Virus record (IMG/VR): IMGVR_UViG_2534681672_000003
Location: 1-56,022 of that record
Reading direction: 5' to 3' (one strand)
Length of the DNA stretch: 56,022 nt
Origin: a virus
Lineage: Duplodnaviria; Heunggongvirae; Uroviricota; Caudoviricetes
Within the stretch, counting starts at the first letter, position 1; every line of letters starts with the position of its first letter. Positions 1 through 56,022 of the stretch are shown here, one piece after another. The notes below the pieces were generated by a model. That model saw only the letters and a list, made by a program, of their open reading frames with translations. It did no database searches and was not told the DNA's origin. The translations under genes were made by a program, and so were the position numbers.

Positions 1-657
1 ATGAAAAAAAACACAGATGATGGGGCTAAAATTTACACACCACTTACCCTAAAGCTTTATGACTGGTGGGTTTTGGGAGTATCAAATCGGCTTGCATGGG
101 GATGTCCTACAAAGGAGCACCTTCTTCCACACTTTCTGGAACATTTAGGTAACAACCATCTGGATATTGGTGTTGGAACTGGGTTTTACCTTACTCACGT
201 ACCTGAGAGTAGTCTGATATCTTTAATGGATTTGAACGAAGCTAGCCTGAACGCGGCATCTACAAGGGCTGGGGAATCAAAAATTAAACATAAAATTAGC
301 CATGATGTTTTTAAACCTTATCCCGCAGCGTTACATGGTCAATTTGATTCCATTTCCATGTTTTACCTTCTTCACTGCCTGCCTGGAAATATATCTACAA
401 AAAGCTGTGTAATACGCAATGCGGCGCAGGCCTTAACTGACGATGGAACTCTATACGGAGCCACAATTCTTGGCGATGGAGTTGTGCACAATAGCTTCGG
501 TCAAAAACTGATGTGCATTTACAATCAGAAAGGCATCTTTTCAAACACAAAAGATTCCGAAGAAGGCTTAACACATATACTCTCAGAGCATTTCGAGAAT
601 GTTAAAACCAAGGTTCAAGGTACTGTAGTAATGTTTTCCGCTTCAGGGAAAAAATAG
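1..657 (+). CDS. class I SAM-dependent methyltransferase (DLP12 YbcY-like moron at the prophage end)
   Basis: 218-aa ORF with a glycine-rich SAM motif, DIGVGTGF. It lies beyond the tail-fibre genes, as ybcY does in DLP12. Confidence 0.6.
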   Translation: MKKNTDDGAKIYTPLTLKLYDWWVLGVSNRLAWGCPTKEHLLPHFLEHLGNNHLDIGVGTGFYLTHVPESSLISLMDLNEASLNAASTRAGESKIKHKISHDVFKPYPAALHGQFDSISMFYLLHCLPGNISTKSCVIRNAAQALTDDGTLYGATILGDGVVHNSFGQKLMCIYNQKGIFSNTKDSEEGLTHILSEHFENVKTKVQGTVVMFSASGKK

Positions 658-664
658 CATCCAA

Positions 665-697
665 CCGCAGCACGTTCTTGCTTAAGACGTGCTGCGG
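665..697. terminator. 10-bp-stem hairpin between convergent genes (possible bidirectional terminator)
   Basis: CCGCAGCACG (665-674) pairs with CGTGCTGCGG (688-697). There is no clean U-tract on either strand. Confidence 0.3.
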
Positions 698-850
698 CAT
701 AATCCCAATGATTACTCCCTGACAGGGTTCGTAGGCCACTCAATATCAGGTGCAGTTGATGTATCAACACGGTTCAGCAACACCCGATACTTCTTCCAGG
801 CTTCCAGCAACGAGGTTTCTTCCTCCGTTGCATATACAGCTCACCTTTTT

Positions 851-1159
851 TCACCCACGATTAACCAACAGCCAGACCAGCAGACACGCCACCACCGGCA
901 CAGCAAAATCCATCAGACTTGCTACATCCCATGCACGTGGGTCAAAACCGCCCCACCACGGCATATTCATACGCTTGCCATGCCCGAACATTTCAATCCA
1001 GCGATATTCTGCCTGGGTATGTTCACGCGCAATGAAGAACGTACAACCGGCTATCGCCCCGTAAGCCCAGTTCCCGGTAAAAAGACCAATCAGTAGCTGC
1101 GCAGCCACAGCACAAAGCGCATGAAGGAAAGGTGTTATATCCATTTTCATCCTACCCAA
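851..1159 (-). CDS. hypothetical small membrane protein
   Basis: 102-aa ORF with hydrophobic segments (ALCAVAAQLLIGLF, VPVVACLLVWLLV). The start is uncertain; MKMD or MD internal starts are possible. Confidence 0.4.
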   Translation of the reverse strand: MGRMKMDITPFLHALCAVAAQLLIGLFTGNWAYGAIAGCTFFIAREHTQAEYRWIEMFGHGKRMNMPWWGGFDPRAWDVASLMDFAVPVVACLLVWLLVNRG

Positions 1160-1180
1160 TAAAACGGGGCGCTCGGCCCC
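1158..1180 (-). terminator. rho-independent terminator after the distal tail-fibre gene
   Basis: The minus strand reads GGGGCCGAGCGCCCC followed by GTTTTATT. Confidence 0.5.
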
Positions 1181-1186
1181 TTAATA

Positions 1187-2227
1187 TTATTTAGACGCAA
1201 GCGCCGCATCAATTGCAGATAATCTTTGTCTTAATTCTGCGTTTTCTTCTTCCAGTGCTGTTATTCTGTCGTCTGACTCTCTGGCTACCTGAACAAGCAA
1301 GCCAGTAACACCAGAATAATCTACTGTGTAATAACGTTCACCTTCTTCACCTTCCGATCCGCTCGCACCGTCCTGATATTTCATTGCGGAACCTACAACT
1401 TCTGGGATTGCTTCCAGAGCTTCCTGTGCAATGACACCAGCATAGGGCATACCGTTTTCTTTAAGCGTGTATGTATAGCCGTTCATTTTACGGATGCGGT
1501 CGGTTGCATTATCGATCACCTGAATGTTGTCTTTCAGATCCCGGTCGGAATGCTGGTTAAATGCGGTGGCATGACATGCACCATTAACGCTTAACATATA
1601 GGTGTTATCGGTATTTTTCTGCGCATAGAACATATAAGCGCCACCATCAACACCGACTTCATAAACAACAGGACGGCTGGAGTTGCCCCACAATTGAGCA
1701 GTAACACCAGCATAAGCGGTTCCCTGTGTGTTTAATGTCATGGTTGACCCATGATTGGCATATTTGATCTGTAATGTGTCGGTGTAATCAAATTTAATAA
1801 GCGCGTTACTTCCACGCTTGCTGTATGACATAAGGCAGTTACCCATTTTGAGGTATCCGCTGTCACCGGGAAAAATCATCGTACCGCCATAAAGGTTGGT
1901 AAAGTCCCAGCAAATGTTTGTCCCGTTATCGTTCAGGTTAAGGCGCGCCATTGCGTTACCTGGACTGTCTATCCATTTTTTGAGGTATAGTTCGCAATAC
2001 GCATCCTCAACACCTGCCGTCCTGTGAGTTGAGCGGAGTTTTCTCCCAAATATAGCTCCGCTAGTTGGCAATACCTGCTGATACCATGAAACAGACCAGT
2101 CACCAACGATTTCATCTTTGCTGTCTACATATAATTTTGTTGCGTAGCTTCCTTGATCGTTTTTTAATTTGCTAACGTCGGATTTTAGCGTTTTGATGTC
2201 ATCAGGAATTACTGTCGATGTAGCCAT
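1187..2227 (-). CDS. tail fibre protein with a C-terminal intramolecular-chaperone (peptidase S74-like) domain
   Basis: 346-aa ORF. The C-terminal stretch DRDLKDNI...GYTYTLKENG...GVIAQE...YTVDYSGVTGLLVQ, followed by a coiled coil, matches the endosialidase-type chaperone domain pattern. Confidence 0.7.
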   Translation of the reverse strand: MATSTVIPDDIKTLKSDVSKLKNDQGSYATKLYVDSKDEIVGDWSVSWYQQVLPTSGAIFGRKLRSTHRTAGVEDAYCELYLKKWIDSPGNAMARLNLNDNGTNICWDFTNLYGGTMIFPGDSGYLKMGNCLMSYSKRGSNALIKFDYTDTLQIKYANHGSTMTLNTQGTAYAGVTAQLWGNSSRPVVYEVGVDGGAYMFYAQKNTDNTYMLSVNGACHATAFNQHSDRDLKDNIQVIDNATDRIRKMNGYTYTLKENGMPYAGVIAQEALEAIPEVVGSAMKYQDGASGSEGEEGERYYTVDYSGVTGLLVQVARESDDRITALEEENAELRQRLSAIDAALASK

Positions 2228-2236
2228 TTTTCTTCC

Positions 2237-2518
2237 TCACATCCAGCCACGAAGTTGATGCTCAACAGCAACCACGTATTCATCGAATATTGACGATATT
2301 TGCGAATCATTAATGATGCGCACGTTTACAAAATATCCGTCTTCCTTAACACATACCGGTTCGCCATCTTCAGTCAGTTCTCCAGTTTCTTTGTACACAT
2401 TACCTATCACGTCAATAAGAATATCATCCTGCATCGACTCGTCATCATAATAGCCAATGCTCTCCATAAAGGCCGAAAAGTCGGCCCTGTCTGCAAATTT
2501 GAGTGTTAAATCTTTCAT
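2237..2518 (-). CDS. hypothetical acidic protein between the two fibre genes
   Basis: 93-aa ORF whose start overlaps the stf stop by 4 nt. No family was recognised. Confidence 0.45.
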   Translation of the reverse strand: MKDLTLKFADRADFSAFMESIGYYDDESMQDDILIDVIGNVYKETGELTEDGEPVCVKEDGYFVNVRIINDSQISSIFDEYVVAVEHQLRGWM

Positions 2519-4914
2519 TTAATACTCTCCCCCATTTGCGCATCAGTTAATTCTTTATGCCAGAGACGAAGATTTCTCAAATGGCCGAATAGATGACGAG
2601 TTCCCGATGTGGCTTGACCTCCAATTCGAATAAAGGTCCGTGTTTTTACGCCCGTCCACTCCGTTTTCATAGTTTTAGTAGCCTCACCGTTAGAAACTAC
2701 TCGTTTAGTACCATCAGAATAAATATTAAAACCACCAATGAATTTTCGAACATCAGTTCGACCAGCAAACACACTAGAAACGTAAGTACTTGTCGACGCT
2801 TTATAAGTTTGTATATAAAGCTGACCGTAACATTTCTCAGTTGTGTTAAAAGCGTATGTAATTGACTCAATAGGTGGCACACCAGAAAAATCAAAAATAC
2901 GCGGTGCTACATTAGGAGGAATATCGCCCCAATTTCTATTGACCTCGACAAGACACGTAAGCGGTCTATTATAGATATTATTTTCAGTTGGGATCGTCAC
3001 CATATCACTGGAGCGGGTTGCGGGTGCAGTTGTCGTAATAACAAAAGATGAAGCACATCCGCCGTTTTCAAATTGTGGTGTTGCAAGGTAAATATAATCT
3101 CCCGCTTCAGTTATACCACCTTTTTTCGGCGCATACTGAATCATTGCGCCAATTAAGGCTTCACCTTCAACAGCTTCTATAGTTGCCTCATAGAAAATCC
3201 ACCCTGTAACCGGATCTTTAGTTGCAGTAGCTGCTATTCTATTGGCTGCTCCGCCAGTTTTTTCTATTATCAGAGTTCCGAAAGTTAAATAAGCATCTCC
3301 TAAAAATGTATAAACCGACCCATCGTATTTTTCAAAACGCAAACGACAACGAAGACCATCAGGAGCTTTAACCCTGCATGAAACAGTGCAATACTTATTA
3401 TCGCCACTAACATCAATCCCCCGGGATGCACTGCATGTATGCAGACTAAGTGCAGATGATTGTCCTGTCATATTATCTTTTGTTCGCATTTTGGCATATG
3501 AAAAACCAAATTCATCAACACCATTATTAGTTTTATCGATATTGCTGGTACTCGTCCATTCAGCGGGAGTATTGGATTTAACAAAATAGTTAGTGCGCTG
3601 TCCTTCAATCAATAAACCTTCTTTTTCAAATCGTGGCTCATCAATTTTAGCAACACTAAATACGCCTGATTTATTGATATATGTGGCAGTTGATGCGCGT
3701 TTAAACTTAACAACCTTGTCGCCAGGCATCGTTATTTCATCATCACCAATAACAATTTTTTTATATGACGGCGAAAAGCCCGTAATCATATCCAGTGAAT
3801 CGTTAAACGGTATCCACACATCAGGCAGTGGCTGTAAGACATATTTATACGGCTCTGCTGCCTGACTTGCATACTCTCTGGCTGCGTCTTCACTTGCTTT
3901 AGCTGCTGTCTGGCTTGCTGCCGATGCTTTCGCCGAGTTCGCCGCTGCAGTCTCGCTTGTCTTTGCATTGGTTTCACTGGTTTTTGCCGCTTTTTGACTG
4001 TTGGCTGATGCAGTGGCAGAAGCAGCCGCCGCGCTTGCAGAACCAGCTGCCGCGCTCTCGCTTTGGGCTGCTGCAACCTGGCTGTTTTTCGCCGCAGTTT
4101 CGCTGGCTTTGGCATTCGTTTCGCTGGTCTTCGCTGCCGTCTGGCTGGACTTTGCGTTAGTTTCACTCGTCTTCGCAGCTTTCTGGCTGTTAGCCGCAGC
4201 AGTTGCTGATCCAGCTGCTGAAGTCGCAGAACCGGCTGCCGCGCTCTCGCTTTGGGCTGCTGCAACCTGGCTGTTTTTTGCCGCAGTTTCACTGGCTTTG
4301 GCATTCGTTTCGCTGGTTTTCGCTGCCGTCTGGCTGGACTTTGCGTTGGTTTCGCTCGTCTTTGCGGCTGTCTCGCTATTTTTCGCGTTGGTTTCTGATT
4401 TTTTGGCTGCTGTCGCGGAGTTTGCCGATGCAGTCTTTGAGGTCGCTGCCGCCTGTGCACTATTAGCTGCATTCGTTTCTGAGGTTTTCGCCGCGTTCTT
4501 TGATGATGCCGCTGCAGTTTCGGATTTCTTTGCCGCCGCTGCGCTCTGAGAGGCGGCTTCGGCGTTGCGTGCCACTTCTTCCACCATTGCCTCAAAACGA
4601 CGCAATGCCTCCGGCATGACATCATCTTCCGTCATGGCACCGAGAAAATCATTCAGCGTACCTGGTCTGGAGCCTTCATAGACGGTAATGGTCCCGGCAT
4701 GTGAAGGCGGAAAACCTTCAACCAGCAGGGTGACGCTGTACTGGCCATACTCAACATCCATGCTGTAACGTCCGGCTTCATCCGGATTTTCAGAAGCCAC
4801 CGTGTTCACCAGTACCGTGGTGCTGTTACGCTTTGCCTTCAGTTGAATAGTGCAGTTCTGTATTGGTTTTCCCGCACCATCTTTCAGCACACCTGAGATT
4901 TTTACTGCTGCCAT
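2515..4914 (-). CDS. stf: side tail fibre protein (lambda Stf-like N-terminus, divergent C-terminus)
   Basis: The N-terminus MAAVKISGVLKDGAGKPIQNCTIQLKAKRNSTTV... is collinear with lambda Stf. The ATG at 4914 follows a GGAG ribosome-binding site. The middle of the protein is an Ala/Ser/Thr/Lys-rich repeat. Confidence 0.85.
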   Translation of the reverse strand: MAAVKISGVLKDGAGKPIQNCTIQLKAKRNSTTVLVNTVASENPDEAGRYSMDVEYGQYSVTLLVEGFPPSHAGTITVYEGSRPGTLNDFLGAMTEDDVMPEALRRFEAMVEEVARNAEAASQSAAAAKKSETAAASSKNAAKTSETNAANSAQAAATSKTASANSATAAKKSETNAKNSETAAKTSETNAKSSQTAAKTSETNAKASETAAKNSQVAAAQSESAAAGSATSAAGSATAAANSQKAAKTSETNAKSSQTAAKTSETNAKASETAAKNSQVAAAQSESAAAGSASAAAASATASANSQKAAKTSETNAKTSETAAANSAKASAASQTAAKASEDAAREYASQAAEPYKYVLQPLPDVWIPFNDSLDMITGFSPSYKKIVIGDDEITMPGDKVVKFKRASTATYINKSGVFSVAKIDEPRFEKEGLLIEGQRTNYFVKSNTPAEWTSTSNIDKTNNGVDEFGFSYAKMRTKDNMTGQSSALSLHTCSASRGIDVSGDNKYCTVSCRVKAPDGLRCRLRFEKYDGSVYTFLGDAYLTFGTLIIEKTGGAANRIAATATKDPVTGWIFYEATIEAVEGEALIGAMIQYAPKKGGITEAGDYIYLATPQFENGGCASSFVITTTAPATRSSDMVTIPTENNIYNRPLTCLVEVNRNWGDIPPNVAPRIFDFSGVPPIESITYAFNTTEKCYGQLYIQTYKASTSTYVSSVFAGRTDVRKFIGGFNIYSDGTKRVVSNGEATKTMKTEWTGVKTRTFIRIGGQATSGTRHLFGHLRNLRLWHKELTDAQMGESIK
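3998..4370. repeat. about two tandem copies of a 189-bp (63-codon) unit inside stf
   Basis: GCAGAACC(A/G)GCTGCCGCGCTCTCGCTTTGGGCTGCTGCAACCTGG recurs at 4037 and 4226. The protein segment AAKTSETNAKSSQTAAKTSETNAKASETAAKNSQVAAAQSESAAAGSA is repeated. Confidence 0.8.
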
Positions 4915-4925
4915 ATCCACTCCAC

Positions 4926-4952
4926 AAAAAAGCCCGCCTGAACCGGCGGGCT
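4926..4952 (-). terminator. rho-independent terminator downstream of lom
   Basis: The minus strand reads AGCCCGCCGGTTCAGGCGGGCT followed by TTTTTT. Confidence 0.75.
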
Positions 4953-4978
4953 GTCATAACACTGTGTTACCTGGCTAA

Positions 4979-5578
4979 TCAGAACTTATAACCGACACCC
5001 ACGATGAAACCGTCAGTGCGCCAGTCGCCACTGCCGGAGCCTTCATAAGCAATATCAATGGCCACGGATTCGGTCGGGTTAAACTGCACGCCAGCTCCCC
5101 ACGCCAGAGACGTGTTGCTGTGGCGATCGTCATCACTTCCGGTCAGCACATCGTGCGTTTTCCCCTTGTTGTCAGTTACGCGGAGATAATCCCCGGAGAA
5201 GGTCGACACACGGCTGTAAGCCATACCCGCCATCGCATAAGCACTGAACCATTCATTCACGCGTACAGATGGCCCCGCCATCATGCTGAACCAGCGGTTA
5301 CGCACGGAATCTTCATGCCAGCGGGTATCGCTGTAATGCGTTTTTTGCTCATCTTTGGCATTGGCATAACTGAATGACGTCACCAGCCCCAGCGTGTCCG
5401 TAAATTCATAACGGTATTTCACGTTAATGCCCTTCAGGTCATCACTGCCTGGCATATCAGTATGGGTCTGAAGATACCCGGCGCTTAGTGTGGACTGATG
5501 CTCTGCTGCGCTCGCTGGCGTACCAGCGGCAACCAGCCAGACTACTGCGGACAGAATAACAGCACATAATTTACGCAT
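4979..5578 (-). CDS. lom: Lom outer-membrane protein (Ail/Lom family)
   Basis: 199-aa ORF with a signal peptide. Its beta-barrel repeat pattern ends in ...GVGYKF, matching lambda Lom by recall. Confidence 0.9.
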   Translation of the reverse strand: MRKLCAVILSAVVWLVAAGTPASAAEHQSTLSAGYLQTHTDMPGSDDLKGINVKYRYEFTDTLGLVTSFSYANAKDEQKTHYSDTRWHEDSVRNRWFSMMAGPSVRVNEWFSAYAMAGMAYSRVSTFSGDYLRVTDNKGKTHDVLTGSDDDRHSNTSLAWGAGVQFNPTESVAIDIAYEGSGSGDWRTDGFIVGVGYKF

Positions 5579-5645
5579 AATTACCTCTCGCTTTTCTGCA
5601 ATAAAAAAGGCACCATTTCTGGTGCCCGTATCTGGGTTATAAAAT

Positions 5646-8600
5646 TCAGCTAATCGTGATGCCTGCAGTGGCTTTCTTCATCACAACAACCAGCAAATCG
5701 CTGATACTTGCTGTGGGATACCAGCCATTTACCAGCCATGCTGACACCGAAAACTCCAGTGTCATGTGACCGTGACCGGCAGGCATATCAATAACGCCAC
5801 TGTAAATCAGCGTATTATCCAGCGCGGTACGGTTATAAATTTCAGCACCGTTTTTCCGCACTATCAGACGGCATGAGGAGTAAATATCAGTATGCTCTCT
5901 CTCATGCTTAGCGCCACTGAATGCCACCGCCGGAATAACAATTTGCCGGTCAAACGGCTGATCGTCATAAACCCTGACGGTAATGGTCCCTGATGGCCAC
6001 CGCTCCGGTGCCCGGGAGTCACGGGGGAAAGCTTTGCCCACTGTTTTAACGAGATCGCCTTCAATCTGGTTCGCGGACAGTTTTCCCAGAACCCGGCAGT
6101 TCTCGTTAATCGTGACGTTGTTGAGCGTCCCGGAGTTCGCATTCACGTTACCGCTGATATCGGCATTTTTCGCCGTCAGCCGCCCGTCCGGTGTCAGGGA
6201 AAATGCCGGAGGATTACCGCCGCTGGTAATGGTGGGAGCCGTCAGATATTTCAGGAACACTTCGTTCATGAATATCTGATTGCCCTGCGCCACAAACATC
6301 GGCGTTTCATTCCCGTTTGCCGGGTCAATAAATGCGATACGGTTAGCGGCAACCAGGAACTGGCTCAGTTTGCCTTCCTCCGTGTCCTCCATGCTGAGGC
6401 CAATACCCGCGACATAATGTTTGCCGTCTTTGGTCTGCTCAATTTTGACAGCCCACATGGCATTCCACTTATCGTTGGCGTCCTTCCACTCTTTCGAAAA
6501 CTCCTCCAGTCTGCTGGCGTTATCCTCCGTCAGCTCGACTTTTTCCAGCAGCTCCTTGCCGAGATGGGATTCGGTTATCTTGCCTTTGAAAAAATCCAGG
6601 TAACCTTCCGCATCATCGCTCACCCGACCGACAGCCTCCACGAATGTCGATTTGCCGACGGTGTTCACACTGCGAACGTAAAAATAATAATCATGGCCCG
6701 GTTTGATATTGATACTGGCGGCTATCCAGTACAGCGCCGTGCCAAGATAACGCGCGCTGGTTTCAACCTGCCTGATATCCGCAATCCGATTTTCCGAGAA
6801 CCAGAACTCAAACTGTACCGTCGGATCATAAACCGCAAGATGCGGCGTGGCGGTTATCTGAAAATAGCCCGGCGTCAGCTCAATCCGCGATGGCGCTGCC
6901 GGTGCGGCAATCCGGAACGATACCGACGCCGGATCGCCCTGCTGCCCCCACGCATTTACCGCCCGGACTGTCAGACTGTAATTTCCCAGAGCCAGCTGCC
7001 TGAAGCGGTATGTGGTTTCCGTCGTCCGGGCCGTGCTGACCAGCCGCTCACTGCCGTCATCCGCTGCCACGGTCAGGCGAAGCATAAAGCTCACGCCCTT
7101 CACCACCTTCGGCGTATCCCAGCGCGCCAGCACCTGGTATTCCCCGCTGTCTGCGGTGACTTCGGCGGTCAGGTGCTGCACCGCTGGCGGCGTGACACCA
7201 TTCACCGTGCCGCTCTGGTCGCCGTCAAAGTGCGCCCCGTTATCCACGATGGCTTCTTTTTCCGGTACATGCTGCACGGCAGTGATGGCATACGTGCCGT
7301 CATCGTTCTCACGGATACTCACACAGCGGAACAGGCGCTGGCGCAGCGTCGGCAGCTTCAGCCCCCACACGCTGTATTCGGCAACGCCGTCAGGAACCCG
7401 ACTCACTTTCACCTTCACGCCGTCGGTGACGGACTGAACCTCCACGCTGACCGGACTCCCCTGCCCGTCAACCAGGCTTATCAGCGTGGTACCGGAGGAT
7501 GGCAGCGTGATTTCACGGTCGAGCGTCAGCGTCCGGGTCTGGCTGTTCACCGCCAGCACGCGCCCGCCAATGCTGATCCCCGCATAGTCATCATCGCAGA
7601 TTTCAATAACATCACCCGGTACATGGCGAAGCCCTTCTGCGCCGACGCTGAAATCCACGGTCTGCGTTTCCAGCAGTTCTGTTTTAATCAGCCACAGCCC
7701 GGCGCGGTGTGCCTGCCCCCGGCTGGTACAGCCAAAGGCATCCATCTTCGTGACGTTACGACCGTAACGGGCAATGGCCTGCGTGTCCTCCACAAGCTCT
7801 GTCGCCGTCTCCCAGCCGTTATCCGGGTCAATCCAGTTCACCTCAACGGCATTATGACGGTCCTTCAGGGCGCTGAAGCTGTAGCGGAACGGCGCGCCAT
7901 CATCCGGCATCACCACATTACTGCGGTTATAGGTCCACACCTTATCCGATGGCCGGTCCTGCACGAACGTCAGCGTCTGCCCGTTCCATACCGGCATACA
8001 GCGCATCGCCGAGCAGAAATCACTGAGCACATCCCACGCCTTGCGCTGCGTGGTCAGCCAGGCATTACAGGTGATGCGCGGCTCCGTGCCACCAAAGCCA
8101 TCCGGCACCGACTGGTCGCAATTCTGGCCGATGACATACAGCGCCCATTTGTCCACATCCGCCGCACCGAGACGCTTCCCCATGCCGTAGCGCGGATGGG
8201 TCAGCATATCCCACAGACACCAGGCCATGTTGTTGCTGTATGCCGGTTTAAACGTCCCGTCCCAGATACCGCTGTATTGCCGCGTCTGCGGGTTATAGTT
8301 CGATGGCACCTGCAGAATACGCCCGCGCAGATGATAATTACGGCTCACCTGCTGGCTGCCGAACTGCTCCGAGTCCACCTGCACGCCGACCAGTGCCGTG
8401 TTCGGGTAGCACTGTTTCACATCGATGATTTCGGTGTATGACGACCAGAGCGTTTTGTTCTGCAGCTGGTCTGTGGTGCTGTCCGGCGTCATCCTGCGCA
8501 TCCGGATATTAAACGGGCGCGGCGGCAGGTTATCCACCACCACTGAGGCCAGATACTGCGAGGTGGTTTTACCCTTAATGGTGATGTCTTTTTCCGTCAC

Positions 8601-9041
8601 CCAGCCACCGTTACGTTGTATCTGAACCAGCAGGCGGACTTCCGATGGATTCCTGTCCCCCTTTGAGGTGGTTTCCACCAGTGCCTGCACACCGAAGGTA
8701 AAGCGCAGACGGTCGATGTTTGCCGACGTGATGGTGCGGGTGATCGGCGTGTCATATTTCACTTCCGTACCCAGCACCGTCTCGGAACCGGAGGATTCAA
8801 ATCCCTCCGGCGGAGTCTGCTCCTGCTCACCGGCCCGGAACACCACCGTGACGCCGGATATATTGGTATTCCCCTCACTGTCCAGCACCGGCGTACTGTT
8901 CAGCAGCACGCTTTTTAATCCATCCACCGGACCTTCAACCGGCCCTTCGCTGATGGCATCGATCACACTCAGCAGCTGCGTGGACTTCAGGTTGTCCTTC
9001 GCTTCGCGCGGGGTATGCCCCTTACTGCTGCCTTTACCCAT
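5646..9041 (-). CDS. J: tail tip / host specificity protein J
   Basis: 1131-aa ORF collinear with lambda gpJ, from [22 protein letters not shown]... to the C-terminal receptor-binding part. Confidence 0.95.
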
Positions 9042-9101
9042 TCGTCATGCTCCATAAACGATAAAACCGCCCGGAGGCGGTTTCACATAAAACGTTTTTC
9101 A

Positions 9102-9743
9102 TCAGCGACCAATCACCACAACCTGACCACCATCACCTTCATCTGCTGTGCTGATCTCCTGAGATACCACACGTGATCCCACGCGCATTTCACCGTACAG
9201 AACGGGCAGAACATTGCCCTGGGCAACCATATTATCCAGTGAAGAAAAATAGGTGTTCTGTTTGCCGTTATCCGTTGTCTGTGTGCGGGGGGTTTTGGGT
9301 TTAGGGGCCAGCATCTGTGCAACACCGCCAAGCGTCATACTGGCACCGAGAGAAAACAGCAGATTACTCGCCATAATTCCTACCCCCGGCATCCATATAG
9401 CAACCGCCATAACAGCCGCCCCCAGCACAGCCTGAAACACACCGCCACTTTTGGCTCCTGCCAGACGCGGCACGATATGGATCACAGCACCATTTGCCAG
9501 CGGTTCATTAAGACGGGCTGATAATTCCGTTTCACCTGTATCACGCCCGGCAATCCGTACCTGATACCAGCCGTCGCTCAGTTTCTGACGAAACGCCGGG
9601 AGCTGTGTGGCCAGCGCCCGGATGGCTTCAGCCCCCGTTTTCACACGAAGGTCGATGCGGCGACCAAATCGTTGTAAATCCCCGTAAAGGCAGATGCGCG
9701 CCATGCCCGGTGACGCCAGAGGGAGTGTGTGCGTCGCTGCCAT
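9102..9743 (-). CDS. I: tail assembly protein I
   Basis: MAATHTLPLASPGMARICLYGDLQRFGRRIDLRV... matches lambda gpI. The central hydrophobic part diverges. Confidence 0.9.
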   Translation of the reverse strand: MAATHTLPLASPGMARICLYGDLQRFGRRIDLRVKTGAEAIRALATQLPAFRQKLSDGWYQVRIAGRDTGETELSARLNEPLANGAVIHIVPRLAGAKSGGVFQAVLGAAVMAVAIWMPGVGIMASNLLFSLGASMTLGGVAQMLAPKPKTPRTQTTDNGKQNTYFSSLDNMVAQGNVLPVLYGEMRVGSRVVSQEISTADEGDGGQVVVIGR

Positions 9744-10384
9744 TTGTCGGTATACCTCTCTCGTTTGCTCAGTTGTTCAGGAATATGGTGCAGCAGCTCG
9801 CCATCACCACAGTAAATGGCGGCATGATTCGGCACCGATGAACCAAAACAGCACAGCAGCACATCGCCCGGTTGTGCTGATGACAACGGCACCTGATACA
9901 GCCCTGTGGCCTCCAGATTATCCAGATAGAGATTCTGACCGTGACGCCACCAGTCATCCTCGCGATGAAAATCCGGCATCTCAATCCCCGCCAGATGATA
10001 AGCATCCCGGAACAGCGTGTAACAGTCCGTCACCCCGTGCTCAAAGCGCCGCCCGGTGAGATGCGGCACACAGCGGAACTTATGAATCGCCCCCCGGCAG
10101 ACCAGCAACCACGGCAAATCACTCTGCACCTGCAGCCGCCGGTCAGCCTCACTCAGCCAGGGCAGACCACCGGGGTGGCTGTGGACCAGCGCCACAATCT
10201 CACCCTGCATTTCTGCCTGCAGCCAGTCCTCCGGAGCCATCCGGAAATAATCCTCCGGCTCACCGGAGATATTCACGCAGGGGAAATATCTTTCCCCCTC
10301 CGGCGTGCTTACCACGAAGCCGCACGACTCCGCTGGCGCACATCGCCGGGCGTGCGCCAGAATCGCTGATTCTGTCTCTGTCAT
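9641..10384 (-). CDS. K: tail tip assembly protein K (NlpC/P60 + MPN-like)
   Basis: The start was moved to MTETESAILAHARRCAPAESCGFVV, as in lambda gpK. The ORF-track N-terminal extension overlaps L. Confidence 0.9.
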   Translation of the reverse strand: MTETESAILAHARRCAPAESCGFVVSTPEGERYFPCVNISGEPEDYFRMAPEDWLQAEMQGEIVALVHSHPGGLPWLSEADRRLQVQSDLPWLLVCRGAIHKFRCVPHLTGRRFEHGVTDCYTLFRDAYHLAGIEMPDFHREDDWWRHGQNLYLDNLEATGLYQVPLSSAQPGDVLLCCFGSSVPNHAAIYCGDGELLHHIPEQLSKRERYTDKWQRRTHSLWRHRAWRASAFTGIYNDLVAASTFV

Positions 10385-10388
10385 GGGA

Positions 10389-11087
10389 TTACTGCGAAAG
10401 TTTGTTAATGGAAAGGAAGCCGCCAAAGTTGCCGACGTTATTGCGGAACTTACAACCGCTCAGGCATTTGCTGCATTTATCCTTCGTGATATCGGACGTT
10501 GGCTGGTCATATTCATCCGCGACCGCCGGACCGTGATAACCGCACTCATCGCCGCGATAGGTCCAGGTGCAGGTGTTGGCCAGCATGATACGTCCTGGAA
10601 AAACAGCGCCGTCCGTTTCCGTCGGCGTGGACAGTACAAAAGAGGCACTCACCGCGCTCAGTTCGCTGCACTGCTCAATACGCCAGCGGCTGATCACCTC
10701 CTGCTCCGGATCGGCGTCTCTGTTTCCGTTGACGAAGTTCACCGCATCCAGAAAACGGGCATAAACCTTACGCCTGACCACCGTTCCGCCGACCAGACTC
10801 TGCAGATCTTCCGCCATCCCGGTGACCATGCCATACAGGTTAGAAAGCGTCAGCGTGGGGCGCGTACTGGTGCCTTTGCCATTCAGTTCGAAACCACTCC
10901 CCTGAATGGGATACGCCTGATACTGTCGCCCCTGCCAGGTGACCGGCTCACCTTTTTCGTTCTGCTCATTACAGAAAAAATAACGTTCTCCACCAACCTC
11001 TGTCAGATCGATTTCCCAGAGCACCACGCTGGCAGACTGCTCCGCACGGGTGCATTCATTCAGTGTTTCCTGTCGGATATCCTGCAT
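10389..11087 (-). CDS. L: tail tip protein L
   Basis: 232-aa ORF, MQDIRQETLNECTRAEQSASVVLWEIDL..., matching lambda gpL. Confidence 0.92.
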   Translation of the reverse strand: MQDIRQETLNECTRAEQSASVVLWEIDLTEVGGERYFFCNEQNEKGEPVTWQGRQYQAYPIQGSGFELNGKGTSTRPTLTLSNLYGMVTGMAEDLQSLVGGTVVRRKVYARFLDAVNFVNGNRDADPEQEVISRWRIEQCSELSAVSASFVLSTPTETDGAVFPGRIMLANTCTWTYRGDECGYHGPAVADEYDQPTSDITKDKCSKCLSGCKFRNNVGNFGGFLSINKLSQ

Positions 11088-11416
11088 CAGTTCACCACCT
11101 GTTCAAACTCTGCGCTGAACTCAACACGCAACATACTGACCCGCGACGACCATTTTGCGCAGGTCACCTTTATCTGCCGGTAGCCATAAGGCGGCGTCCA
11201 CAGAAAGGCCTTCCAGCCTCCGTGCTCAGCCAGAAACGACTCCAGCGCCGCGGCCTCCCAACGGGGAACAGAAAGCGTCACGCTGTACGTTTTCAGGTCA
11301 GTGTTCAGCCCGGCAGGCGCTCGCTGGGAATAGCCATCACCAAAGCGCACCTTTCTTACGGAAGGGGCCGAAGCCACATCCATACCGGGTTTCACTTTCC
11401 AGCGGAAGGTTTTCAT
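11087..11416 (-). CDS. M: tail tip protein M
   Basis: 109-aa ORF in the gpM position between H and L. Confidence 0.9.
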   Translation of the reverse strand: MKTFRWKVKPGMDVASAPSVRKVRFGDGYSQRAPAGLNTDLKTYSVTLSVPRWEAAALESFLAEHGGWKAFLWTPPYGYRQIKVTCAKWSSRVSMLRVEFSAEFEQVVN

Positions 11417-13974
11417 CGTCCACCTCCGGAGAACAGACCACCATCGCGCATCTGCCCGGTCACAACATCCATTGCCGCCTTACGGGCTACGTCATAAACA
11501 GCCTTCAGCGCCTGTGGCCCTATCTGACCGTTCGTGCCGTCGTTGTTAATCACCACATGGTTATTCTGCTCAAACTTCCCGGACGCCTGCGACCGGCTGT
11601 CCGCCATGCTGCCCGGTGTACCGACATAACCACCGGTGGCATAGCCGCGCATCAGCCGGTAGAGATTCCCCACGCCAATCCGGCTGGTTGCCTCCTTCGT
11701 GAAGACAAATTCACCGCGGTGAACAATCCCCGCAGGCTCATATTTGCCGCCGGTTCCCGTAAATCCCCCGGTCGCAAAATGGAATTTCGCCGCAGCTGCC
11801 TGAATGGCTGTACCGCCTGACGCTGATGCGTCACCACCGACAGCACCGCCAATGACACTGCCCACACTCCCGACGATCCCCACCATTGCCTGCTTAAGCA
11901 GAATTTCTGTCATCATGGACAGCACGGAACGGGTGAAGCTGCGCCAGTTCTGCTCACTGCCGGTCAGCATCGCCGCCATATTCTGTGCAATGCCATCAAA
12001 GGTCTGCGTGGCTGCACTTTTTACCTGCGACATACTGTCTGTGGCACTCTCTTTCCACTCGCTCCAGCCGGACTTCAGGCCAGCCATCCAGCTCCCACGA
12101 AGCAGGTCTTCAGCCGCCCAGGTCTTTTTCTGCTCTGACATGACGTTATTTAGCGCCAGCGGATTATCGCCATACTGCTCCTTCAGACGCTGTTCCGTGG
12201 CGTCCCGCGCTGCCTGCCGGTCAGTAAGCCCCCGGTTTTTCGCCTCAATGGCTGCCCGTTTTGCCCGTTGTTGCTGTGCGAACTTATCCGCCTGCTGCGC
12301 CAGCGCGTTCAGGTGCTCCTGATACGTGACCTTATCGCCAAGTACAGCCAGCTGGCGTTTGTACTCCAGCGTCTCATCTTTATGCGCCAGCAGGGATTTC
12401 TCCTGTGCGGATAGCTGGCGACGTTGTGCCGCCTCCTCCAGTACCGCGAACTGATTTTCCGCCTTCCACAAATCCCGGCGCTGCTGGCTGATTTTCTCAT
12501 TTGCTCCGGCATGCTTCTCCAGCGTCCGGAGTTCAGCCTGAAGCGTCAGCAGGGCAGCATGAGCACTGTCTTCCTGACGATCGCCCGCAGACACCTTCAC
12601 GCCGGACTGTTTCGGCTTTTTCAGCGTCGCTTCATAGTCCTTTTTCGCCGCCGCCATCAGCGTGTTGTAATCTGCCTGCAGAATTTTCCCGTCCTTCAGT
12701 GCCTTGTTCAGTTCTTCCTGACGGGCGGTATATTTCTCCAGCGGCGTCTGCAGCCGTTCGTAAGCCTTCTGCGCCTCTTCGGTATATTTCAGCCGTGACG
12801 CTTCGGTATCGCTCTGCTGCTGCGCATTTTTGTCCTGTTGACTCTGCTGTTCAGCCTTCTTTCTCGCGGCTTCAAGCGCAAGACGGGCCTTTTCACGATC
12901 ATCCCAGTAACGCGCCCGCGCTTCATCGTTAACAAAATAATCATCCTTGCGCAGACTCCAGATGTCGTCCGCTTTCTTAAACGCAGCCTCTGCCTTAATC
13001 AGCATCTCCTGCGCGGTATCAGGACGACCAATATCCAGCACCGCATCCCACATGGATTTGAATGCCCGCGCTGTCCTGTCTGCCCAGGTCTCCAGCGTAC
13101 CCATGTTCTCTTTCAGGCGGCGGGTCTGGTCATCAAACCCTTTCGTCGCGGCCTCGTTCGCCGCCTGCAATGCCCCGGCTTCATCGCCGGAACGCTGCAA
13201 CTGAGCAACATACGCAATCTGCTCCGCCGTCACGTTATGGAACTGGCGTGCCATCGTTGTCAGCCCTGACGTCGGGTCTGTGGTCAGCTTCCCGAAGGCT
13301 TCAGCGACCTTGTCCACCTCCACGCCGGATGCAGAGGAGAAACGCGCCACACTCTGGCTGATGGATGCAATCTGAGCCTCACCGCTTACTCCCGCCTTAA
13401 CCAGTGCGCTGAGTGACTCGCTGGTCTGGTTAAACGTCAGCCCTGCCGCCTGCCCGGCTCTGGACAGGACCAGCATGCGATCTGCCGTCAGACCTGACTG
13501 ATGACCGGAAAGGACCAGCGTTTTGTTGAAATCGGACAGGGTTGAGTTGCCCTGATACCAGGCATACGCCAGCGCACCGGTCGCCACCGCCAGCGAGGTG
13601 GCCCCGACCATCGGCAGGGTGATCGCACCGGCAAGCCCCCTGAACATGGGGATCATCCCGCCGAAGGAGTCCTTAACCTGCCCCCCCTGTTGCAGCAGGA
13701 TCAGCCACGGACTTTGCCCGCCTGCAAGCTGCGTGGCCACGTCGGTGAACTGTGCAGGAAGCATACGCATGGCGGCTTTATACTGTCCGACGGAAATCCC
13801 CGCTTTCTGTGCAGCCAGCGCCTGCCGGTTCATTGACTGTTCAACGACTGCCGCTGTTTTTTTCGCATCACTTTCCGTACCGGAAAAATGACGCCTGACT
13901 CTGGCCATCTGCTCGTCAAATCTGGCCGCATCCAGACTCAAATCAACGACCAGATCGCCTACCGGTTCAGCCAT
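11413..13974 (-). CDS. H: tape measure protein H
   Basis: 853-aa ORF, MAEPVGDLVVDLSLDAARFDEQMARVRRHF..., of the same length class as lambda gpH. Confidence 0.95.
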   Translation of the reverse strand: MAEPVGDLVVDLSLDAARFDEQMARVRRHFSGTESDAKKTAAVVEQSMNRQALAAQKAGISVGQYKAAMRMLPAQFTDVATQLAGGQSPWLILLQQGGQVKDSFGGMIPMFRGLAGAITLPMVGATSLAVATGALAYAWYQGNSTLSDFNKTLVLSGHQSGLTADRMLVLSRAGQAAGLTFNQTSESLSALVKAGVSGEAQIASISQSVARFSSASGVEVDKVAEAFGKLTTDPTSGLTTMARQFHNVTAEQIAYVAQLQRSGDEAGALQAANEAATKGFDDQTRRLKENMGTLETWADRTARAFKSMWDAVLDIGRPDTAQEMLIKAEAAFKKADDIWSLRKDDYFVNDEARARYWDDREKARLALEAARKKAEQQSQQDKNAQQQSDTEASRLKYTEEAQKAYERLQTPLEKYTARQEELNKALKDGKILQADYNTLMAAAKKDYEATLKKPKQSGVKVSAGDRQEDSAHAALLTLQAELRTLEKHAGANEKISQQRRDLWKAENQFAVLEEAAQRRQLSAQEKSLLAHKDETLEYKRQLAVLGDKVTYQEHLNALAQQADKFAQQQRAKRAAIEAKNRGLTDRQAARDATEQRLKEQYGDNPLALNNVMSEQKKTWAAEDLLRGSWMAGLKSGWSEWKESATDSMSQVKSAATQTFDGIAQNMAAMLTGSEQNWRSFTRSVLSMMTEILLKQAMVGIVGSVGSVIGGAVGGDASASGGTAIQAAAAKFHFATGGFTGTGGKYEPAGIVHRGEFVFTKEATSRIGVGNLYRLMRGYATGGYVGTPGSMADSRSQASGKFEQNNHVVINNDGTNGQIGPQALKAVYDVARKAAMDVVTGQMRDGGLFSGGGR

Positions 13975-14805
13975 ACCGGACTCCTCCTGCGATCCCTTCT
14001 GATACTGTCATCAGCATTACGTCATCCTCCGTCATGTCCGCCACATCCGGGGAAGCGGGGATAACTTCATTCCCGTCCGGGCCAAAGCGGACACCTCCGG
14101 CAAGCCCTGCCGCTTTCTGCATCAGCACATCATCTTCAGGCTCTTCGTCAGCCTCGCGCCGGTTCAGCAGACTGAAATCCAGCGGATGCATATCCGGATC
14201 GCTGAAAAACAGGCTGAGTACGGTGTACGTCAGCCCGGAAAAGTGCATATCCAGCAGAACATCATGAAAATAATGGGTACTGTAAAAGCGGTGCCAGTCG
14301 GCATACTCCGTGGATGACATCCCGGCAAGCATGGCACGCCAGTCGGGTCGCCCCATCTCGCGCGCCAGTTTCAGGGCAAAACTCAGCTCACCGTCGAACA
14401 CTTTCCCGCAGAAACAGGCTCTGCAGGCCCGGCGTCATCTGCCTGTTCAGGAGCATCATTCACCACAAACTCATACATACCGGACAGCCGGTACACCACG
14501 TTTTCAGCATGAGAAATTGCCTCCGTGGGCCAGGTGGTAAGCACTTCCTGCTCAATCTGTTTAACGGCTTCATTCATGGAAGGCAGCTTTGTCTTCTGCG
14601 GATGGTTATGCCACAGGGACATCGCCACCACAAAAGCGCCGGTTCTGATGGCGTCTTCCACAGTAAACTTCCGGTTGCTGTCTGACTCCGCCTGTTCTGC
14701 CTGTCGTTTCATCAGGGCGAGATGCTCAATACGCTGCAGGGCTGACAGTTCAGAAAGCGTGACGGTCACACCGTTATGTTCAAATGATTCGGTTTTCAGG
14801 AACAT
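13967..14805 (-). CDS. G-T: tail assembly chaperone G-T (product of a programmed -1 frameshift)
   Basis: The G frame (14805-14383) and T frame (14401-13967) overlap at the slippery site. The T frame continues as VFDGELSFALKLAREMGRPDW, as in lambda. Confidence 0.85.
14383..14805 (-). CDS. G: tail assembly chaperone G
   Basis: 140-aa ORF, MFLKTESFEHNGVTVTLSELSALQRIEHLAL..., matching lambda gpG. Confidence 0.92.
   Translation of the reverse strand: MFLKTESFEHNGVTVTLSELSALQRIEHLALMKRQAEQAESDSNRKFTVEDAIRTGAFVVAMSLWHNHPQKTKLPSMNEAVKQIEQEVLTTWPTEAISHAENVVYRLSGMYEFVVNDAPEQADDAGPAEPVSAGKCSTVS
14401..14407 (-). promoter_or_regulatory. G-T -1 frameshift slippery heptamer G GGA AAG
   Basis: The plus strand reads CTTTCCC, which is GGGAAAG on the coding strand. 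The heptamer lies at the end of G, as in lambda. Confidence 0.85.
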
Positions 14806-14820
14806 CGCTGACTCTCCGGA

Positions 14821-15561
14821 TTAACTGGCGGTAACGTTGATTTCTGCAACCGCAGCAAGTTCACCATTACCGGATACGACCGGAATGTTGACCTTGCCTG
14901 CAGCAACACCTTTCACGGTGATGGTCATACCACTGACCGACACGGTGGCTTTTGTTTTATCCGCAGACACCGCACGGAAGCTCTTGTCGGTTGCGCCTTC
15001 CGGCTGGAATGCCACGGTCAGCGTGGTGCTCTGCCCTTTCACCACCGAGGTGCTGGCAGGCGTCACGGTCATGCCGGTTGCCGCTGTGACCGTGCTGCGA
15101 TCTTCTGCCATCGACGGGCGTCCCACATTGGTGACCTTCACCGTGCGGGTGATCACTTCCTTCGCCGTCACCGCTTTACCGATACTGCTGACCCAGCCAC
15201 GGAACACATCGACCGTGCCGTTCGGGAAGCGGATTTTATAGGCACGGGTATCACCTTCATTAAACCACGCCAGCAGCGCCTGCTGCCCCTGCTCTCCGGG
15301 CATCCACGCCAGCGTGAAGCTGGTATCTCCGGCTGATTTCTGCCCCTGCCCGGTCGCAGTCCAGTCCGCATCTTCATCATCGAGATAGCTGTCGTCATAG
15401 GACTCAGCGGTCAGTTCGCCGGGCGTCAGGTCTTTAACTTTTGCCAGACGCGACCAGTCCACGTCTGAAAGCGGGTTCGCATAAGGGTCACCGTTCCCCT
15501 TATAAACCCACAGTGTGGTCCCGGCACCTTTCACCGGCATTGTAGGATTTGGTACAGGCAT
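14821..15561 (-). CDS. V: major tail protein V (with C-terminal Ig-like domain)
   Basis: Start set at [22 protein letters not shown]..., as in lambda gpV. Confidence 0.93.
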
Positions 15562-15568
15562 AGCGTCC

Positions 15569-15964
15569 TCACATTTCATAGGTAATGACATAAGTCAGAT
15601 CGGCTGAACTCCACAGGCCCGCATCATCGTCGCGCCGGTAGTCATAGCCGCTGGCCACCATACTGGTGATCAAATCTGACAGTGCCGGGATATCGCTCAT
15701 CACCGGATAAATCCGGGACTCCATCCACGCATCCAGCTCTGAATCCGGCACCTGAGCAGGCAGGAAAACTTCGATATGCAGCTCCGCCTGCCAGGTATCG
15801 CTGTCCAGCTCTTCGCCCGTGTATTCAGCGCCGGTGAGATAAACGGCAACTGCCGGAAAATCCGCCTCATCAAAAACAGCGGGGCGACCATCAAAAAACG
15901 TCGCCCCGGTGTCATGCTTCTCCAGTGCATCCAGTACGGCTGCACGGAGTTCAGTATGTTTCAT
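15569..15964 (-). CDS. U: tail terminator protein U
   Basis: 131-aa [36 protein letters not shown]... Confidence 0.92.
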
Positions 15965-16539
15965 CGCTTTATTACCATCCTCAGTTGATGCTGCAGCGCA
16001 TAGCCCAGCTCTTTCGGAAGACGTTCACGCCGTATCCGCTCAATATTTTGTTTAAACGCCGTGGTCAGCGGCACCGCCATCGGGATTTTCACCACATCAA
16101 TGGGGTAACGGTTTTTCCCGGCCACACGCTGCATGACATGCCACCGGCCATTTTTCAGTTGCTGAATAAACGCGCCGGGAATACGACGGTTACCCACCAC
16201 AAGCACGCTGCCGCCACCTTTCAGGGATGAACGCTGCCCCTTTTTACGACGCCTGCGGCGCGAAAGGACAACCCGCGCGTTACCCAGCCTGATTACGGGC
16301 AAATCCCCCCGGTTAACCTTGATTCTGGCCTGCGGATTTTTGACCGTGGCCCTTTTCAGCCTGGCCCTTTCCTTTACCAGTTTCCGGCGTACCTTTGTCT
16401 CACGGGCAACCTGTGACGCCGACTGCGATATCGCGGATGAAGCAACGCGGTTAATGGCCATTGCGGCGGCACCAGGCACCGCCGTTCTGCTGATACGGCT
16501 GAGGTTTTCAATGGCCTGCTCAAGACCTTTTATGGCCAT
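15961..16539 (-). CDS. Z: tail completion protein Z
   Basis: 192-aa ORF, MAIKGLEQAIENLSRISRTAVPGAAAMAINRV... Confidence 0.92.
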   Translation of the reverse strand: MAIKGLEQAIENLSRISRTAVPGAAAMAINRVASSAISQSASQVARETKVRRKLVKERARLKRATVKNPQARIKVNRGDLPVIRLGNARVVLSRRRRRKKGQRSSLKGGGSVLVVGNRRIPGAFIQQLKNGRWHVMQRVAGKNRYPIDVVKIPMAVPLTTAFKQNIERIRRERLPKELGYALQHQLRMVIKR

Positions 16540-16550
16540 ACATCCCCCCT

Positions 16551-16904
16551 TCAGCGGCGACGGTTAACGGCAGGCGGTACGCCCCGCCCAAGCCAGAGAT
16601 GACAGCTTCCACCATCATCCGGCGAAACCCGGTCTATCCAGAAGTTTTCCTCACCGATGGTCAGCGTGTCTCCACGCCGCAGCTGCCGCACATCATCAGT
16701 CCGGACAAACAGGGACGGGCTGGAGCCTTCAACGCGCACGCCCTGTCCGGCATAGCTGATATTTTCAGGGTCATCAAAAACACCACGTATTACTGCGCCG
16801 GACTGCTCACCGGATGTCATGGTGGCTGACGTTCCCATGTACCCGCGTATCGTTTCATCGGCGCGAACAATGGCAGCATCGAACAGGTTATCGAAATCAG
16901 CCAC
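16551..16904 (-). CDS. FII: head-tail joining protein FII
   Basis: 117-aa ORF, MADFDNLFDAAIVRADETIRGYMG... Confidence 0.92.
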   Translation of the reverse strand: MADFDNLFDAAIVRADETIRGYMGTSATMTSGEQSGAVIRGVFDDPENISYAGQGVRVEGSSPSLFVRTDDVRQLRRGDTLTIGEENFWIDRVSPDDGGSCHLWLGRGVPPAVNRRR

Positions 16905-16915
16905 AGCGCCTCCCG

Positions 16916-17311
16916 TTATTGCATTCTGGCCAGGCCGCGCTCTGTCATTTCGGCTGCCACACCGGCAGAGACACGAAACGCCGTTCCCGGCAGCACAAAT
17001 GCCACAGGTTCATCCCGCGTGGCGTGAAGTGCATCAGTATGCAGCGTCACCAGTGCCACGACCGTGACCAGAGCAGCCGTATCAGTCACGGTATCCGGCT
17101 GCGCTGATACCACCTCATTTTCATGTCCGGTCAGCGCATTTTCCGGGTTGACAGATGTGTCCTGACCGGCAGCGTCATCCGTGTCATCAAGCTCCTCTTC
17201 CAGCTCTGCCACACGGAGTGCCAGTTCTTCTTTCGTCCCCGTCAGGCTGACATCACGGTTCAGTTGCTCACCCAGCGAGCGGAGACGGGCAATCAGCTCA
17301 TCTTTCGTCAT
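16916..17311 (-). CDS. FI: DNA packaging/head protein FI
   Basis: Start set at MTKDELIARLRSLGEQLNRDVSLTGTKEELA..., as in lambda gpFI. Confidence 0.88.
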   Translation of the reverse strand: MTKDELIARLRSLGEQLNRDVSLTGTKEELALRVAELEEELDDTDDAAGQDTSVNPENALTGHENEVVSAQPDTVTDTAALVTVVALVTLHTDALHATRDEPVAFVLPGTAFRVSAGVAAEMTERGLARMQ

Positions 17312-17352
17312 GGACTCCTCCACAGAGAAACAATGGCCCCGAAGGGCCATGA

Positions 17353-18143
17353 TTACGCCAGTTGTACGGACACGAACTCATCAGGGTCAGCCAGCAGCAT
17401 CAGCGGTGCTGACTGAATCATGGTGAACTCACGCGCCGGATCGCCGGTGGTCACCCAGTTTTTCGGGTAGCGGGCAGAGGCGTTAATGCCTTCGCGCTGT
17501 GCGTCCGCATCCTGAATGCAGCCATAGGTGCGCAGACCGCGTGCCTGAGTGTTCCCCAGCACCATCGTGTTGTCCGGCAGGAAGTTCTTTTTGACGCCGT
17601 TTTCCACGTACTGTCCGGAATACACGACGATGGCCACATCGCCATACATTCCCTTATAGGACACCGCTTTGCCCAGGTCTTTTACCGCTGTCTCCAGCTC
17701 GGAATGAGAGCCGCGACGGGTATCCAGCTTCTCCCTGACGGCTTTGAAAGAACGGAACAGCGCCCAGCCTTTCGGATCAAACACGATGATATTCACCACA
17801 CCGCTGGCGTTCAGCGCGTAGGCTTCGATATCGTCTGTCGGGTCATACGTGGACTTGTCACGCTTGCTCCACTCCGTGCCGCCGGACTGCGTGATGTTAT
17901 TCGCCTCACTGCGGCCCATATCCACCTCAACCGGATCGAAGGCTTCACCGGTCATGGTGTATTTGCCCTTAAGCACGGCAGAAACTGCCTGCATCTCTTC
18001 GACCTGAGCAATGGCCAGCTCTTCGTCACGCATGTTCTGCATGATGATGCGACGGCGGCGGTAAGTCGGGTCCGCCAGATTCTGCGGATCTTCATCCGGC
18101 AGGCGACGCAGGGTCATCTGCGGATTCACCTCATGCTTCGGCT
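17353..18143 (-). pseudogene. E: major capsid protein E, 3' part (codons ~79-341), separated from its 5' part by the insertion
   Basis: The minus strand reads (K)PKHEVNPQMTLRRLPDEDPQNLADP...EFVSVQLA, collinear with the lambda gpE C-terminus. No start codon or ribosome-binding site is left at the break. Confidence 0.95.
18134..18143. repeat. left copy of the 10-bp direct repeat (att core) TGCTTCGGCT
   Basis: Identical to 29567-29576. It lies exactly where E homology stops. Confidence 0.9.
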
Positions 18144-18277
18144 ACATGAGTCAAATATGAAAGGATGTGAATGATTTGATTACGTTTTAGCTATAGAATT
18201 GAAATGGAAAATCCTTGAATGCAATACAACGTGCAATACATGGATGAAAACCATCACTCATTTAACAAGAGGAATCT

Positions 18278-19183
18278 ATGCGCTCACCCAACAGAATGCA
18301 TGAACGCTCAACATTTTATAAGTATATGTCGTTGAATACCGCGAAGATTGTTCTTGATTCATGCAGCCTTAGATGGAGTTCTCCGGTCCTATTTAATGAC
18401 CCTTTTGATGTTCCAAGAGAAGTTATGCCTGGTATTAACGAAATTAATATTGGCAAAGCTTTAGCCCGCAAGTTAATAGCGGAGTTGATTACCCCCAGAG
18501 AAGACATACAAAATTTAAACCCTAGAATTAGAACAATGCTAAGTGATTTCCAAAAGTCATTTCCTTTAGGCATACCCGCAGGATTAATTGAAAGATTTCA
18601 AGAAATGGTAAACATTCCACCAGTTGGGATTGGCGCTCCTGCGGCAATACAAGAAATGAAAGATGTCTGGCGAGGAATGCTTAATAACAGAAGGATTTTG
18701 TGTTTATCTGAGAGCCCTATAATCACTCCTATGTGGAATCACTATGCCGATAAATATAAAGGTATAGTTATCGAATTTGATTGTGTAGACTTTCTGGATA
18801 GCGCTTGGTTAATAGCCAAACCTATGAAATACACAGATGAAATGCCTCTAACTCACACTGCTGAAGGGATGGCCGAGTTGCTTTTCATGCCAGACAATAA
18901 GTCAATTGAATATATCAATAATGAGATAATATTCATAAAAACAGAAGAATGGGCATATGAAAGAGAGTGGAGAATTTCAACCTACGCTAGGCCAAATAGC
19001 ACTGGTCAATATAGCGACTTAAAATTTCACCCTTTTGAGTTAAAATCTGTAATACTTGGTCCTCTTTTTGATGCCAGCGAGTTCGATGAAGTCGCATCAC
19101 TAGTTAAGATGTATCCAAGAGCGAAATTATTTAAAAGTTCATTTGGGAACGACAGAAAAATATCCATAGTACCACTACCTTAA
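18278..19183 (+). CDS. cargo protein with a DUF2971-like N-terminal signature
   Basis: 301-aa ORF with a ribosome-binding site AAGAGG. FYKYMSLNTAKIVLDSCSLRWSSPVLFNDPFD resembles the DUF2971 family signature, by recall. The gene is AT-rich, opposes the core genes, and has its own terminator. Confidence 0.55.
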   Translation: MRSPNRMHERSTFYKYMSLNTAKIVLDSCSLRWSSPVLFNDPFDVPREVMPGINEINIGKALARKLIAELITPREDIQNLNPRIRTMLSDFQKSFPLGIPAGLIERFQEMVNIPPVGIGAPAAIQEMKDVWRGMLNNRRILCLSESPIITPMWNHYADKYKGIVIEFDCVDFLDSAWLIAKPMKYTDEMPLTHTAEGMAELLFMPDNKSIEYINNEIIFIKTEEWAYEREWRISTYARPNSTGQYSDLKFHPFELKSVILGPLFDASEFDEVASLVKMYPRAKLFKSSFGNDRKISIVPLP

Positions 19184-19213
19184 AAGGTCAAATGCTTTTG
19201 ACAAATAAAATCT

Positions 19214-19239
19214 ATCGCCAGTTTTACTGGCGACTTTTA
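19214..19239. terminator. hairpin plus T-run between the convergent cargo and Nu1-like genes
   Basis: TCGCCAG-TTTTA-CTGGCGA followed by CTTTT. Confidence 0.6.
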
Positions 19240-19289
19240 AGCAACAAAGAACCACCTAAGCACTCTTCCTACCTATGGTTTCATTTGTT

Positions 19290-19841
19290 TTAACTTCGCT
19301 GATTATCCTTGATATACCTTTCAGCCATATCTGGAATGTTATCTGAGATCTGGTAAGCTCGAATAAATGCTTTACTGACCTCCATCTTAATGAAGTCCTG
19401 ATACCGTTTTCCCATGCCAGGAAACTGTCGACAGATCGCAAGTGGAAGACTATCAATGATTGCTCCAACTTCCCCAGTTAATTTCGACAAGGCATAAGTC
19501 GCAAATGCAGTGTCAATTACCTCACCTGTTTCGCTGGCATTCTTCAGTTCCTGTGCGTCGGCCTGCGCACGCGTAAGTCGATGGCGTTCATACTCAATAG
19601 TCCCTGGCAGGAGATCTGCCTCGCTGGCCTGCCGCAGTTCTTCAACCTCCCGGCGCAGCTTTTCGTTCTCAATTTCAGCATCCCTTTCGGCATACCATTT
19701 TATGACGGCGGCAGAGTCATAAAGCACCTCATTACCCTTGCCACCGCCTCGCAGAACGGGCATTCCCTGCTCCTGCTAGTTCTGAATGGTACGGATACTC
19801 GCACCGAAAATGTCAGCCAGCTGCTTTTTGTTGGCTTCCAT
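19290..19841 (-). pseudogene. Nu1-like small terminase gene with an in-frame TAG at codon 22
   Basis: MEANKKQLADIFGASIRTIQN*QEQGMPVLRGGGKGNEVLYDS... The first ~100 codons are almost identical to the resident Nu1, and the C-terminal ~80 codons are divergent. The ORF track picks up only from M27 (19763). Confidence 0.8.
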
Positions 19842-20085
19842 TGTTCATTCCACGGACAAAACCAGAGAAAGGAAACGACAGAGGCCAAAAAGCCTGTTTT
19901 TAGCACCTGTCGTTTCCTTTCTTTTTAGGGGGTGTTTTTAATAAAAACATTAAGTTACGGCGAAGAAGAACGGAAACGCCTTAAACAGGAAAATTTTCAC
20001 AAATAGCGAAAAACTGCGCGCCTGACGCCCCGTAGCCTGTCAGATCGCCGGAAAGGACCCGCCAGCCAGAGCGGGCCCTAATTTC
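19842..20085 (-). other. satellite cos region (cosB-cosN-cosQ-like); predicted cosN 12-mer at 20019-20030
   Basis: Collinear, without indels, with the resident cos at 35829-36048. The 12-mer CGCCTGACGCCC replaces AGGTCGCCGCCC. Confidence 0.75.
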
Positions 20086-20086
20086 A

Positions 20087-20470
20087 TCAACCAATCAGCT
20101 TATAGCGACCATCCCGTGCATTGCGGCGTACACGCTCAATCTTGAGGCATAGCGCCGCATCTGGCTTTTTTGGGACAGGTACGCGGCAATATTCAGAAGC
20201 GCGAGGAATATTATTTATCCAGTCGATCACTTCACTTAAATACCAGGCCTTACGCCCTTCCGTAACCTGCACACGCTCCGGGAACTCTCCACTAGCCTCA
20301 AGGTTTAGCAGTGTACGACGACTCAGGGTTGTAATTTCCATCACCTGATTCATATCAACAAGGCGCTCGCTTAAACACATTTTGTCAGCGATAGCTTTTA
20401 ATTCCTCTACAGCTGGATTCGGGTACATCATTTCGGCAATTGGCTTAAGGTCATTGTAATCATTCTGCAT
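20087..20470 (-). CDS. AlpA/MerR-superfamily HTH protein with N- and C-terminal extensions
   Basis: 127-aa ORF. The core MEITTLSRRTLLNLEASGEFPERVQVTEGRKAWYLSEVIDWI fits the AlpA-family pattern. A GGGGGA ribosome-binding site is present, and the gene is tightly coupled behind the D-like gene. Confidence 0.6.
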   Translation of the reverse strand: MQNDYNDLKPIAEMMYPNPAVEELKAIADKMCLSERLVDMNQVMEITTLSRRTLLNLEASGEFPERVQVTEGRKAWYLSEVIDWINNIPRASEYCRVPVPKKPDAALCLKIERVRRNARDGRYKLIG

Positions 20471-20481
20471 TGTATCCCCCT

Positions 20482-20823
20482 TTACACACGAGCCAGCGGC
20501 TGAACAGAAATACCTGAGCCAACAAACGCTGCAACCTTTACTGACAGTTCTTTAACAGACTCAGGCCAGTTCAGAGCATCAACATTTAAGACACCTGTCT
20601 TATAGACCTGAGCCTGTGTTTTTTTCGCGGTGTCGATTTGTACAGCGGAAACATAAACCGCTTTACCTACGCTCGAACCATCCCATACCACCAGTGCACC
20701 TGTTGCATCTTCCTGCATCAGTGGCGTAAATGCAGGAATTACCCCTTTATTAGCTGAAAATATCCCCAGCGTAGTCACCAGTGCTTCAGTGCCAGCCATG
20801 AGTTCAGTGTAATGAGTAGCCAT
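20482..20823 (-). CDS. head decoration protein, lambda gpD-like
   Basis: 113-aa ORF. It aligns by eye with gpD at TPLM..LV.WDG..., YK.G..., WPE... and AF.G..IS. Confidence 0.65.
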   Translation of the reverse strand: MATHYTELMAGTEALVTTLGIFSANKGVIPAFTPLMQEDATGALVVWDGSSVGKAVYVSAVQIDTAKKTQAQVYKTGVLNVDALNWPESVKELSVKVAAFVGSGISVQPLARV

Positions 20824-20832
20824 TGCTCCCCC

Positions 20833-21873
20833 TTAGCCAATGCGAACGGTAACAAAACGATTGATGCGGGCCGGTATTGGCTGTGGTGCTGAATGTGTCT
20901 GCACATATTCAATAGCCGGATCACCAGGCACAATATAGTTTTTCGGTGCAAGTTCGGCTTTAGTCAGCCCCATTCGGATTAGCTCCGGATCCTGAATACC
21001 GCCATAGGCGACAATCCCCTGAAGAGCCGTATTGCCAAGCACCATCAAATCAGGATCAAGGAAATGTTTTTCTGTTCCGTCCTCGTCGGTATAACGCCCG
21101 CTGTAAACAACAATCGCAACATCGCCCATATACCCTTTAAAACTCACCGAATCACCAAGGTCTTTAAGGGCCGTTTCCAGTTCGGAATTAGAACCACGAC
21201 GGGTATCCAAAGCCTCTTTTATCGCTCTGAATGAACGGTATTTCTTCCATACATTACCACCCATAATGATGATATTAGTGACGCCCTCACTAAATTCTGC
21301 GTAGCTCTCAATATCATCATTTGGATCAAAAGTTTCTTTATCCTTACCTGACCACTCAGTACCGCCAGACTGAGTGATGATATTTTGTGGTTTTATATTC
21401 CAGTCCAGCTCATAACGTTCAATACCATCGCCCTCAATGATATTTTTCCCCGTTGTGATAGCCTGAACAGCAAGCCATTCAATACGTGCACGAATAGCTT
21501 TAGCCTGATTTACAATCGCCTGTTTAACTTTAATATTACGCGCCCCAAAAGCATTGTATTGCTCAGGTGACACACCAGCAGGGCGCACAGCTAACTTATT
21601 TGGATCAATGCTGCTTTTCGGCTTCATATAACCTGGACGAATTGTTTTTGATTCGTATCCCTCATCTCGTGAAACTTTACTGCCCACCATAGGAGAGCAA
21701 AACGCCGCGATCGGGATATTTGGATCGTCGATCGTATCAAGAATAATGTCTCTCGATTCAAACATTACCGAGCGAGTGAAAAACAAACTGGTAAACAACG
21801 CATTTAATTTTTTTTGTACATCTACAGCATTAACCACCTGTACAAGCTGAGTAGGCGAATATAAATCAACCAT
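20833..21873 (-). CDS. major capsid protein, lambda gpE-like (satellite-encoded)
   Basis: 346 aa from MVDLYSPTQLVQVV. Conserved blocks are QSGGTEWS..DK.T.DP.DDIE.YA and LDTRRGSNSELETA.KDLG..VS.KG..GDVAIVVYSG. AAGAGG lies upstream of the ATG at 21873. Confidence 0.85.
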   Translation of the reverse strand: MVDLYSPTQLVQVVNAVDVQKKLNALFTSLFFTRSVMFESRDIILDTIDDPNIPIAAFCSPMVGSKVSRDEGYESKTIRPGYMKPKSSIDPNKLAVRPAGVSPEQYNAFGARNIKVKQAIVNQAKAIRARIEWLAVQAITTGKNIIEGDGIERYELDWNIKPQNIITQSGGTEWSGKDKETFDPNDDIESYAEFSEGVTNIIIMGGNVWKKYRSFRAIKEALDTRRGSNSELETALKDLGDSVSFKGYMGDVAIVVYSGRYTDEDGTEKHFLDPDLMVLGNTALQGIVAYGGIQDPELIRMGLTKAELAPKNYIVPGDPAIEYVQTHSAPQPIPARINRFVTVRIG

Positions 21874-22069
21874 ACGCATCCTCTTTGCATTCATTAAAAA
21901 TAATTGTGGATATATGCTATCACCGATATTTGTCATGCGAACACATGCAACCGAGTGCAATGTTGTATAAAGTTTTGGGGTGACAACTTCAGTGCGGACA
22001 ATTAGTGTTAATATCTTCACTCCCTTTGGTCGGGATTTATGTAGCATGCAGGAAAATTTATTTTTTCCG

Positions 22070-22790
22070 GCCTTTTTGTGCACAGAAAACCCCCAGCTAG
22101 GCTGGGGGTTCCGGAAAGCTTTCAGCTTTGAGCCAGTTATTAAAACCCCTTTTGATTTGTTAAAACACTTTGCGGTCTGGCAACTGCAAGTGTCAAACAA
22201 GAAATCAAAAGGGGGTCCCAATGGGGAACGAAAAGAGCTTAGCGCACACCCGATGGAACTGTAAATATCACATAGTTTTTGCGCCAAAATACCGAAGACA
22301 GGTGTTCTACAGAGAGAAGCGTAGAGCAATAGGCAGTATTTTGAGAAAGCTGTGTGAGTGGAAAAGCGTACGGATTCTGGAAGCTGAATGCTGTGCAGAT
22401 CATATCCATATGCTTGTGGAGATCCCGCCCAAAATGAGCGTATCCGGGTTTATGGGATATCTGAAAGGGAAAAGCAGTCTGATGCTTTACGAGCAGTTTG
22501 GTGATTTGAAATTCAAATACAGGAACAGGGAGTTCTGGTGCAGAGGGTACTACGTCGATACAGTGGGTAAGAACACGGCGAAGATACAGGATTACATAAA
22601 GCACCAGCTTGAAGAGGATAAAATGGGAGAGCAGTTATCGATTCCCTATCCGGGCAGCCCGTTTACGGGCCGTAAGTAACGAAGTTGGATGCAAATGTCA
22701 GATCGTGTGCGCCTGTTAGGGCGCGGCTGGTAAGAGAGCCTTATAGGCGCATTTGAAAAACCTCCGGCTATGCCGGAGGATATTTATTTT
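22070..22790 (+). mobile_element. IS200 (IS200/IS605 family) copy; ends approximate
   Basis: tnpA is flanked by the characteristic hairpins CCCCCAGCTAGGCTGGGGG (left) and CCTCCGGCTATGCCGGAGG (right). The size is about 0.7 kb. Confidence 0.7.
22221..22679 (+). CDS. tnpA: IS200 Y1 (HuH) transposase TnpA
   Basis: MGNEKSLAHTRWNCKYHIVFAPKYRRQVFY...HIHMLVEIPPKMSVSGFMGYLKGKSS... is the typical 152-aa IS200 TnpA. Confidence 0.92.
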   Translation: MGNEKSLAHTRWNCKYHIVFAPKYRRQVFYREKRRAIGSILRKLCEWKSVRILEAECCADHIHMLVEIPPKMSVSGFMGYLKGKSSLMLYEQFGDLKFKYRNREFWCRGYYVDTVGKNTAKIQDYIKHQLEEDKMGEQLSIPYPGSPFTGRK

Positions 22791-22801
22791 ATTGGCAATA
22801 T

Positions 22802-23251
22802 TTAAAACGGGATATCATCTCCCCATTGCTCATTATCTCCCACTGGTGGCTGGCTTCCTTGCTGATCTGCCTGTTGTTTTGCTCTGTTCAGTGCGTCAGT
22901 AGCCTGCCCCTGTTGGCCTTTATTGCCGCCCGGTCGCACCGATCGCGCACTGATTACGCTGTCTGCGATAACCTGCCAGCCCTGCCGCGTTTCGCCGTTC
23001 TGTCCAGTCCACTGGCTCATCTGCATGTTACCCGCCACGCTCAGGAGTTCGCCTTTGTGATGCTTTGCCAGCGCGTCGGCTTGTCTGCCAAACGCCAGGA
23101 CAGATAACCACATCGTCGCCTGACCGTCATCCGACTGACTGCAGGGCAGTGATACCGCCATACGCGCCAACGTCATGGGGGTGCCCTTGCTGGTCTGTTT
23201 TGTCTGCGGGTCGTCCACCGACCGCCCGTAAACTGATATTTGCGCCGTCAT
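22802..23251 (-). CDS. ssb: single-stranded DNA-binding protein
   Basis: 149-aa ORF with an OB-fold-like N-terminus and a Gly/Gln-rich linker. It ends with the canonical SSB tip ...DDIPF. Confidence 0.8.
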   Translation of the reverse strand: MTAQISVYGRSVDDPQTKQTSKGTPMTLARMAVSLPCSQSDDGQATMWLSVLAFGRQADALAKHHKGELLSVAGNMQMSQWTGQNGETRQGWQVIADSVISARSVRPGGNKGQQGQATDALNRAKQQADQQGSQPPVGDNEQWGDDIPF

Positions 23252-23493
23252 GCGGCCTGCTCTCCGGACTTAATATTGATTGTTGTCACTTCCTCCGCTT
23301 CAGCAATCTCCCGTTCGGTCAGAGTGGCAAAGTTTGCAGCCGCCGTTGTCATGAATGCGCTAATCAGTTCGGGATGTGCTTTCGCGTATCCTTCCCCGGC
23401 GTTGCGGTCGATGATTTTTATCGACACCCTTAACCAGTGTTCCGTCAAATCAAGGGCGTGCGATTGTGATTTTTTTGTGTGCTTCGCTGTCAT
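23248..23493 (-). CDS. hypothetical protein
   Basis: 81-aa ORF whose stop overlaps the ssb start by 4 nt. It lies directly downstream of the origin repeats. Confidence 0.5.
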   Translation of the reverse strand: MTAKHTKKSQSHALDLTEHWLRVSIKIIDRNAGEGYAKAHPELISAFMTTAAANFATLTEREIAEAEEVTTINIKSGEQAA

Positions 23494-23544
23494 AGGCTTT
23501 ATCTCACAGCAGTAAATTAAAATTTTTGCGTTTTAACCCTTCAC

Positions 23545-23767
23545 CTGTTCACCTTTTGATATTTTCTCTTTTAATTCATAATGTTAATGGGTGAACAGTT
23601 TCACAAAAACTATTCACCAACTGTTCACCACTGTTCACCCTTGAAGCTCAATAAACAATCAAAAAGGTGAACAGTGAATAGTTTGGTGAACAGTTCATAA
23701 ATAACTGTTCACCCTATAATATACTGATATAAAAGATATTTATGACAGGGTGAACAGTGGTGAACAG
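23545..23767. repeat. satellite replication origin: iterons GGTGAACAG / CTGTTCACC with AT-rich spacers
   Basis: The perfect 9-mer occurs 5 times forward (23590, 23666, 23685, 23749, 23759) and 4 times inverted (23545, 23621, 23631, 23705), plus degenerate copies. The region sits just after the replication gene. Confidence 0.8.
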
Positions 23768-23780
23768 TTATTCCATAAGT

Positions 23781-25601
23781 TTAATTTTTGCTATCGTCAT
23801 TAGTGACCGATACACATGATGGCATCCAGTCTTCTGATTCCTCCGTCAGGGTCACGTTTGAACGCAAACCGTGCTTCGTTTTCCGTTTCATATACTCCCT
23901 GCCATATTCCGCCATTGCCCCCGGCATATCTTTACCGAAGCGCGTCAGTGTTACAGGTTTACCAAACCCATGTGCCCTCATATAAGCCAGATAGGCATGA
24001 TAGAGATACCTGCGTGGGCTGAATGGCACAATTTCAGCATTACCCACTAACAGGCCATCACACATTACCGATGCCATGAGATAACCGCAGAAGTCCACCA
24101 GCGAATCCCCCTCTCGCTTTATCGCCAGTGCTTCTTCAGATTTCTGCTGCTCATATAACAGGCGTCTGGCTTCGTCCTGATCAGCAAACCTTGTAAGCAG
24201 ATGACGAATCACTACCGCCAGCTCACCTTCTATTTTTTCCGCCAGCATCGAATCGCGTTCGTTCTCCGGTACAACTTCCGAAAAATTGAATATCACCCGA
24301 CGACGTGAGATCCCCCCGCTGCGGTCACTGAATGACATGGCGTTATTGTTAACCGCCAGCACTACTGCCGGAATACGCGTTGAATAGGGGGCTTTGTGTT
24401 TCGGGTCAATTGCCACCTTGTCACCGCCTGTAATGGCCTTAATCCCTGCCCCATCACCAGCGTAGCGGGTCATATCCGGCATGATAATCAGCGAAAAGCC
24501 AACCACTAACGCACGTTCCCTTGCATCTTCCAGCGCCTTCATGCTTGCTGATACTGTATTAGCCTTACCCGCCAGCATGGTGCAAATCTCCGCCATCACA
24601 CTTTTACCACTTCCCCCCGGCCCTGTTACCTCAATGAATAACTGCCAGTCGTACCGGTTCGCCAGCACCATGAATAATGCCGCCAGTACGCGATCTGCCT
24701 TGCGGTCATTCTCAGCCACCGAACGGCGCAACCACTTCCAGAAATTCGGCGCATGTGTTGCCAGCGTTTCCCCCTCTGCTGGTGGGCTGAAAGGTAATTC
24801 ACTGGCAATTAACAACCAGTCGTTTTTGTTATGCTCCCGAAAGTTACCAGTTCTGGTATCAAATACCCCGTTACTGAATCCAATCAGGTTACGGGCTGTA
24901 TTCCCCATTACAGGCAAACTTAACTTCATGGTATCTACCGCCGATTTAATAGCGTTCTGCGAATAGCTGATCTCCGCATCAATGAAAATCTGCGCCATAG
25001 CACGCTGTAACTCTTTATCCTGAACCGGCTCCCATACAACGCCGTTGTAATGATGAACGGTGTCAGAGTCGGCATTGATTGCCAGTTCGCCGCCGTAATG
25101 TGCAAGGAGAACTTCACCGCGCTGGCTGGCCCCCATCTGATTCAACGCCAAAGATGAAGCACGCTCGTCATTTTTGCGCTCAGCCTTCTTCACTGGCAGT
25201 TCAATCACCAGACTTTCCCCATGCTCCGCTTCAGCTTTTAGGCCGACAAGGCGCGGAGTCCAGTCTTCAGGCTCTCGATCAACAAAGCTACGGTAACAAC
25301 GTGCTTCCTTTACGCCTGCAATAGCAAGTAATGTCGCAACCTTCGTCAGACTTTTCTCTGCAATCTTTCCGGCACGATAAACACGCACATAATGACGGCC
25401 TTCATCGATAATTTGCATATCATCCAGGTTTTCCAGTTGTTCCGTACCCAGAATGACTGGTGGTGTATCATCTGCTGCAATATGCTTACCTGCCCATTCA
25501 TTCCATTCTTTTGCATGGCTCCAGGCATCACTGCCAGCAAAAATGATGACTTCCGTCATTTTGTCGCGCGGTTGGTATTTTAAGTTCGGAGCACGTTTCA
25601 T
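23781..25601 (-). CDS. replication protein: D5/P4-alpha-type SF3 helicase (primase-helicase family)
   Basis: 606-aa ORF with the Walker A motif GPGGSGKS. The surrounding pattern is typical of the phage/plasmid primase P4-family C-terminal domain. The ATG overlaps the upstream stop (ATGA). Confidence 0.8.
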   Translation of the reverse strand: MKRAPNLKYQPRDKMTEVIIFAGSDAWSHAKEWNEWAGKHIAADDTPPVILGTEQLENLDDMQIIDEGRHYVRVYRAGKIAEKSLTKVATLLAIAGVKEARCYRSFVDREPEDWTPRLVGLKAEAEHGESLVIELPVKKAERKNDERASSLALNQMGASQRGEVLLAHYGGELAINADSDTVHHYNGVVWEPVQDKELQRAMAQIFIDAEISYSQNAIKSAVDTMKLSLPVMGNTARNLIGFSNGVFDTRTGNFREHNKNDWLLIASELPFSPPAEGETLATHAPNFWKWLRRSVAENDRKADRVLAALFMVLANRYDWQLFIEVTGPGGSGKSVMAEICTMLAGKANTVSASMKALEDARERALVVGFSLIIMPDMTRYAGDGAGIKAITGGDKVAIDPKHKAPYSTRIPAVVLAVNNNAMSFSDRSGGISRRRVIFNFSEVVPENERDSMLAEKIEGELAVVIRHLLTRFADQDEARRLLYEQQKSEEALAIKREGDSLVDFCGYLMASVMCDGLLVGNAEIVPFSPRRYLYHAYLAYMRAHGFGKPVTLTRFGKDMPGAMAEYGREYMKRKTKHGLRSNVTLTEESEDWMPSCVSVTNDDSKN

Positions 25602-25885
25602 TTGTTACCTCCGGCAACTAACATTGCCCGAATTTTACGGATATAGCCTGCGGCACGCCTCTGATTATCTGTCTTGCAATTTTTTACCAGAATGAAATCT
25701 CTTTCGAACTGCTGACGCGGCATAACACATTCAAAATCATAACCATCACGCAAATAAGAGACACGACGATCATCAACCGAAATAATCTTTACCCGATAGC
25801 CATAGCTGTCTTTGAAAATATCCCCAAGGCTGATTTTTGAATGAGTTTGACCGCTGGCAATAAAGCCAGAAAATTTATTTTTCAT
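25598..25885 (-). CDS. DUF4222-like small protein
   Basis: 95 aa. The pattern Y.V.II..D..RV.Y.R.G...ECVM.R..F..DF..V matches the family signature by recall. Confidence 0.5.
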   Translation of the reverse strand: MKNKFSGFIASGQTHSKISLGDIFKDSYGYRVKIISVDDRRVSYLRDGYDFECVMPRQQFERDFILVKNCKTDNQRRAAGYIRKIRAMLVAGGNK

Positions 25886-25888
25886 TTT

Positions 25889-26113
25889 TTATTCTCCGGT
25901 ATAGCTCTGGTCGTGTATTTTTATAGCTTCATCCAGCTCTTTGATGACAGGATCAAGTAACGTAATTAACGCTCCAGCTAAATTAGCATCCCGTTCATCG
26001 TGTTCCGCATTTGTTGTCCCATCAAGCCAGGTTGATAAGATTTCTCGCATATTTTTGCCACAAACGAGCGCGTTTTCAGCATGTGTCAGCACTTTAAAAT
26101 AAAGATCATTCAT
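25889..26113 (-). CDS. hypothetical protein
   Basis: 74-aa ORF in the leftward operon. No family was recognised. Confidence 0.45.
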   Translation of the reverse strand: MNDLYFKVLTHAENALVCGKNMREILSTWLDGTTNAEHDERDANLAGALITLLDPVIKELDEAIKIHDQSYTGE

Positions 26114-26471
26114 GGCACACCTCCTGACGAATACGGGCGGCGAATATCATCACGTAGCCAGTTGGGAATTGCTGGCGGGCTTCCTGTTCGCTGGCGGCCT
26201 CGATGTGTATTACGCGTGGTTGTGCGGTGCTCAGGGCGATAAAACGCCAGATGAAATTGTTTTCGCATTTCTGAATAAACAGCGTGTTTTCTTCACGCCC
26301 TTTCCAGAAAGCCGCAGTATAGCCCATCTCCTTAACCATCTTGCGGGCATCAACCAGCGTGTCAGCGGCAACATGTACCGTAGTTGCTCCATCTGCCATG
26401 CGGTCGTGGTGTAGTGCCAGAAAGGTGTATATAAATTTAGGGTGAGTTTGGGTATGCTGTGTTCCAGCCAT
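26106..26471 (-). CDS. Icd-like (host cell division inhibitor-like) protein
   Basis: Start set at MAGTQHTQTHPKF with a GAGG ribosome-binding site. FIWRFIALSTAQPRVIHIEAASEQEARQQFPTGYVMIFAARI fits the Icd-like pattern, and a weaker first repeat lies upstream. Confidence 0.55.
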   Translation of the reverse strand: MAGTQHTQTHPKFIYTFLALHHDRMADGATTVHVAADTLVDARKMVKEMGYTAAFWKGREENTLFIQKCENNFIWRFIALSTAQPRVIHIEAASEQEARQQFPTGYVMIFAARIRQEVCHE

Positions 26472-26557
26472 AATCGTTACCTCGTTTAACGGTTTGGTTA
26501 GAAGCCCGGTTAGTGTTCGCGCACTGCCGGGTTTCGTCGTTTTTATGAATCGATCAT

Positions 26558-26660
26558 TGTGAGATACATAGCGACCATGATGTGAGATATACATTATAAT
26601 GTGGTGATATACATTGCAAGTGTTTTTATATCTCACTTTTGTGTATAGTGATATACACAT
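26558..26660. promoter_or_regulatory. divergent control region with repeated operator-like motif GTGA(G/T)ATA(TA)CAT
   Basis: Copies lie at about 26558, 26580, 26600 and 26646, with an inverted copy at 26627. The region sits between the leftward icd-like operon and the rightward RHH-like gene. Confidence 0.6.
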
Positions 26661-26679
26661 AACAAATTGGTGATTAACT

Positions 26680-26982
26680 ATGTCTGTATACAAAAATGCA
26701 AAATCGCAAATGACAACGATCAGGGTTCCCCACGATGTTATGGAGGGCATGGAATCCGTAAAACTGGACGGCGAAAGCAACGCCGGATTCATAGTAACCG
26801 CCATGCGCGGTGAGATCGCCCGCCGCCAGGCAGAAGGAAGCGGAGAAAATCCCCTCGTGTCTTCACTGGATGCCTTAGCTAAGGTCGAACAAATCGGCAT
26901 CAAGGCAGCGGAGGAAATCGGGCAACTCGTAGCCGTCGCTCGTGAAGAACTCCAGCGGCGTAAAGCCAAAGAATCTGAATAA
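26680..26982 (+). CDS. putative ribbon-helix-helix (CopG/Arc-like) regulator
   Basis: TTIRVPHDVMEGMESV...NAGFIVTAMRGEIARR fits a strand-helix-helix layout. The true start may be the internal M at MTTIRVP. Confidence 0.45.
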   Translation: MSVYKNAKSQMTTIRVPHDVMEGMESVKLDGESNAGFIVTAMRGEIARRQAEGSGENPLVSSLDALAKVEQIGIKAAEEIGQLVAVAREELQRRKAKESE

Positions 26983-27332
26983 TTACTATCAGCGCCGTGA
27001 TGTGAGTAACTACGGCGCATTGCTATGTAAATACTGGCAATAAACAGAAAAGGTAGTTCTACTCCGAATAATTTTATCTGACACTACTCCTGAACTAACA
27101 TGCGCTTATCTTACAGGATATAAATATAGATCCATAAAATCACGATTAAATAAAGCCGCTCCAAACATAAACCACACCCAACGCTTAACAAGATAGCAAC
27201 AAACAGATAAATAACTTGCAGAAATATTTATCGCAAGGATTATCATTATTAATTACAAATCACTTTACCAAGTCATTCCCCTCTCTTATCATAAAGAGAA
27301 AGTAATAAATAAGTTAAGGGAGTTAGAATACT

Positions 27333-27869
27333 ATGAATCTAAAAAAAATAGCCACAAACATAAAAAACAAGATAATAGAAACATTCAATAAACTTATATT
27401 AGAGGCATCTAAAACCCCCACACAAGATGAAATTAAAATACTTGAGAGAAGAAGTAAAAAGTTTAATTACTCCTTTTTCTCATACGCAGTCACAGGAGCC
27501 ATAATGGTTTTTTGCTCTCAACCATTAATAAAATACGCAAACCCAATGCTTATTTTATTGAGTGGTCTGTTACTGTCTATCATCATTATCCTTCTCAGAA
27601 TGATTTATATTTCACAAGCGAATGCATCATGGACAACCAAAAAACGTTCACATGTACTAGTTCATTTTCTTTCTGCATGTTTCATAGCGTCAACATTGAC
27701 GTTGTTATATCAGGCTTACGATAATAACATCACACACAAATTGTACTGTAAAAATATACAACAACTTATTGAAAAAAGGATAGAAACAGAAAAAAATATC
27801 AGCATATTCAGTGGGATGCAATGCACCCCGGCATATGATTACTCTTTATTTGGATTTAATCTCTTATAA
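27333..27869 (+). CDS. cargo membrane protein (about 3 predicted TM helices)
   Basis: 178-aa ORF in a very AT-rich block. The hydrophobic stretches are AVTGAIMVFCSQPL, LILLSGLLLSIIIILL and LVHFLSACFIASTLTLL. Confidence 0.55.
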   Translation: MNLKKIATNIKNKIIETFNKLILEASKTPTQDEIKILERRSKKFNYSFFSYAVTGAIMVFCSQPLIKYANPMLILLSGLLLSIIIILLRMIYISQANASWTTKKRSHVLVHFLSACFIASTLTLLYQAYDNNITHKLYCKNIQQLIEKRIETEKNISIFSGMQCTPAYDYSLFGFNLL

Positions 27870-27938
27870 AGAATGTTATTACTGATTTGAGTGCAAATTC
27901 TCAAATCAGTAATTCATAATATTTTATTCTGAGATAAT

Positions 27939-28166
27939 TTAAACTACCCACTCACCTCGAATCCATGCCTGCACTTCTGAAAGACGATATGCAACAGCAG
28001 TGGAGCCAATCTTGATCCGCTTAGGAAATTTCCCTTCCTTCTCCAGCTTCCAGCGTGTGCTGTTCGCAAGAGTGGTTAGCTCCCGACATTCTTTCTCACG
28101 GATCATACGATCGATGTTAGGAATGTACTCCAAACCCTTTTTATCAACAATCGCCATTTTTTTCAT
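27939..28166 (-). CDS. alpA: AlpA-family transcriptional regulator/excisionase
   Basis: 75 aa. IREKECRELTTLANSTRWKLEKEGKFPKRIKIGSTAVAYRLSEVQAWI is a typical Phage_AlpA HTH. The gene lies directly downstream of int. Confidence 0.8.
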   Translation of the reverse strand: MKKMAIVDKKGLEYIPNIDRMIREKECRELTTLANSTRWKLEKEGKFPKRIKIGSTAVAYRLSEVQAWIRGEWVV

Positions 28167-28167
28167 G

Positions 28168-29403
28168 TTAACCAGCCTTTTGTTTGAGGATTATCACTTT
28201 TGAATCAGCACCTGCGATGCTATTGAGATATGTAGTCCAGAGTTCCAGAGCATCCAGTTTTTTAGCCATAAACTTACTCCGGTTGTAAACACCTGCCACG
28301 CCAGGTAGCGCATGGCCTAACAGTTGTTCTACTACATAAAATTCAACACCGAGATCACTTAGATGAGTAGATAGCGTTCTTCTAAGGTCGTGTAGTGACC
28401 ATTGTTTTTCATGGCCCAAACGTTTACCGATTTTCCCCCCAATCTTGCTTACGCTTTCTCTAATTCGCAGACTTCCCAGCACATAACCAGTATGTTTTGT
28501 CTCTTCGTGAACATCCGTTACCCACTGTCGTAGAATTTCAGGTACTGGTCTGACGATTTCAACACCAGTTTTTGAGTGATCTTTTGGTACCGTCCAAACC
28601 CAACTTTCGAGATCCCATTCGCTCCATTCAGATAATCGGGCTTCACTCATTCGACATCCAAATACTGTACAAAGCACAAACATTTTTCGCGTGTATTCAG
28701 ACATTAGTTTTAAATCAGGCTCGACAAAAATTGCCTTCCAGAGCTGGCCCAGTTCGGCTTCATCCAGAACCCGATCCCGCTTACCTGCAATCTGCCCCAC
28801 ATCACTCATGCGCAAATCCTTTAAAGCATCACATGTCGCGTACTGGCGTACCCGACAAAAACGAAGAGCTAATTTAGTGTCAGAAAAAACATACGCCGCC
28901 ATAACTGGTGCATTACGTTTAATTCGGTCAAAACAGTCCAGCCATTCATATAGGTGAGTGTCATTTACAGGCAAATGACCGATATAGGGAAAGATATGCT
29001 TTCGAAATCTGCCAAGCGTTACAGCATGAGTTTTACGACGCACCTTACAGTAATTTTCATACCAGTAATTTAGTGCATCCTCCACTGTGACCGGCTTTAA
29101 GCGTTCTTCAGCCTGAATCTTAATCTGGATACGCGGATCACGTTTGTCAGCCAACCAACCACGGCACTCGTCGCGCTTTTCCCTTGCCTGTTTGAGTGAC
29201 ATATCAGGATATTTACCCAACGTTAGCCAGACCGGAGCAGCCCGGCCACCTGCTAACCTGTAGAAGAAAACAAAGCTCACAGCCCCCTTGGTACTCACAC
29301 GAATAGAAAGCCCCTTTCCATCAGCAATGGTGATCTGCTTTTCTCTGGGTTTCCCCAGATATCCTTTAAGCGCTTTGTCGCTCAGTTTGTTCTCGCCAGC
29401 CAT
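28168..29403 (-). CDS. int: tyrosine integrase, P4-type (DUF4102 arm-binding N-terminus)
   Basis: Start at MAGENKLSDKALKGYLGK. The N-terminus has GKGLSIRVSTKGAVSFVFFYRL, and the catalytic region has HDLRRT...LGHALPGVAGVYNR. The gene abuts the right att copy. Confidence 0.9.
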   Translation of the reverse strand: MAGENKLSDKALKGYLGKPREKQITIADGKGLSIRVSTKGAVSFVFFYRLAGGRAAPVWLTLGKYPDMSLKQAREKRDECRGWLADKRDPRIQIKIQAEERLKPVTVEDALNYWYENYCKVRRKTHAVTLGRFRKHIFPYIGHLPVNDTHLYEWLDCFDRIKRNAPVMAAYVFSDTKLALRFCRVRQYATCDALKDLRMSDVGQIAGKRDRVLDEAELGQLWKAIFVEPDLKLMSEYTRKMFVLCTVFGCRMSEARLSEWSEWDLESWVWTVPKDHSKTGVEIVRPVPEILRQWVTDVHEETKHTGYVLGSLRIRESVSKIGGKIGKRLGHEKQWSLHDLRRTLSTHLSDLGVEFYVVEQLLGHALPGVAGVYNRSKFMAKKLDALELWTTYLNSIAGADSKVIILKQKAG

Positions 29404-29566
29404 TTTTAGCCCCAAAAAGCAATACAAGCTGCAATACAGAGATGATTGCAACACACAGATAACGAGGAAAATTCAGTGAAAGCGCCAGATAAACTTATTC
29501 TTTATTATCAAAAGATTAAGTGTAAAAACCAGCAACTACACGAAAGCCTCAGAAAGCCATGCTAAG

Positions 29567-29576
29567 TGCTTCGGCT
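29567..29576. repeat. right copy of the 10-bp direct repeat (att core) TGCTTCGGCT
   Basis: Identical to 18134-18143. E homology resumes here. Confidence 0.9.
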
Positions 29577-29811
29577 TGACATATCCCGGCGTAAATTCAG
29601 AGGTGGAGCCGCCACGGGAACGGATAACCTCACCGGAAACAATCGGCGAAACGTACAGCGCCATGTTTACAAGTCCCGGAATTTGTGAGAGATAGACTTT
29701 CTCCGTAGTGAAGGGATAGCTCTCACGGAAAAAGAGACGCAGAAACAGCGGATCAAACTTAAATTTCTGCTCATTTGCCGCCAGCAGCTGGGCGGTTGTG
29801 TACATCGACAT
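29567..29811 (-). pseudogene. E: major capsid protein E, 5' part (codons 1-82)
   Basis: MSMYTTAQLLAANEQKFKFDPLFLRLFFRESYPF...EFTPGYVKPKH matches the lambda gpE N-terminus. The frame then runs into satellite DNA (LAWLSEAFV*). Confidence 0.95.
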
Positions 29812-29866
29812 AAAAAAATCCCGTAAAAAAAGCCGCACAGGCGGCCTTTAGTGATGAAGGGTCAGG

Positions 29867-30199
29867 TTAAACGATGCTGATTGCCGTTCCGGCAAACGCG
29901 GTCCGTTTTTTCGTCTCGTCGCTGGCAGCCTCCGGCCAGAGCACATCCTCATAACGGAACGTGCCGGACTTGTAGAACGTCAGTGTGGTGCTGGTCTGGT
30001 CAGCAGCAACCGCCAGAATGCCAACGGCAGCACCGTCGGTGGTGCCATCCCAAGCAACCAGCTTACGGGTGGAGGTGTCCAGCATCAGCGGGGTCATTGC
30101 AGGCGCTTTCGCACTCAATCCGCCGGGCGCGGTTGCGGTATGAGCCGGGTCACTGTTGCCCAGCGGCTGGTAATGGGTAAAGGTTTCTTTGCTCGTCAT
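29867..30199 (-). CDS. D: head decoration protein D
   Basis: [41 protein letters not shown]... matches lambda gpD (110 aa). Confidence 0.93.
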
Positions 30200-30208
30200 A
30201 AACATCCC

Positions 30209-30604
30209 TTACACTGGTGTGTTCAGCAAATCGTTAACGGCATCAGATGCCGGGTTACCTGCCGCCAGCGGTGTCGGTGCCCCCTGCATCAGACGATCCA
30301 GCGCAGTGTCACTGCGCGCCTGTGCACTCTGTGGTGCTGCGGCCAGAATGCGGCGGGCCGTTTCCACGGTCATACCGGGGGTTTCTGCCAGCACGCGGGC
30401 CTGTTCTTCGCGTCCGTGAGCCTCCTCACAATTGAGGATCCCCATAATGCGGCTGTTTTCTGCCGCAACCGCTGCGGTGATCTGTGCGTTCACGTCCGGC
30501 TGCGCCGCGCTGGCGTTCTCGCCCTCTGTCGCTGACACCACGTCAGTAACGTCAGCCTGCAAAGCAGTGGCTGAAACAGTTGTTGATTGAGTCTCTTTGG
30601 TCAT
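30209..30604 (-). CDS. Nu3: scaffold protein Nu3 (internal start in the C frame)
   Basis: MTKETQSTTVSATALQADV...NDLLNTPV, 131 aa as in lambda. It lies downstream of, and is untouched by, the duplication. Confidence 0.8.
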   Translation of the reverse strand: MTKETQSTTVSATALQADVTDVVSATEGENASAAQPDVNAQITAAVAAENSRIMGILNCEEAHGREEQARVLAETPGMTVETARRILAAAPQSAQARSDTALDRLMQGAPTPLAAGNPASDAVNDLLNTPV

Positions 30605-30863
30605 TCGCCCTCCTGAGAGACGGGATTTACGTGCATCCAGTGCCTCACGCATAACGGTGATCGCATCGGTGCTGTTGACAAGTTCATCAGCCAGTCCGGC
30701 ATCAATGGCCTCCTGACCGCTGTACACTGCAGCCTCGGTATCCAGCACAGCCTGCACGGACAGGCCGGTATATGCCGACACCTTCTGCGCAAACATCCGG
30801 CGGGTTGCATCCATCCGGGACTGCAGTGTCTCCCGGACGTCATCCGGAAGATGGCTGTAGGGG

Positions 30864-31009
30864 TTGCCATCCACCTTATGGCTGCCGCTGTAAATCAGCG
30901 TGATTTCCACGCCCTGTTTCTCCAGCGCAGCACCGTTTGCCATCCACCTTATGGCTGCCGCTGTAAATCAGCGTGATTTCCACGCCCTGTTTCTCCAGCG
31001 CAGCACCGT
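30864..31009. repeat. perfect tandem duplication, 2 x 73 bp, inside gene C
   Basis: TTGCCATCCACCTTATGGCTGCCGCTGTAAATCAGCGTGATTTCCACGCCCTGTTTCTCCAGCGCAGCACCGT occurs at 30864-30936 and again at 30937-31009. Confidence 0.95.
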
Positions 31010-31581
31010 AATTACTGTGAGCCATCATGACGCCGATGGAGCCTGTCCGGGCGGTCTGCGTGACCAGACGCCGGGAGGCGGCACTGGCAAGCAACTGACC
31101 TGCACTGCAGTTCATGTCGTTGGCAAGCGTCCATACCGGTTTTATGTCACGCACACGGGCGATGATGTCAGCGCAGTCAAATGCCCCCGCCACCATCCCG
31201 CCGGGCGTGTCCATATCGAGCAGAATGCCGTCCACCATCGGATCGCTGGCAGCCTGTTGCAGACGGGCGATAATGCCGTTGTAACCGGTCATCCCCGAGT
31301 ACGGCTGCAGCGCCCGCGTCCGGCTGACCAGCGTGCCGGACACCGGCAGCACGGCGATGCCGTTCATGACCTGATAACTGCGGGCCTGTCGTGGTCCGTC
31401 ATCATCACCGGATAATGCCAGCGTCGCGAGTGCCTCCTGGGCAGTCAGGCTGTCGCCGGACACCGCATCCGTCAGGCGGCTGATCCCAAGCTGGCCTGCA
31501 AGCGCACAAAAGAAAACCCGCGCATAGGCGGGTTCAAGCATCAGCGGCTCATTAAAGGCCATACTGGCAATATGCGGGAGA

Positions 31582-35282
<3,701 letters not shown>

Positions 35283-35308
<26 letters not shown>

Positions 35309-35828
35309 TCAGCAACCCCGGTATCAGTTCATCCAGCGCGGCTGCTTTGTTCATGGCTTTGATGATATCCCGTTTCAGGAAATCAACATGTCGGTTTTCC
35401 AGTTCCGGAAAACGCCGCTGCACCGACAGGGGGATCCCGTCGAGAATACTGGCAATTTCACCTGCGATCCGCGACAACACGAAAGTACAGAATGCGGTTT
35501 CCACCACTTCAGCGGAGTCTCTGGCATTCTTCAGTTCCTGTGCGTCGGCCTGCGCACGCGTAAGTCGATGGCGTTCGTACTCAATAGTCCCTGGCTGGAG
35601 ATCTGCCTCGCTGGACTGCCGCAGTTCTTCAACCTCCCGGCGCAGCTTTTCGTTCTCAATTTCAGCATCCCTTTCGGCATACCATTTTATAACGGCGGCA
35701 GAGTCATAAAGCACCTCATTACCCTTGCCACCGCCTCGCAGAACGGGCATTCCCTGTTCCTGCCAGTTCTGAATGGTACGGATACTCGCACCGAAAATGT
35801 CAGCCAGCTGCTTTTTGTTGACTTCCAT
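35283..35828 (-). CDS. Nu1: terminase small subunit Nu1
   Basis: 181-aa ORF, MEVNKKQLADIFGASIRTIQNWQEQGMPVLRGGGKGNEVLYDS... Confidence 0.95.
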
Positions 35829-36060
35829 TGTTCATTCCACGGCCAAAAACAGAGAAAGGAAACGACAAAGGCCCAAAAGTTCGTTTTCAGCACCTGTCGT
35901 TTCCTTTCTTTTCAGGGGGTATTTTAAATAAAAACATTAAGTTACGACGAAGAAGAACGGAAACGCCTTAAACCGGAAAATTTTCATAAATAGCGAAAAC
36001 CCGCGAGGTCGCCGCCCCGTAACCTGTCGGATCGCCGGAAAGGACCCGTTGGCCGTTCTG
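35829..36060 (-). other. cos: resident cos site (cosB, cosN, cosQ); cosN 12-mer at 36006-36017
   Basis: The minus strand reads ...CGACAGGTTACG GGGCGGCGACCT CGCGGGTTTTCGCTATTTATGAAAATTTTCCGG..., which is the lambda cohesive-end sequence. Confidence 0.9.
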
Positions 36061-36102
36061 GTCTACTTCGTAATGGGATTTAATAGCTGAACGACAAAAG
36101 TC

Positions 36103-36327
36103 TTGCGACCACAGTCACACAGACCTGAATACACGTCCTGTTTCTTCCACCCCCGCACAGGACTGGCGAGCATGAGGGACACCCCCGCGAACCATAAACG
36201 CGGTAAAAACCCGGTGTGCATCGTTTTTGATTATTCCCGCACACTCACGCAGAAGGAATTCCCCGTCGGGCTACGGTCATGGTTAATGCGGGAATACGGC
36301 GACGATACAGCGCAGCTAAAAGGGTAA
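36103..36327 (+). CDS. hypothetical ORF between cos and bor
   Basis: 74-aa ORF with no recognisable family or clear ribosome-binding site. Confidence 0.25.
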   Translation: MRPQSHRPEYTSCFFHPRTGLASMRDTPANHKRGKNPVCIVFDYSRTLTQKEFPVGLRSWLMREYGDDTAQLKG

Positions 36328-36496
36328 TGGACAGATAGAGCGGTTTATTTCATTCCACAGGATTCTGAGTGCCCCCCCCCTCCTCCAATAGGCTGAGCAT
36401 CCACCTATATAGTTTTAATTTTCATCAATCCATTTAACTATCGTTTAATTGTTGTCACATAGGATTCTGCCGTTTTTAACAATGCAGGATAATAAG

Positions 36497-36790
36497 ATGA
36501 AAAAAATGTTGTTTTCTGCCGCTCTGGCAATGCTTATTACAGGATGTGCTCAACAGACGTTTACTGTTGGAAACAAACCGACAGCAGTAACACCAAAGGA
36601 AACCATCACCCATCATTTCTTCGTTTCGGGAATTGGACAGGAGAAAACTGTTGATGCAGCCAAAATTTGTGGCGGCGCAGAAAATGTTGTTAAAACAGAA
36701 ACCCAGCAAACATTCGTAAATGGATTTCTCGGTTTTATTACTTTAGGCATTTATACTCCGCTGGAAGCGCGTGTGTATTGCTCACAATAA
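36497..36790 (+). CDS. bor: Bor serum-resistance lipoprotein
   Basis: MKKMLFSAALAMLITGCAQQTFTVGNKPTAV... The lipobox is LITGC, and the 97 aa match lambda Bor. Confidence 0.92.
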   Translation: MKKMLFSAALAMLITGCAQQTFTVGNKPTAVTPKETITHHFFVSGIGQEKTVDAAKICGGAENVVKTETQQTFVNGFLGFITLGIYTPLEARVYCSQ

Positions 36791-36821
36791 TTGCATGAGT
36801 TGCCCATCGATATGGGCAGCT

Positions 36822-37283
36822 CTATCTGCACTGCTCATTAATATACTTCTGGGTTCCTTCCAGTTGTTTTTGCATAGTGATCAGCCTCTCTCTGAGGGTG
36901 AAATAATCCCGTTCAGCGGTGTCTGCCAGTCGGGGGGAGGCTGCATTATCCACGCCGGAGGCGGTGGTGGCTTCACGCACTGACTGACAGACTGCTTTGA
37001 TGTGCAACCGACGACGACCAGCGGCAACATCATCACGCAGAGCATCATTTTCAGCTTTCGCATTAGCTAACTCCTTCGTGTATTTTTCATCCAGTGCAGC
37101 AACATCACGCTGGCGCATCTGCATGTCAGTAATTGCCGCGTTCGCCAGCTTCAGTTCTCTGGCATTTTTGTCGCGCTGGGCTTTGTAGGTAATGGCGTTA
37201 TCACGGTAATGATTAACAGCCCATGACAGGCAGACGATGATGCAGATAACCAGAGCGGAGATAATCGCGGTTACTCTGTTCAT
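36822..37283 (-). CDS. Rz: spanin inner-membrane subunit Rz
   Basis: Start at [36 protein letters not shown]. The ATGA overlaps the R stop. Confidence 0.9.
36881..37063 (-). CDS. Rz1: spanin outer-membrane lipoprotein Rz1 (embedded in Rz, +1 frame)
   Basis: [60 protein letters not shown]. It has a lipobox and is proline-rich. Confidence 0.88.
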
Positions 37284-37777
37284 TGCTGACCCCACAAACA
37301 GATTTCACGCTCAATCTCACGACGAGTCATGAGACCTTTCCATTGCTTACCGCCAGCATATGTCCAGCGACGTAGCTGATCACATGCGCCTTTGATATCG
37401 CCCTGGTTTATTTTGCGAAGAAGCGTCGATGTTCTGAAATTGCCAGCGCCCACGTTGTAAACGAACGAGTAAAGAGCGCCGCGCGTTGTTTCCGGTATAT
37501 CAACTTTTATGTACGGGTTAATTTGTCTGGCGACCGTGGCAAGGTCTTTATTCAGGAGGGCTTTGCATTCTGCTTTGGTATACGTTTTACCGAGCATGAT
37601 GTCTTTTCCTGTATGCCCGTGACATACAGTCCATACACCAACAATATCTTTGTATGGTATGTAGCTGACACCCTCCAGACCATCGTTACCACTTGAGCCA
37701 GTGATTAACACTGATGCTATAGCAATTGCTCCGCCACCAATAGCAGCAGCAACGGCTTTTCGTAATGATGGAGGCAT
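37280..37777 (-). CDS. R: SAR endolysin (phage 21 R-type, T4-lysozyme family)
   Basis: The N-terminal Gly/Ala-rich signal-anchor-release segment is [20 protein letters not shown]. The E...D...T triad context is [22 protein letters not shown]. Confidence 0.88.
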
Positions 37778-37992
37778 TATTCACCTCTCGCAGCCTTGCG
37801 CTTATCTTCTTTAATCTTGAAATAAAGGTTTGTCAGGTACGTCAGCAAGCCAAATACCAAGCTACCCAGCACACCTATTGCTGCCCACTGTGAGGGCGTG
37901 ACTTTATCGAGCAGCTGTAAAAACCAGTAGCCAGCACTGCCTGCGGAGGTGCCGTAGGCAATGCCCGTTGTTAACTTATCCATGGATTTCAT
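37777..37992 (-). CDS. S: pinholin (phage 21 S-type, class II holin) with dual-start motif
   Basis: [71 protein letters not shown]. Confidence 0.88.
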
Positions 37993-38180
37993 AGCCTCAC
38001 CTCCGCAAATAACGGATGGTGTACACGGTTCGGAACGAAGAGGAAAGGTATAGAAGTTACATTAGCGTAAGGCTTGAACATCTATTCAAAAAGAAAAACG
38101 CCAGCGATTATTCTGGCGTAGCTGAAAGCATCATACAATTATTAAATACGAAAATTACAAAATCATTAAAACGCATCACG

Positions 38181-38921
38181 TTACATCATGTCTTTTTCTA
38201 AAAAAAGTCTTGATGAATATTGATGGGGAGGAACACCAAAATATCTTCTGAAAACACTTACAAAATATGACGTGTTTTCATAACCGCATATCTCAGCAAC
38301 TTTTCCAACAGAATATAAATTGTAGCTTAATAACCTTTCCGCCATCACCATTCGCTCTTCAAGAATTAACTTACTAAATGATAAGCCTTCGTGCTTTAAT
38401 TTTCTTTTTAACAGACTTTCACTCAGATACAGTCTTGAAGATATATCACAAAGTCTCCATGCTGCAGATATATCCGTGTGAATAATAGCCTTAACTTTAC
38501 TTCCTAAACTATTAAGACATCCAAATAAAAAACTTTGCACTATTTTCTCTGAAGATAAGATAGCAAGACATGCAAGTGATATTTGATTTCTAACAAAATC
38601 CACAGTTCTGCCATCACAATTCAAGCATGCAATCAAGTTCTTTAACAATGAAAAATCTTCACATTCCACCATCAAGTATGCCGGATAAAACCTTCTTACA
38701 GAAAAAGGTGAGAGTGTGTTGCTTTTAAAGAAATCATTAACTGTTTTCTCTTCAACATCTACGATCATTACATGATCTATATTTGATGAAAAAAAATCTT
38801 TTAAATTGTAATCAATGAGAACAGCACTTCCTTTTTTAAACAAAATATCTTCTTTACCAATTCGGACATCAAACGAGTTCAACACCAAAATGATAGAACA
38901 TATGTATGGCATATTATCCAC
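38181..38921 (-). CDS. AraC-family transcriptional regulator (prophage moron)
   Basis: 246-aa ORF. The C-terminal HTH_18 pattern is ...LSESLLKRKLKHEGLSFSKLILEERMVMAERLL...VAEICGYENTSYFVSVFRRYFGVPP. The block is AT-rich. Confidence 0.8.
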   Translation of the reverse strand: MDNMPYICSIILVLNSFDVRIGKEDILFKKGSAVLIDYNLKDFFSSNIDHVMIVDVEEKTVNDFFKSNTLSPFSVRRFYPAYLMVECEDFSLLKNLIACLNCDGRTVDFVRNQISLACLAILSSEKIVQSFLFGCLNSLGSKVKAIIHTDISAAWRLCDISSRLYLSESLLKRKLKHEGLSFSKLILEERMVMAERLLSYNLYSVGKVAEICGYENTSYFVSVFRRYFGVPPHQYSSRLFLEKDMM

Positions 38922-39263
38922 CTGATATCATTGGGGTTACACCAGGTAAGTATAGGTGGAAAATCAATATTCGCCAGTTCAACAATAAGGAAAATCTCAT
39001 TGCATCACAAGTATAAAATTATGTATTTAACTCACAAAGACAAATTATTAAACCAATCTGTTATATTATATATAGCTGCGTGGAATCATAATATTATATA
39101 TTTTGACTGGCATGTTTACCAACTTTAAGTTGCATCTCAATGGTTTCTTCAGCGTAAACAGAGTTTTTATACAAACTGACACTCTGGGTATCATAGTGTA
39201 GTTTTTACGATTGTAAATATCTTGCATGCAGGAACTCATCCTTTTGGATGATATCGCATACAA

Positions 39264-40223
39264 TTAATTTACCATCAGTCTTAGAGCCAGTTCGTCCGGA
39301 TAGGGAGCGAAGTAATTCTGTGTAAGCAAGTAATCATTAGGATACTCACCCAGATAATGCTTCAGCAGAGTCAACGGCGCAAGAAGAGGTAATGTGCCAG
39401 AACGATAGTTAAGTATAACCTCGCTCAACTCTTTACGCTGGCGTGTACTTAAGTAGTTACTAAAATACCCCTGTATATGCATCAGCACATTCGTGTGATT
39501 TTTACGTGATGCAGGTTTTCTGAGAATCGCCATCAGCTTATCACGATACACCTCAAAGTATGATTCAAGGTCCGCCCACTCGTGTATTGCAGCCACAAAT
39601 GGTCCCATATCTTTATAGCCTGCCTGACTATGCGCCAACAACTGAAGCTTATAACGACTATGAAAAGCTAATAACTCTCTTCTTGATAATTTCTCCTTGT
39701 AAAGGTGATTGAGCTCATGCAAAGCAAAAACTCTTTCAACAAAATTCTCACGAAGCACTGGATCATGTAATCGCCCATCCTCTTCAACCGGTAGCCAGGA
39801 AAACTTTTCCATCAAAGTGCTCGTAAATAGTCCCACTCCATCTTTACGACCTCGATTACCATTTTCATCATAGACACGCACGCGCTCCATGCCACAGCTG
39901 GGAGATTTAGCACAAACCACAAACCCCGATACATCCTTTAATTTGTCCATATAAGAACGACTAAACTCTGTCATTCTCTCTGTCACATCCTCATTCTGGT
40001 CGTGGCTGAAACACATCCGTATATTTCCTTGCGTCGAGCGCACAAGACGTAGAGCAGGACGCGGAACTGGCAGCCCTATAGCCATTTCCGGACATACTGG
40101 TCTGAATGTTACCCATTCCACTAATTTGTCCATTAAAAAGTCAGCTCTTTTGTGACCACCATCAAAACGAACAGCAGAGCCGGCCAAACAACCGCTGATT
40201 CCAATCACAGGTTTTTTTATCAT
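39264..40223 (-). CDS. YbgA-family protein (DUF523 + DUF1722)
   Basis: 319-aa ORF. The N-terminus GISGCLAGSAVRFDGGHK is DUF523-like, and the C-terminal half follows the DUF1722-like pattern. Confidence 0.65.
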   Translation of the reverse strand: MIKKPVIGISGCLAGSAVRFDGGHKRADFLMDKLVEWVTFRPVCPEMAIGLPVPRPALRLVRSTQGNIRMCFSHDQNEDVTERMTEFSRSYMDKLKDVSGFVVCAKSPSCGMERVRVYDENGNRGRKDGVGLFTSTLMEKFSWLPVEEDGRLHDPVLRENFVERVFALHELNHLYKEKLSRRELLAFHSRYKLQLLAHSQAGYKDMGPFVAAIHEWADLESYFEVYRDKLMAILRKPASRKNHTNVLMHIQGYFSNYLSTRQRKELSEVILNYRSGTLPLLAPLTLLKHYLGEYPNDYLLTQNYFAPYPDELALRLMVN

Positions 40224-40415
40224 ATTCTCCCCCTTGACTAATTCATTAACACATAAACTGTGTAGTGCACGGAATAAATTGCCTTTCTGGCGTCATCACT
40301 GACAATTTTTCTGTTATAGACTATTCCTAATATAGTATGAAAGTTCTTTAAGTGATCGGTCGTAATCATCTATCTTTCATACTTACTCTCAACTATCAAA
40401 AGTACAGGATTTATT

Positions 40416-40940
40416 ATGAAGTTATGGCCTGTGTTGACTGGCATTGCACTCTCTTTCACTCTTATAGCATGTAAGGCCCCGACACCACCTAAAGGTGTGC
40501 AGCCGATTACAAATTTTGACGCCAACCGCTACCTCGGAAAATGGTATGAAATAGCTCGCCTCGAGAACCGGTTCGAACGTGGTCTGGAACAGGTCAGCGC
40601 TACCTATGGAAAACGGAACGACGGAGGGATTCGTGTACTTAACCGTGGATACGATCCAACGAAAAATAAATGGAGCGAGAGCGAAGGTAAAGCATACTTT
40701 ACTGGAGATACTAAAACTGCAGCGTTGAAGGTTTCGTTTTTTGGCCCCTTCTATGGTGGCTATAATGTAATCAAACTGGATGATGAGTATAAGTATGCTC
40801 TTGTCAGTGGTCCGAACAGAGAATACCTATGGATTCTGGCAAGGACCCCAACTATTCCAGATAAAGTAAAAGCAGACTATGTGCGAACCGCTCAAAAGTT
40901 GGGATTCAATGTCAATGAATTATTATGGGTTAAACAATAA
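40416..40940 (+). CDS. blc: bacterial lipocalin Blc-like outer-membrane lipoprotein
   Basis: 174-aa ORF with lipobox LIAC. The lipocalin signature is FDANRYLGKWYEIARLENRFERG. Confidence 0.85.
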   Translation: MKLWPVLTGIALSFTLIACKAPTPPKGVQPITNFDANRYLGKWYEIARLENRFERGLEQVSATYGKRNDGGIRVLNRGYDPTKNKWSESEGKAYFTGDTKTAALKVSFFGPFYGGYNVIKLDDEYKYALVSGPNREYLWILARTPTIPDKVKADYVRTAQKLGFNVNELLWVKQ

Positions 40941-40967
40941 AATCCCTACCCGAAATAATACTTATTA

Positions 40968-40996
40968 GAAAAAAACCAGCCTTTGGGGAGGCTGGC
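40968..40996 (-). terminator. rho-independent terminator downstream of Q (tR'-like)
   Basis: The minus strand reads CCAGCCTCCCCAAAGGCTGG followed by TTTTTTT. It lies about 100 nt after the Q stop, where PR'/qut/tR' are expected. Confidence 0.65.
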
Positions 40997-41095
40997 TAAA
41001 TCAGGAAACAAGCTGTTATATGATAATAACTACGTTGCGATTCCAACATTTAAAATGTTAGACTAATGAGAATCAGACAGCAACTTTTCCTTTAA

Positions 41096-41473
41096 TTATT
41101 TCGAACAATCAGCATCCATCTCCAATCGGAGATCCAACACCATCAGCATACCCTCCACTACGCCCTCAGCTTTCTGGAGCATCCTGCCAACCCAACAATC
41201 AGATCGCCCATGCTTACGTGCAAGCGCCATAAAAGTCATGCCGCCGACATAATAGTCCACCAATAAATCATGCAAATCGCTGTTGTTCTTTTTCAGACGG
41301 GCCATGCACCCGCAAATGATCATCGCGTCATCGTCACAACATTGCGGGCGAGATTTTACTTTTGAAGGAATTAATCCCTTAAAACCGGCGGCAATGGACG
41401 ACCAGGTCACATCTTCATGATTATTAGCCGCCCACGCTCCCCAACGCTCAAGAACCATCTGAATATCACGCAT
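41096..41473 (-). CDS. quuD: late antiterminator Q (DLP12 QuuD / phage 82 type)
   Basis: [62 protein letters not shown]... matches QuuD by recall. Confidence 0.88.
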
Positions 41474-41558
41474 CAACTTACTCCACAAAACTCAGACCAG
41501 AACGCCAATTACAAGCAAAAATCAACAAAACAGTATTAGTTGATTGTTATCTCTGACT

Positions 41559-41696
41559 TCATACTCCTGCTCCTGTCAGTGTTTTGGCGTAATTCTTCAG
41601 TATTCGGTAATCGGTCAAAACAGAGCCGGGGAAACGATATAAGCGCAGACGCCCCCAGCGGTGGCGAAGAAGTTCTGCCATATTAAACTCAAACAT
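41559..41696 (-). CDS. ylcG: YlcG-like small protein
   Basis: [45 protein letters not shown], read by hand. It is below the ORF-track cutoff. Confidence 0.6.
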   Translation of the reverse strand: MFEFNMAELLRHRWGRLRLYRFPGSVLTDYRILKNYAKTLTGAGV

Positions 41697-42058
41697 CATT
41701 CATTCCCCATTTCGGTGATGGTCAGTTCCAGCCTCCCACCTTTGGTAACAGGCATCTTCACAACGCGGTAATCAACGACCTGAGCATCATCCAGCCAGAA
41801 ACCTGCTTTAGTGAGTGCGTCAAAAGCGGCTTTTTGCAGATTATCCAGGTCACGGCTACGGCAATCCGGCATGTGGCACTCAATGCGGATTTTCACAGGC
41901 ATAGCCAGGCCGATATCCAGCATTGCGTTTTTAATGATTCGGGCGACGTTATCGCGGTATGCCTGCCCCTCTGCACTGACGTGCGTGCGCCCGCGATTAT
42001 GGCGGTAATAGCGATTATTGCTCGGAGGCCAGGGTAATGTGATACTGTAGGTATTCAC
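41696..42058 (-). CDS. rusA: RusA Holliday-junction resolvase
   Basis: 120-aa [45 protein letters not shown]..., matching DLP12 RusA. Confidence 0.92.
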
Positions 42059-42345
42059 GCCTTAATAACCCCCTCTTTCAGCCAGATAACCTGTGTTCTC
42101 GCCATACCTTCCAGCGCGCATTCTTTTGCATATGCAGCATCGACAAAATGTGTGCGGCGGTCGATTTCGTCGTGGCAGGCAGAACATGCAATGGTGGCAA
42201 TCAGGTCTGGCGGTTTGATACCGGTACCGCACAATCCAGCCAGCCGGATATGTGCCAGTACAGACGTTTCAGAATTGCCATTACATACGCCAGGGATTCT
42301 TACCTGGCATTCCCGACCACGCGCTGCTTTTCTCAAATCAGCCAT
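42055..42345 (-). CDS. ybcO: YbcO (DUF1364) protein
   Basis: Start at [37 protein letters not shown]...; 96 aa. Confidence 0.85.
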
Positions 42346-42508
42346 GACTCCTCCTTGCTGCCAGTCGCAACCATTTTTTATCAACCAAGCTGGCGGTATA
42401 TCCGAGCAGTGTTGGTATTTCGGATGGCTTCAGCTCAGGTTTACGCTTACGACGATTTGGTACTCTGTAGATGTGTCCGTTCATGACACGAATAAGCGGT
42501 GTAGCCAT
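42338..42508 (-). CDS. ninE: NinE
   Basis: Hand-translated as [56 protein letters not shown]. Both neighbours overlap it. Confidence 0.75.
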   Translation of the reverse strand: MATPLIRVMNGHIYRVPNRRKRKPELKPSEIPTLLGYTASLVDKKWLRLAARRSHG

Positions 42509-42963
42509 TACGCCTCCTGCTTGTCGCGGAGCAGCTGGAACTCGCAGCTCTGCGGAATAGTCAGGTGGCAGCCAATATTCACCGCCCAGGCTTCAACCTT
42601 ACACAGGAAGACATACATCTCTCCGGTATCAAGATCGGAGGTATGGCGTAACGACTGGATAGTGGTGATATCACCGGTTACGACATCAACCAGGTCTTTG
42701 GTTTCATAACCGAGATATGTGTGTTTGAGAGCATCTTTTACCCAAGCTGGAGTGGCGAACGTTTTACCCTTGCTGATGAGGTATTCACTGATTTCGCTGT
42801 ACCACATGTGGCTGAGTGCATTCTGGGAAAGACTGCGTCTCTCGCGCCACGGTTTAAGCACCATGCGAAAGCATTTGCCGTCCTCCAGATAAGGCTGGAT
42901 CTGCCGACCGATAGCGGTGAAGTTACCGCGATGCAATTTGATACCATCTTGTGGGAGGTTCAC
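42508..42963 (-). CDS. ninB: NinB/YbcN recombination protein
   Basis: 151-aa [58 protein letters not shown]... Confidence 0.88.
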
Positions 42964-43155
42964 GCTTCACCTCCGCAGAGATCAAACGCTGGATGCAAAA
43001 TATCGCAGGTGCATTTCTGCATCTGAGAATGGAGAAGAGAGGTTGGATTGTATGTGCGCATAAACGTCCCCGTTTAGCGCAGAAGTCACCGGAGGAGTTC
43101 AAACTCCGGTGACTTAATTATGGCAAGTTGATTGTTGAAAATCAATTTAGTGGAT

Positions 43156-43938
43156 TTAGGCGCAATACAAAGGATCATTAGCAGCTCTAATACCGCCCTG
43201 AATCGCAAGCCCTGTATGGCAATTTGACATTGAGCATGATTGCCATCTGTGCAAGCGACCTCCATTAATCGAAACTTCCAGCAGATCTTTATCTCCTTTC
43301 ATCCTGACCCCTTCATACAACATATCAAGACGCTCAACAATCAATCCTGTTGGAGGTTCCATTTTTAGAACGAGGGCAAACTCTCCTGGCCCACGTCGTA
43401 TTGTTATACGCGGGCCGGTACACTCCACATCCCAATTGTCTGATTTAGCTTTCCATTCATTTTCATCTATCAGTAAAGTCTCCTTACCAATAGAATTACA
43501 GAAAATTCCTGATAAAAGCATCGGTCCATGTGGTATGGGTGAAGGTTTCACAGAAAGAATGGGTTGTTCATTGACTACAATCAAATTTTGACAGTTATGA
43601 AACGTCACTCCTGCAAATTTTACTGTTATAGGCTCATTATGAAAATCAAACATTTCATTTGCAAAACCAGCCTGTAAGCACTTGGGATTTCTGTCAGCTA
43701 TTTCCACTGTCTGTGCTGAAAGTCTACCACGAGCTCTTTTTTGATTGCATTGGGAGCAAAGAAGTGTCATTCCATTCGGATCATGTACTTTGGCATCAAC
43801 GAAGTCAGGTTTAAAATGCTCATAATCATAAAATCCAAATCCACAAATTACACAGCCAAAGCCGCACCTTTGCCTTATCTGACGTTTTATTGTCTCAGGT
43901 ATTCTTCTTGAGAGCCCGTGTTTATTAATATTGTCCAT
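43156..43938 (-). CDS. HNH-motif protein with an unknown C-terminal domain
   Basis: 260-aa ORF. The N-terminus CGFGCVICG...YEHF...HDPNGMTLLCSQCNQKRA follows the CxxC...H...N...CxxC HNH layout. The gene is AT-rich. Confidence 0.6.
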   Translation of the reverse strand: MDNINKHGLSRRIPETIKRQIRQRCGFGCVICGFGFYDYEHFKPDFVDAKVHDPNGMTLLCSQCNQKRARGRLSAQTVEIADRNPKCLQAGFANEMFDFHNEPITVKFAGVTFHNCQNLIVVNEQPILSVKPSPIPHGPMLLSGIFCNSIGKETLLIDENEWKAKSDNWDVECTGPRITIRRGPGEFALVLKMEPPTGLIVERLDMLYEGVRMKGDKDLLEVSINGGRLHRWQSCSMSNCHTGLAIQGGIRAANDPLYCA

Positions 43939-44112
43939 ATGGTTAGTACGCTATAAGTTTGTTTCTATAATTTTACCACAATAGATAAGTTTGTATCAGA
44001 AATCGCTATATGGAGTGAGCGGAATATTTATATTATTCATGCAATTGCTCTCCCGTACGCAGCCCGCACTTCCGTCATCGCAGAATGACGGAAGCCTTAC
44101 TAACTAGCGCCT

Positions 44113-44436
44113 TTATTGAAACAGATTCTGAGGTAAATGCGGCAATACTCGACTCCACTTATCATCCTGCCACGGCTGAAGTTTTACATGTGCCGTTTCT
44201 CGGACGAGGATTGCTCGCGCTCTGTTGAGTATCTGGGGATATTCTTGCTCGATGGAAGTGAAGTGACCAGCTTCACCATGCTCCGCATCCTGAAGAAGAT
44301 GAGTAACGTTCTGGTAGGCAATTAACATCACATTCCCTGCTCGCCATAACCAGGCGAGTGTGCAAAGTTCGTTATCAGTGAATTGTTTTGTGATTGGGGA
44401 TTGTTGAACTGCTAGAACGAGAACGCCAGCATCCAT
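44113..44436 (-). CDS. hypothetical protein
   Basis: 107-aa ORF with no recognised family. A 10-bp-stem hairpin at 44071-44096 follows it. Confidence 0.4.
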   Translation of the reverse strand: MDAGVLVLAVQQSPITKQFTDNELCTLAWLWRAGNVMLIAYQNVTHLLQDAEHGEAGHFTSIEQEYPQILNRARAILVRETAHVKLQPWQDDKWSRVLPHLPQNLFQ

Positions 44437-44547
44437 TGGCAGTCCCTATAGTAAAATCATAGCTCAGGACGCTTCGTTCAGGATAGATAATTTTATTGTA
44501 CTTACCTAACTTTCTTACTATAGCACGGTTGAAAAAGTGATTATTAC

Positions 44548-46074
44548 TCAAAAATAAACCTCACCATCAACCATATATTTGAGAGTACTTATCGCCTGCT
44601 GGGCGGATATTGTTTTCATTAAAGGATAGTGTTTAAAAACAATGCCATTCATAAAATAGATATCACAGGTTTTATTATCTGTATTGATTATGATTTTTTC
44701 GAATGTTTTATAGGCAAGTGTACGACATAGCTCTCGCCCATTTTTACTGGTTAAGTCAATAGCATGAAAATCACCAAGTGAGCTCACCGCTTTACTCTTC
44801 AAAGTTTTTAATGATACAGAAGCCCTTCGTAATTCCTTATCTAATACTCTGATTTTTTCTGCTATAGCGGTAACTTCAGGCGCAACAGATAATGCAGCAA
44901 TTAAATTATTAATTTTCATCTGAAGCTCAATAATTTTTAACTCTAAAGTTTCATTAGCATCTTTCTTGTTTTCAACTGGTTGAATTTTGCTACAATTAAA
45001 AAGCAATTCATTAATGATATTATAATCAACCAAATCTCTTTTTATTGATGGCCTGTCACATCGATGTAATCTTCTCATCGGACAAACATAATAGCCATGC
45101 AAACTTCCAGATACCGCATGAACAATCATGGTATTACCACAAGCCTCACACTTCATAACTGTTCGAAGTAGATTTATTAGCATAGGATTCTTGCTACTAT
45201 TGCTAATACCAAAAGGTGCCAACCGAATTTCCTGTACAGCGTAAAACAAATCATCTGATATGACTCTGGGATAATAGCCAGCGATTTCACTTATCCCTTT
45301 CCCTCTTGCACGATATGAAGGTACGCATATACCTATCAGAGCTTTATTCGCTAATAATTTTTCAATTACAGAAGGTCCCCATGCACTTTCTTTTCCTGAG
45401 AAATTCTTTACAGCATGATCATTTAAATACTTGGCTATTGCATTCAATGAGCGCCTTTCCATCCTGAGTTTAAAAATTAGCTCAATAGTTTTCACCCTGT
45501 CGGGGTCTGGAACAAAAGCCGTTCTTTTGTCATCCAATGAGAGCCATCTCGGACAAGACGCCGTCATAATCGTACCTGATTCCAGTGCATCCTGCCGTTT
45601 TTTCTTCCATGATAATTTAACCCGACTTGACTTTATCTCGCTTTCTTCATTTGCCCTTTGTGCTATAAGTATGGCTTTTATTAATGAATATGGCTCATTC
45701 AAAGAGTCAATATTATAGACTGTATTGTCGCAAAGAGTTATAACATCAATACCGTGATTCAAAATCAATTTCAGACGTTCAATCGCTTCACCGACTTTTT
45801 CTCTTGAAAGTCTGTCCAGACTTTCAACTAACAATGTAGTTCCTGGCAATATATAACCATGCTCTATAGCATCTAAAAATTCCGAAAAAGCTCCTGATTG
45901 TGCATGCTTTCCTTTGAATGCACTTAATCCTAAATCTTCATATGTTATGGTATCAAGATAATAATCACTATTTACCTTTAACCATTCAGCAATAAGTCTT
46001 CTCTGTCGGTTTAATGAGTCACCAGACATCTGACCTGGTGATGAAAATCGCATATATGCTATGGCTTTTTTCAT
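44548..46074 (-). CDS. ybcK: large serine recombinase (DLP12 YbcK-like)
   Basis: 508 aa. The N-terminal resolvase domain AIAYMRFSSPGQ...SLNRQ...ESLDRLSRE carries the catalytic Ser context, followed by a recombinase domain and a Cys-rich zinc-ribbon region. Confidence 0.85.
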   Translation of the reverse strand: MKKAIAYMRFSSPGQMSGDSLNRQRRLIAEWLKVNSDYYLDTITYEDLGLSAFKGKHAQSGAFSEFLDAIEHGYILPGTTLLVESLDRLSREKVGEAIERLKLILNHGIDVITLCDNTVYNIDSLNEPYSLIKAILIAQRANEESEIKSSRVKLSWKKKRQDALESGTIMTASCPRWLSLDDKRTAFVPDPDRVKTIELIFKLRMERRSLNAIAKYLNDHAVKNFSGKESAWGPSVIEKLLANKALIGICVPSYRARGKGISEIAGYYPRVISDDLFYAVQEIRLAPFGISNSSKNPMLINLLRTVMKCEACGNTMIVHAVSGSLHGYYVCPMRRLHRCDRPSIKRDLVDYNIINELLFNCSKIQPVENKKDANETLELKIIELQMKINNLIAALSVAPEVTAIAEKIRVLDKELRRASVSLKTLKSKAVSSLGDFHAIDLTSKNGRELCRTLAYKTFEKIIINTDNKTCDIYFMNGIVFKHYPLMKTISAQQAISTLKYMVDGEVYF

Positions 46075-46328
46075 GGTGACACCTGCTAACGTATGCTTTT
46101 ATAAACCTTAGTGGTGGGATATAATTTTTGTTTAATTTTTATTTAAAAAGACAATTAAGGTCACATTATCTTGAATATACAACAATAATCGTATTGCAAT
46201 TTTCTTACGCCATAATCTTGAAAGCACAAAAGAATACATAAAAAATAAAGACATTAACAAAAAGCATAAAACGAGGCTCATATAAATATAAGAGCCTCCA
46301 TATTTTAGTCGTTTAGAAACAAATTATT

Positions 46329-46661
46329 TTAATGTGGTGTGCTTCGTGACAATAAATTAATAACCAACACACCGGCACAAATCAACATCATGCCTATAAT
46401 GGCTGGCAGGTCCAGCCGTTGGCCGAAAAGTCCCCATGACAGTAAGCTAATCAGGACAATACCGACTCCTGACCAGATAGCATAAGCAATCCCTGTAGGA
46501 ATATAAGCCAGCGTCTGAGCTAATAACCAGAATGATGCACAATAACAAATAATTGTACCAACAGATGGCCATAACCGTGTAAAACCTTCTGAAAACTTCA
46601 TTAAGGTTGTACCAATGACCTCTGCAAGTATTGCACCACCAAGATAAATATAAGGGTTCAT
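46329..46661 (-). CDS. emrE: SMR multidrug efflux transporter EmrE
   Basis: MNPYIYLGGAILAEVIGTTLMKFSEGFTRLWPSVGTIICYCASFWLLAQTL...; 110 aa, as for DLP12 emrE. Confidence 0.92.
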   Translation of the reverse strand: MNPYIYLGGAILAEVIGTTLMKFSEGFTRLWPSVGTIICYCASFWLLAQTLAYIPTGIAYAIWSGVGIVLISLLSWGLFGQRLDLPAIIGMMLICAGVLVINLLSRSTPH

Positions 46662-46728
46662 AGCATATTCTTTCCTGTTCAAACTGGAGAGAATTGTACT
46701 ACAGTTTGAACTCAACTCACCTGTTTCA

Positions 46729-47031
46729 TCATTGTGTACCCATTGATGTTCTTTTATATACCCTCAATACCCGTTTCATCGCGGCACTCTGGCGACACTC
46801 CTTAAAAATCAGATTCGTGCTCACCTTTCCTTCCCGTTCTTCTCTGGTAGCGAACCGGTAATACACCGTTCGCCAGACCTTACCATCAACGACCAGGATT
46901 CCTGCCCGCGCCATTTTAGCCGCAGCCTGATTTATGCTGGTTACGGTTGCGCCTGTTACCGCGGCAACGTCCTGCGCACAGAAGTTCTTATGAGTCCCCA
47001 GGTAATGAATAATTGCCTCTTTGCCCGTCAT
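46729..47031 (-). CDS. ren: Ren
   Basis: MTGKEAIIHYLGTHKNFCAQDVAAVTGATVTSINQAAAKMARAGILVVDGKVWRTVYYRFATREERE... matches lambda Ren. Confidence 0.88.
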   Translation of the reverse strand: MTGKEAIIHYLGTHKNFCAQDVAAVTGATVTSINQAAAKMARAGILVVDGKVWRTVYYRFATREEREGKVSTNLIFKECRQSAAMKRVLRVYKRTSMGTQ

Positions 47032-47729
47032 ACACTTGCTCCTTTAAGCCCAAACTTAGCTTTGATTTCTGCGATCTTCGCCAGAGCCTGTGCACGATTT
47101 AGAGGTCTACCGCCCATGACAGGAAGTTGTTTTACTGGTTCAGGTATAGCCTCACCACGGTTAATTCGCGCTGTCATACAGGTCAGTTCATCGGCAGCCT
47201 TGCGCCGTAATTCCGCGTCAGTCAGCGCATTGGCTCGCATGTTCTGGTACAGGTTGGTAACCAGCCAGTAGTGCGCGTTCGATTTCCATGGATAAGACTC
47301 TGCGTCCGGATACAGGCCACGCTTCCGGCAATACTCGTAAACCATATCAACCAGCTCGCTGGCGTTTGGCAGCCCGGCGGTAATGGATGCTTCTTCCCGG
47401 CACCAGGCGACAAACTGCCCGGGTGATGGCAGGAATGGTCGATTCTGCCGACGGGCTACGCGCATTCCTGCGTTAACCTGTTCCATTGTGGTGATCCCGT
47501 TTTCCCGGAAAGCCAGCACCCACTGGCGGCGGATTTCGTTCAGTTCGTTCTGGTCCCGGTTAGCCAGGCTCGCCGGGAAAGTTGCTAGTAACTGGCTGAA
47601 CACACCATTGATGATCTGCGCTACCTGTTGTACCTGCGGCTTTTCGTCGTACTGTTCCGGCATGTTGTTGGCGATCCGACGCATCTGCTCACGGTCAAAG
47701 TTAACCATCTGTGCGGCGATGTTTTTCAT
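47028..47729 (-). CDS. P: replication protein P (DnaB loader)
   Basis: 233-aa ORF, MKNIAAQMVNFDREQMRRIANNMPEQYDEKPQVQQVAQIINGVFSQ... Confidence 0.93.
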   Translation of the reverse strand: MKNIAAQMVNFDREQMRRIANNMPEQYDEKPQVQQVAQIINGVFSQLLATFPASLANRDQNELNEIRRQWVLAFRENGITTMEQVNAGMRVARRQNRPFLPSPGQFVAWCREEASITAGLPNASELVDMVYEYCRKRGLYPDAESYPWKSNAHYWLVTNLYQNMRANALTDAELRRKAADELTCMTARINRGEAIPEPVKQLPVMGGRPLNRAQALAKIAEIKAKFGLKGASV

Positions 47730-48655
47730 AGCTCCACCCCGTAAATCCAGTCAGTGTTCGTCAGGTCGAGTTTTGGTTTGCTGGCTATCACGCCTGCCTG
47801 TTGCTTGTTACGGTTGATTTCGAGTTGGGTCCACTTATCGCGGAGTTTGGCCGGGCTCAGCACGTTACCGGACCAGAAGTTGTCCTGGCATGCCCAGCGG
47901 AACAGCACGCACATGTCGCGGTGGTTACGTCCGTCACGTTCACGCATCAGGCGGATATCGTTAGCCCACCCAGCAAAATTCGGTTTTCTGGCTGATGGTG
48001 CGATAGTCTTCACCATGTCAAACATCCACTCTGCGGCGGTCAGGTCTTCTGCTGTCCCCCACTTGCTGCCGCTCTGAATTGCAGCATCCGGTTTCACCAC
48101 AGGAAGATCGTTTTCTGGCTGGTCAGAGGATTCGCCAGAATTCTCGGACGAAAAAGGTTTTATATTGTCTTTTGTTAGTTTGTCTTTTGTGTTTACCTGA
48201 TTCGGGTAAACGCCTTTACCTGATTTGGGTAAACTTTTCTTACCTGATTCAGGTAAATTTACCTCTTTCAGGTAAACTTTATTTTTCTTACCTGATTCGG
48301 GTAATGTTGACCATTCACTGACCACATTATTAATGCCGATATTCCGCCCGCTCTGAATAAGAATCCCACGCTTTACCAGAACGCTTTTTGCAGCAGAACA
48401 CTTGTGCGGCAATATCCCGGTCAATTCGGAAAGTTGCTCGTTGCTCACCCAATCCAGTCTTTTATTAAAGCCATATGTTTTGCGCATGACAGCCAGAAAG
48501 ACCAGAAGCTGGTGCTGTGTTAATCCGGTCAGCATCACAGCTTCCAGCAACTCATTTGCAATGCGCGTATAACCATCATCGAGATCTGCCACGCGCGGCT
48601 CCTTTTGTGCCGCATCCGGCACTGGAAAATTGAATATCTCAGCAGTGTTTGCCAT
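47726..48655 (-). CDS. O: replication initiator O (hybrid: divergent N-terminal DNA-binding part, lambda-like C-terminus)
   Basis: Start at MANTAEIFNF. The C-terminal part SSENSGESSDQPENDL...TNTDWIYGVEL is lambda-like. The iterons lie inside the gene. Confidence 0.88.
   Translation of the reverse strand: MANTAEIFNFPVPDAAQKEPRVADLDDGYTRIANELLEAVMLTGLTQHQLLVFLAVMRKTYGFNKRLDWVSNEQLSELTGILPHKCSAAKSVLVKRGILIQSGRNIGINNVVSEWSTLPESGKKNKVYLKEVNLPESGKKSLPKSGKGVYPNQVNTKDKLTKDNIKPFSSENSGESSDQPENDLPVVKPDAAIQSGSKWGTAEDLTAAEWMFDMVKTIAPSARKPNFAGWANDIRLMRERDGRNHRDMCVLFRWACQDNFWSGNVLSPAKLRDKWTQLEINRNKQQAGVIASKPKLDLTNTDWIYGVEL
48192..48305. repeat. ori: prophage ori: five iterons (T/C)TTACC-N7-GGTAA(A) within O
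   Basis: Copies begin at 48192, 48215, 48239, 48258 and 48288. An AT-rich stretch follows. Confidence 0.85.
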
Positions 48656-48741
48656 AATTCCTCCCGCAATGAGTGTGTTACGATTTGCACCTGAAAGTCG
48701 GTTCTGTTCCAGCAGACCGGCTTTCGCCATTTCTGAACCTG

Positions 48742-49281
48742 TCATATCGCCCCCAGCATGGTAGTAACCATCGCCATCAATGGACCAGCCAGATCTGGGT
48801 CCACACGAAACATCGACACAATACCTTCACTAATTTCCTTCAGTTTCTGGTGGCGTGGTGCGTTGAGAATGACAGCCTGTTTTGCCTCACTGAGTTCCTT
48901 TTCCATTTCAGCCAACCTAGCCATGAAGCTATCCTGCTCAACCAGGTAACCGCGATATTCCAGCGGTAGTACCGCCAGAATTGCCGGGGTCAGTTCACGC
49001 ACGTTATTTCGGTATTTTTCAGAATCGAATTTGTTATCGAGGAAGCGGAACAGCTTCTGGCGTGCACGGCTGACATCATCAGGGAAATCGATGGTGCCGC
49101 CGCCCTGCTCCCGATACTCATTCACAATGAGTGTGGCAACGACATCCTGATTATCTACAGCCGACCAGGCGCGGACGGCATCACGGATTTTTTCGTGGCC
49201 TGGCACCTGTTTTGTTTGAGAACGATTTATCACCGCAGTCGGGCTAAATCCGCTAGTCTGTTGGTATGTAAGTGGTTGCAT
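48742..49281 (-). CDS. CII-position regulatory protein (possibly the CP76/186-CII-like family)
   Basis: 179-aa ORF between cro and O. The family assignment rests only on position and a weak resemblance at the C-terminal end. Confidence 0.4.
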   Translation of the reverse strand: MQPLTYQQTSGFSPTAVINRSQTKQVPGHEKIRDAVRAWSAVDNQDVVATLIVNEYREQGGGTIDFPDDVSRARQKLFRFLDNKFDSEKYRNNVRELTPAILAVLPLEYRGYLVEQDSFMARLAEMEKELSEAKQAVILNAPRHQKLKEISEGIVSMFRVDPDLAGPLMAMVTTMLGAI

Positions 49282-49350
49282 AATTGACTCCTTTAGTTTG
49301 AATTGACTGTTAAGTTGATTGCTTATTGTTAAAGAGCGTGAAATGGAAAT

Positions 49351-49581
49351 TTAAGCTGCGTTCTTTTCGGTGTGTGGAAACAACTTCGGAAGATCCGGGC
49401 GAATCTGGTATGCCTTCACTACTCCACCAGTAGCCGTAACAATGCTGCCGACATGTTCAGGGGATACCTTTGCTTTGTTGTGAAGCCACTTATAGACGGC
49501 CTGCTGTGAAACTTCGCAAGCAGCGCCCAGTTTCTTTTGTGAACCAACGATATTGATCGCTGTTTTGATAGCTGGGTTCAT
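49351..49581 (-). CDS. cro: Cro-like HTH repressor
   Basis: 76 aa. The HTH is GSQKKLGAACEVSQQAVYKWLHN. The gene is divergent from cI. Confidence 0.8.
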   Translation of the reverse strand: MNPAIKTAINIVGSQKKLGAACEVSQQAVYKWLHNKAKVSPEHVGSIVTATGGVVKAYQIRPDLPKLFPHTEKNAA

Positions 49582-49685
49582 AACAACCTCCGTGGTTAAT
49601 TTGAATCAAGATTAAAACTATGGTTGTTTTTAGTCAACAACCATTTTCGTTTGATGGAATAAAACCTTGGTTGTACATTTGGACT
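49582..49685. promoter_or_regulatory. OR region with three operator-like sites (consensus about AAAACAACCATAGTTTT)
   Basis: The sites are AAAACTATGGTTGTTTT (49614-49630), a half-site-rich copy at about 49633-49649, and AAAACCTTGGTTGTACA (49661-49677). Confidence 0.6.
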
Positions 49686-50375
49686 ATGAAAACAACACTC
49701 TCAGAAAGACTTAAAGAAGCCAGATTAGCGCGAGGCCTTACACAAAAGGCGCTTGGGGATTTGGTCGGGGTTAGCCAGGCTGCTATTCAGAAAATCGAAA
49801 CAGGGAAAGCTAATCAAACAACTAAAATCGTGGAGATCGCGAACGCTTTGGGTGTGCGCGCAGAATGGTTATCTTCTGGCGTTGGAAATATGTCAGACAG
49901 TACAGTGCAACCAATACAATCAACTGTCAGCCATTCCAAATACTTCAAGATTGACGTTCTTGATATAGAAGTCAGTGCTGGGCCGGGAGTCATCAACCGT
50001 GAGTTTGTAGAAGTTCTACGCTCGGTTGAGTACTCGTTTGACGATGCTCGTCACATGTTCGATGGTAGGAAGGCGGAAAATATCCGCATCATTAACGTGC
50101 GTGGTGACAGCATGTCAGGAACGATCGAACCAGGTGATCTGCTGTTCGTTGATATCACAGTTAAATCTTTCGACGGTGATGGTATCTATGCGTTTCTGTA
50201 CGACGACACAGCCCATGTAAAGCGCCTGCAAATGATGAAGGATAAGCTGCTGGTCATCTCTGATAACAAAAGCTACTCACCGTGGGACCCGATCGAGAAA
50301 GACGAGATGAACCGGGTGTTCATCTTCGGTAAGGTTATTGGGAGCATGCCGCAGACATATAGGAAGCATGGGTAG
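49686..50375 (+). CDS. cI: CI repressor (HTH + S24 LexA-like autopeptidase)
   Basis: The N-terminal HTH is MKTTLSERLKEARLARGLTQKALGDLVGVSQAAIQKIE. The C-terminal part has GDSM...VKRL motifs. Confidence 0.9.
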   Translation: MKTTLSERLKEARLARGLTQKALGDLVGVSQAAIQKIETGKANQTTKIVEIANALGVRAEWLSSGVGNMSDSTVQPIQSTVSHSKYFKIDVLDIEVSAGPGVINREFVEVLRSVEYSFDDARHMFDGRKAENIRIINVRGDSMSGTIEPGDLLFVDITVKSFDGDGIYAFLYDDTAHVKRLQMMKDKLLVISDNKSYSPWDPIEKDEMNRVFIFGKVIGSMPQTYRKHG

Positions 50376-50496
50376 TACCAATTAAAAATTATCAACTGGG
50401 CATTGTGCTCATTCAGTAAAGAACTAATTCCTATCTTTGCTCTAGGTAGTAATATTAAGCCACCGCAATAATATCTTTACCTAACGGCGTAAGAAT

Positions 50497-50523
50497 CCCG
50501 GTCACCGTGCCGGGTTTTCTTTT
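50497..50523 (+). terminator. terminator-like hairpin after cI
   Basis: CCCGG-N8-CCGGG followed by TTTTCTTTT. Confidence 0.45.
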
Positions 50524-50654
50524 GCCCTCCCCTCATCACACACACCGTTAAAAAAACCACCATAACCTCGCTTCAGTTATCGCTATGCGATTCAAGTCAC
50601 AAAATAAATCCATCCTAAATACAACCAGTTATATCTAAAACAGCCAATAAAACA

Positions 50655-50705
50655 ACTTTTGTTGTTGACGATAAAACAACTATAGTTTTAAATAAGTTCA
50701 TCGCA
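50655..50705 (+). promoter_or_regulatory. PL/OL: TTGACG-17 nt-TTAAAT overlapped by two operator copies
   Basis: The -35 is at 50675-50680 and the -10 at 50698-50703. The operator AAAACAACTATAGTTTT at 50683-50699 differs at one position from the reverse complement of the OR site. AAAACAACTTTTGTTGTT lies upstream. Confidence 0.6.
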
Positions 50706-50764
50706 ACAACACAACGATACGGCAACTACCTGATTCACCGTTGCGATGACCGCTTAGATCCGCA

Positions 50765-50845
50765 GTTTGAATTTCAGCAGGCTTCGGGGAGTGCGAGGGG
50801 TGAAACGGACGCGTGAACGTCGGTGTGACCAGCTGAAATTAACTC
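50765..50845 (+). promoter_or_regulatory. structured leader RNA downstream of PL (candidate put-like antitermination element)
   Basis: AATTTCAGC (50770-50778) pairs with GCTGAAATT (50832-50840). The pairing encloses a GC-rich 53-nt insert that has a second hairpin, ACGGACG...CGTCGGT. Confidence 0.3.
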
Positions 50846-50970
50846 AACATTTCATACCTTAGTCGCTTCAACGAGGCGGCTTAGTTATGACAACCGGCGG
50901 CCATCCACCGCCTGAATACGCGCAGAAGTCTCTATATGTTCAGCAGCCCAGCTTACGGGCAGGAGTTTTT

Positions 50971-51177
50971 ATGGTTCATCAACATTATGGAACGCAGACC
51001 GTTAATCGAGGTGCGGTCATGCCAGGAATGCTGGTCAAACACAAAGATGGTACCTGGACTGCATCAGCTAATTTACGCGGACGGCTTTATCTGCATCGCG
51101 GCATCGAGCGCACTTATACCCGTGATTTGCTCGTGGAAGTTTTTCTCGACGGACGCGGTAACGGCCTGAATCACTAA
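50971..51177 (+). CDS. hypothetical protein in the N-gene position (not N- or Nun-like)
   Basis: The 68-aa version starts after AGGAG (50961-50965). A longer 96-aa frame from 50887 is also possible. There is no arginine-rich motif. Confidence 0.4.
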
Positions 51178-51252
51178 TCCCCTTTCCTGTTTTCCTAATC
51201 AGCCTGGCATTTCGCGGGCGATATTTTCACAGCCATTTTCAGGAGGTCAGCC

Positions 51253-51549
51253 ATGAACGCTTATTACATTCAGGATCGTCTTGAGGCTCAGAGCTGGGCG
51301 CGTCACTACCAGCAGATCGCCCGTGAAGAGAAAGAGGCAGAACTGGCAGACGACATGGAAAAAGGCCTGCCCCAGCACCTGTTTGAATCGCTATGCATCG
51401 ATCATTTGCAACGCCACGGGGCCAGCAAAAAAGCCATTACCCGTGCGTTTGATGACGATGTTGAGTTTCAGGAGCGCATGGCAGAACACATCCAGTACAT
51501 GGTTGAAACCATTGCTCACCACCAGGTTGATATTGATTCAGAGGTATAA
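51253..51549 (+). CDS. gam: Gam (RecBCD inhibitor, short form)
   Basis: [56 protein letters not shown]... Confidence 0.93.
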
Positions 51550-51554
51550 AACGG

Positions 51555-52340
51555 ATGAGTACAGCACTCGCAACGCTGGCAGGGAAGCTGGCTGAACGTG
51601 TCGGCATGGATTCTGTCGACCCACAGGAACTGATCACCACTCTTCGCCAGACGGCATTTAAAGGTGATGCCAGCGATGCGCAGTTCATCGCATTGTTGAT
51701 CGTCGCCAACCAGTACGGCCTTAATCCGTGGACGAAAGAAATTTACGCCTTCCCTGATAAGCAGAACGGCATCGTTCCGGTGGTGGGCGTTGATGGCTGG
51801 TCCCGCATCATCAATGAAAACCAGCAGTTTGATGGCATGGACTTTGAGCAGAACAATGAATCCTGTACATGCCGGATTTACCGCAAGGACCGTAATCATC
51901 CGATCTGCGTTACCGAATGGATGGATGAATGCCGCCGCGAACCATTCAAAACTCGCGAAGGCAGAGAAATCACGGGGCCGTGGCAGTCGCATCCCAAACG
52001 GATGTTACGGCATAAAGCCATGATTCAGTGTGCCCGTCTGGCCTTCGGATTTGCTGGTATCTATGACAAGGATGAAGCCGAGCGCATTGTCGAAAATACT
52101 GCATACACTGCAGAACGTCAGCCAGAACGCGACATCACTCCGGTTAACGATGAAACCATGCAGGAGATTAACACTCTGCTGATCGCCCTGGATAAAACAT
52201 GGGATGACGACTTATTGCCGCTCTGTTCCCAGATATTTCGCCGCGACATTCGCGCATCGTCAGAACTGACACAGGCCGAAGCAGTGAAAGCTCTTGGATT
52301 CCTGAAACAGAAAGCCACTGAGCAGAAGGTGGCAGCATGA
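51555..52340 (+). CDS. bet: Bet single-strand annealing protein
   Basis: 261-aa [47 protein letters not shown]... Confidence 0.95.
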
Positions 52341-53017
52341 CACCGGACATTATCCTGCAGCGTACCGGGATCGACGTGAGAGCTGTCGAACAGGGGGATG
52401 ATGCATGGCACAAATTACGGCTCGGCGTCATCACCGCTTCAGAAGTTCACAACGTGATAGCAAAGCCCCGCTCAGGAAAGAAGTGGCCTGACATGAAAAT
52501 GTCCTACTTCCACACCCTGCTGGCTGAGGTTTGCACCGGTGTGGCTCCGGAAGTTAATGCTAAGGCGCTGGCCTGGGGAAAACAGTACGAGAACGACGCC
52601 AGAACCCTGTTTGAATTCACTTCCGGCGTGAATGTTACTGAATCCCCGATCATCTATCGCGACGAAAGTATGCGCACCGCCTGCTCTCCCGATGGTTTAT
52701 GCAGTGACGGCAACGGCCTTGAACTGAAATGCCCGTTTACCTCCCGGGATTTCATGAAGTTCCGGCTCGGTGGTTTCGAGGCCATAAAATCGGCTTACAT
52801 GGCCCAGGTGCAGTACAGCATGTGGGTGACGCGAAAAGATGCCTGGTACTTTGCCAACTATGACCCGCGTATGAAGCGTGAAGGCCTGCATTATGTCGTG
52901 ATTGAGCGGAATGAAAAGTACATGGCGAATTTTGACGAGATGGTGCCGGAGTTCATCGAAAAAATGGACGTGGCACTGGCTGAAATTGGTTTTGTATTTG
53001 GGGAGCAATGGCGATGA
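52337..53017 (+). CDS. exo: lambda exonuclease
   Basis: 226-aa [46 protein letters not shown]... Confidence 0.95.
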
Positions 53018-53175
53018 AGCATCCTCACGATAATATCCGGGTAGGCGCGATCACTTTCATCTACTCCGTTACAAAGCGAGGCTGGGTATTTCCCGGCCTT
53101 TCTGTTATCAGAAATCCACTGAAAGCACAGCGGCTGGCTGAGGCGATAAATAATAAACGGGGGCTGTATGACTGA
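53014..53175 (+). CDS. lambda orf60a-like small protein
   Basis: Hand-translated as [53 protein letters not shown]. It overlaps the exo stop and the start of the next gene. Confidence 0.6.
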
Positions 53176-53725
53176 TTTCACCGGAAGCAATACTCCTGCC
53201 GAACATCGCGACAGCTGGCGCACACCACCAGAGATTTTTGCTGCGCTTAATGCAGAGTTCGTTTTTCAACTTGATGCTGCCGCCAGCGAAAAAAACCGAC
53301 TATGTCGGCTTTTTATCTCACAGGAGCAGAACACATTAACCACTTCATGGCCTGAAGCAATGGGATATGCCTCTGGTTATGTCTGGTTGAATCCACCATA
53401 CAGCAATATTTCCCCTTTTGTGAAAAAGGCAGCCACTGAAAACAAATTCAGTAGTGTGGGATGTGTAATGTTATTGCCTGCTGACACATCTGTCGGATGG
53501 TTTCATGAAGCGATACAAACCGCCAGTGAGGTCAGATTCATCACGGCAGGACGACTGGCATTTATTAACCCACTCACTGAGAAACCCGTCAGTGGAAATA
53601 ATAAAGGCTCGATGCTCATTATCTGGCACCCATACCCCCGTACACACTGCCACTTTACGACCGTTGATCGTGGAGAGTTGATGGCGTTCGGCTCAAGGAT
53701 TCTTGCCCGTCGGGAGGCTGCATGA
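53168..53725 (+). CDS. phage N6-adenine DNA methyltransferase
   Basis: 185 aa. TPPEIFAALNAEF...DAAA...WLNPPYS (NPPY motif) fits the Phage_N6A_met family pattern. Confidence 0.8.
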   Translation: MTDFTGSNTPAEHRDSWRTPPEIFAALNAEFVFQLDAAASEKNRLCRLFISQEQNTLTTSWPEAMGYASGYVWLNPPYSNISPFVKKAATENKFSSVGCVMLLPADTSVGWFHEAIQTASEVRFITAGRLAFINPLTEKPVSGNNKGSMLIIWHPYPRTHCHFTTVDRGELMAFGSRILARREAA

Positions 53726-53801
53726 CAACCACGGAATGCATTTTTCTGGCAGCGGGCTTCATATTCTGTGTGCTTATGCTTGCCGACATGGGACTTGTTC
53801 A

Positions 53802-54017
53802 ATGACACCTCAGCAGGAAAACGCCCTTCGCAGCATTGCCCGTCAGGCTAATTCTGAAATCAAAAAAGCCAGACAGCAGTTTCCGGATAAAAACGTCGAT
53901 GACATTTGCCGTAGCGTACTTAAGAAGCACCGCGAAACGGTAACGCTGATGGGATTCACACCGACTCATTTAAGCCTGGCGATCGGCATGTTAAACGGCG
54001 TCTTTAAGGAACGGTGA
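53802..54017 (+). CDS. hypothetical protein
   Basis: 71 aa from MTPQQENALRSIARQANSEIKKARQQ. The longer ORF-track frame overlaps the methyltransferase gene. Confidence 0.45.
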   Translation: MTPQQENALRSIARQANSEIKKARQQFPDKNVDDICRSVLKKHRETVTLMGFTPTHLSLAIGMLNGVFKER

Positions 54018-54115
54018 ACATGAAAAGCAAAATCATCAGGGAGCTACAGGCTCCTTTTTTATTGTTCGCATTCATCCTCAAGCGTATTAACCAACAATTC
54101 AGGGATTAATGGAAG

Positions 54116-54334
54116 ATGGCAGACATCATTGATTCAGCATCAGAAATCGAAGAATTACAGCGCAATACAGCAATAAAAATGCGTCGTCAGAACTACCAGA
54201 CTGTATCCGCAACTCATTGTTGTGAGTGTGGCGATCCGATAGATGAGCGAAGACGCCTGGCTGTTCAGGGTTGTCGGACTTGTGCAAGTTGCCAGGAGGA
54301 GATCGAACTTAAGAACAAACAATGGGGACTGTGA
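54116..54334 (+). CDS. TraR/DksA-family C4 zinc-finger protein
   Basis: 72 aa. CCECGDPI...CRTCASC forms the four-Cys finger. Confidence 0.75.
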   Translation: MADIIDSASEIEELQRNTAIKMRRQNYQTVSATHCCECGDPIDERRRLAVQGCRTCASCQEEIELKNKQWGL

Positions 54335-54381
54335 TGGCCTCAAAGCAGCAAATTTCAACATCGTCCAACTGAGGTGTAAAA

Positions 54382-54660
54382 ATGTTCAGAATCATTTTTC
54401 CTAACACCTGGTACGTCGACCACCACGGCACTCCCTGCAAAATCCTGCGTTCTACCCACAACAAAGTTCACTACATCCGAAAAGGCAGAACATGTATCGC
54501 CAGCATGTTCCGCTTTAATCATGACTTTGAACCTGTGAATAAAGCTGATGCAGATCGGATAGCAGAAGAGCTCGAAACGGCAGAACACATTAAGAAGTTA
54601 CGTGACATGCGTTCAAAAAGCAGAGGTAACCATGGAATCATACAGCCTCACACTCGATGA
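54382..54660 (+). CDS. DUF4222-like small protein
   Basis: WYVDHHGTPCKILRSTHNKVHYIRKGRTCIASMFRFNHDFEPV shares its pattern with the satellite ORF at 25598-25885. Confidence 0.5.
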   Translation: MFRIIFPNTWYVDHHGTPCKILRSTHNKVHYIRKGRTCIASMFRFNHDFEPVNKADADRIAEELETAEHIKKLRDMRSKSRGNHGIIQPHTR

Positions 54661-55003
54661 GGCCTGTCAGTTTCTTAAGATATCCAGACCAACCGCCACC
54701 AACTGGATACGAACAGGCCGCCTACAGGCAACACGTAAAGATCCAACCAAGCCAAAATCTCCTTACCTCACAACACGGCAAGCCTGCATTGCGGCGCTTC
54801 AGTCTCCGCTGCATACTGTCCAGGTGAGCGCGGGTGATGGCATAACAGAGGAAAGAAAATGTCACTCTTCCGCAGAAATGAAATATGGTATGCCTCGTAT
54901 TCGCTCCCGGGCGGGAAACGAATTAAGGAATCTCTTGGCACAAAGGACAAGCGGCAAGCTCAGGAGTTGCACGACAAGCGAAAAGCAGAACTCTGGCGAG
55001 TAG
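54632..55003 (+). CDS. xis: excisionase, P22-Xis-like (long form overlapping int)
   Basis: [56 protein letters not shown]... matches P22 Xis by recall. It overlaps int by 145 nt. Confidence 0.7.
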
Positions 55004-56022
55004 AAAAGCTAGGGGATTTACCTGATGTCACTTTTGAAGAGGCCTGCCTAAGATGGCTTGAGGAAAAAGCTGATAAAAAATCTCTCGATTCAGATAAAAG
55101 CCGGATTGAGTTCTGGCTTGAACATTTTGAGGGTATAAGGCTTAAAGATATCTCGGAGGCAAAGATTTACTCTGCTGTAAGCAGAATGCATAACAGAAAG
55201 ACGAAAGAAATATGGAAACAGAAAGTTCAGGCCGCCATCAGGAAAGGTAAAGAACCGCCTGTTTATGAACCAAAGCCAGTATCAACTCAGACAAAGGCAA
55301 AGCATCTTGCCATGATAAAGGCCATTCTCCGTGCTGCAGAACGCGACTGGAAGTGGCTGGAAAAAGCGCCTGTCATCAAGATACCAGCGGTCAGAAACAA
55401 GCGAGTCAGATGGCTGGAAAAGGAGGAAGCAAAACGCCTTATTGATGAGTGCCCCGAACCACTGAAATCTGTCGTCAAGTTTGCGCTGGCAACTGGTCTG
55501 AGAAAGTCGAACATCATAAATCTGGAATGGCAACAAATCGACATGCAGCGACGAGTTGCCTGGGTGAATCCAGAAGAGAGCAAATCAAACCGCGCCATTG
55601 GTGTGGCGCTGAACGATACCGCCTGTAAAGTGTTGCGTGATCAAATAGGCAAGCATCACAAATGGGTGTTTGTACATACCAAGGCGGCTAAGCGAGCAGA
55701 TGGAACATCAACGCCTGCGGTCAGGAAGATGCGCATCGACAGCAAGACATCATGGCTATCAGCTTGTCGTCGTGCAGGAATTGAAGATTTCCGTTTCCAT
55801 GACCTCAGACACACCTGGGCAAGCTGGCTGATTCAGTCAGGCGTCCCATTATCAGTGCTTCAGGAAATGGGCGGATGGGAGTCCATAGAAATGGTTCGTA
55901 GGTATGCTCACCTTGCGCCTAATCATTTGACAGAGCATGCGAGGAAAATAGACGACATTTTTGGTGATAATGTCCCAAATATGTCCCACTCTGGAATTAT
56001 GGAGGATATAAAGAAGGCGTAA
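54859..56022 (+). CDS. intD: tyrosine integrase, DLP12 IntD / P22 Int type
   Basis: 387-aa [49 protein letters not shown]... The catalytic region is [10 protein letters not shown]...RRYAHL. The stop coincides with the window end. Confidence 0.93.

Follow-up and report, generated by a model that had tools for sequence, protein, structure and literature searches.

The immI region of phage P22 combines the small ribbon-helix-helix (RHH) repressors Mnt and Arc with the sar antisense RNA. In immI of phages P1 and P7, arranged as c4 RNA-icd-ant, an antisense RNA blocks translation of the leader gene icd (in P1) and so limits expression further downstream; C4 and CI RNAs act in trans on sites within one transcript, from which they are also processed. 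The Stl proteins of Gram-positive satellites are helix-turn-helix repressors that are lifted by helper proteins. To Gram-negative PICIs no repressor at all has been assigned: a 2018 account (PMC6092414) leaves their global repressor unclear and calls the contrast with Gram-positive PICIs a mystery, and the literature thus agrees with the statement, made in an earlier sequence-only reading of this DNA, that enterobacterial PICIs are described without a dedicated repressor. Published data on the prototype EcCICFT073 show that AlpA is required for its induction and that AlpA overexpression alone triggers excision and replication. For elements embedded in their helper, PMC10111431, which also covers P4, proposes read-in of helper late transcription as an induction route.

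The stretch of DNA analysed here, referred to as the window, comprises 56,022 nucleotides of an IMG/VR virus record (IMGVR_UViG_2534681672_000003) and contains an 11.4-kb satellite within the lambda-E-like major capsid gene of a DLP12-like E. coli prophage. The 10-bp core AGCCGAAGCA is found at both ends of the satellite (18134-18143 and 29567-29576), and the capsid gene is interrupted after codons GYVKPKH, between GYVKPKH and EVNPQ. Minus-strand gene order starts with int and alpA and is followed by two plus-strand genes; it continues with the Icd-like gene, orf74, DUF4222, a D5/P4-type primase, a hypothetical gene, SSB and an IS200 insertion, and ends with an E-like capsid gene and a D-like decoration gene that belong to the satellite itself, then a helix-turn-helix gene and, last, a terS pseudogene. 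The co-oriented int, alpA and primase, together with a prophage late gene that is split without being replaced, make this a helper-embedded PICI (HE-PICI, E:Phage_cap_E site). A type with this layout is already published as 11capE in PMC10111431 (Tommasini, Mageeney and Williams 2023), where int-alpA, the primase, the element’s own E-like capsid/decoration genes and insertion after GYVKPKH into a lambdoid prophage’s lambda-E-like capsid gene all recur, so the element as a whole is known. That paper describes the named genes as unidirectional, takes counter-oriented genes to be hypothetical and, in the parts searched, mentions no repressor, operator or antisense RNA at the position considered here. 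The 901-bp stretch that spans this position (26100-27000) is 100% identical to strain SCU-102 (NZ_CP051753.1) and megablast matches it to 815 of the 5426 complete E. coli genomes searched.

The spacer between the leftward Icd-like gene and a rightward 100-aa ORF is 208 bp long (26472-26679) and carries a repeated site. With at most one mismatch, the 12-mer GTGAKATAYAYA occurs six times in the 56-kb window, where 1.0 match would be expected by chance, and five of the six lie at 26559, 26582, 26604, 26625-26636 (minus strand) and 26648. Of the exact 10-mer core GTGAKATAYA the window contains five copies, all within 26559-26659, four of them on the plus strand and one inverted, with start-to-start distances of about 22 bp (22-23). 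The sites, the promoters predicted around them and the first gene of the leftward operon are as follows.

26106-26471, minus strand: Icd-like gene, 121 aa, with a C-terminal Icd-like domain, first in the leftward operon
26483-26480 and 26471-26469, minus strand: Shine-Dalgarno GAGG and ATG of the Icd-like gene
26559-26570, plus strand: site O0, GTGAGATACATA, an extra distal copy
26582-26593, plus strand: site O1, GTGAGATATACA, overlapping the leftward -10 at its 3' end, together with the start predicted for that promoter
26604-26615, plus strand: site O2, GTGATATACATT, within the leftward promoter spacer and reaching its -35
26625-26636, minus strand: site O3, GTGAGATATAAA, within the rightward promoter spacer
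26648-26659, plus strand: site O4, GTGATATACACA, overlapping the 3' end of the rightward -10 and covering the predicted start
26591-26619, minus strand: predicted leftward sigma-70 promoter, called by conservation, with -35 TTGCAA (26619-26614), a 17-nt spacer and -10 TAATGT (26596-26591)
26644-26649, plus strand: -10 TATAGT of the predicted promoter of the 100-aa gene, whose -35 is weak

A consensus promoter scan of the spacer found none, the leftward promoter included, so these promoter calls rest on conservation. In an alignment of 11 loci with a mean column identity of 63%, the leftward -35 TT and -10 TA are invariant and exactly 17 nt apart, and the -35 G and -10 T6 are kept in at least 90% of loci. 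The rightward -10 has counterparts at the matching position in related loci, reading TATAAT, TATACT, TATATT, TATTGT or TATCGT, and those of O1, O2, O3 and O4 lie at about -100, -76, -54 and -31 from the start codon. Given these conserved positions, O1/O2 fall on the leftward promoter and O3/O4 on the rightward one, at its spacer and start; the repeated sites overlap core elements of both predicted promoters, as expected of repressor operators. The Icd-like protein matches NF033153 (E 4.8e-22) and phrog_1743, with no PADLOC match, and its gene overlaps the next one (25889-26113), which is followed by DUF4222 and the primase. Its start codon (26471-26469) lies one base to the left of the start coordinate previously given (26472). 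What the sequence-only reading observed in this region is otherwise confirmed: it had named the neighbours as icd-like, orf74, DUF4222-like and a helicase (here identified as a D5/P4-type primase-helicase), had counted at least five repeat copies in both orientations in a spacer of about 200 bp, and had placed divergent promoters beneath them, whose predicted positions are invariant in the 11 loci. It had also made the idea of a switch depend on conservation of the repeats in related elements, and the sites are indeed kept at matching positions in about 20 satellites, EcCICFT073 among them.

These satellites were collected from E. coli (elements L002-L007 and the prototype EcCICFT073) and from Xenorhabdus, Photorhabdus, Enterobacter, Erwinia, Serratia, Phytobacter, Klebsiella and Cronobacter, with one further source being a contig deposited as Martelella alba (L017). 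The position of the gene is constant in the collected loci, between alpA and the replication operon and divergent from the latter. The sequence-only reading had expected a repressor-operator switch to set this element apart. That expectation fails: the module is found also in EcCICFT073, in cf-PICI-like elements and across Enterobacterales, and is therefore a general if overlooked arrangement and not a distinguishing mark. In EcCICFT073 the YlcI/YnfO protein is a 59-aa form (L021 10474-10653; NC_004431.1 1380473-1380652), annotated only as a family protein, in which the RHH domain is joined straight to an RRKAKEQE tail and the C-terminal helix is missing; the module there has GGTGTGGCCCAC sites and a corresponding antisense-RNA region, at about 1380772-1380853 of that record.

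The rightward gene and its parts are as follows.

26680-26982, plus strand: YlcI/YnfO-family gene, 100 aa
26701-26835: predicted RHH DNA-binding domain, residues ~8-52
26851-26976: long C-terminal helix, residues 58-99
26993-27019: hairpin GCGCCGT...ACGGCGC just 3' of the stop codon of the 100-aa gene, with no clear U tract

The protein matches NCBIfam NF041551 (YlcI/YnfO family, N-terminal domain) over residues 8-49 at 70.5 bits, against a cut-off of 30; an identical protein bears the family name in RefSeq, and PHROGs places it in phrog_6522, with function there unknown, while no Pfam family reaches its threshold. It has 249 detectable homologues in Enterobacterales, and a search of 1.8 billion cluster representatives returned just 72 clusters, many of which are 55-65-aa forms consisting of the N-terminal domain alone. 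No match was found by tblastn in 50,697 phage records, nor by PADLOC. The hairpin 3' of the gene has a folding z of only -1.8 on either strand, and a counterpart lies 3' of the EcCICFT073 homologue as well.

A ribbon-helix-helix layout had been proposed for this protein, and its predicted structure agrees with that. The AF2 model (mean pLDDT 80.6) shows residues 1-17 extended and helices at 18-27, 34-52 and 58-99, which gives the RHH part (pLDDT 77-88) a strand-helix-helix topology within about 45 residues, and the model resembles solved RHH proteins. Sequence profiles do not place it in a curated RHH family: no Pfam RHH family reaches threshold for the protein, and 63 family members yield only single weak matches (E 5e-4 to 5e-3) to CopG_antitoxin, RHH_1, TacA1, RHH_5, PSK_trans_fac and CB_ParB_C. 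When the monomer model was compared with the PDB by Foldseek, nothing significant emerged; PDB sequences searched by profile yielded nothing for the N-terminal domain; and hhalign probabilities were weak for Arc (5.8%) and Mnt (0.4%). Judged by the model, an RHH fold is likely. The profile search did relate the C-terminal region weakly (E 0.008) to the helix-hairpin-helix domain of Hef (1x2i), a reading that was dropped because AF2 shows one continuous helix. Across specificity types, conservation is far higher in this region (SSLDAL..VE.IG.K..EEI) than in the DNA-binding part; the helix may serve oligomerisation, a second DNA contact or as the target of an inducer.

Binding of the protein to the repeats is suggested by the way in which the two vary together. 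The core of the site changes with residues 11-14, which lie in the predicted DNA-reading beta-strand, and at least nine specificity groups can be told apart, including those below.

Residues MTTI: site core GTGAKATAYA
Residues LTTV or LFTV: site core GGTGTGTTTCA
Residues QLNA or QINA: site core GTGAATNCC
Residues xKNx: site core GGTGTGTAT
Residues SLTA: site core GGTGTAAG, identical in Enterobacter and Klebsiella
Residues QISI: site core TGTGATT
Residues ALKA: site core GGTGTGGCCCA
Residues ALAA: site core GGTGTAAACA

Two proteins, of L004 (QLNAR) and L018 (QINAR), share GTGAATNCC sites, the latter being only 43% identical to the query. One prediction failed, in that the proteins with ALAAR (L023) and ALKAR (EcCICFT073) differ in their sites, and site orientation also varies between groups. 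The co-variation of sites with predicted DNA-reading residues is partly confounded by shared descent. Comparison of the window with L005 adds a second line of evidence: identity is 100% at 26450-26500, drops to 50-72% at 26500-26800 and returns to 90-98% at 26800-26950, a pattern that points to the exchange of operators and DNA-binding domain as one cassette. Together, the co-variation and the swapped cassette support the binding that the sequence-only reading had predicted, and the 100-aa protein would accordingly be expected to recognise these repeats.

The left third of the spacer, by contrast with the repeats, had drawn no comment in that reading. It probably encodes a cis-antisense RNA related to SymR.

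26430-26458, plus strand: putative antisense RNA promoter, with -35 TATAAA (26430-26435), a 17-nt spacer and -10 TATGCT (26453-26458)
26466-26545, plus strand: predicted SymR-like cis-antisense RNA, ~80 nt

The putative promoter sits inside codons 5-14 of the Icd-like gene, and its -10 keeps T1, A2 and T6 without exception across 11 diverged loci. The start predicted from it, at about 26465/6, coincides with the beginning of a match to the Rfam symR family (RF01809), which covers the full-length model at 26466-26538 on the plus strand with 35.3 bits (E 4.4e-5 in a 451-nt search, 1.2e-3 in 12 kb), a score that does not reach the gathering score of 61 needed for membership. In the other direction, a covariance model built from 14 satellite loci (R1) detects the annotated K-12 symR at 26.3 bits (E 4.7e-4), its sole outside match below E 0.1. 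The geometry is also that of SymR, since the RNA start at 26466 lies 3 nt behind the Icd-like ATG (26471-26469), exactly as K-12 symR starts at 5836 behind the symE ATG (5841-5839). Two stem-loops are predicted: stem-loop 1 holds the anti-start codon CAU and, in its loop, the anti-Shine-Dalgarno CCUC, while stem-loop 2 forms a G+C-rich terminator with a U tract behind it. Aligned over 11 loci, the structure has 99% of its cells paired and compensatory change at seven pairs, a result that none of 500 shuffles equalled. Some of the conserved pairs, several in number, read G-U on the plus strand and would be C-A on the minus strand, and folding is likewise much stronger for the plus strand (-33.8 kcal/mol, z -6.4) than for the minus-strand leader (z -2.0). 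The Rfam families C4 and isrK, which have been reported in some PICIs, have no match in this element. The RNA would be expected to be expressed.

By analogy, the closest known counterpart of this module is P22 immI. In both, a small RHH repressor (predicted here) is divergent from the operon that it controls, operators lie over close opposing promoters, and a short cis-antisense RNA lies across the ribosome-binding site of one of that operon’s genes; like Mnt, the protein would join an N-terminal RHH domain to a C-terminal helical domain, which in Mnt serves oligomerisation, and a motif around the beta-strand, (F/I)R(W/M/V)P x (E/D)V, is common to both. However, hhalign reveals no significant sequence relationship of the 100-aa protein to Arc or Mnt, P22 has single operators where the satellite has four to five sites about 22 bp apart, the operon controlled in P22 is that of an antirepressor and not one for replication and packaging, and the RNA resembles SymR and not sar. 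The Stl (Rpr) and str arrangement of SaPIs and Gram-positive PICIs shares the divergent position between int/excision genes and the replication-packaging operon (PMC6092414), yet the satellite protein is RHH by prediction and EcCICFT073 is induced by AlpA alone. With symE-symR the module has in common the RNA start 3 nt behind the target start codon, the two stem-loops with CAU in stem-loop 1 and the reciprocal detection by covariance models; it differs in that the target is the leader of the Icd-like operon and not SymE, that the Rfam score stays under the gathering threshold, that it is carried by a satellite, and that an RHH-controlled promoter is predicted upstream. The Icd-like gene at the head of the operon recalls P1/P7 immI, but unlike the RNAs of that system and P4 CI, the satellite RNA is predicted to be a true cis-antisense transcript.

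Taken together, these features make it fairly likely that an autoregulated RHH repressor and an antisense RNA form a two-layer silencing module for the main operon of the satellite. In the layer of the repressor, the protein would be made from the weak rightward promoter and would occupy four to five sites, with about two helical turns from each to the next. Bound at O1/O2 it would sit on the leftward promoter, over its spacer, -10 and start; this promoter is predicted to drive the operon for Icd-like, DUF4222, primase, SSB and capsid proteins. Bound at O3/O4 it would cover the spacer and start of its own promoter. From the position of the sites over both promoters, the protein would both shut off the replication/packaging operon and limit its own synthesis. 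In the layer of the RNA, the ~80-nt transcript, fully complementary to the start codon, ribosome-binding site and leader of the Icd-like gene, should block translation of leaky leftward transcripts, and because the operon genes overlap it should also lower expression of the genes downstream. We infer from this arrangement that the sign of regulation is repression, and likewise that AlpA or the helper would override the block. Since EcCICFT073, with the 59-aa form, is induced by AlpA alone, the protein is not an insurmountable master lock. The expectation in the sequence-only reading that a helper signal acts here finds no support, and the 100-aa protein could at most be a candidate for helper sensing.

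A wider proposition can be put forward only tentatively: that Gram-negative PICIs, including EcCICFT073 and the cf-PICI-like and helper-embedded types, possess a dedicated RHH master-repressor immunity module with a swapped strand/operator cassette, a second layer of SymR-derived RNA and an override by AlpA or helper. Were this so, the satellites would fall into nine or more immunity types, in analogy to heteroimmune lambdoid phages; the lock would give way to AlpA or to late transcription of the helper that enters the embedded satellite; and the conserved helix at the C-terminus would provide a surface for oligomerisation or for binding an inducer.

Could the repeats serve something other than repression? 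With a regular spacing of ~22 bp and mostly direct copies, they look like plasmid iterons, and the spacer could then be an origin and the repeats targets of the primase or an initiator. We give this almost no weight, since at least 10 copies of GGTGAACAGT / ACTGTTCACC lie elsewhere, just downstream of the primase gene (23540-23775), and since repeats that serve replication should follow their initiator and sit at an origin position, which those of the spacer do not: the L005-L007 primase is identical over residues 176-606 and has matching iterons, but the spacer repeats are different. The window and L005 thus both have at least nine GGTGAACAG iterons beside the primase while their spacer repeats differ, and the spacer architecture is common to three unrelated replicase types (D5_N, DUF927 and AAA_25). 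The repeats might also be AlpA sites to which the 100-aa protein is unrelated, given that AlpA is both required and sufficient for EcCICFT073 induction and so must act somewhere on the operon. This is very unlikely, because L002 and L004 have an identical spacer and 101-aa protein but barely related AlpA proteins (46% over 26 residues), and the block of recombination in which the repeats change stops within the 100-aa gene, short of alpA. The primase and AlpA comparisons in effect exclude both readings.

Other explanations accept that the protein binds the repeats and differ on what the binding does. One is a local toxin-control or addiction cassette that keeps the Icd-like division inhibitor off and does not govern the life cycle, to which we assign a small but real probability. 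The genes that follow the Icd-like gene overlap and run into the primase, however, no other conserved promoter was seen between the two, and related loci have no conserved toxin partner beside the 100-aa gene. Alternatively, the protein could be an activator or dual regulator of the leftward operon: the best leftward -10 match, TATAAT (26598-26593), has a 15-nt spacer, whereas the conserved 17-nt frame gives the weaker TAATGT, so that an activator could be needed. That is unlikely, as both promoters have their sites on the -10, start and spacer, where a repressor would sit, and not upstream of the -35. Silencing by repressor and antisense RNA therefore remains the preferred reading.

Devices of this type are classical; what is new is the protein family, the setting and the combination with a SymR-like RNA. 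In the literature searched, in which subscription journals are thinly covered, no paper was found that gives YlcI/YnfO proteins a function or that reports, at this position, a repressor, an operator or an antisense RNA. The module offers a concrete, testable candidate for the repressor, present in the model element EcCICFT073. It also provides the uncharacterised YlcI/YnfO (DUF3950) family with a first hypothesis on its function, and it would extend SymR-type antisense control from symE to satellite operons. That specificity can be swapped as a cassette suggests competition or immunity between satellites, which, if so, would be relevant to understanding and engineering their mobilisation. The family may be regulatory in lambdoid prophages too. 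In K-12, YlcI (64 aa; L022 4252-4446) has the pattern R-F-P...G-S-x-x-F, matching the strand-helix-helix sequence pattern, and ylcI is divergent from nohD (small terminase subunit) across the DLP12 cos region.

Several further features of the satellite and its helper deserve mention. The GGTGAACAGT / ACTGTTCACC array at 23540-23775, which we take to be the P4-type TGTTCACC repeat, occurs in both orientations, flanks an AT-rich stretch and is also present in L005-L007; this is probably the satellite origin. A predicted membrane protein of 178 aa (27333-27869), possibly cargo, is encoded in the interval that separates the 100-aa gene from alpA and has no family match in Pfam, PHROGs, NCBIfam or PADLOC. 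Its gene is missing from related loci, for which reason a toxin-antitoxin pair with the 100-aa gene was rejected. A strong hairpin after it (27880-27915; z -5.4 on the plus strand, -3.95 on the minus strand) could terminate both this gene and alpA, and simple read-through from alpA is consequently not assured. The satellite’s E-like capsid gene lies at ~20833-21873 and its D-like decoration gene at 20482-20823; directly downstream of the latter, and upstream of the terS pseudogene, is a second helix-turn-helix or AlpA-like gene (127 aa, 20087-20470). Between the SSB and capsid genes lies an IS200C copy (22088-22800) with tnpA at 22170-22679 on the plus strand, whose 5' RNA element accounts for an Rfam STnc490 match of 144.6 bits (22088-22211). 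In the helper, the S49 peptidase / gpC gene, annotated as intact in SCU-102, contains a perfect 73-bp tandem duplication (30864-31009; 2.0 copies, 100% match). As 73 bp is not a multiple of three, the gene should be frameshifted, and the helper prophage may be defective for head maturation.

Follow-up and report, generated by a model that had tools for sequence, protein, structure and literature searches.

A 73-bp tandem duplication splits the head maturation protease gene C of a lambdoid prophage and spares the nested scaffold gene Nu3

The stretch of viral DNA analysed here (56,022 nucleotides, hereafter the window) holds a lambdoid prophage that carries intD and lies between fimZ and ompT at the tRNA-Arg gene argU (the DLP12 locus). 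The prophage is full length, and it looks like an intact relative of the DLP12 remnant of E. coli K-12. The nearest complete genome, SCU-102 (NZ_CP051753.1), carries a near-identical prophage in which the remaining head and tail genes are annotated as intact. The SCU-102 annotation also places cargo and moron genes with names taken from DLP12 and lambda genes at 36400–46800, namely iss/bor, emrE, the ybcK recombinase, a lipocalin, a YbgA-family gene and an AraC-type regulator. Iterons of 19–23 bp lie at 48192–48281 in the helper replication gene (lambda-type ori). The features around the head genes C and E are listed in Table 1.

Table 1. Positions in the window of the features of gene C, the scaffold gene Nu3 and the capsid gene E with its embedded satellite.
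Feature	Position	Strand	Remarks
Disrupted head maturation protease gene C	30209–31601	-	1393 nt; GTG start 31601 behind Shine-Dalgarno GAGGAGGAG
N-terminal product ORF of C, 241 aa	30876–31601	-	221 native + 20 frameshifted residues; stop 30878–30876; identical to GenBank EIH13597.1
Possible C-terminal product ORF of C, 244 aa	30209–30943	-	MAN + native residues 199–439 (MANGAALEKQG...); expression putative
Gene-proximal 73-bp copy	30937–31009	-	the segment duplicated, nt 593–665 of native C; residues 198–221, including Lys218 (codon 30950–30948)
Gene-distal 73-bp copy	30864–30936	-	out of frame for the upstream ORF; native frame for the 244-aa ORF
Scaffold gene Nu3, 131 aa, intact	30209–30604	-	nested in the 3' third of C; in-frame internal ATG 30604
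Helper-embedded PICI, 11capE type, 11,433 bp	18134–29576	-	inside the major capsid gene E, about codon 80
10-bp att core TGCTTCGGCT	18134–18143 and 29567–29576		identical at both PICI ends
Doubled TGTATTGC arm motifs	18221–18240 and 29419–29438		~82 bp and ~133 bp from the cores
PICI integrase gene	28168–29403		same strand as E
5' part of helper E	29567–29811	-	
3' part of helper E	17353–18143	-	

Positions 30864–31009 within C were recognised by Tandem Repeats Finder as one array with a period of 73, 2.0 copies, 100% matches and 0 indels, and the two copies are identical by direct string comparison. This agrees with the preliminary description of the locus, which had reported a perfect 73-bp tandem duplication that frameshifts C. 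The array is the only one with 100% matches in the 56-kb window, and chance origin of a perfect 73-bp repeat is excluded (roughly 56,000 × 4^-73). The other tandem arrays in the window are imperfect (189-bp repeats in the tail-fibre gene, 3943–4377). The repeat is preceded by G and followed by A, and it cannot be rotated. The endpoints are therefore exact and unambiguous, with zero microhomology.

The duplication lengthens C, counted from the GTG at 31601 to the stop at 30209, to the 1393 nt already described, compared with 1320 nt in the single-copy allele. Outside the duplication, the gene matches the intact SCU-102 allele of 1320 nt (WP_021552139.1) at 100% identity. Because 73 = 3 × 24 + 1, the reading frame shifts after residue 221 and runs into a stop 20 codons on. 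The out-of-frame residues that end the N-terminal product are KRCCAGETGRGNHADLQRQP; they had been miscounted as 25. This product holds Ser166 (31106–31104) and Lys218 and only the first half of the S49 domain.

The second reading frame, the 244-aa ORF, exists as described and contains the second half of the S49 domain and the Nu3 region. Its ATG had been attributed to the duplication junction, but it is a pre-existing out-of-frame ATG within GTG-GAT-GGC (V219-D220-G221), 4 nt upstream of the junction, that the +1 shift puts in frame. The two products share 23 residues (199–221). Candidate start signals for the C-terminal ORF are AAGG 3 nt before the ATG and GGAG 9 nt before an alternative GTG at 30910, which yields 233 aa and is preferred by gene callers in other assemblies. 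The 233-aa product was likewise found in other assemblies, and the empty result of an exact look-up of the 244-aa ORF is explained by the use of this GTG start or of a 201-aa form by gene callers. A programmed ribosomal frameshift or other regulated recoding was considered as a rescue of C and rejected: neither a -1 slippery heptamer nor a homopolymer run of at least five is present between the first copy and the new stop, so that no such site is placed to restore the frame.

Nu3 is spared, as had been proposed. Its ATG is preceded by AGGAGG-GCGA, an arrangement that places an AGGAGG Shine-Dalgarno sequence 5 nt upstream, and it lies 260 nt downstream of the duplication; the ORF runs uninterrupted to 30209. 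The 201-aa form of Nu3 (start 30814; GenBank J02459/NC_001416) is also intact and has no Shine-Dalgarno sequence.

The duplication is real and is passed on within a small clone of E. coli, of which strain 97.0259 is a member. The exact 241-aa product of 97.0259 is present on 10 public contigs, and the junction was read in four assemblies (GCA_000194235.2, GCA_045954045.1, GCA_902841845.1 and GCA_045953735.1), which belong to at least three accession series (AEZL, CADGLN and accessions beginning with JBICF) deposited years apart. GCA_000194235.2 (a 575-kb contig) shows 100% identity to the window across 20.7 kb, and GCA_045954045.1 does so across 10.7 kb. GCA_902841845.1 differs from the window by 2 SNPs over 17.8 kb and is therefore a separate isolate. 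A 90-bp junction query (E≤1e-22) found no match in 5,426 complete E. coli genomes or in 50,697 phage records, and the exact junction 35-mer is absent from GTDB species representatives and JGI metagenomes. Draft assemblies thus supply all the support for the allele. It is rare, and given the carriers found, its absence from those scans is no sign of an artefact.

The ancestral state of the gene is single-copy. With a 501-bp query centred on the repeat region, matches were obtained in 3,233 E. coli records and 80 phage records, lambda included, and all matches listed span 428 bp, the single-copy length, rather than 501 bp. Across the whole window, SCU-102 differs by 6 SNPs and by having the unit once; its C is annotated as an intact S49 peptidase gene. 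This close relationship indicates that the duplication is recent and clonal, and the otherwise unchanged sequence of C in the window also argues for a recent event. A perfect head-to-tail copy of a unit that is single-copy both in the closest relatives and in the wider family identifies it as a spontaneous tandem duplication.

The protein encoded by the intact allele matches the Pfam profile Peptidase_S49 at residues 150–298 with 148.5 bits (gathering cut-off 24.9), and C of the window is a disrupted member of the lambda-type gpC (Peptidase S49) family. The break after residue 221 corresponds to position 74 of the 154 profile positions; the N-terminal product covers positions 3–74 and the C-terminal ORF positions 53–152. 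Intact gpC aligns with the solved B. subtilis SppA over residues 81–295 (E=1e-21). Ser166 is aligned to the nucleophile serine of SppA, and Lys218 to the position of Lys199, which is Ala in the 3RST/4KWB chains; these chains are presumably K199A mutants of SppA. Ser166 and Lys218 are taken here to be the catalytic residues of gpC on the basis of the SppA alignment and of the assignment reportedly made by Medina et al. 2010. The frameshift sets in 3 residues past Lys218, the predicted general base, and residues 222–295, about a third of the fold, are gone from the N-terminal product. A single uninterrupted frame from the protease domain to the Nu3-identical C-terminus is not present in the window.

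C is essential in lambda, with an efficiency of plating of <2e-7 on knock-down and the entry 'E' in the literature column of the same study (PMC10695390). The initiator of head assembly consists of gpC together with Nu3 and the portal protein (PMC3224144). SCU-102 has one place only that matches the C segment, so no complementation from a close second copy is expected. Since no full-length gpC can be made, the most likely reading of C in the window is a null allele, in which an essential head-assembly gene has lost its protease function; a probability of about 0.85 is assigned to this reading. Formally, the N-terminal product might keep some residual activity, since the predicted catalytic residues are both retained, and fragment complementation by the overlapping N- and C-terminal products is conceivable.

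The capsid gene E is also split, and the preliminary description had counted two head-gene lesions. The insertion in E is a helper-embedded PICI that encodes an integrase, AlpA, a primase and SSB and also contains an Icd-like gene, capsid and decoration genes of its own and a terS pseudogene; int, alpA and pri share the strand of E. The site, E:Phage_cap_E:80, has 201 reported instances with a 10-bp identity block (Tommasini, Mageeney & Williams 2023, PMC10111431). Doubled TGTATTGC motifs have been described as a pair, one copy about 81 bp and the other about 132 bp away from the attP centre (PMC10111431), and the window contains exactly two zero-mismatch matches to the doubled motif, both inside the PICI. 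Joining the E halves at the 10-bp core in silico restores a 341-aa E that is identical to lambda E at 337 of 341 residues, which bears out the earlier proposal that the split is reversible by site-specific excision. Precise excision of the PICI after helper induction has been seen experimentally, in the NRG857c model only (PMC10111431). A place covering at least 80% of a 5-kb query made up of the integrase, the E 5' part, D, C and the portal end was found in 170 of the 5,426 complete E. coli genomes. By its sequence features, the interrupted E corresponds to the normal arrangement of a described helper-embedded PICI and not to a lesion. The prophage would therefore carry one true head-gene lesion instead of two. 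The PICI itself carries neither a protease nor a scaffold gene, so the lesion in C should block the helper and the satellite alike.

Several further features of the satellite were observed. Positions 19531–20061 are a 531-bp copy, 94% identical, of the helper nu1 (small terminase) region at 35518–36048, and the SCU-102 annotation gives the satellite terS an internal stop; this suggests late-gene capture from a helper followed by decay. Iterons of 10 bp at 23608–23639 lie near the satellite primase gene. Three of the 6 SNPs that separate the window from SCU-102 (22367, 22448 and 22562) fall within 200 bp in the IS200C tnpA gene (22221–22679) of the satellite. This cluster could be due to gene conversion among IS200 copies or to the collapsed-repeat consensus of a short-read assembly. 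Several contigs that carry the duplication terminate near this IS200C copy.

Two alternative readings concern the origin of the repeat. The preliminary description had raised the concern that the repeat is an assembly or sequencing artefact and that the true genome is single-copy. The junction is indeed missing from all the complete genomes, phage records, species representatives and metagenomes scanned, and every carrier found is a draft assembly. Against this, the same junction or product recurs on the 10 contigs and in the slightly diverged isolate, and the repeat lies in unique sequence in the middle of contigs of up to 575 kb, away from contig ends and from repeat regions. The involvement of different projects and assemblers, together with the diverged isolate, renders an artefact very unlikely. 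The repeat could otherwise be the footprint of a mobile element, such as a helper-embedded PICI that once resided in C and left imprecisely. C cognates are indeed among the targets of helper-embedded PICI integrases (site C:CLP_protease:110; PMC10111431), and position 110 of the CLP_protease profile falls at about residues 187–192, near the start of the duplication at residue 198. That site, however, is defined on cognates under a different profile, excision by a tyrosine recombinase leaves no duplication, and the duplicated unit is pure C sequence, the same as in the single-copy allele. The 10-bp core and the TGTATTGC arm motif are both absent near 30864–31009, and an att-site scar was rejected as the origin on this ground. 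A mobile-element footprint is accordingly given very little credence.

Two other readings accept the duplication and differ over its effect. The preliminary description held that the S49 domain is uncoupled from the scaffold-like part that targets it, so that a complete and active protease would be made and merely not delivered to procapsids. The N-terminal product does keep Ser166 and Lys218 and lacks the entire Nu3-identical C-terminus. But the break lies inside the S49 domain, at less than half of its profile, the missing residues 222–295 align to the structured core of SppA, and the native sequence stops almost directly after the predicted general base. The protease fold is thus halved rather than uncoupled from the scaffold-like part, and delivery failure of an active enzyme is improbable. 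It is also improbable, and slightly more so, that the allele is functional, either because the overlapping halves reassemble as a split gpC or because the duplication and its collapse turn particle production off and on, as a reversible switch favoured by selection. The overlap at residues 199–221, the usable start signals of the second ORF, the persistence of the allele in several isolates with no further decay of C, and the known collapse of short tandem repeats in E. coli are all compatible with such a function. On the other side, the carriers are one small clone, and recurrent or independent origin has left no sign. C is annotated as an S49 peptidase in the 170 complete genomes that share the integrase-E architecture, and the junction occurs in none of them. 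Loss of C leaves host lysis unaffected and offers no obvious benefit, and a neutral lesion in a silent prophage would persist equally.

A null allele produced by an ordinary duplication remains the preferred reading, and the following history is proposed for it. The head-to-tail duplication would have arisen spontaneously and once in the C gene of the prophage at argU and would then have been inherited by the small clone that includes 97.0259, with Nu3, the other late genes and the E-embedded satellite unaltered. Upon induction, the composite would excise, replicate, release the satellite, restore E and lyse the cell. Head assembly or maturation would fail, and neither helper nor satellite particles would be formed. 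Escape would depend on the prior loss of one repeat copy by slippage or recombination, or on gpC supplied by another phage. Reversion of the allele itself would be expected only through rare collapse of the repeat. That C can be restored in this way had been proposed before, and it accords with the RecA-independent deletion of 101-bp tandem repeats, which is a standard assay in E. coli (PMC7145654). Since loss of C would not affect lysis after induction, the lesion should be neutral to the lysogen; neutrality fits the persistence of the allele across its carriers without more decay or reversion.

How the duplication was formed is less clear. Microhomology, which would be expected at the endpoints for simple slippage, is zero, and a weak imperfect 16-bp palindrome, CACCGTAATTACTGTG, lies across one endpoint at 31005–31020. 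The palindrome is a possible lead for a template-switch origin. The missing microhomology bears on the mechanism of origin and not on the classification as a tandem duplication.

The allele is a lineage-specific duplication of an ordinary kind that frameshifts a prophage gene, and it represents no new mechanism or biological system; the composite context of a helper with an embedded PICI has been described since 2023. The main value of the analysis is a correction, in that there is one lesion and the protease fold is destroyed, and a resource. The 97.0259-type carriers and SCU-102 make up a natural near-isogenic pair that is 6 SNPs and the duplication apart in the region. The pair could show whether a helper-embedded PICI depends on the gpC of its helper, and it could serve to measure the collapse of a 73-bp chromosomal tandem repeat. 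If a reversible lock were true, collapse in a rare subpopulation would license particle production by both the lambdoid helper and the PICI.

The locus can be compared with four known systems. With the C/Nu3 genes of lambda it shares the order A-W-B-C/Nu3-D-E, a length of 439 aa in the single-copy allele, 98.8% DNA identity to lambda in the tested 501-bp segment, an S49 domain with Ser166/Lys218 at the positions of the SppA dyad, and a nested Nu3 with its own Shine-Dalgarno sequence. It differs in that C is split after residue 221 by the 73-bp duplication and in that the start in the window is GTG. With 11capE in prophage 50icd of E. coli NRG857c (PMC10111431), the window shares an 11.4-kb satellite in E at about codon 80 that is co-oriented with the late genes, as well as the 10-bp att block, the doubled TGTATTGC motifs, the int-alpA-pri order and a capsid gene of its own. 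The NRG857c composite resides at icd, whereas that of the window resides at argU (DLP12 locus, intD), and the helper C is frameshifted in the window clone, a lesion of a kind that PMC10111431 does not report. The 101-bp tetA repeats of pSTL57 (PMC7145654) are alike in that a short perfect repeat inactivates a gene and the loss of one copy restores it; those repeats are engineered, while the one in the window is natural, chromosomal, 73 bp long and in a silent prophage gene. DLP12 of E. coli K-12 shares the argU locus, the gene names intD, emrE, ybcK, essD, rrrD, rzpD and nohD, and the mutational inactivation of a resident lambdoid prophage. The prophage in the window differs in being full length and in carrying a single fresh lesion rather than large deletions.
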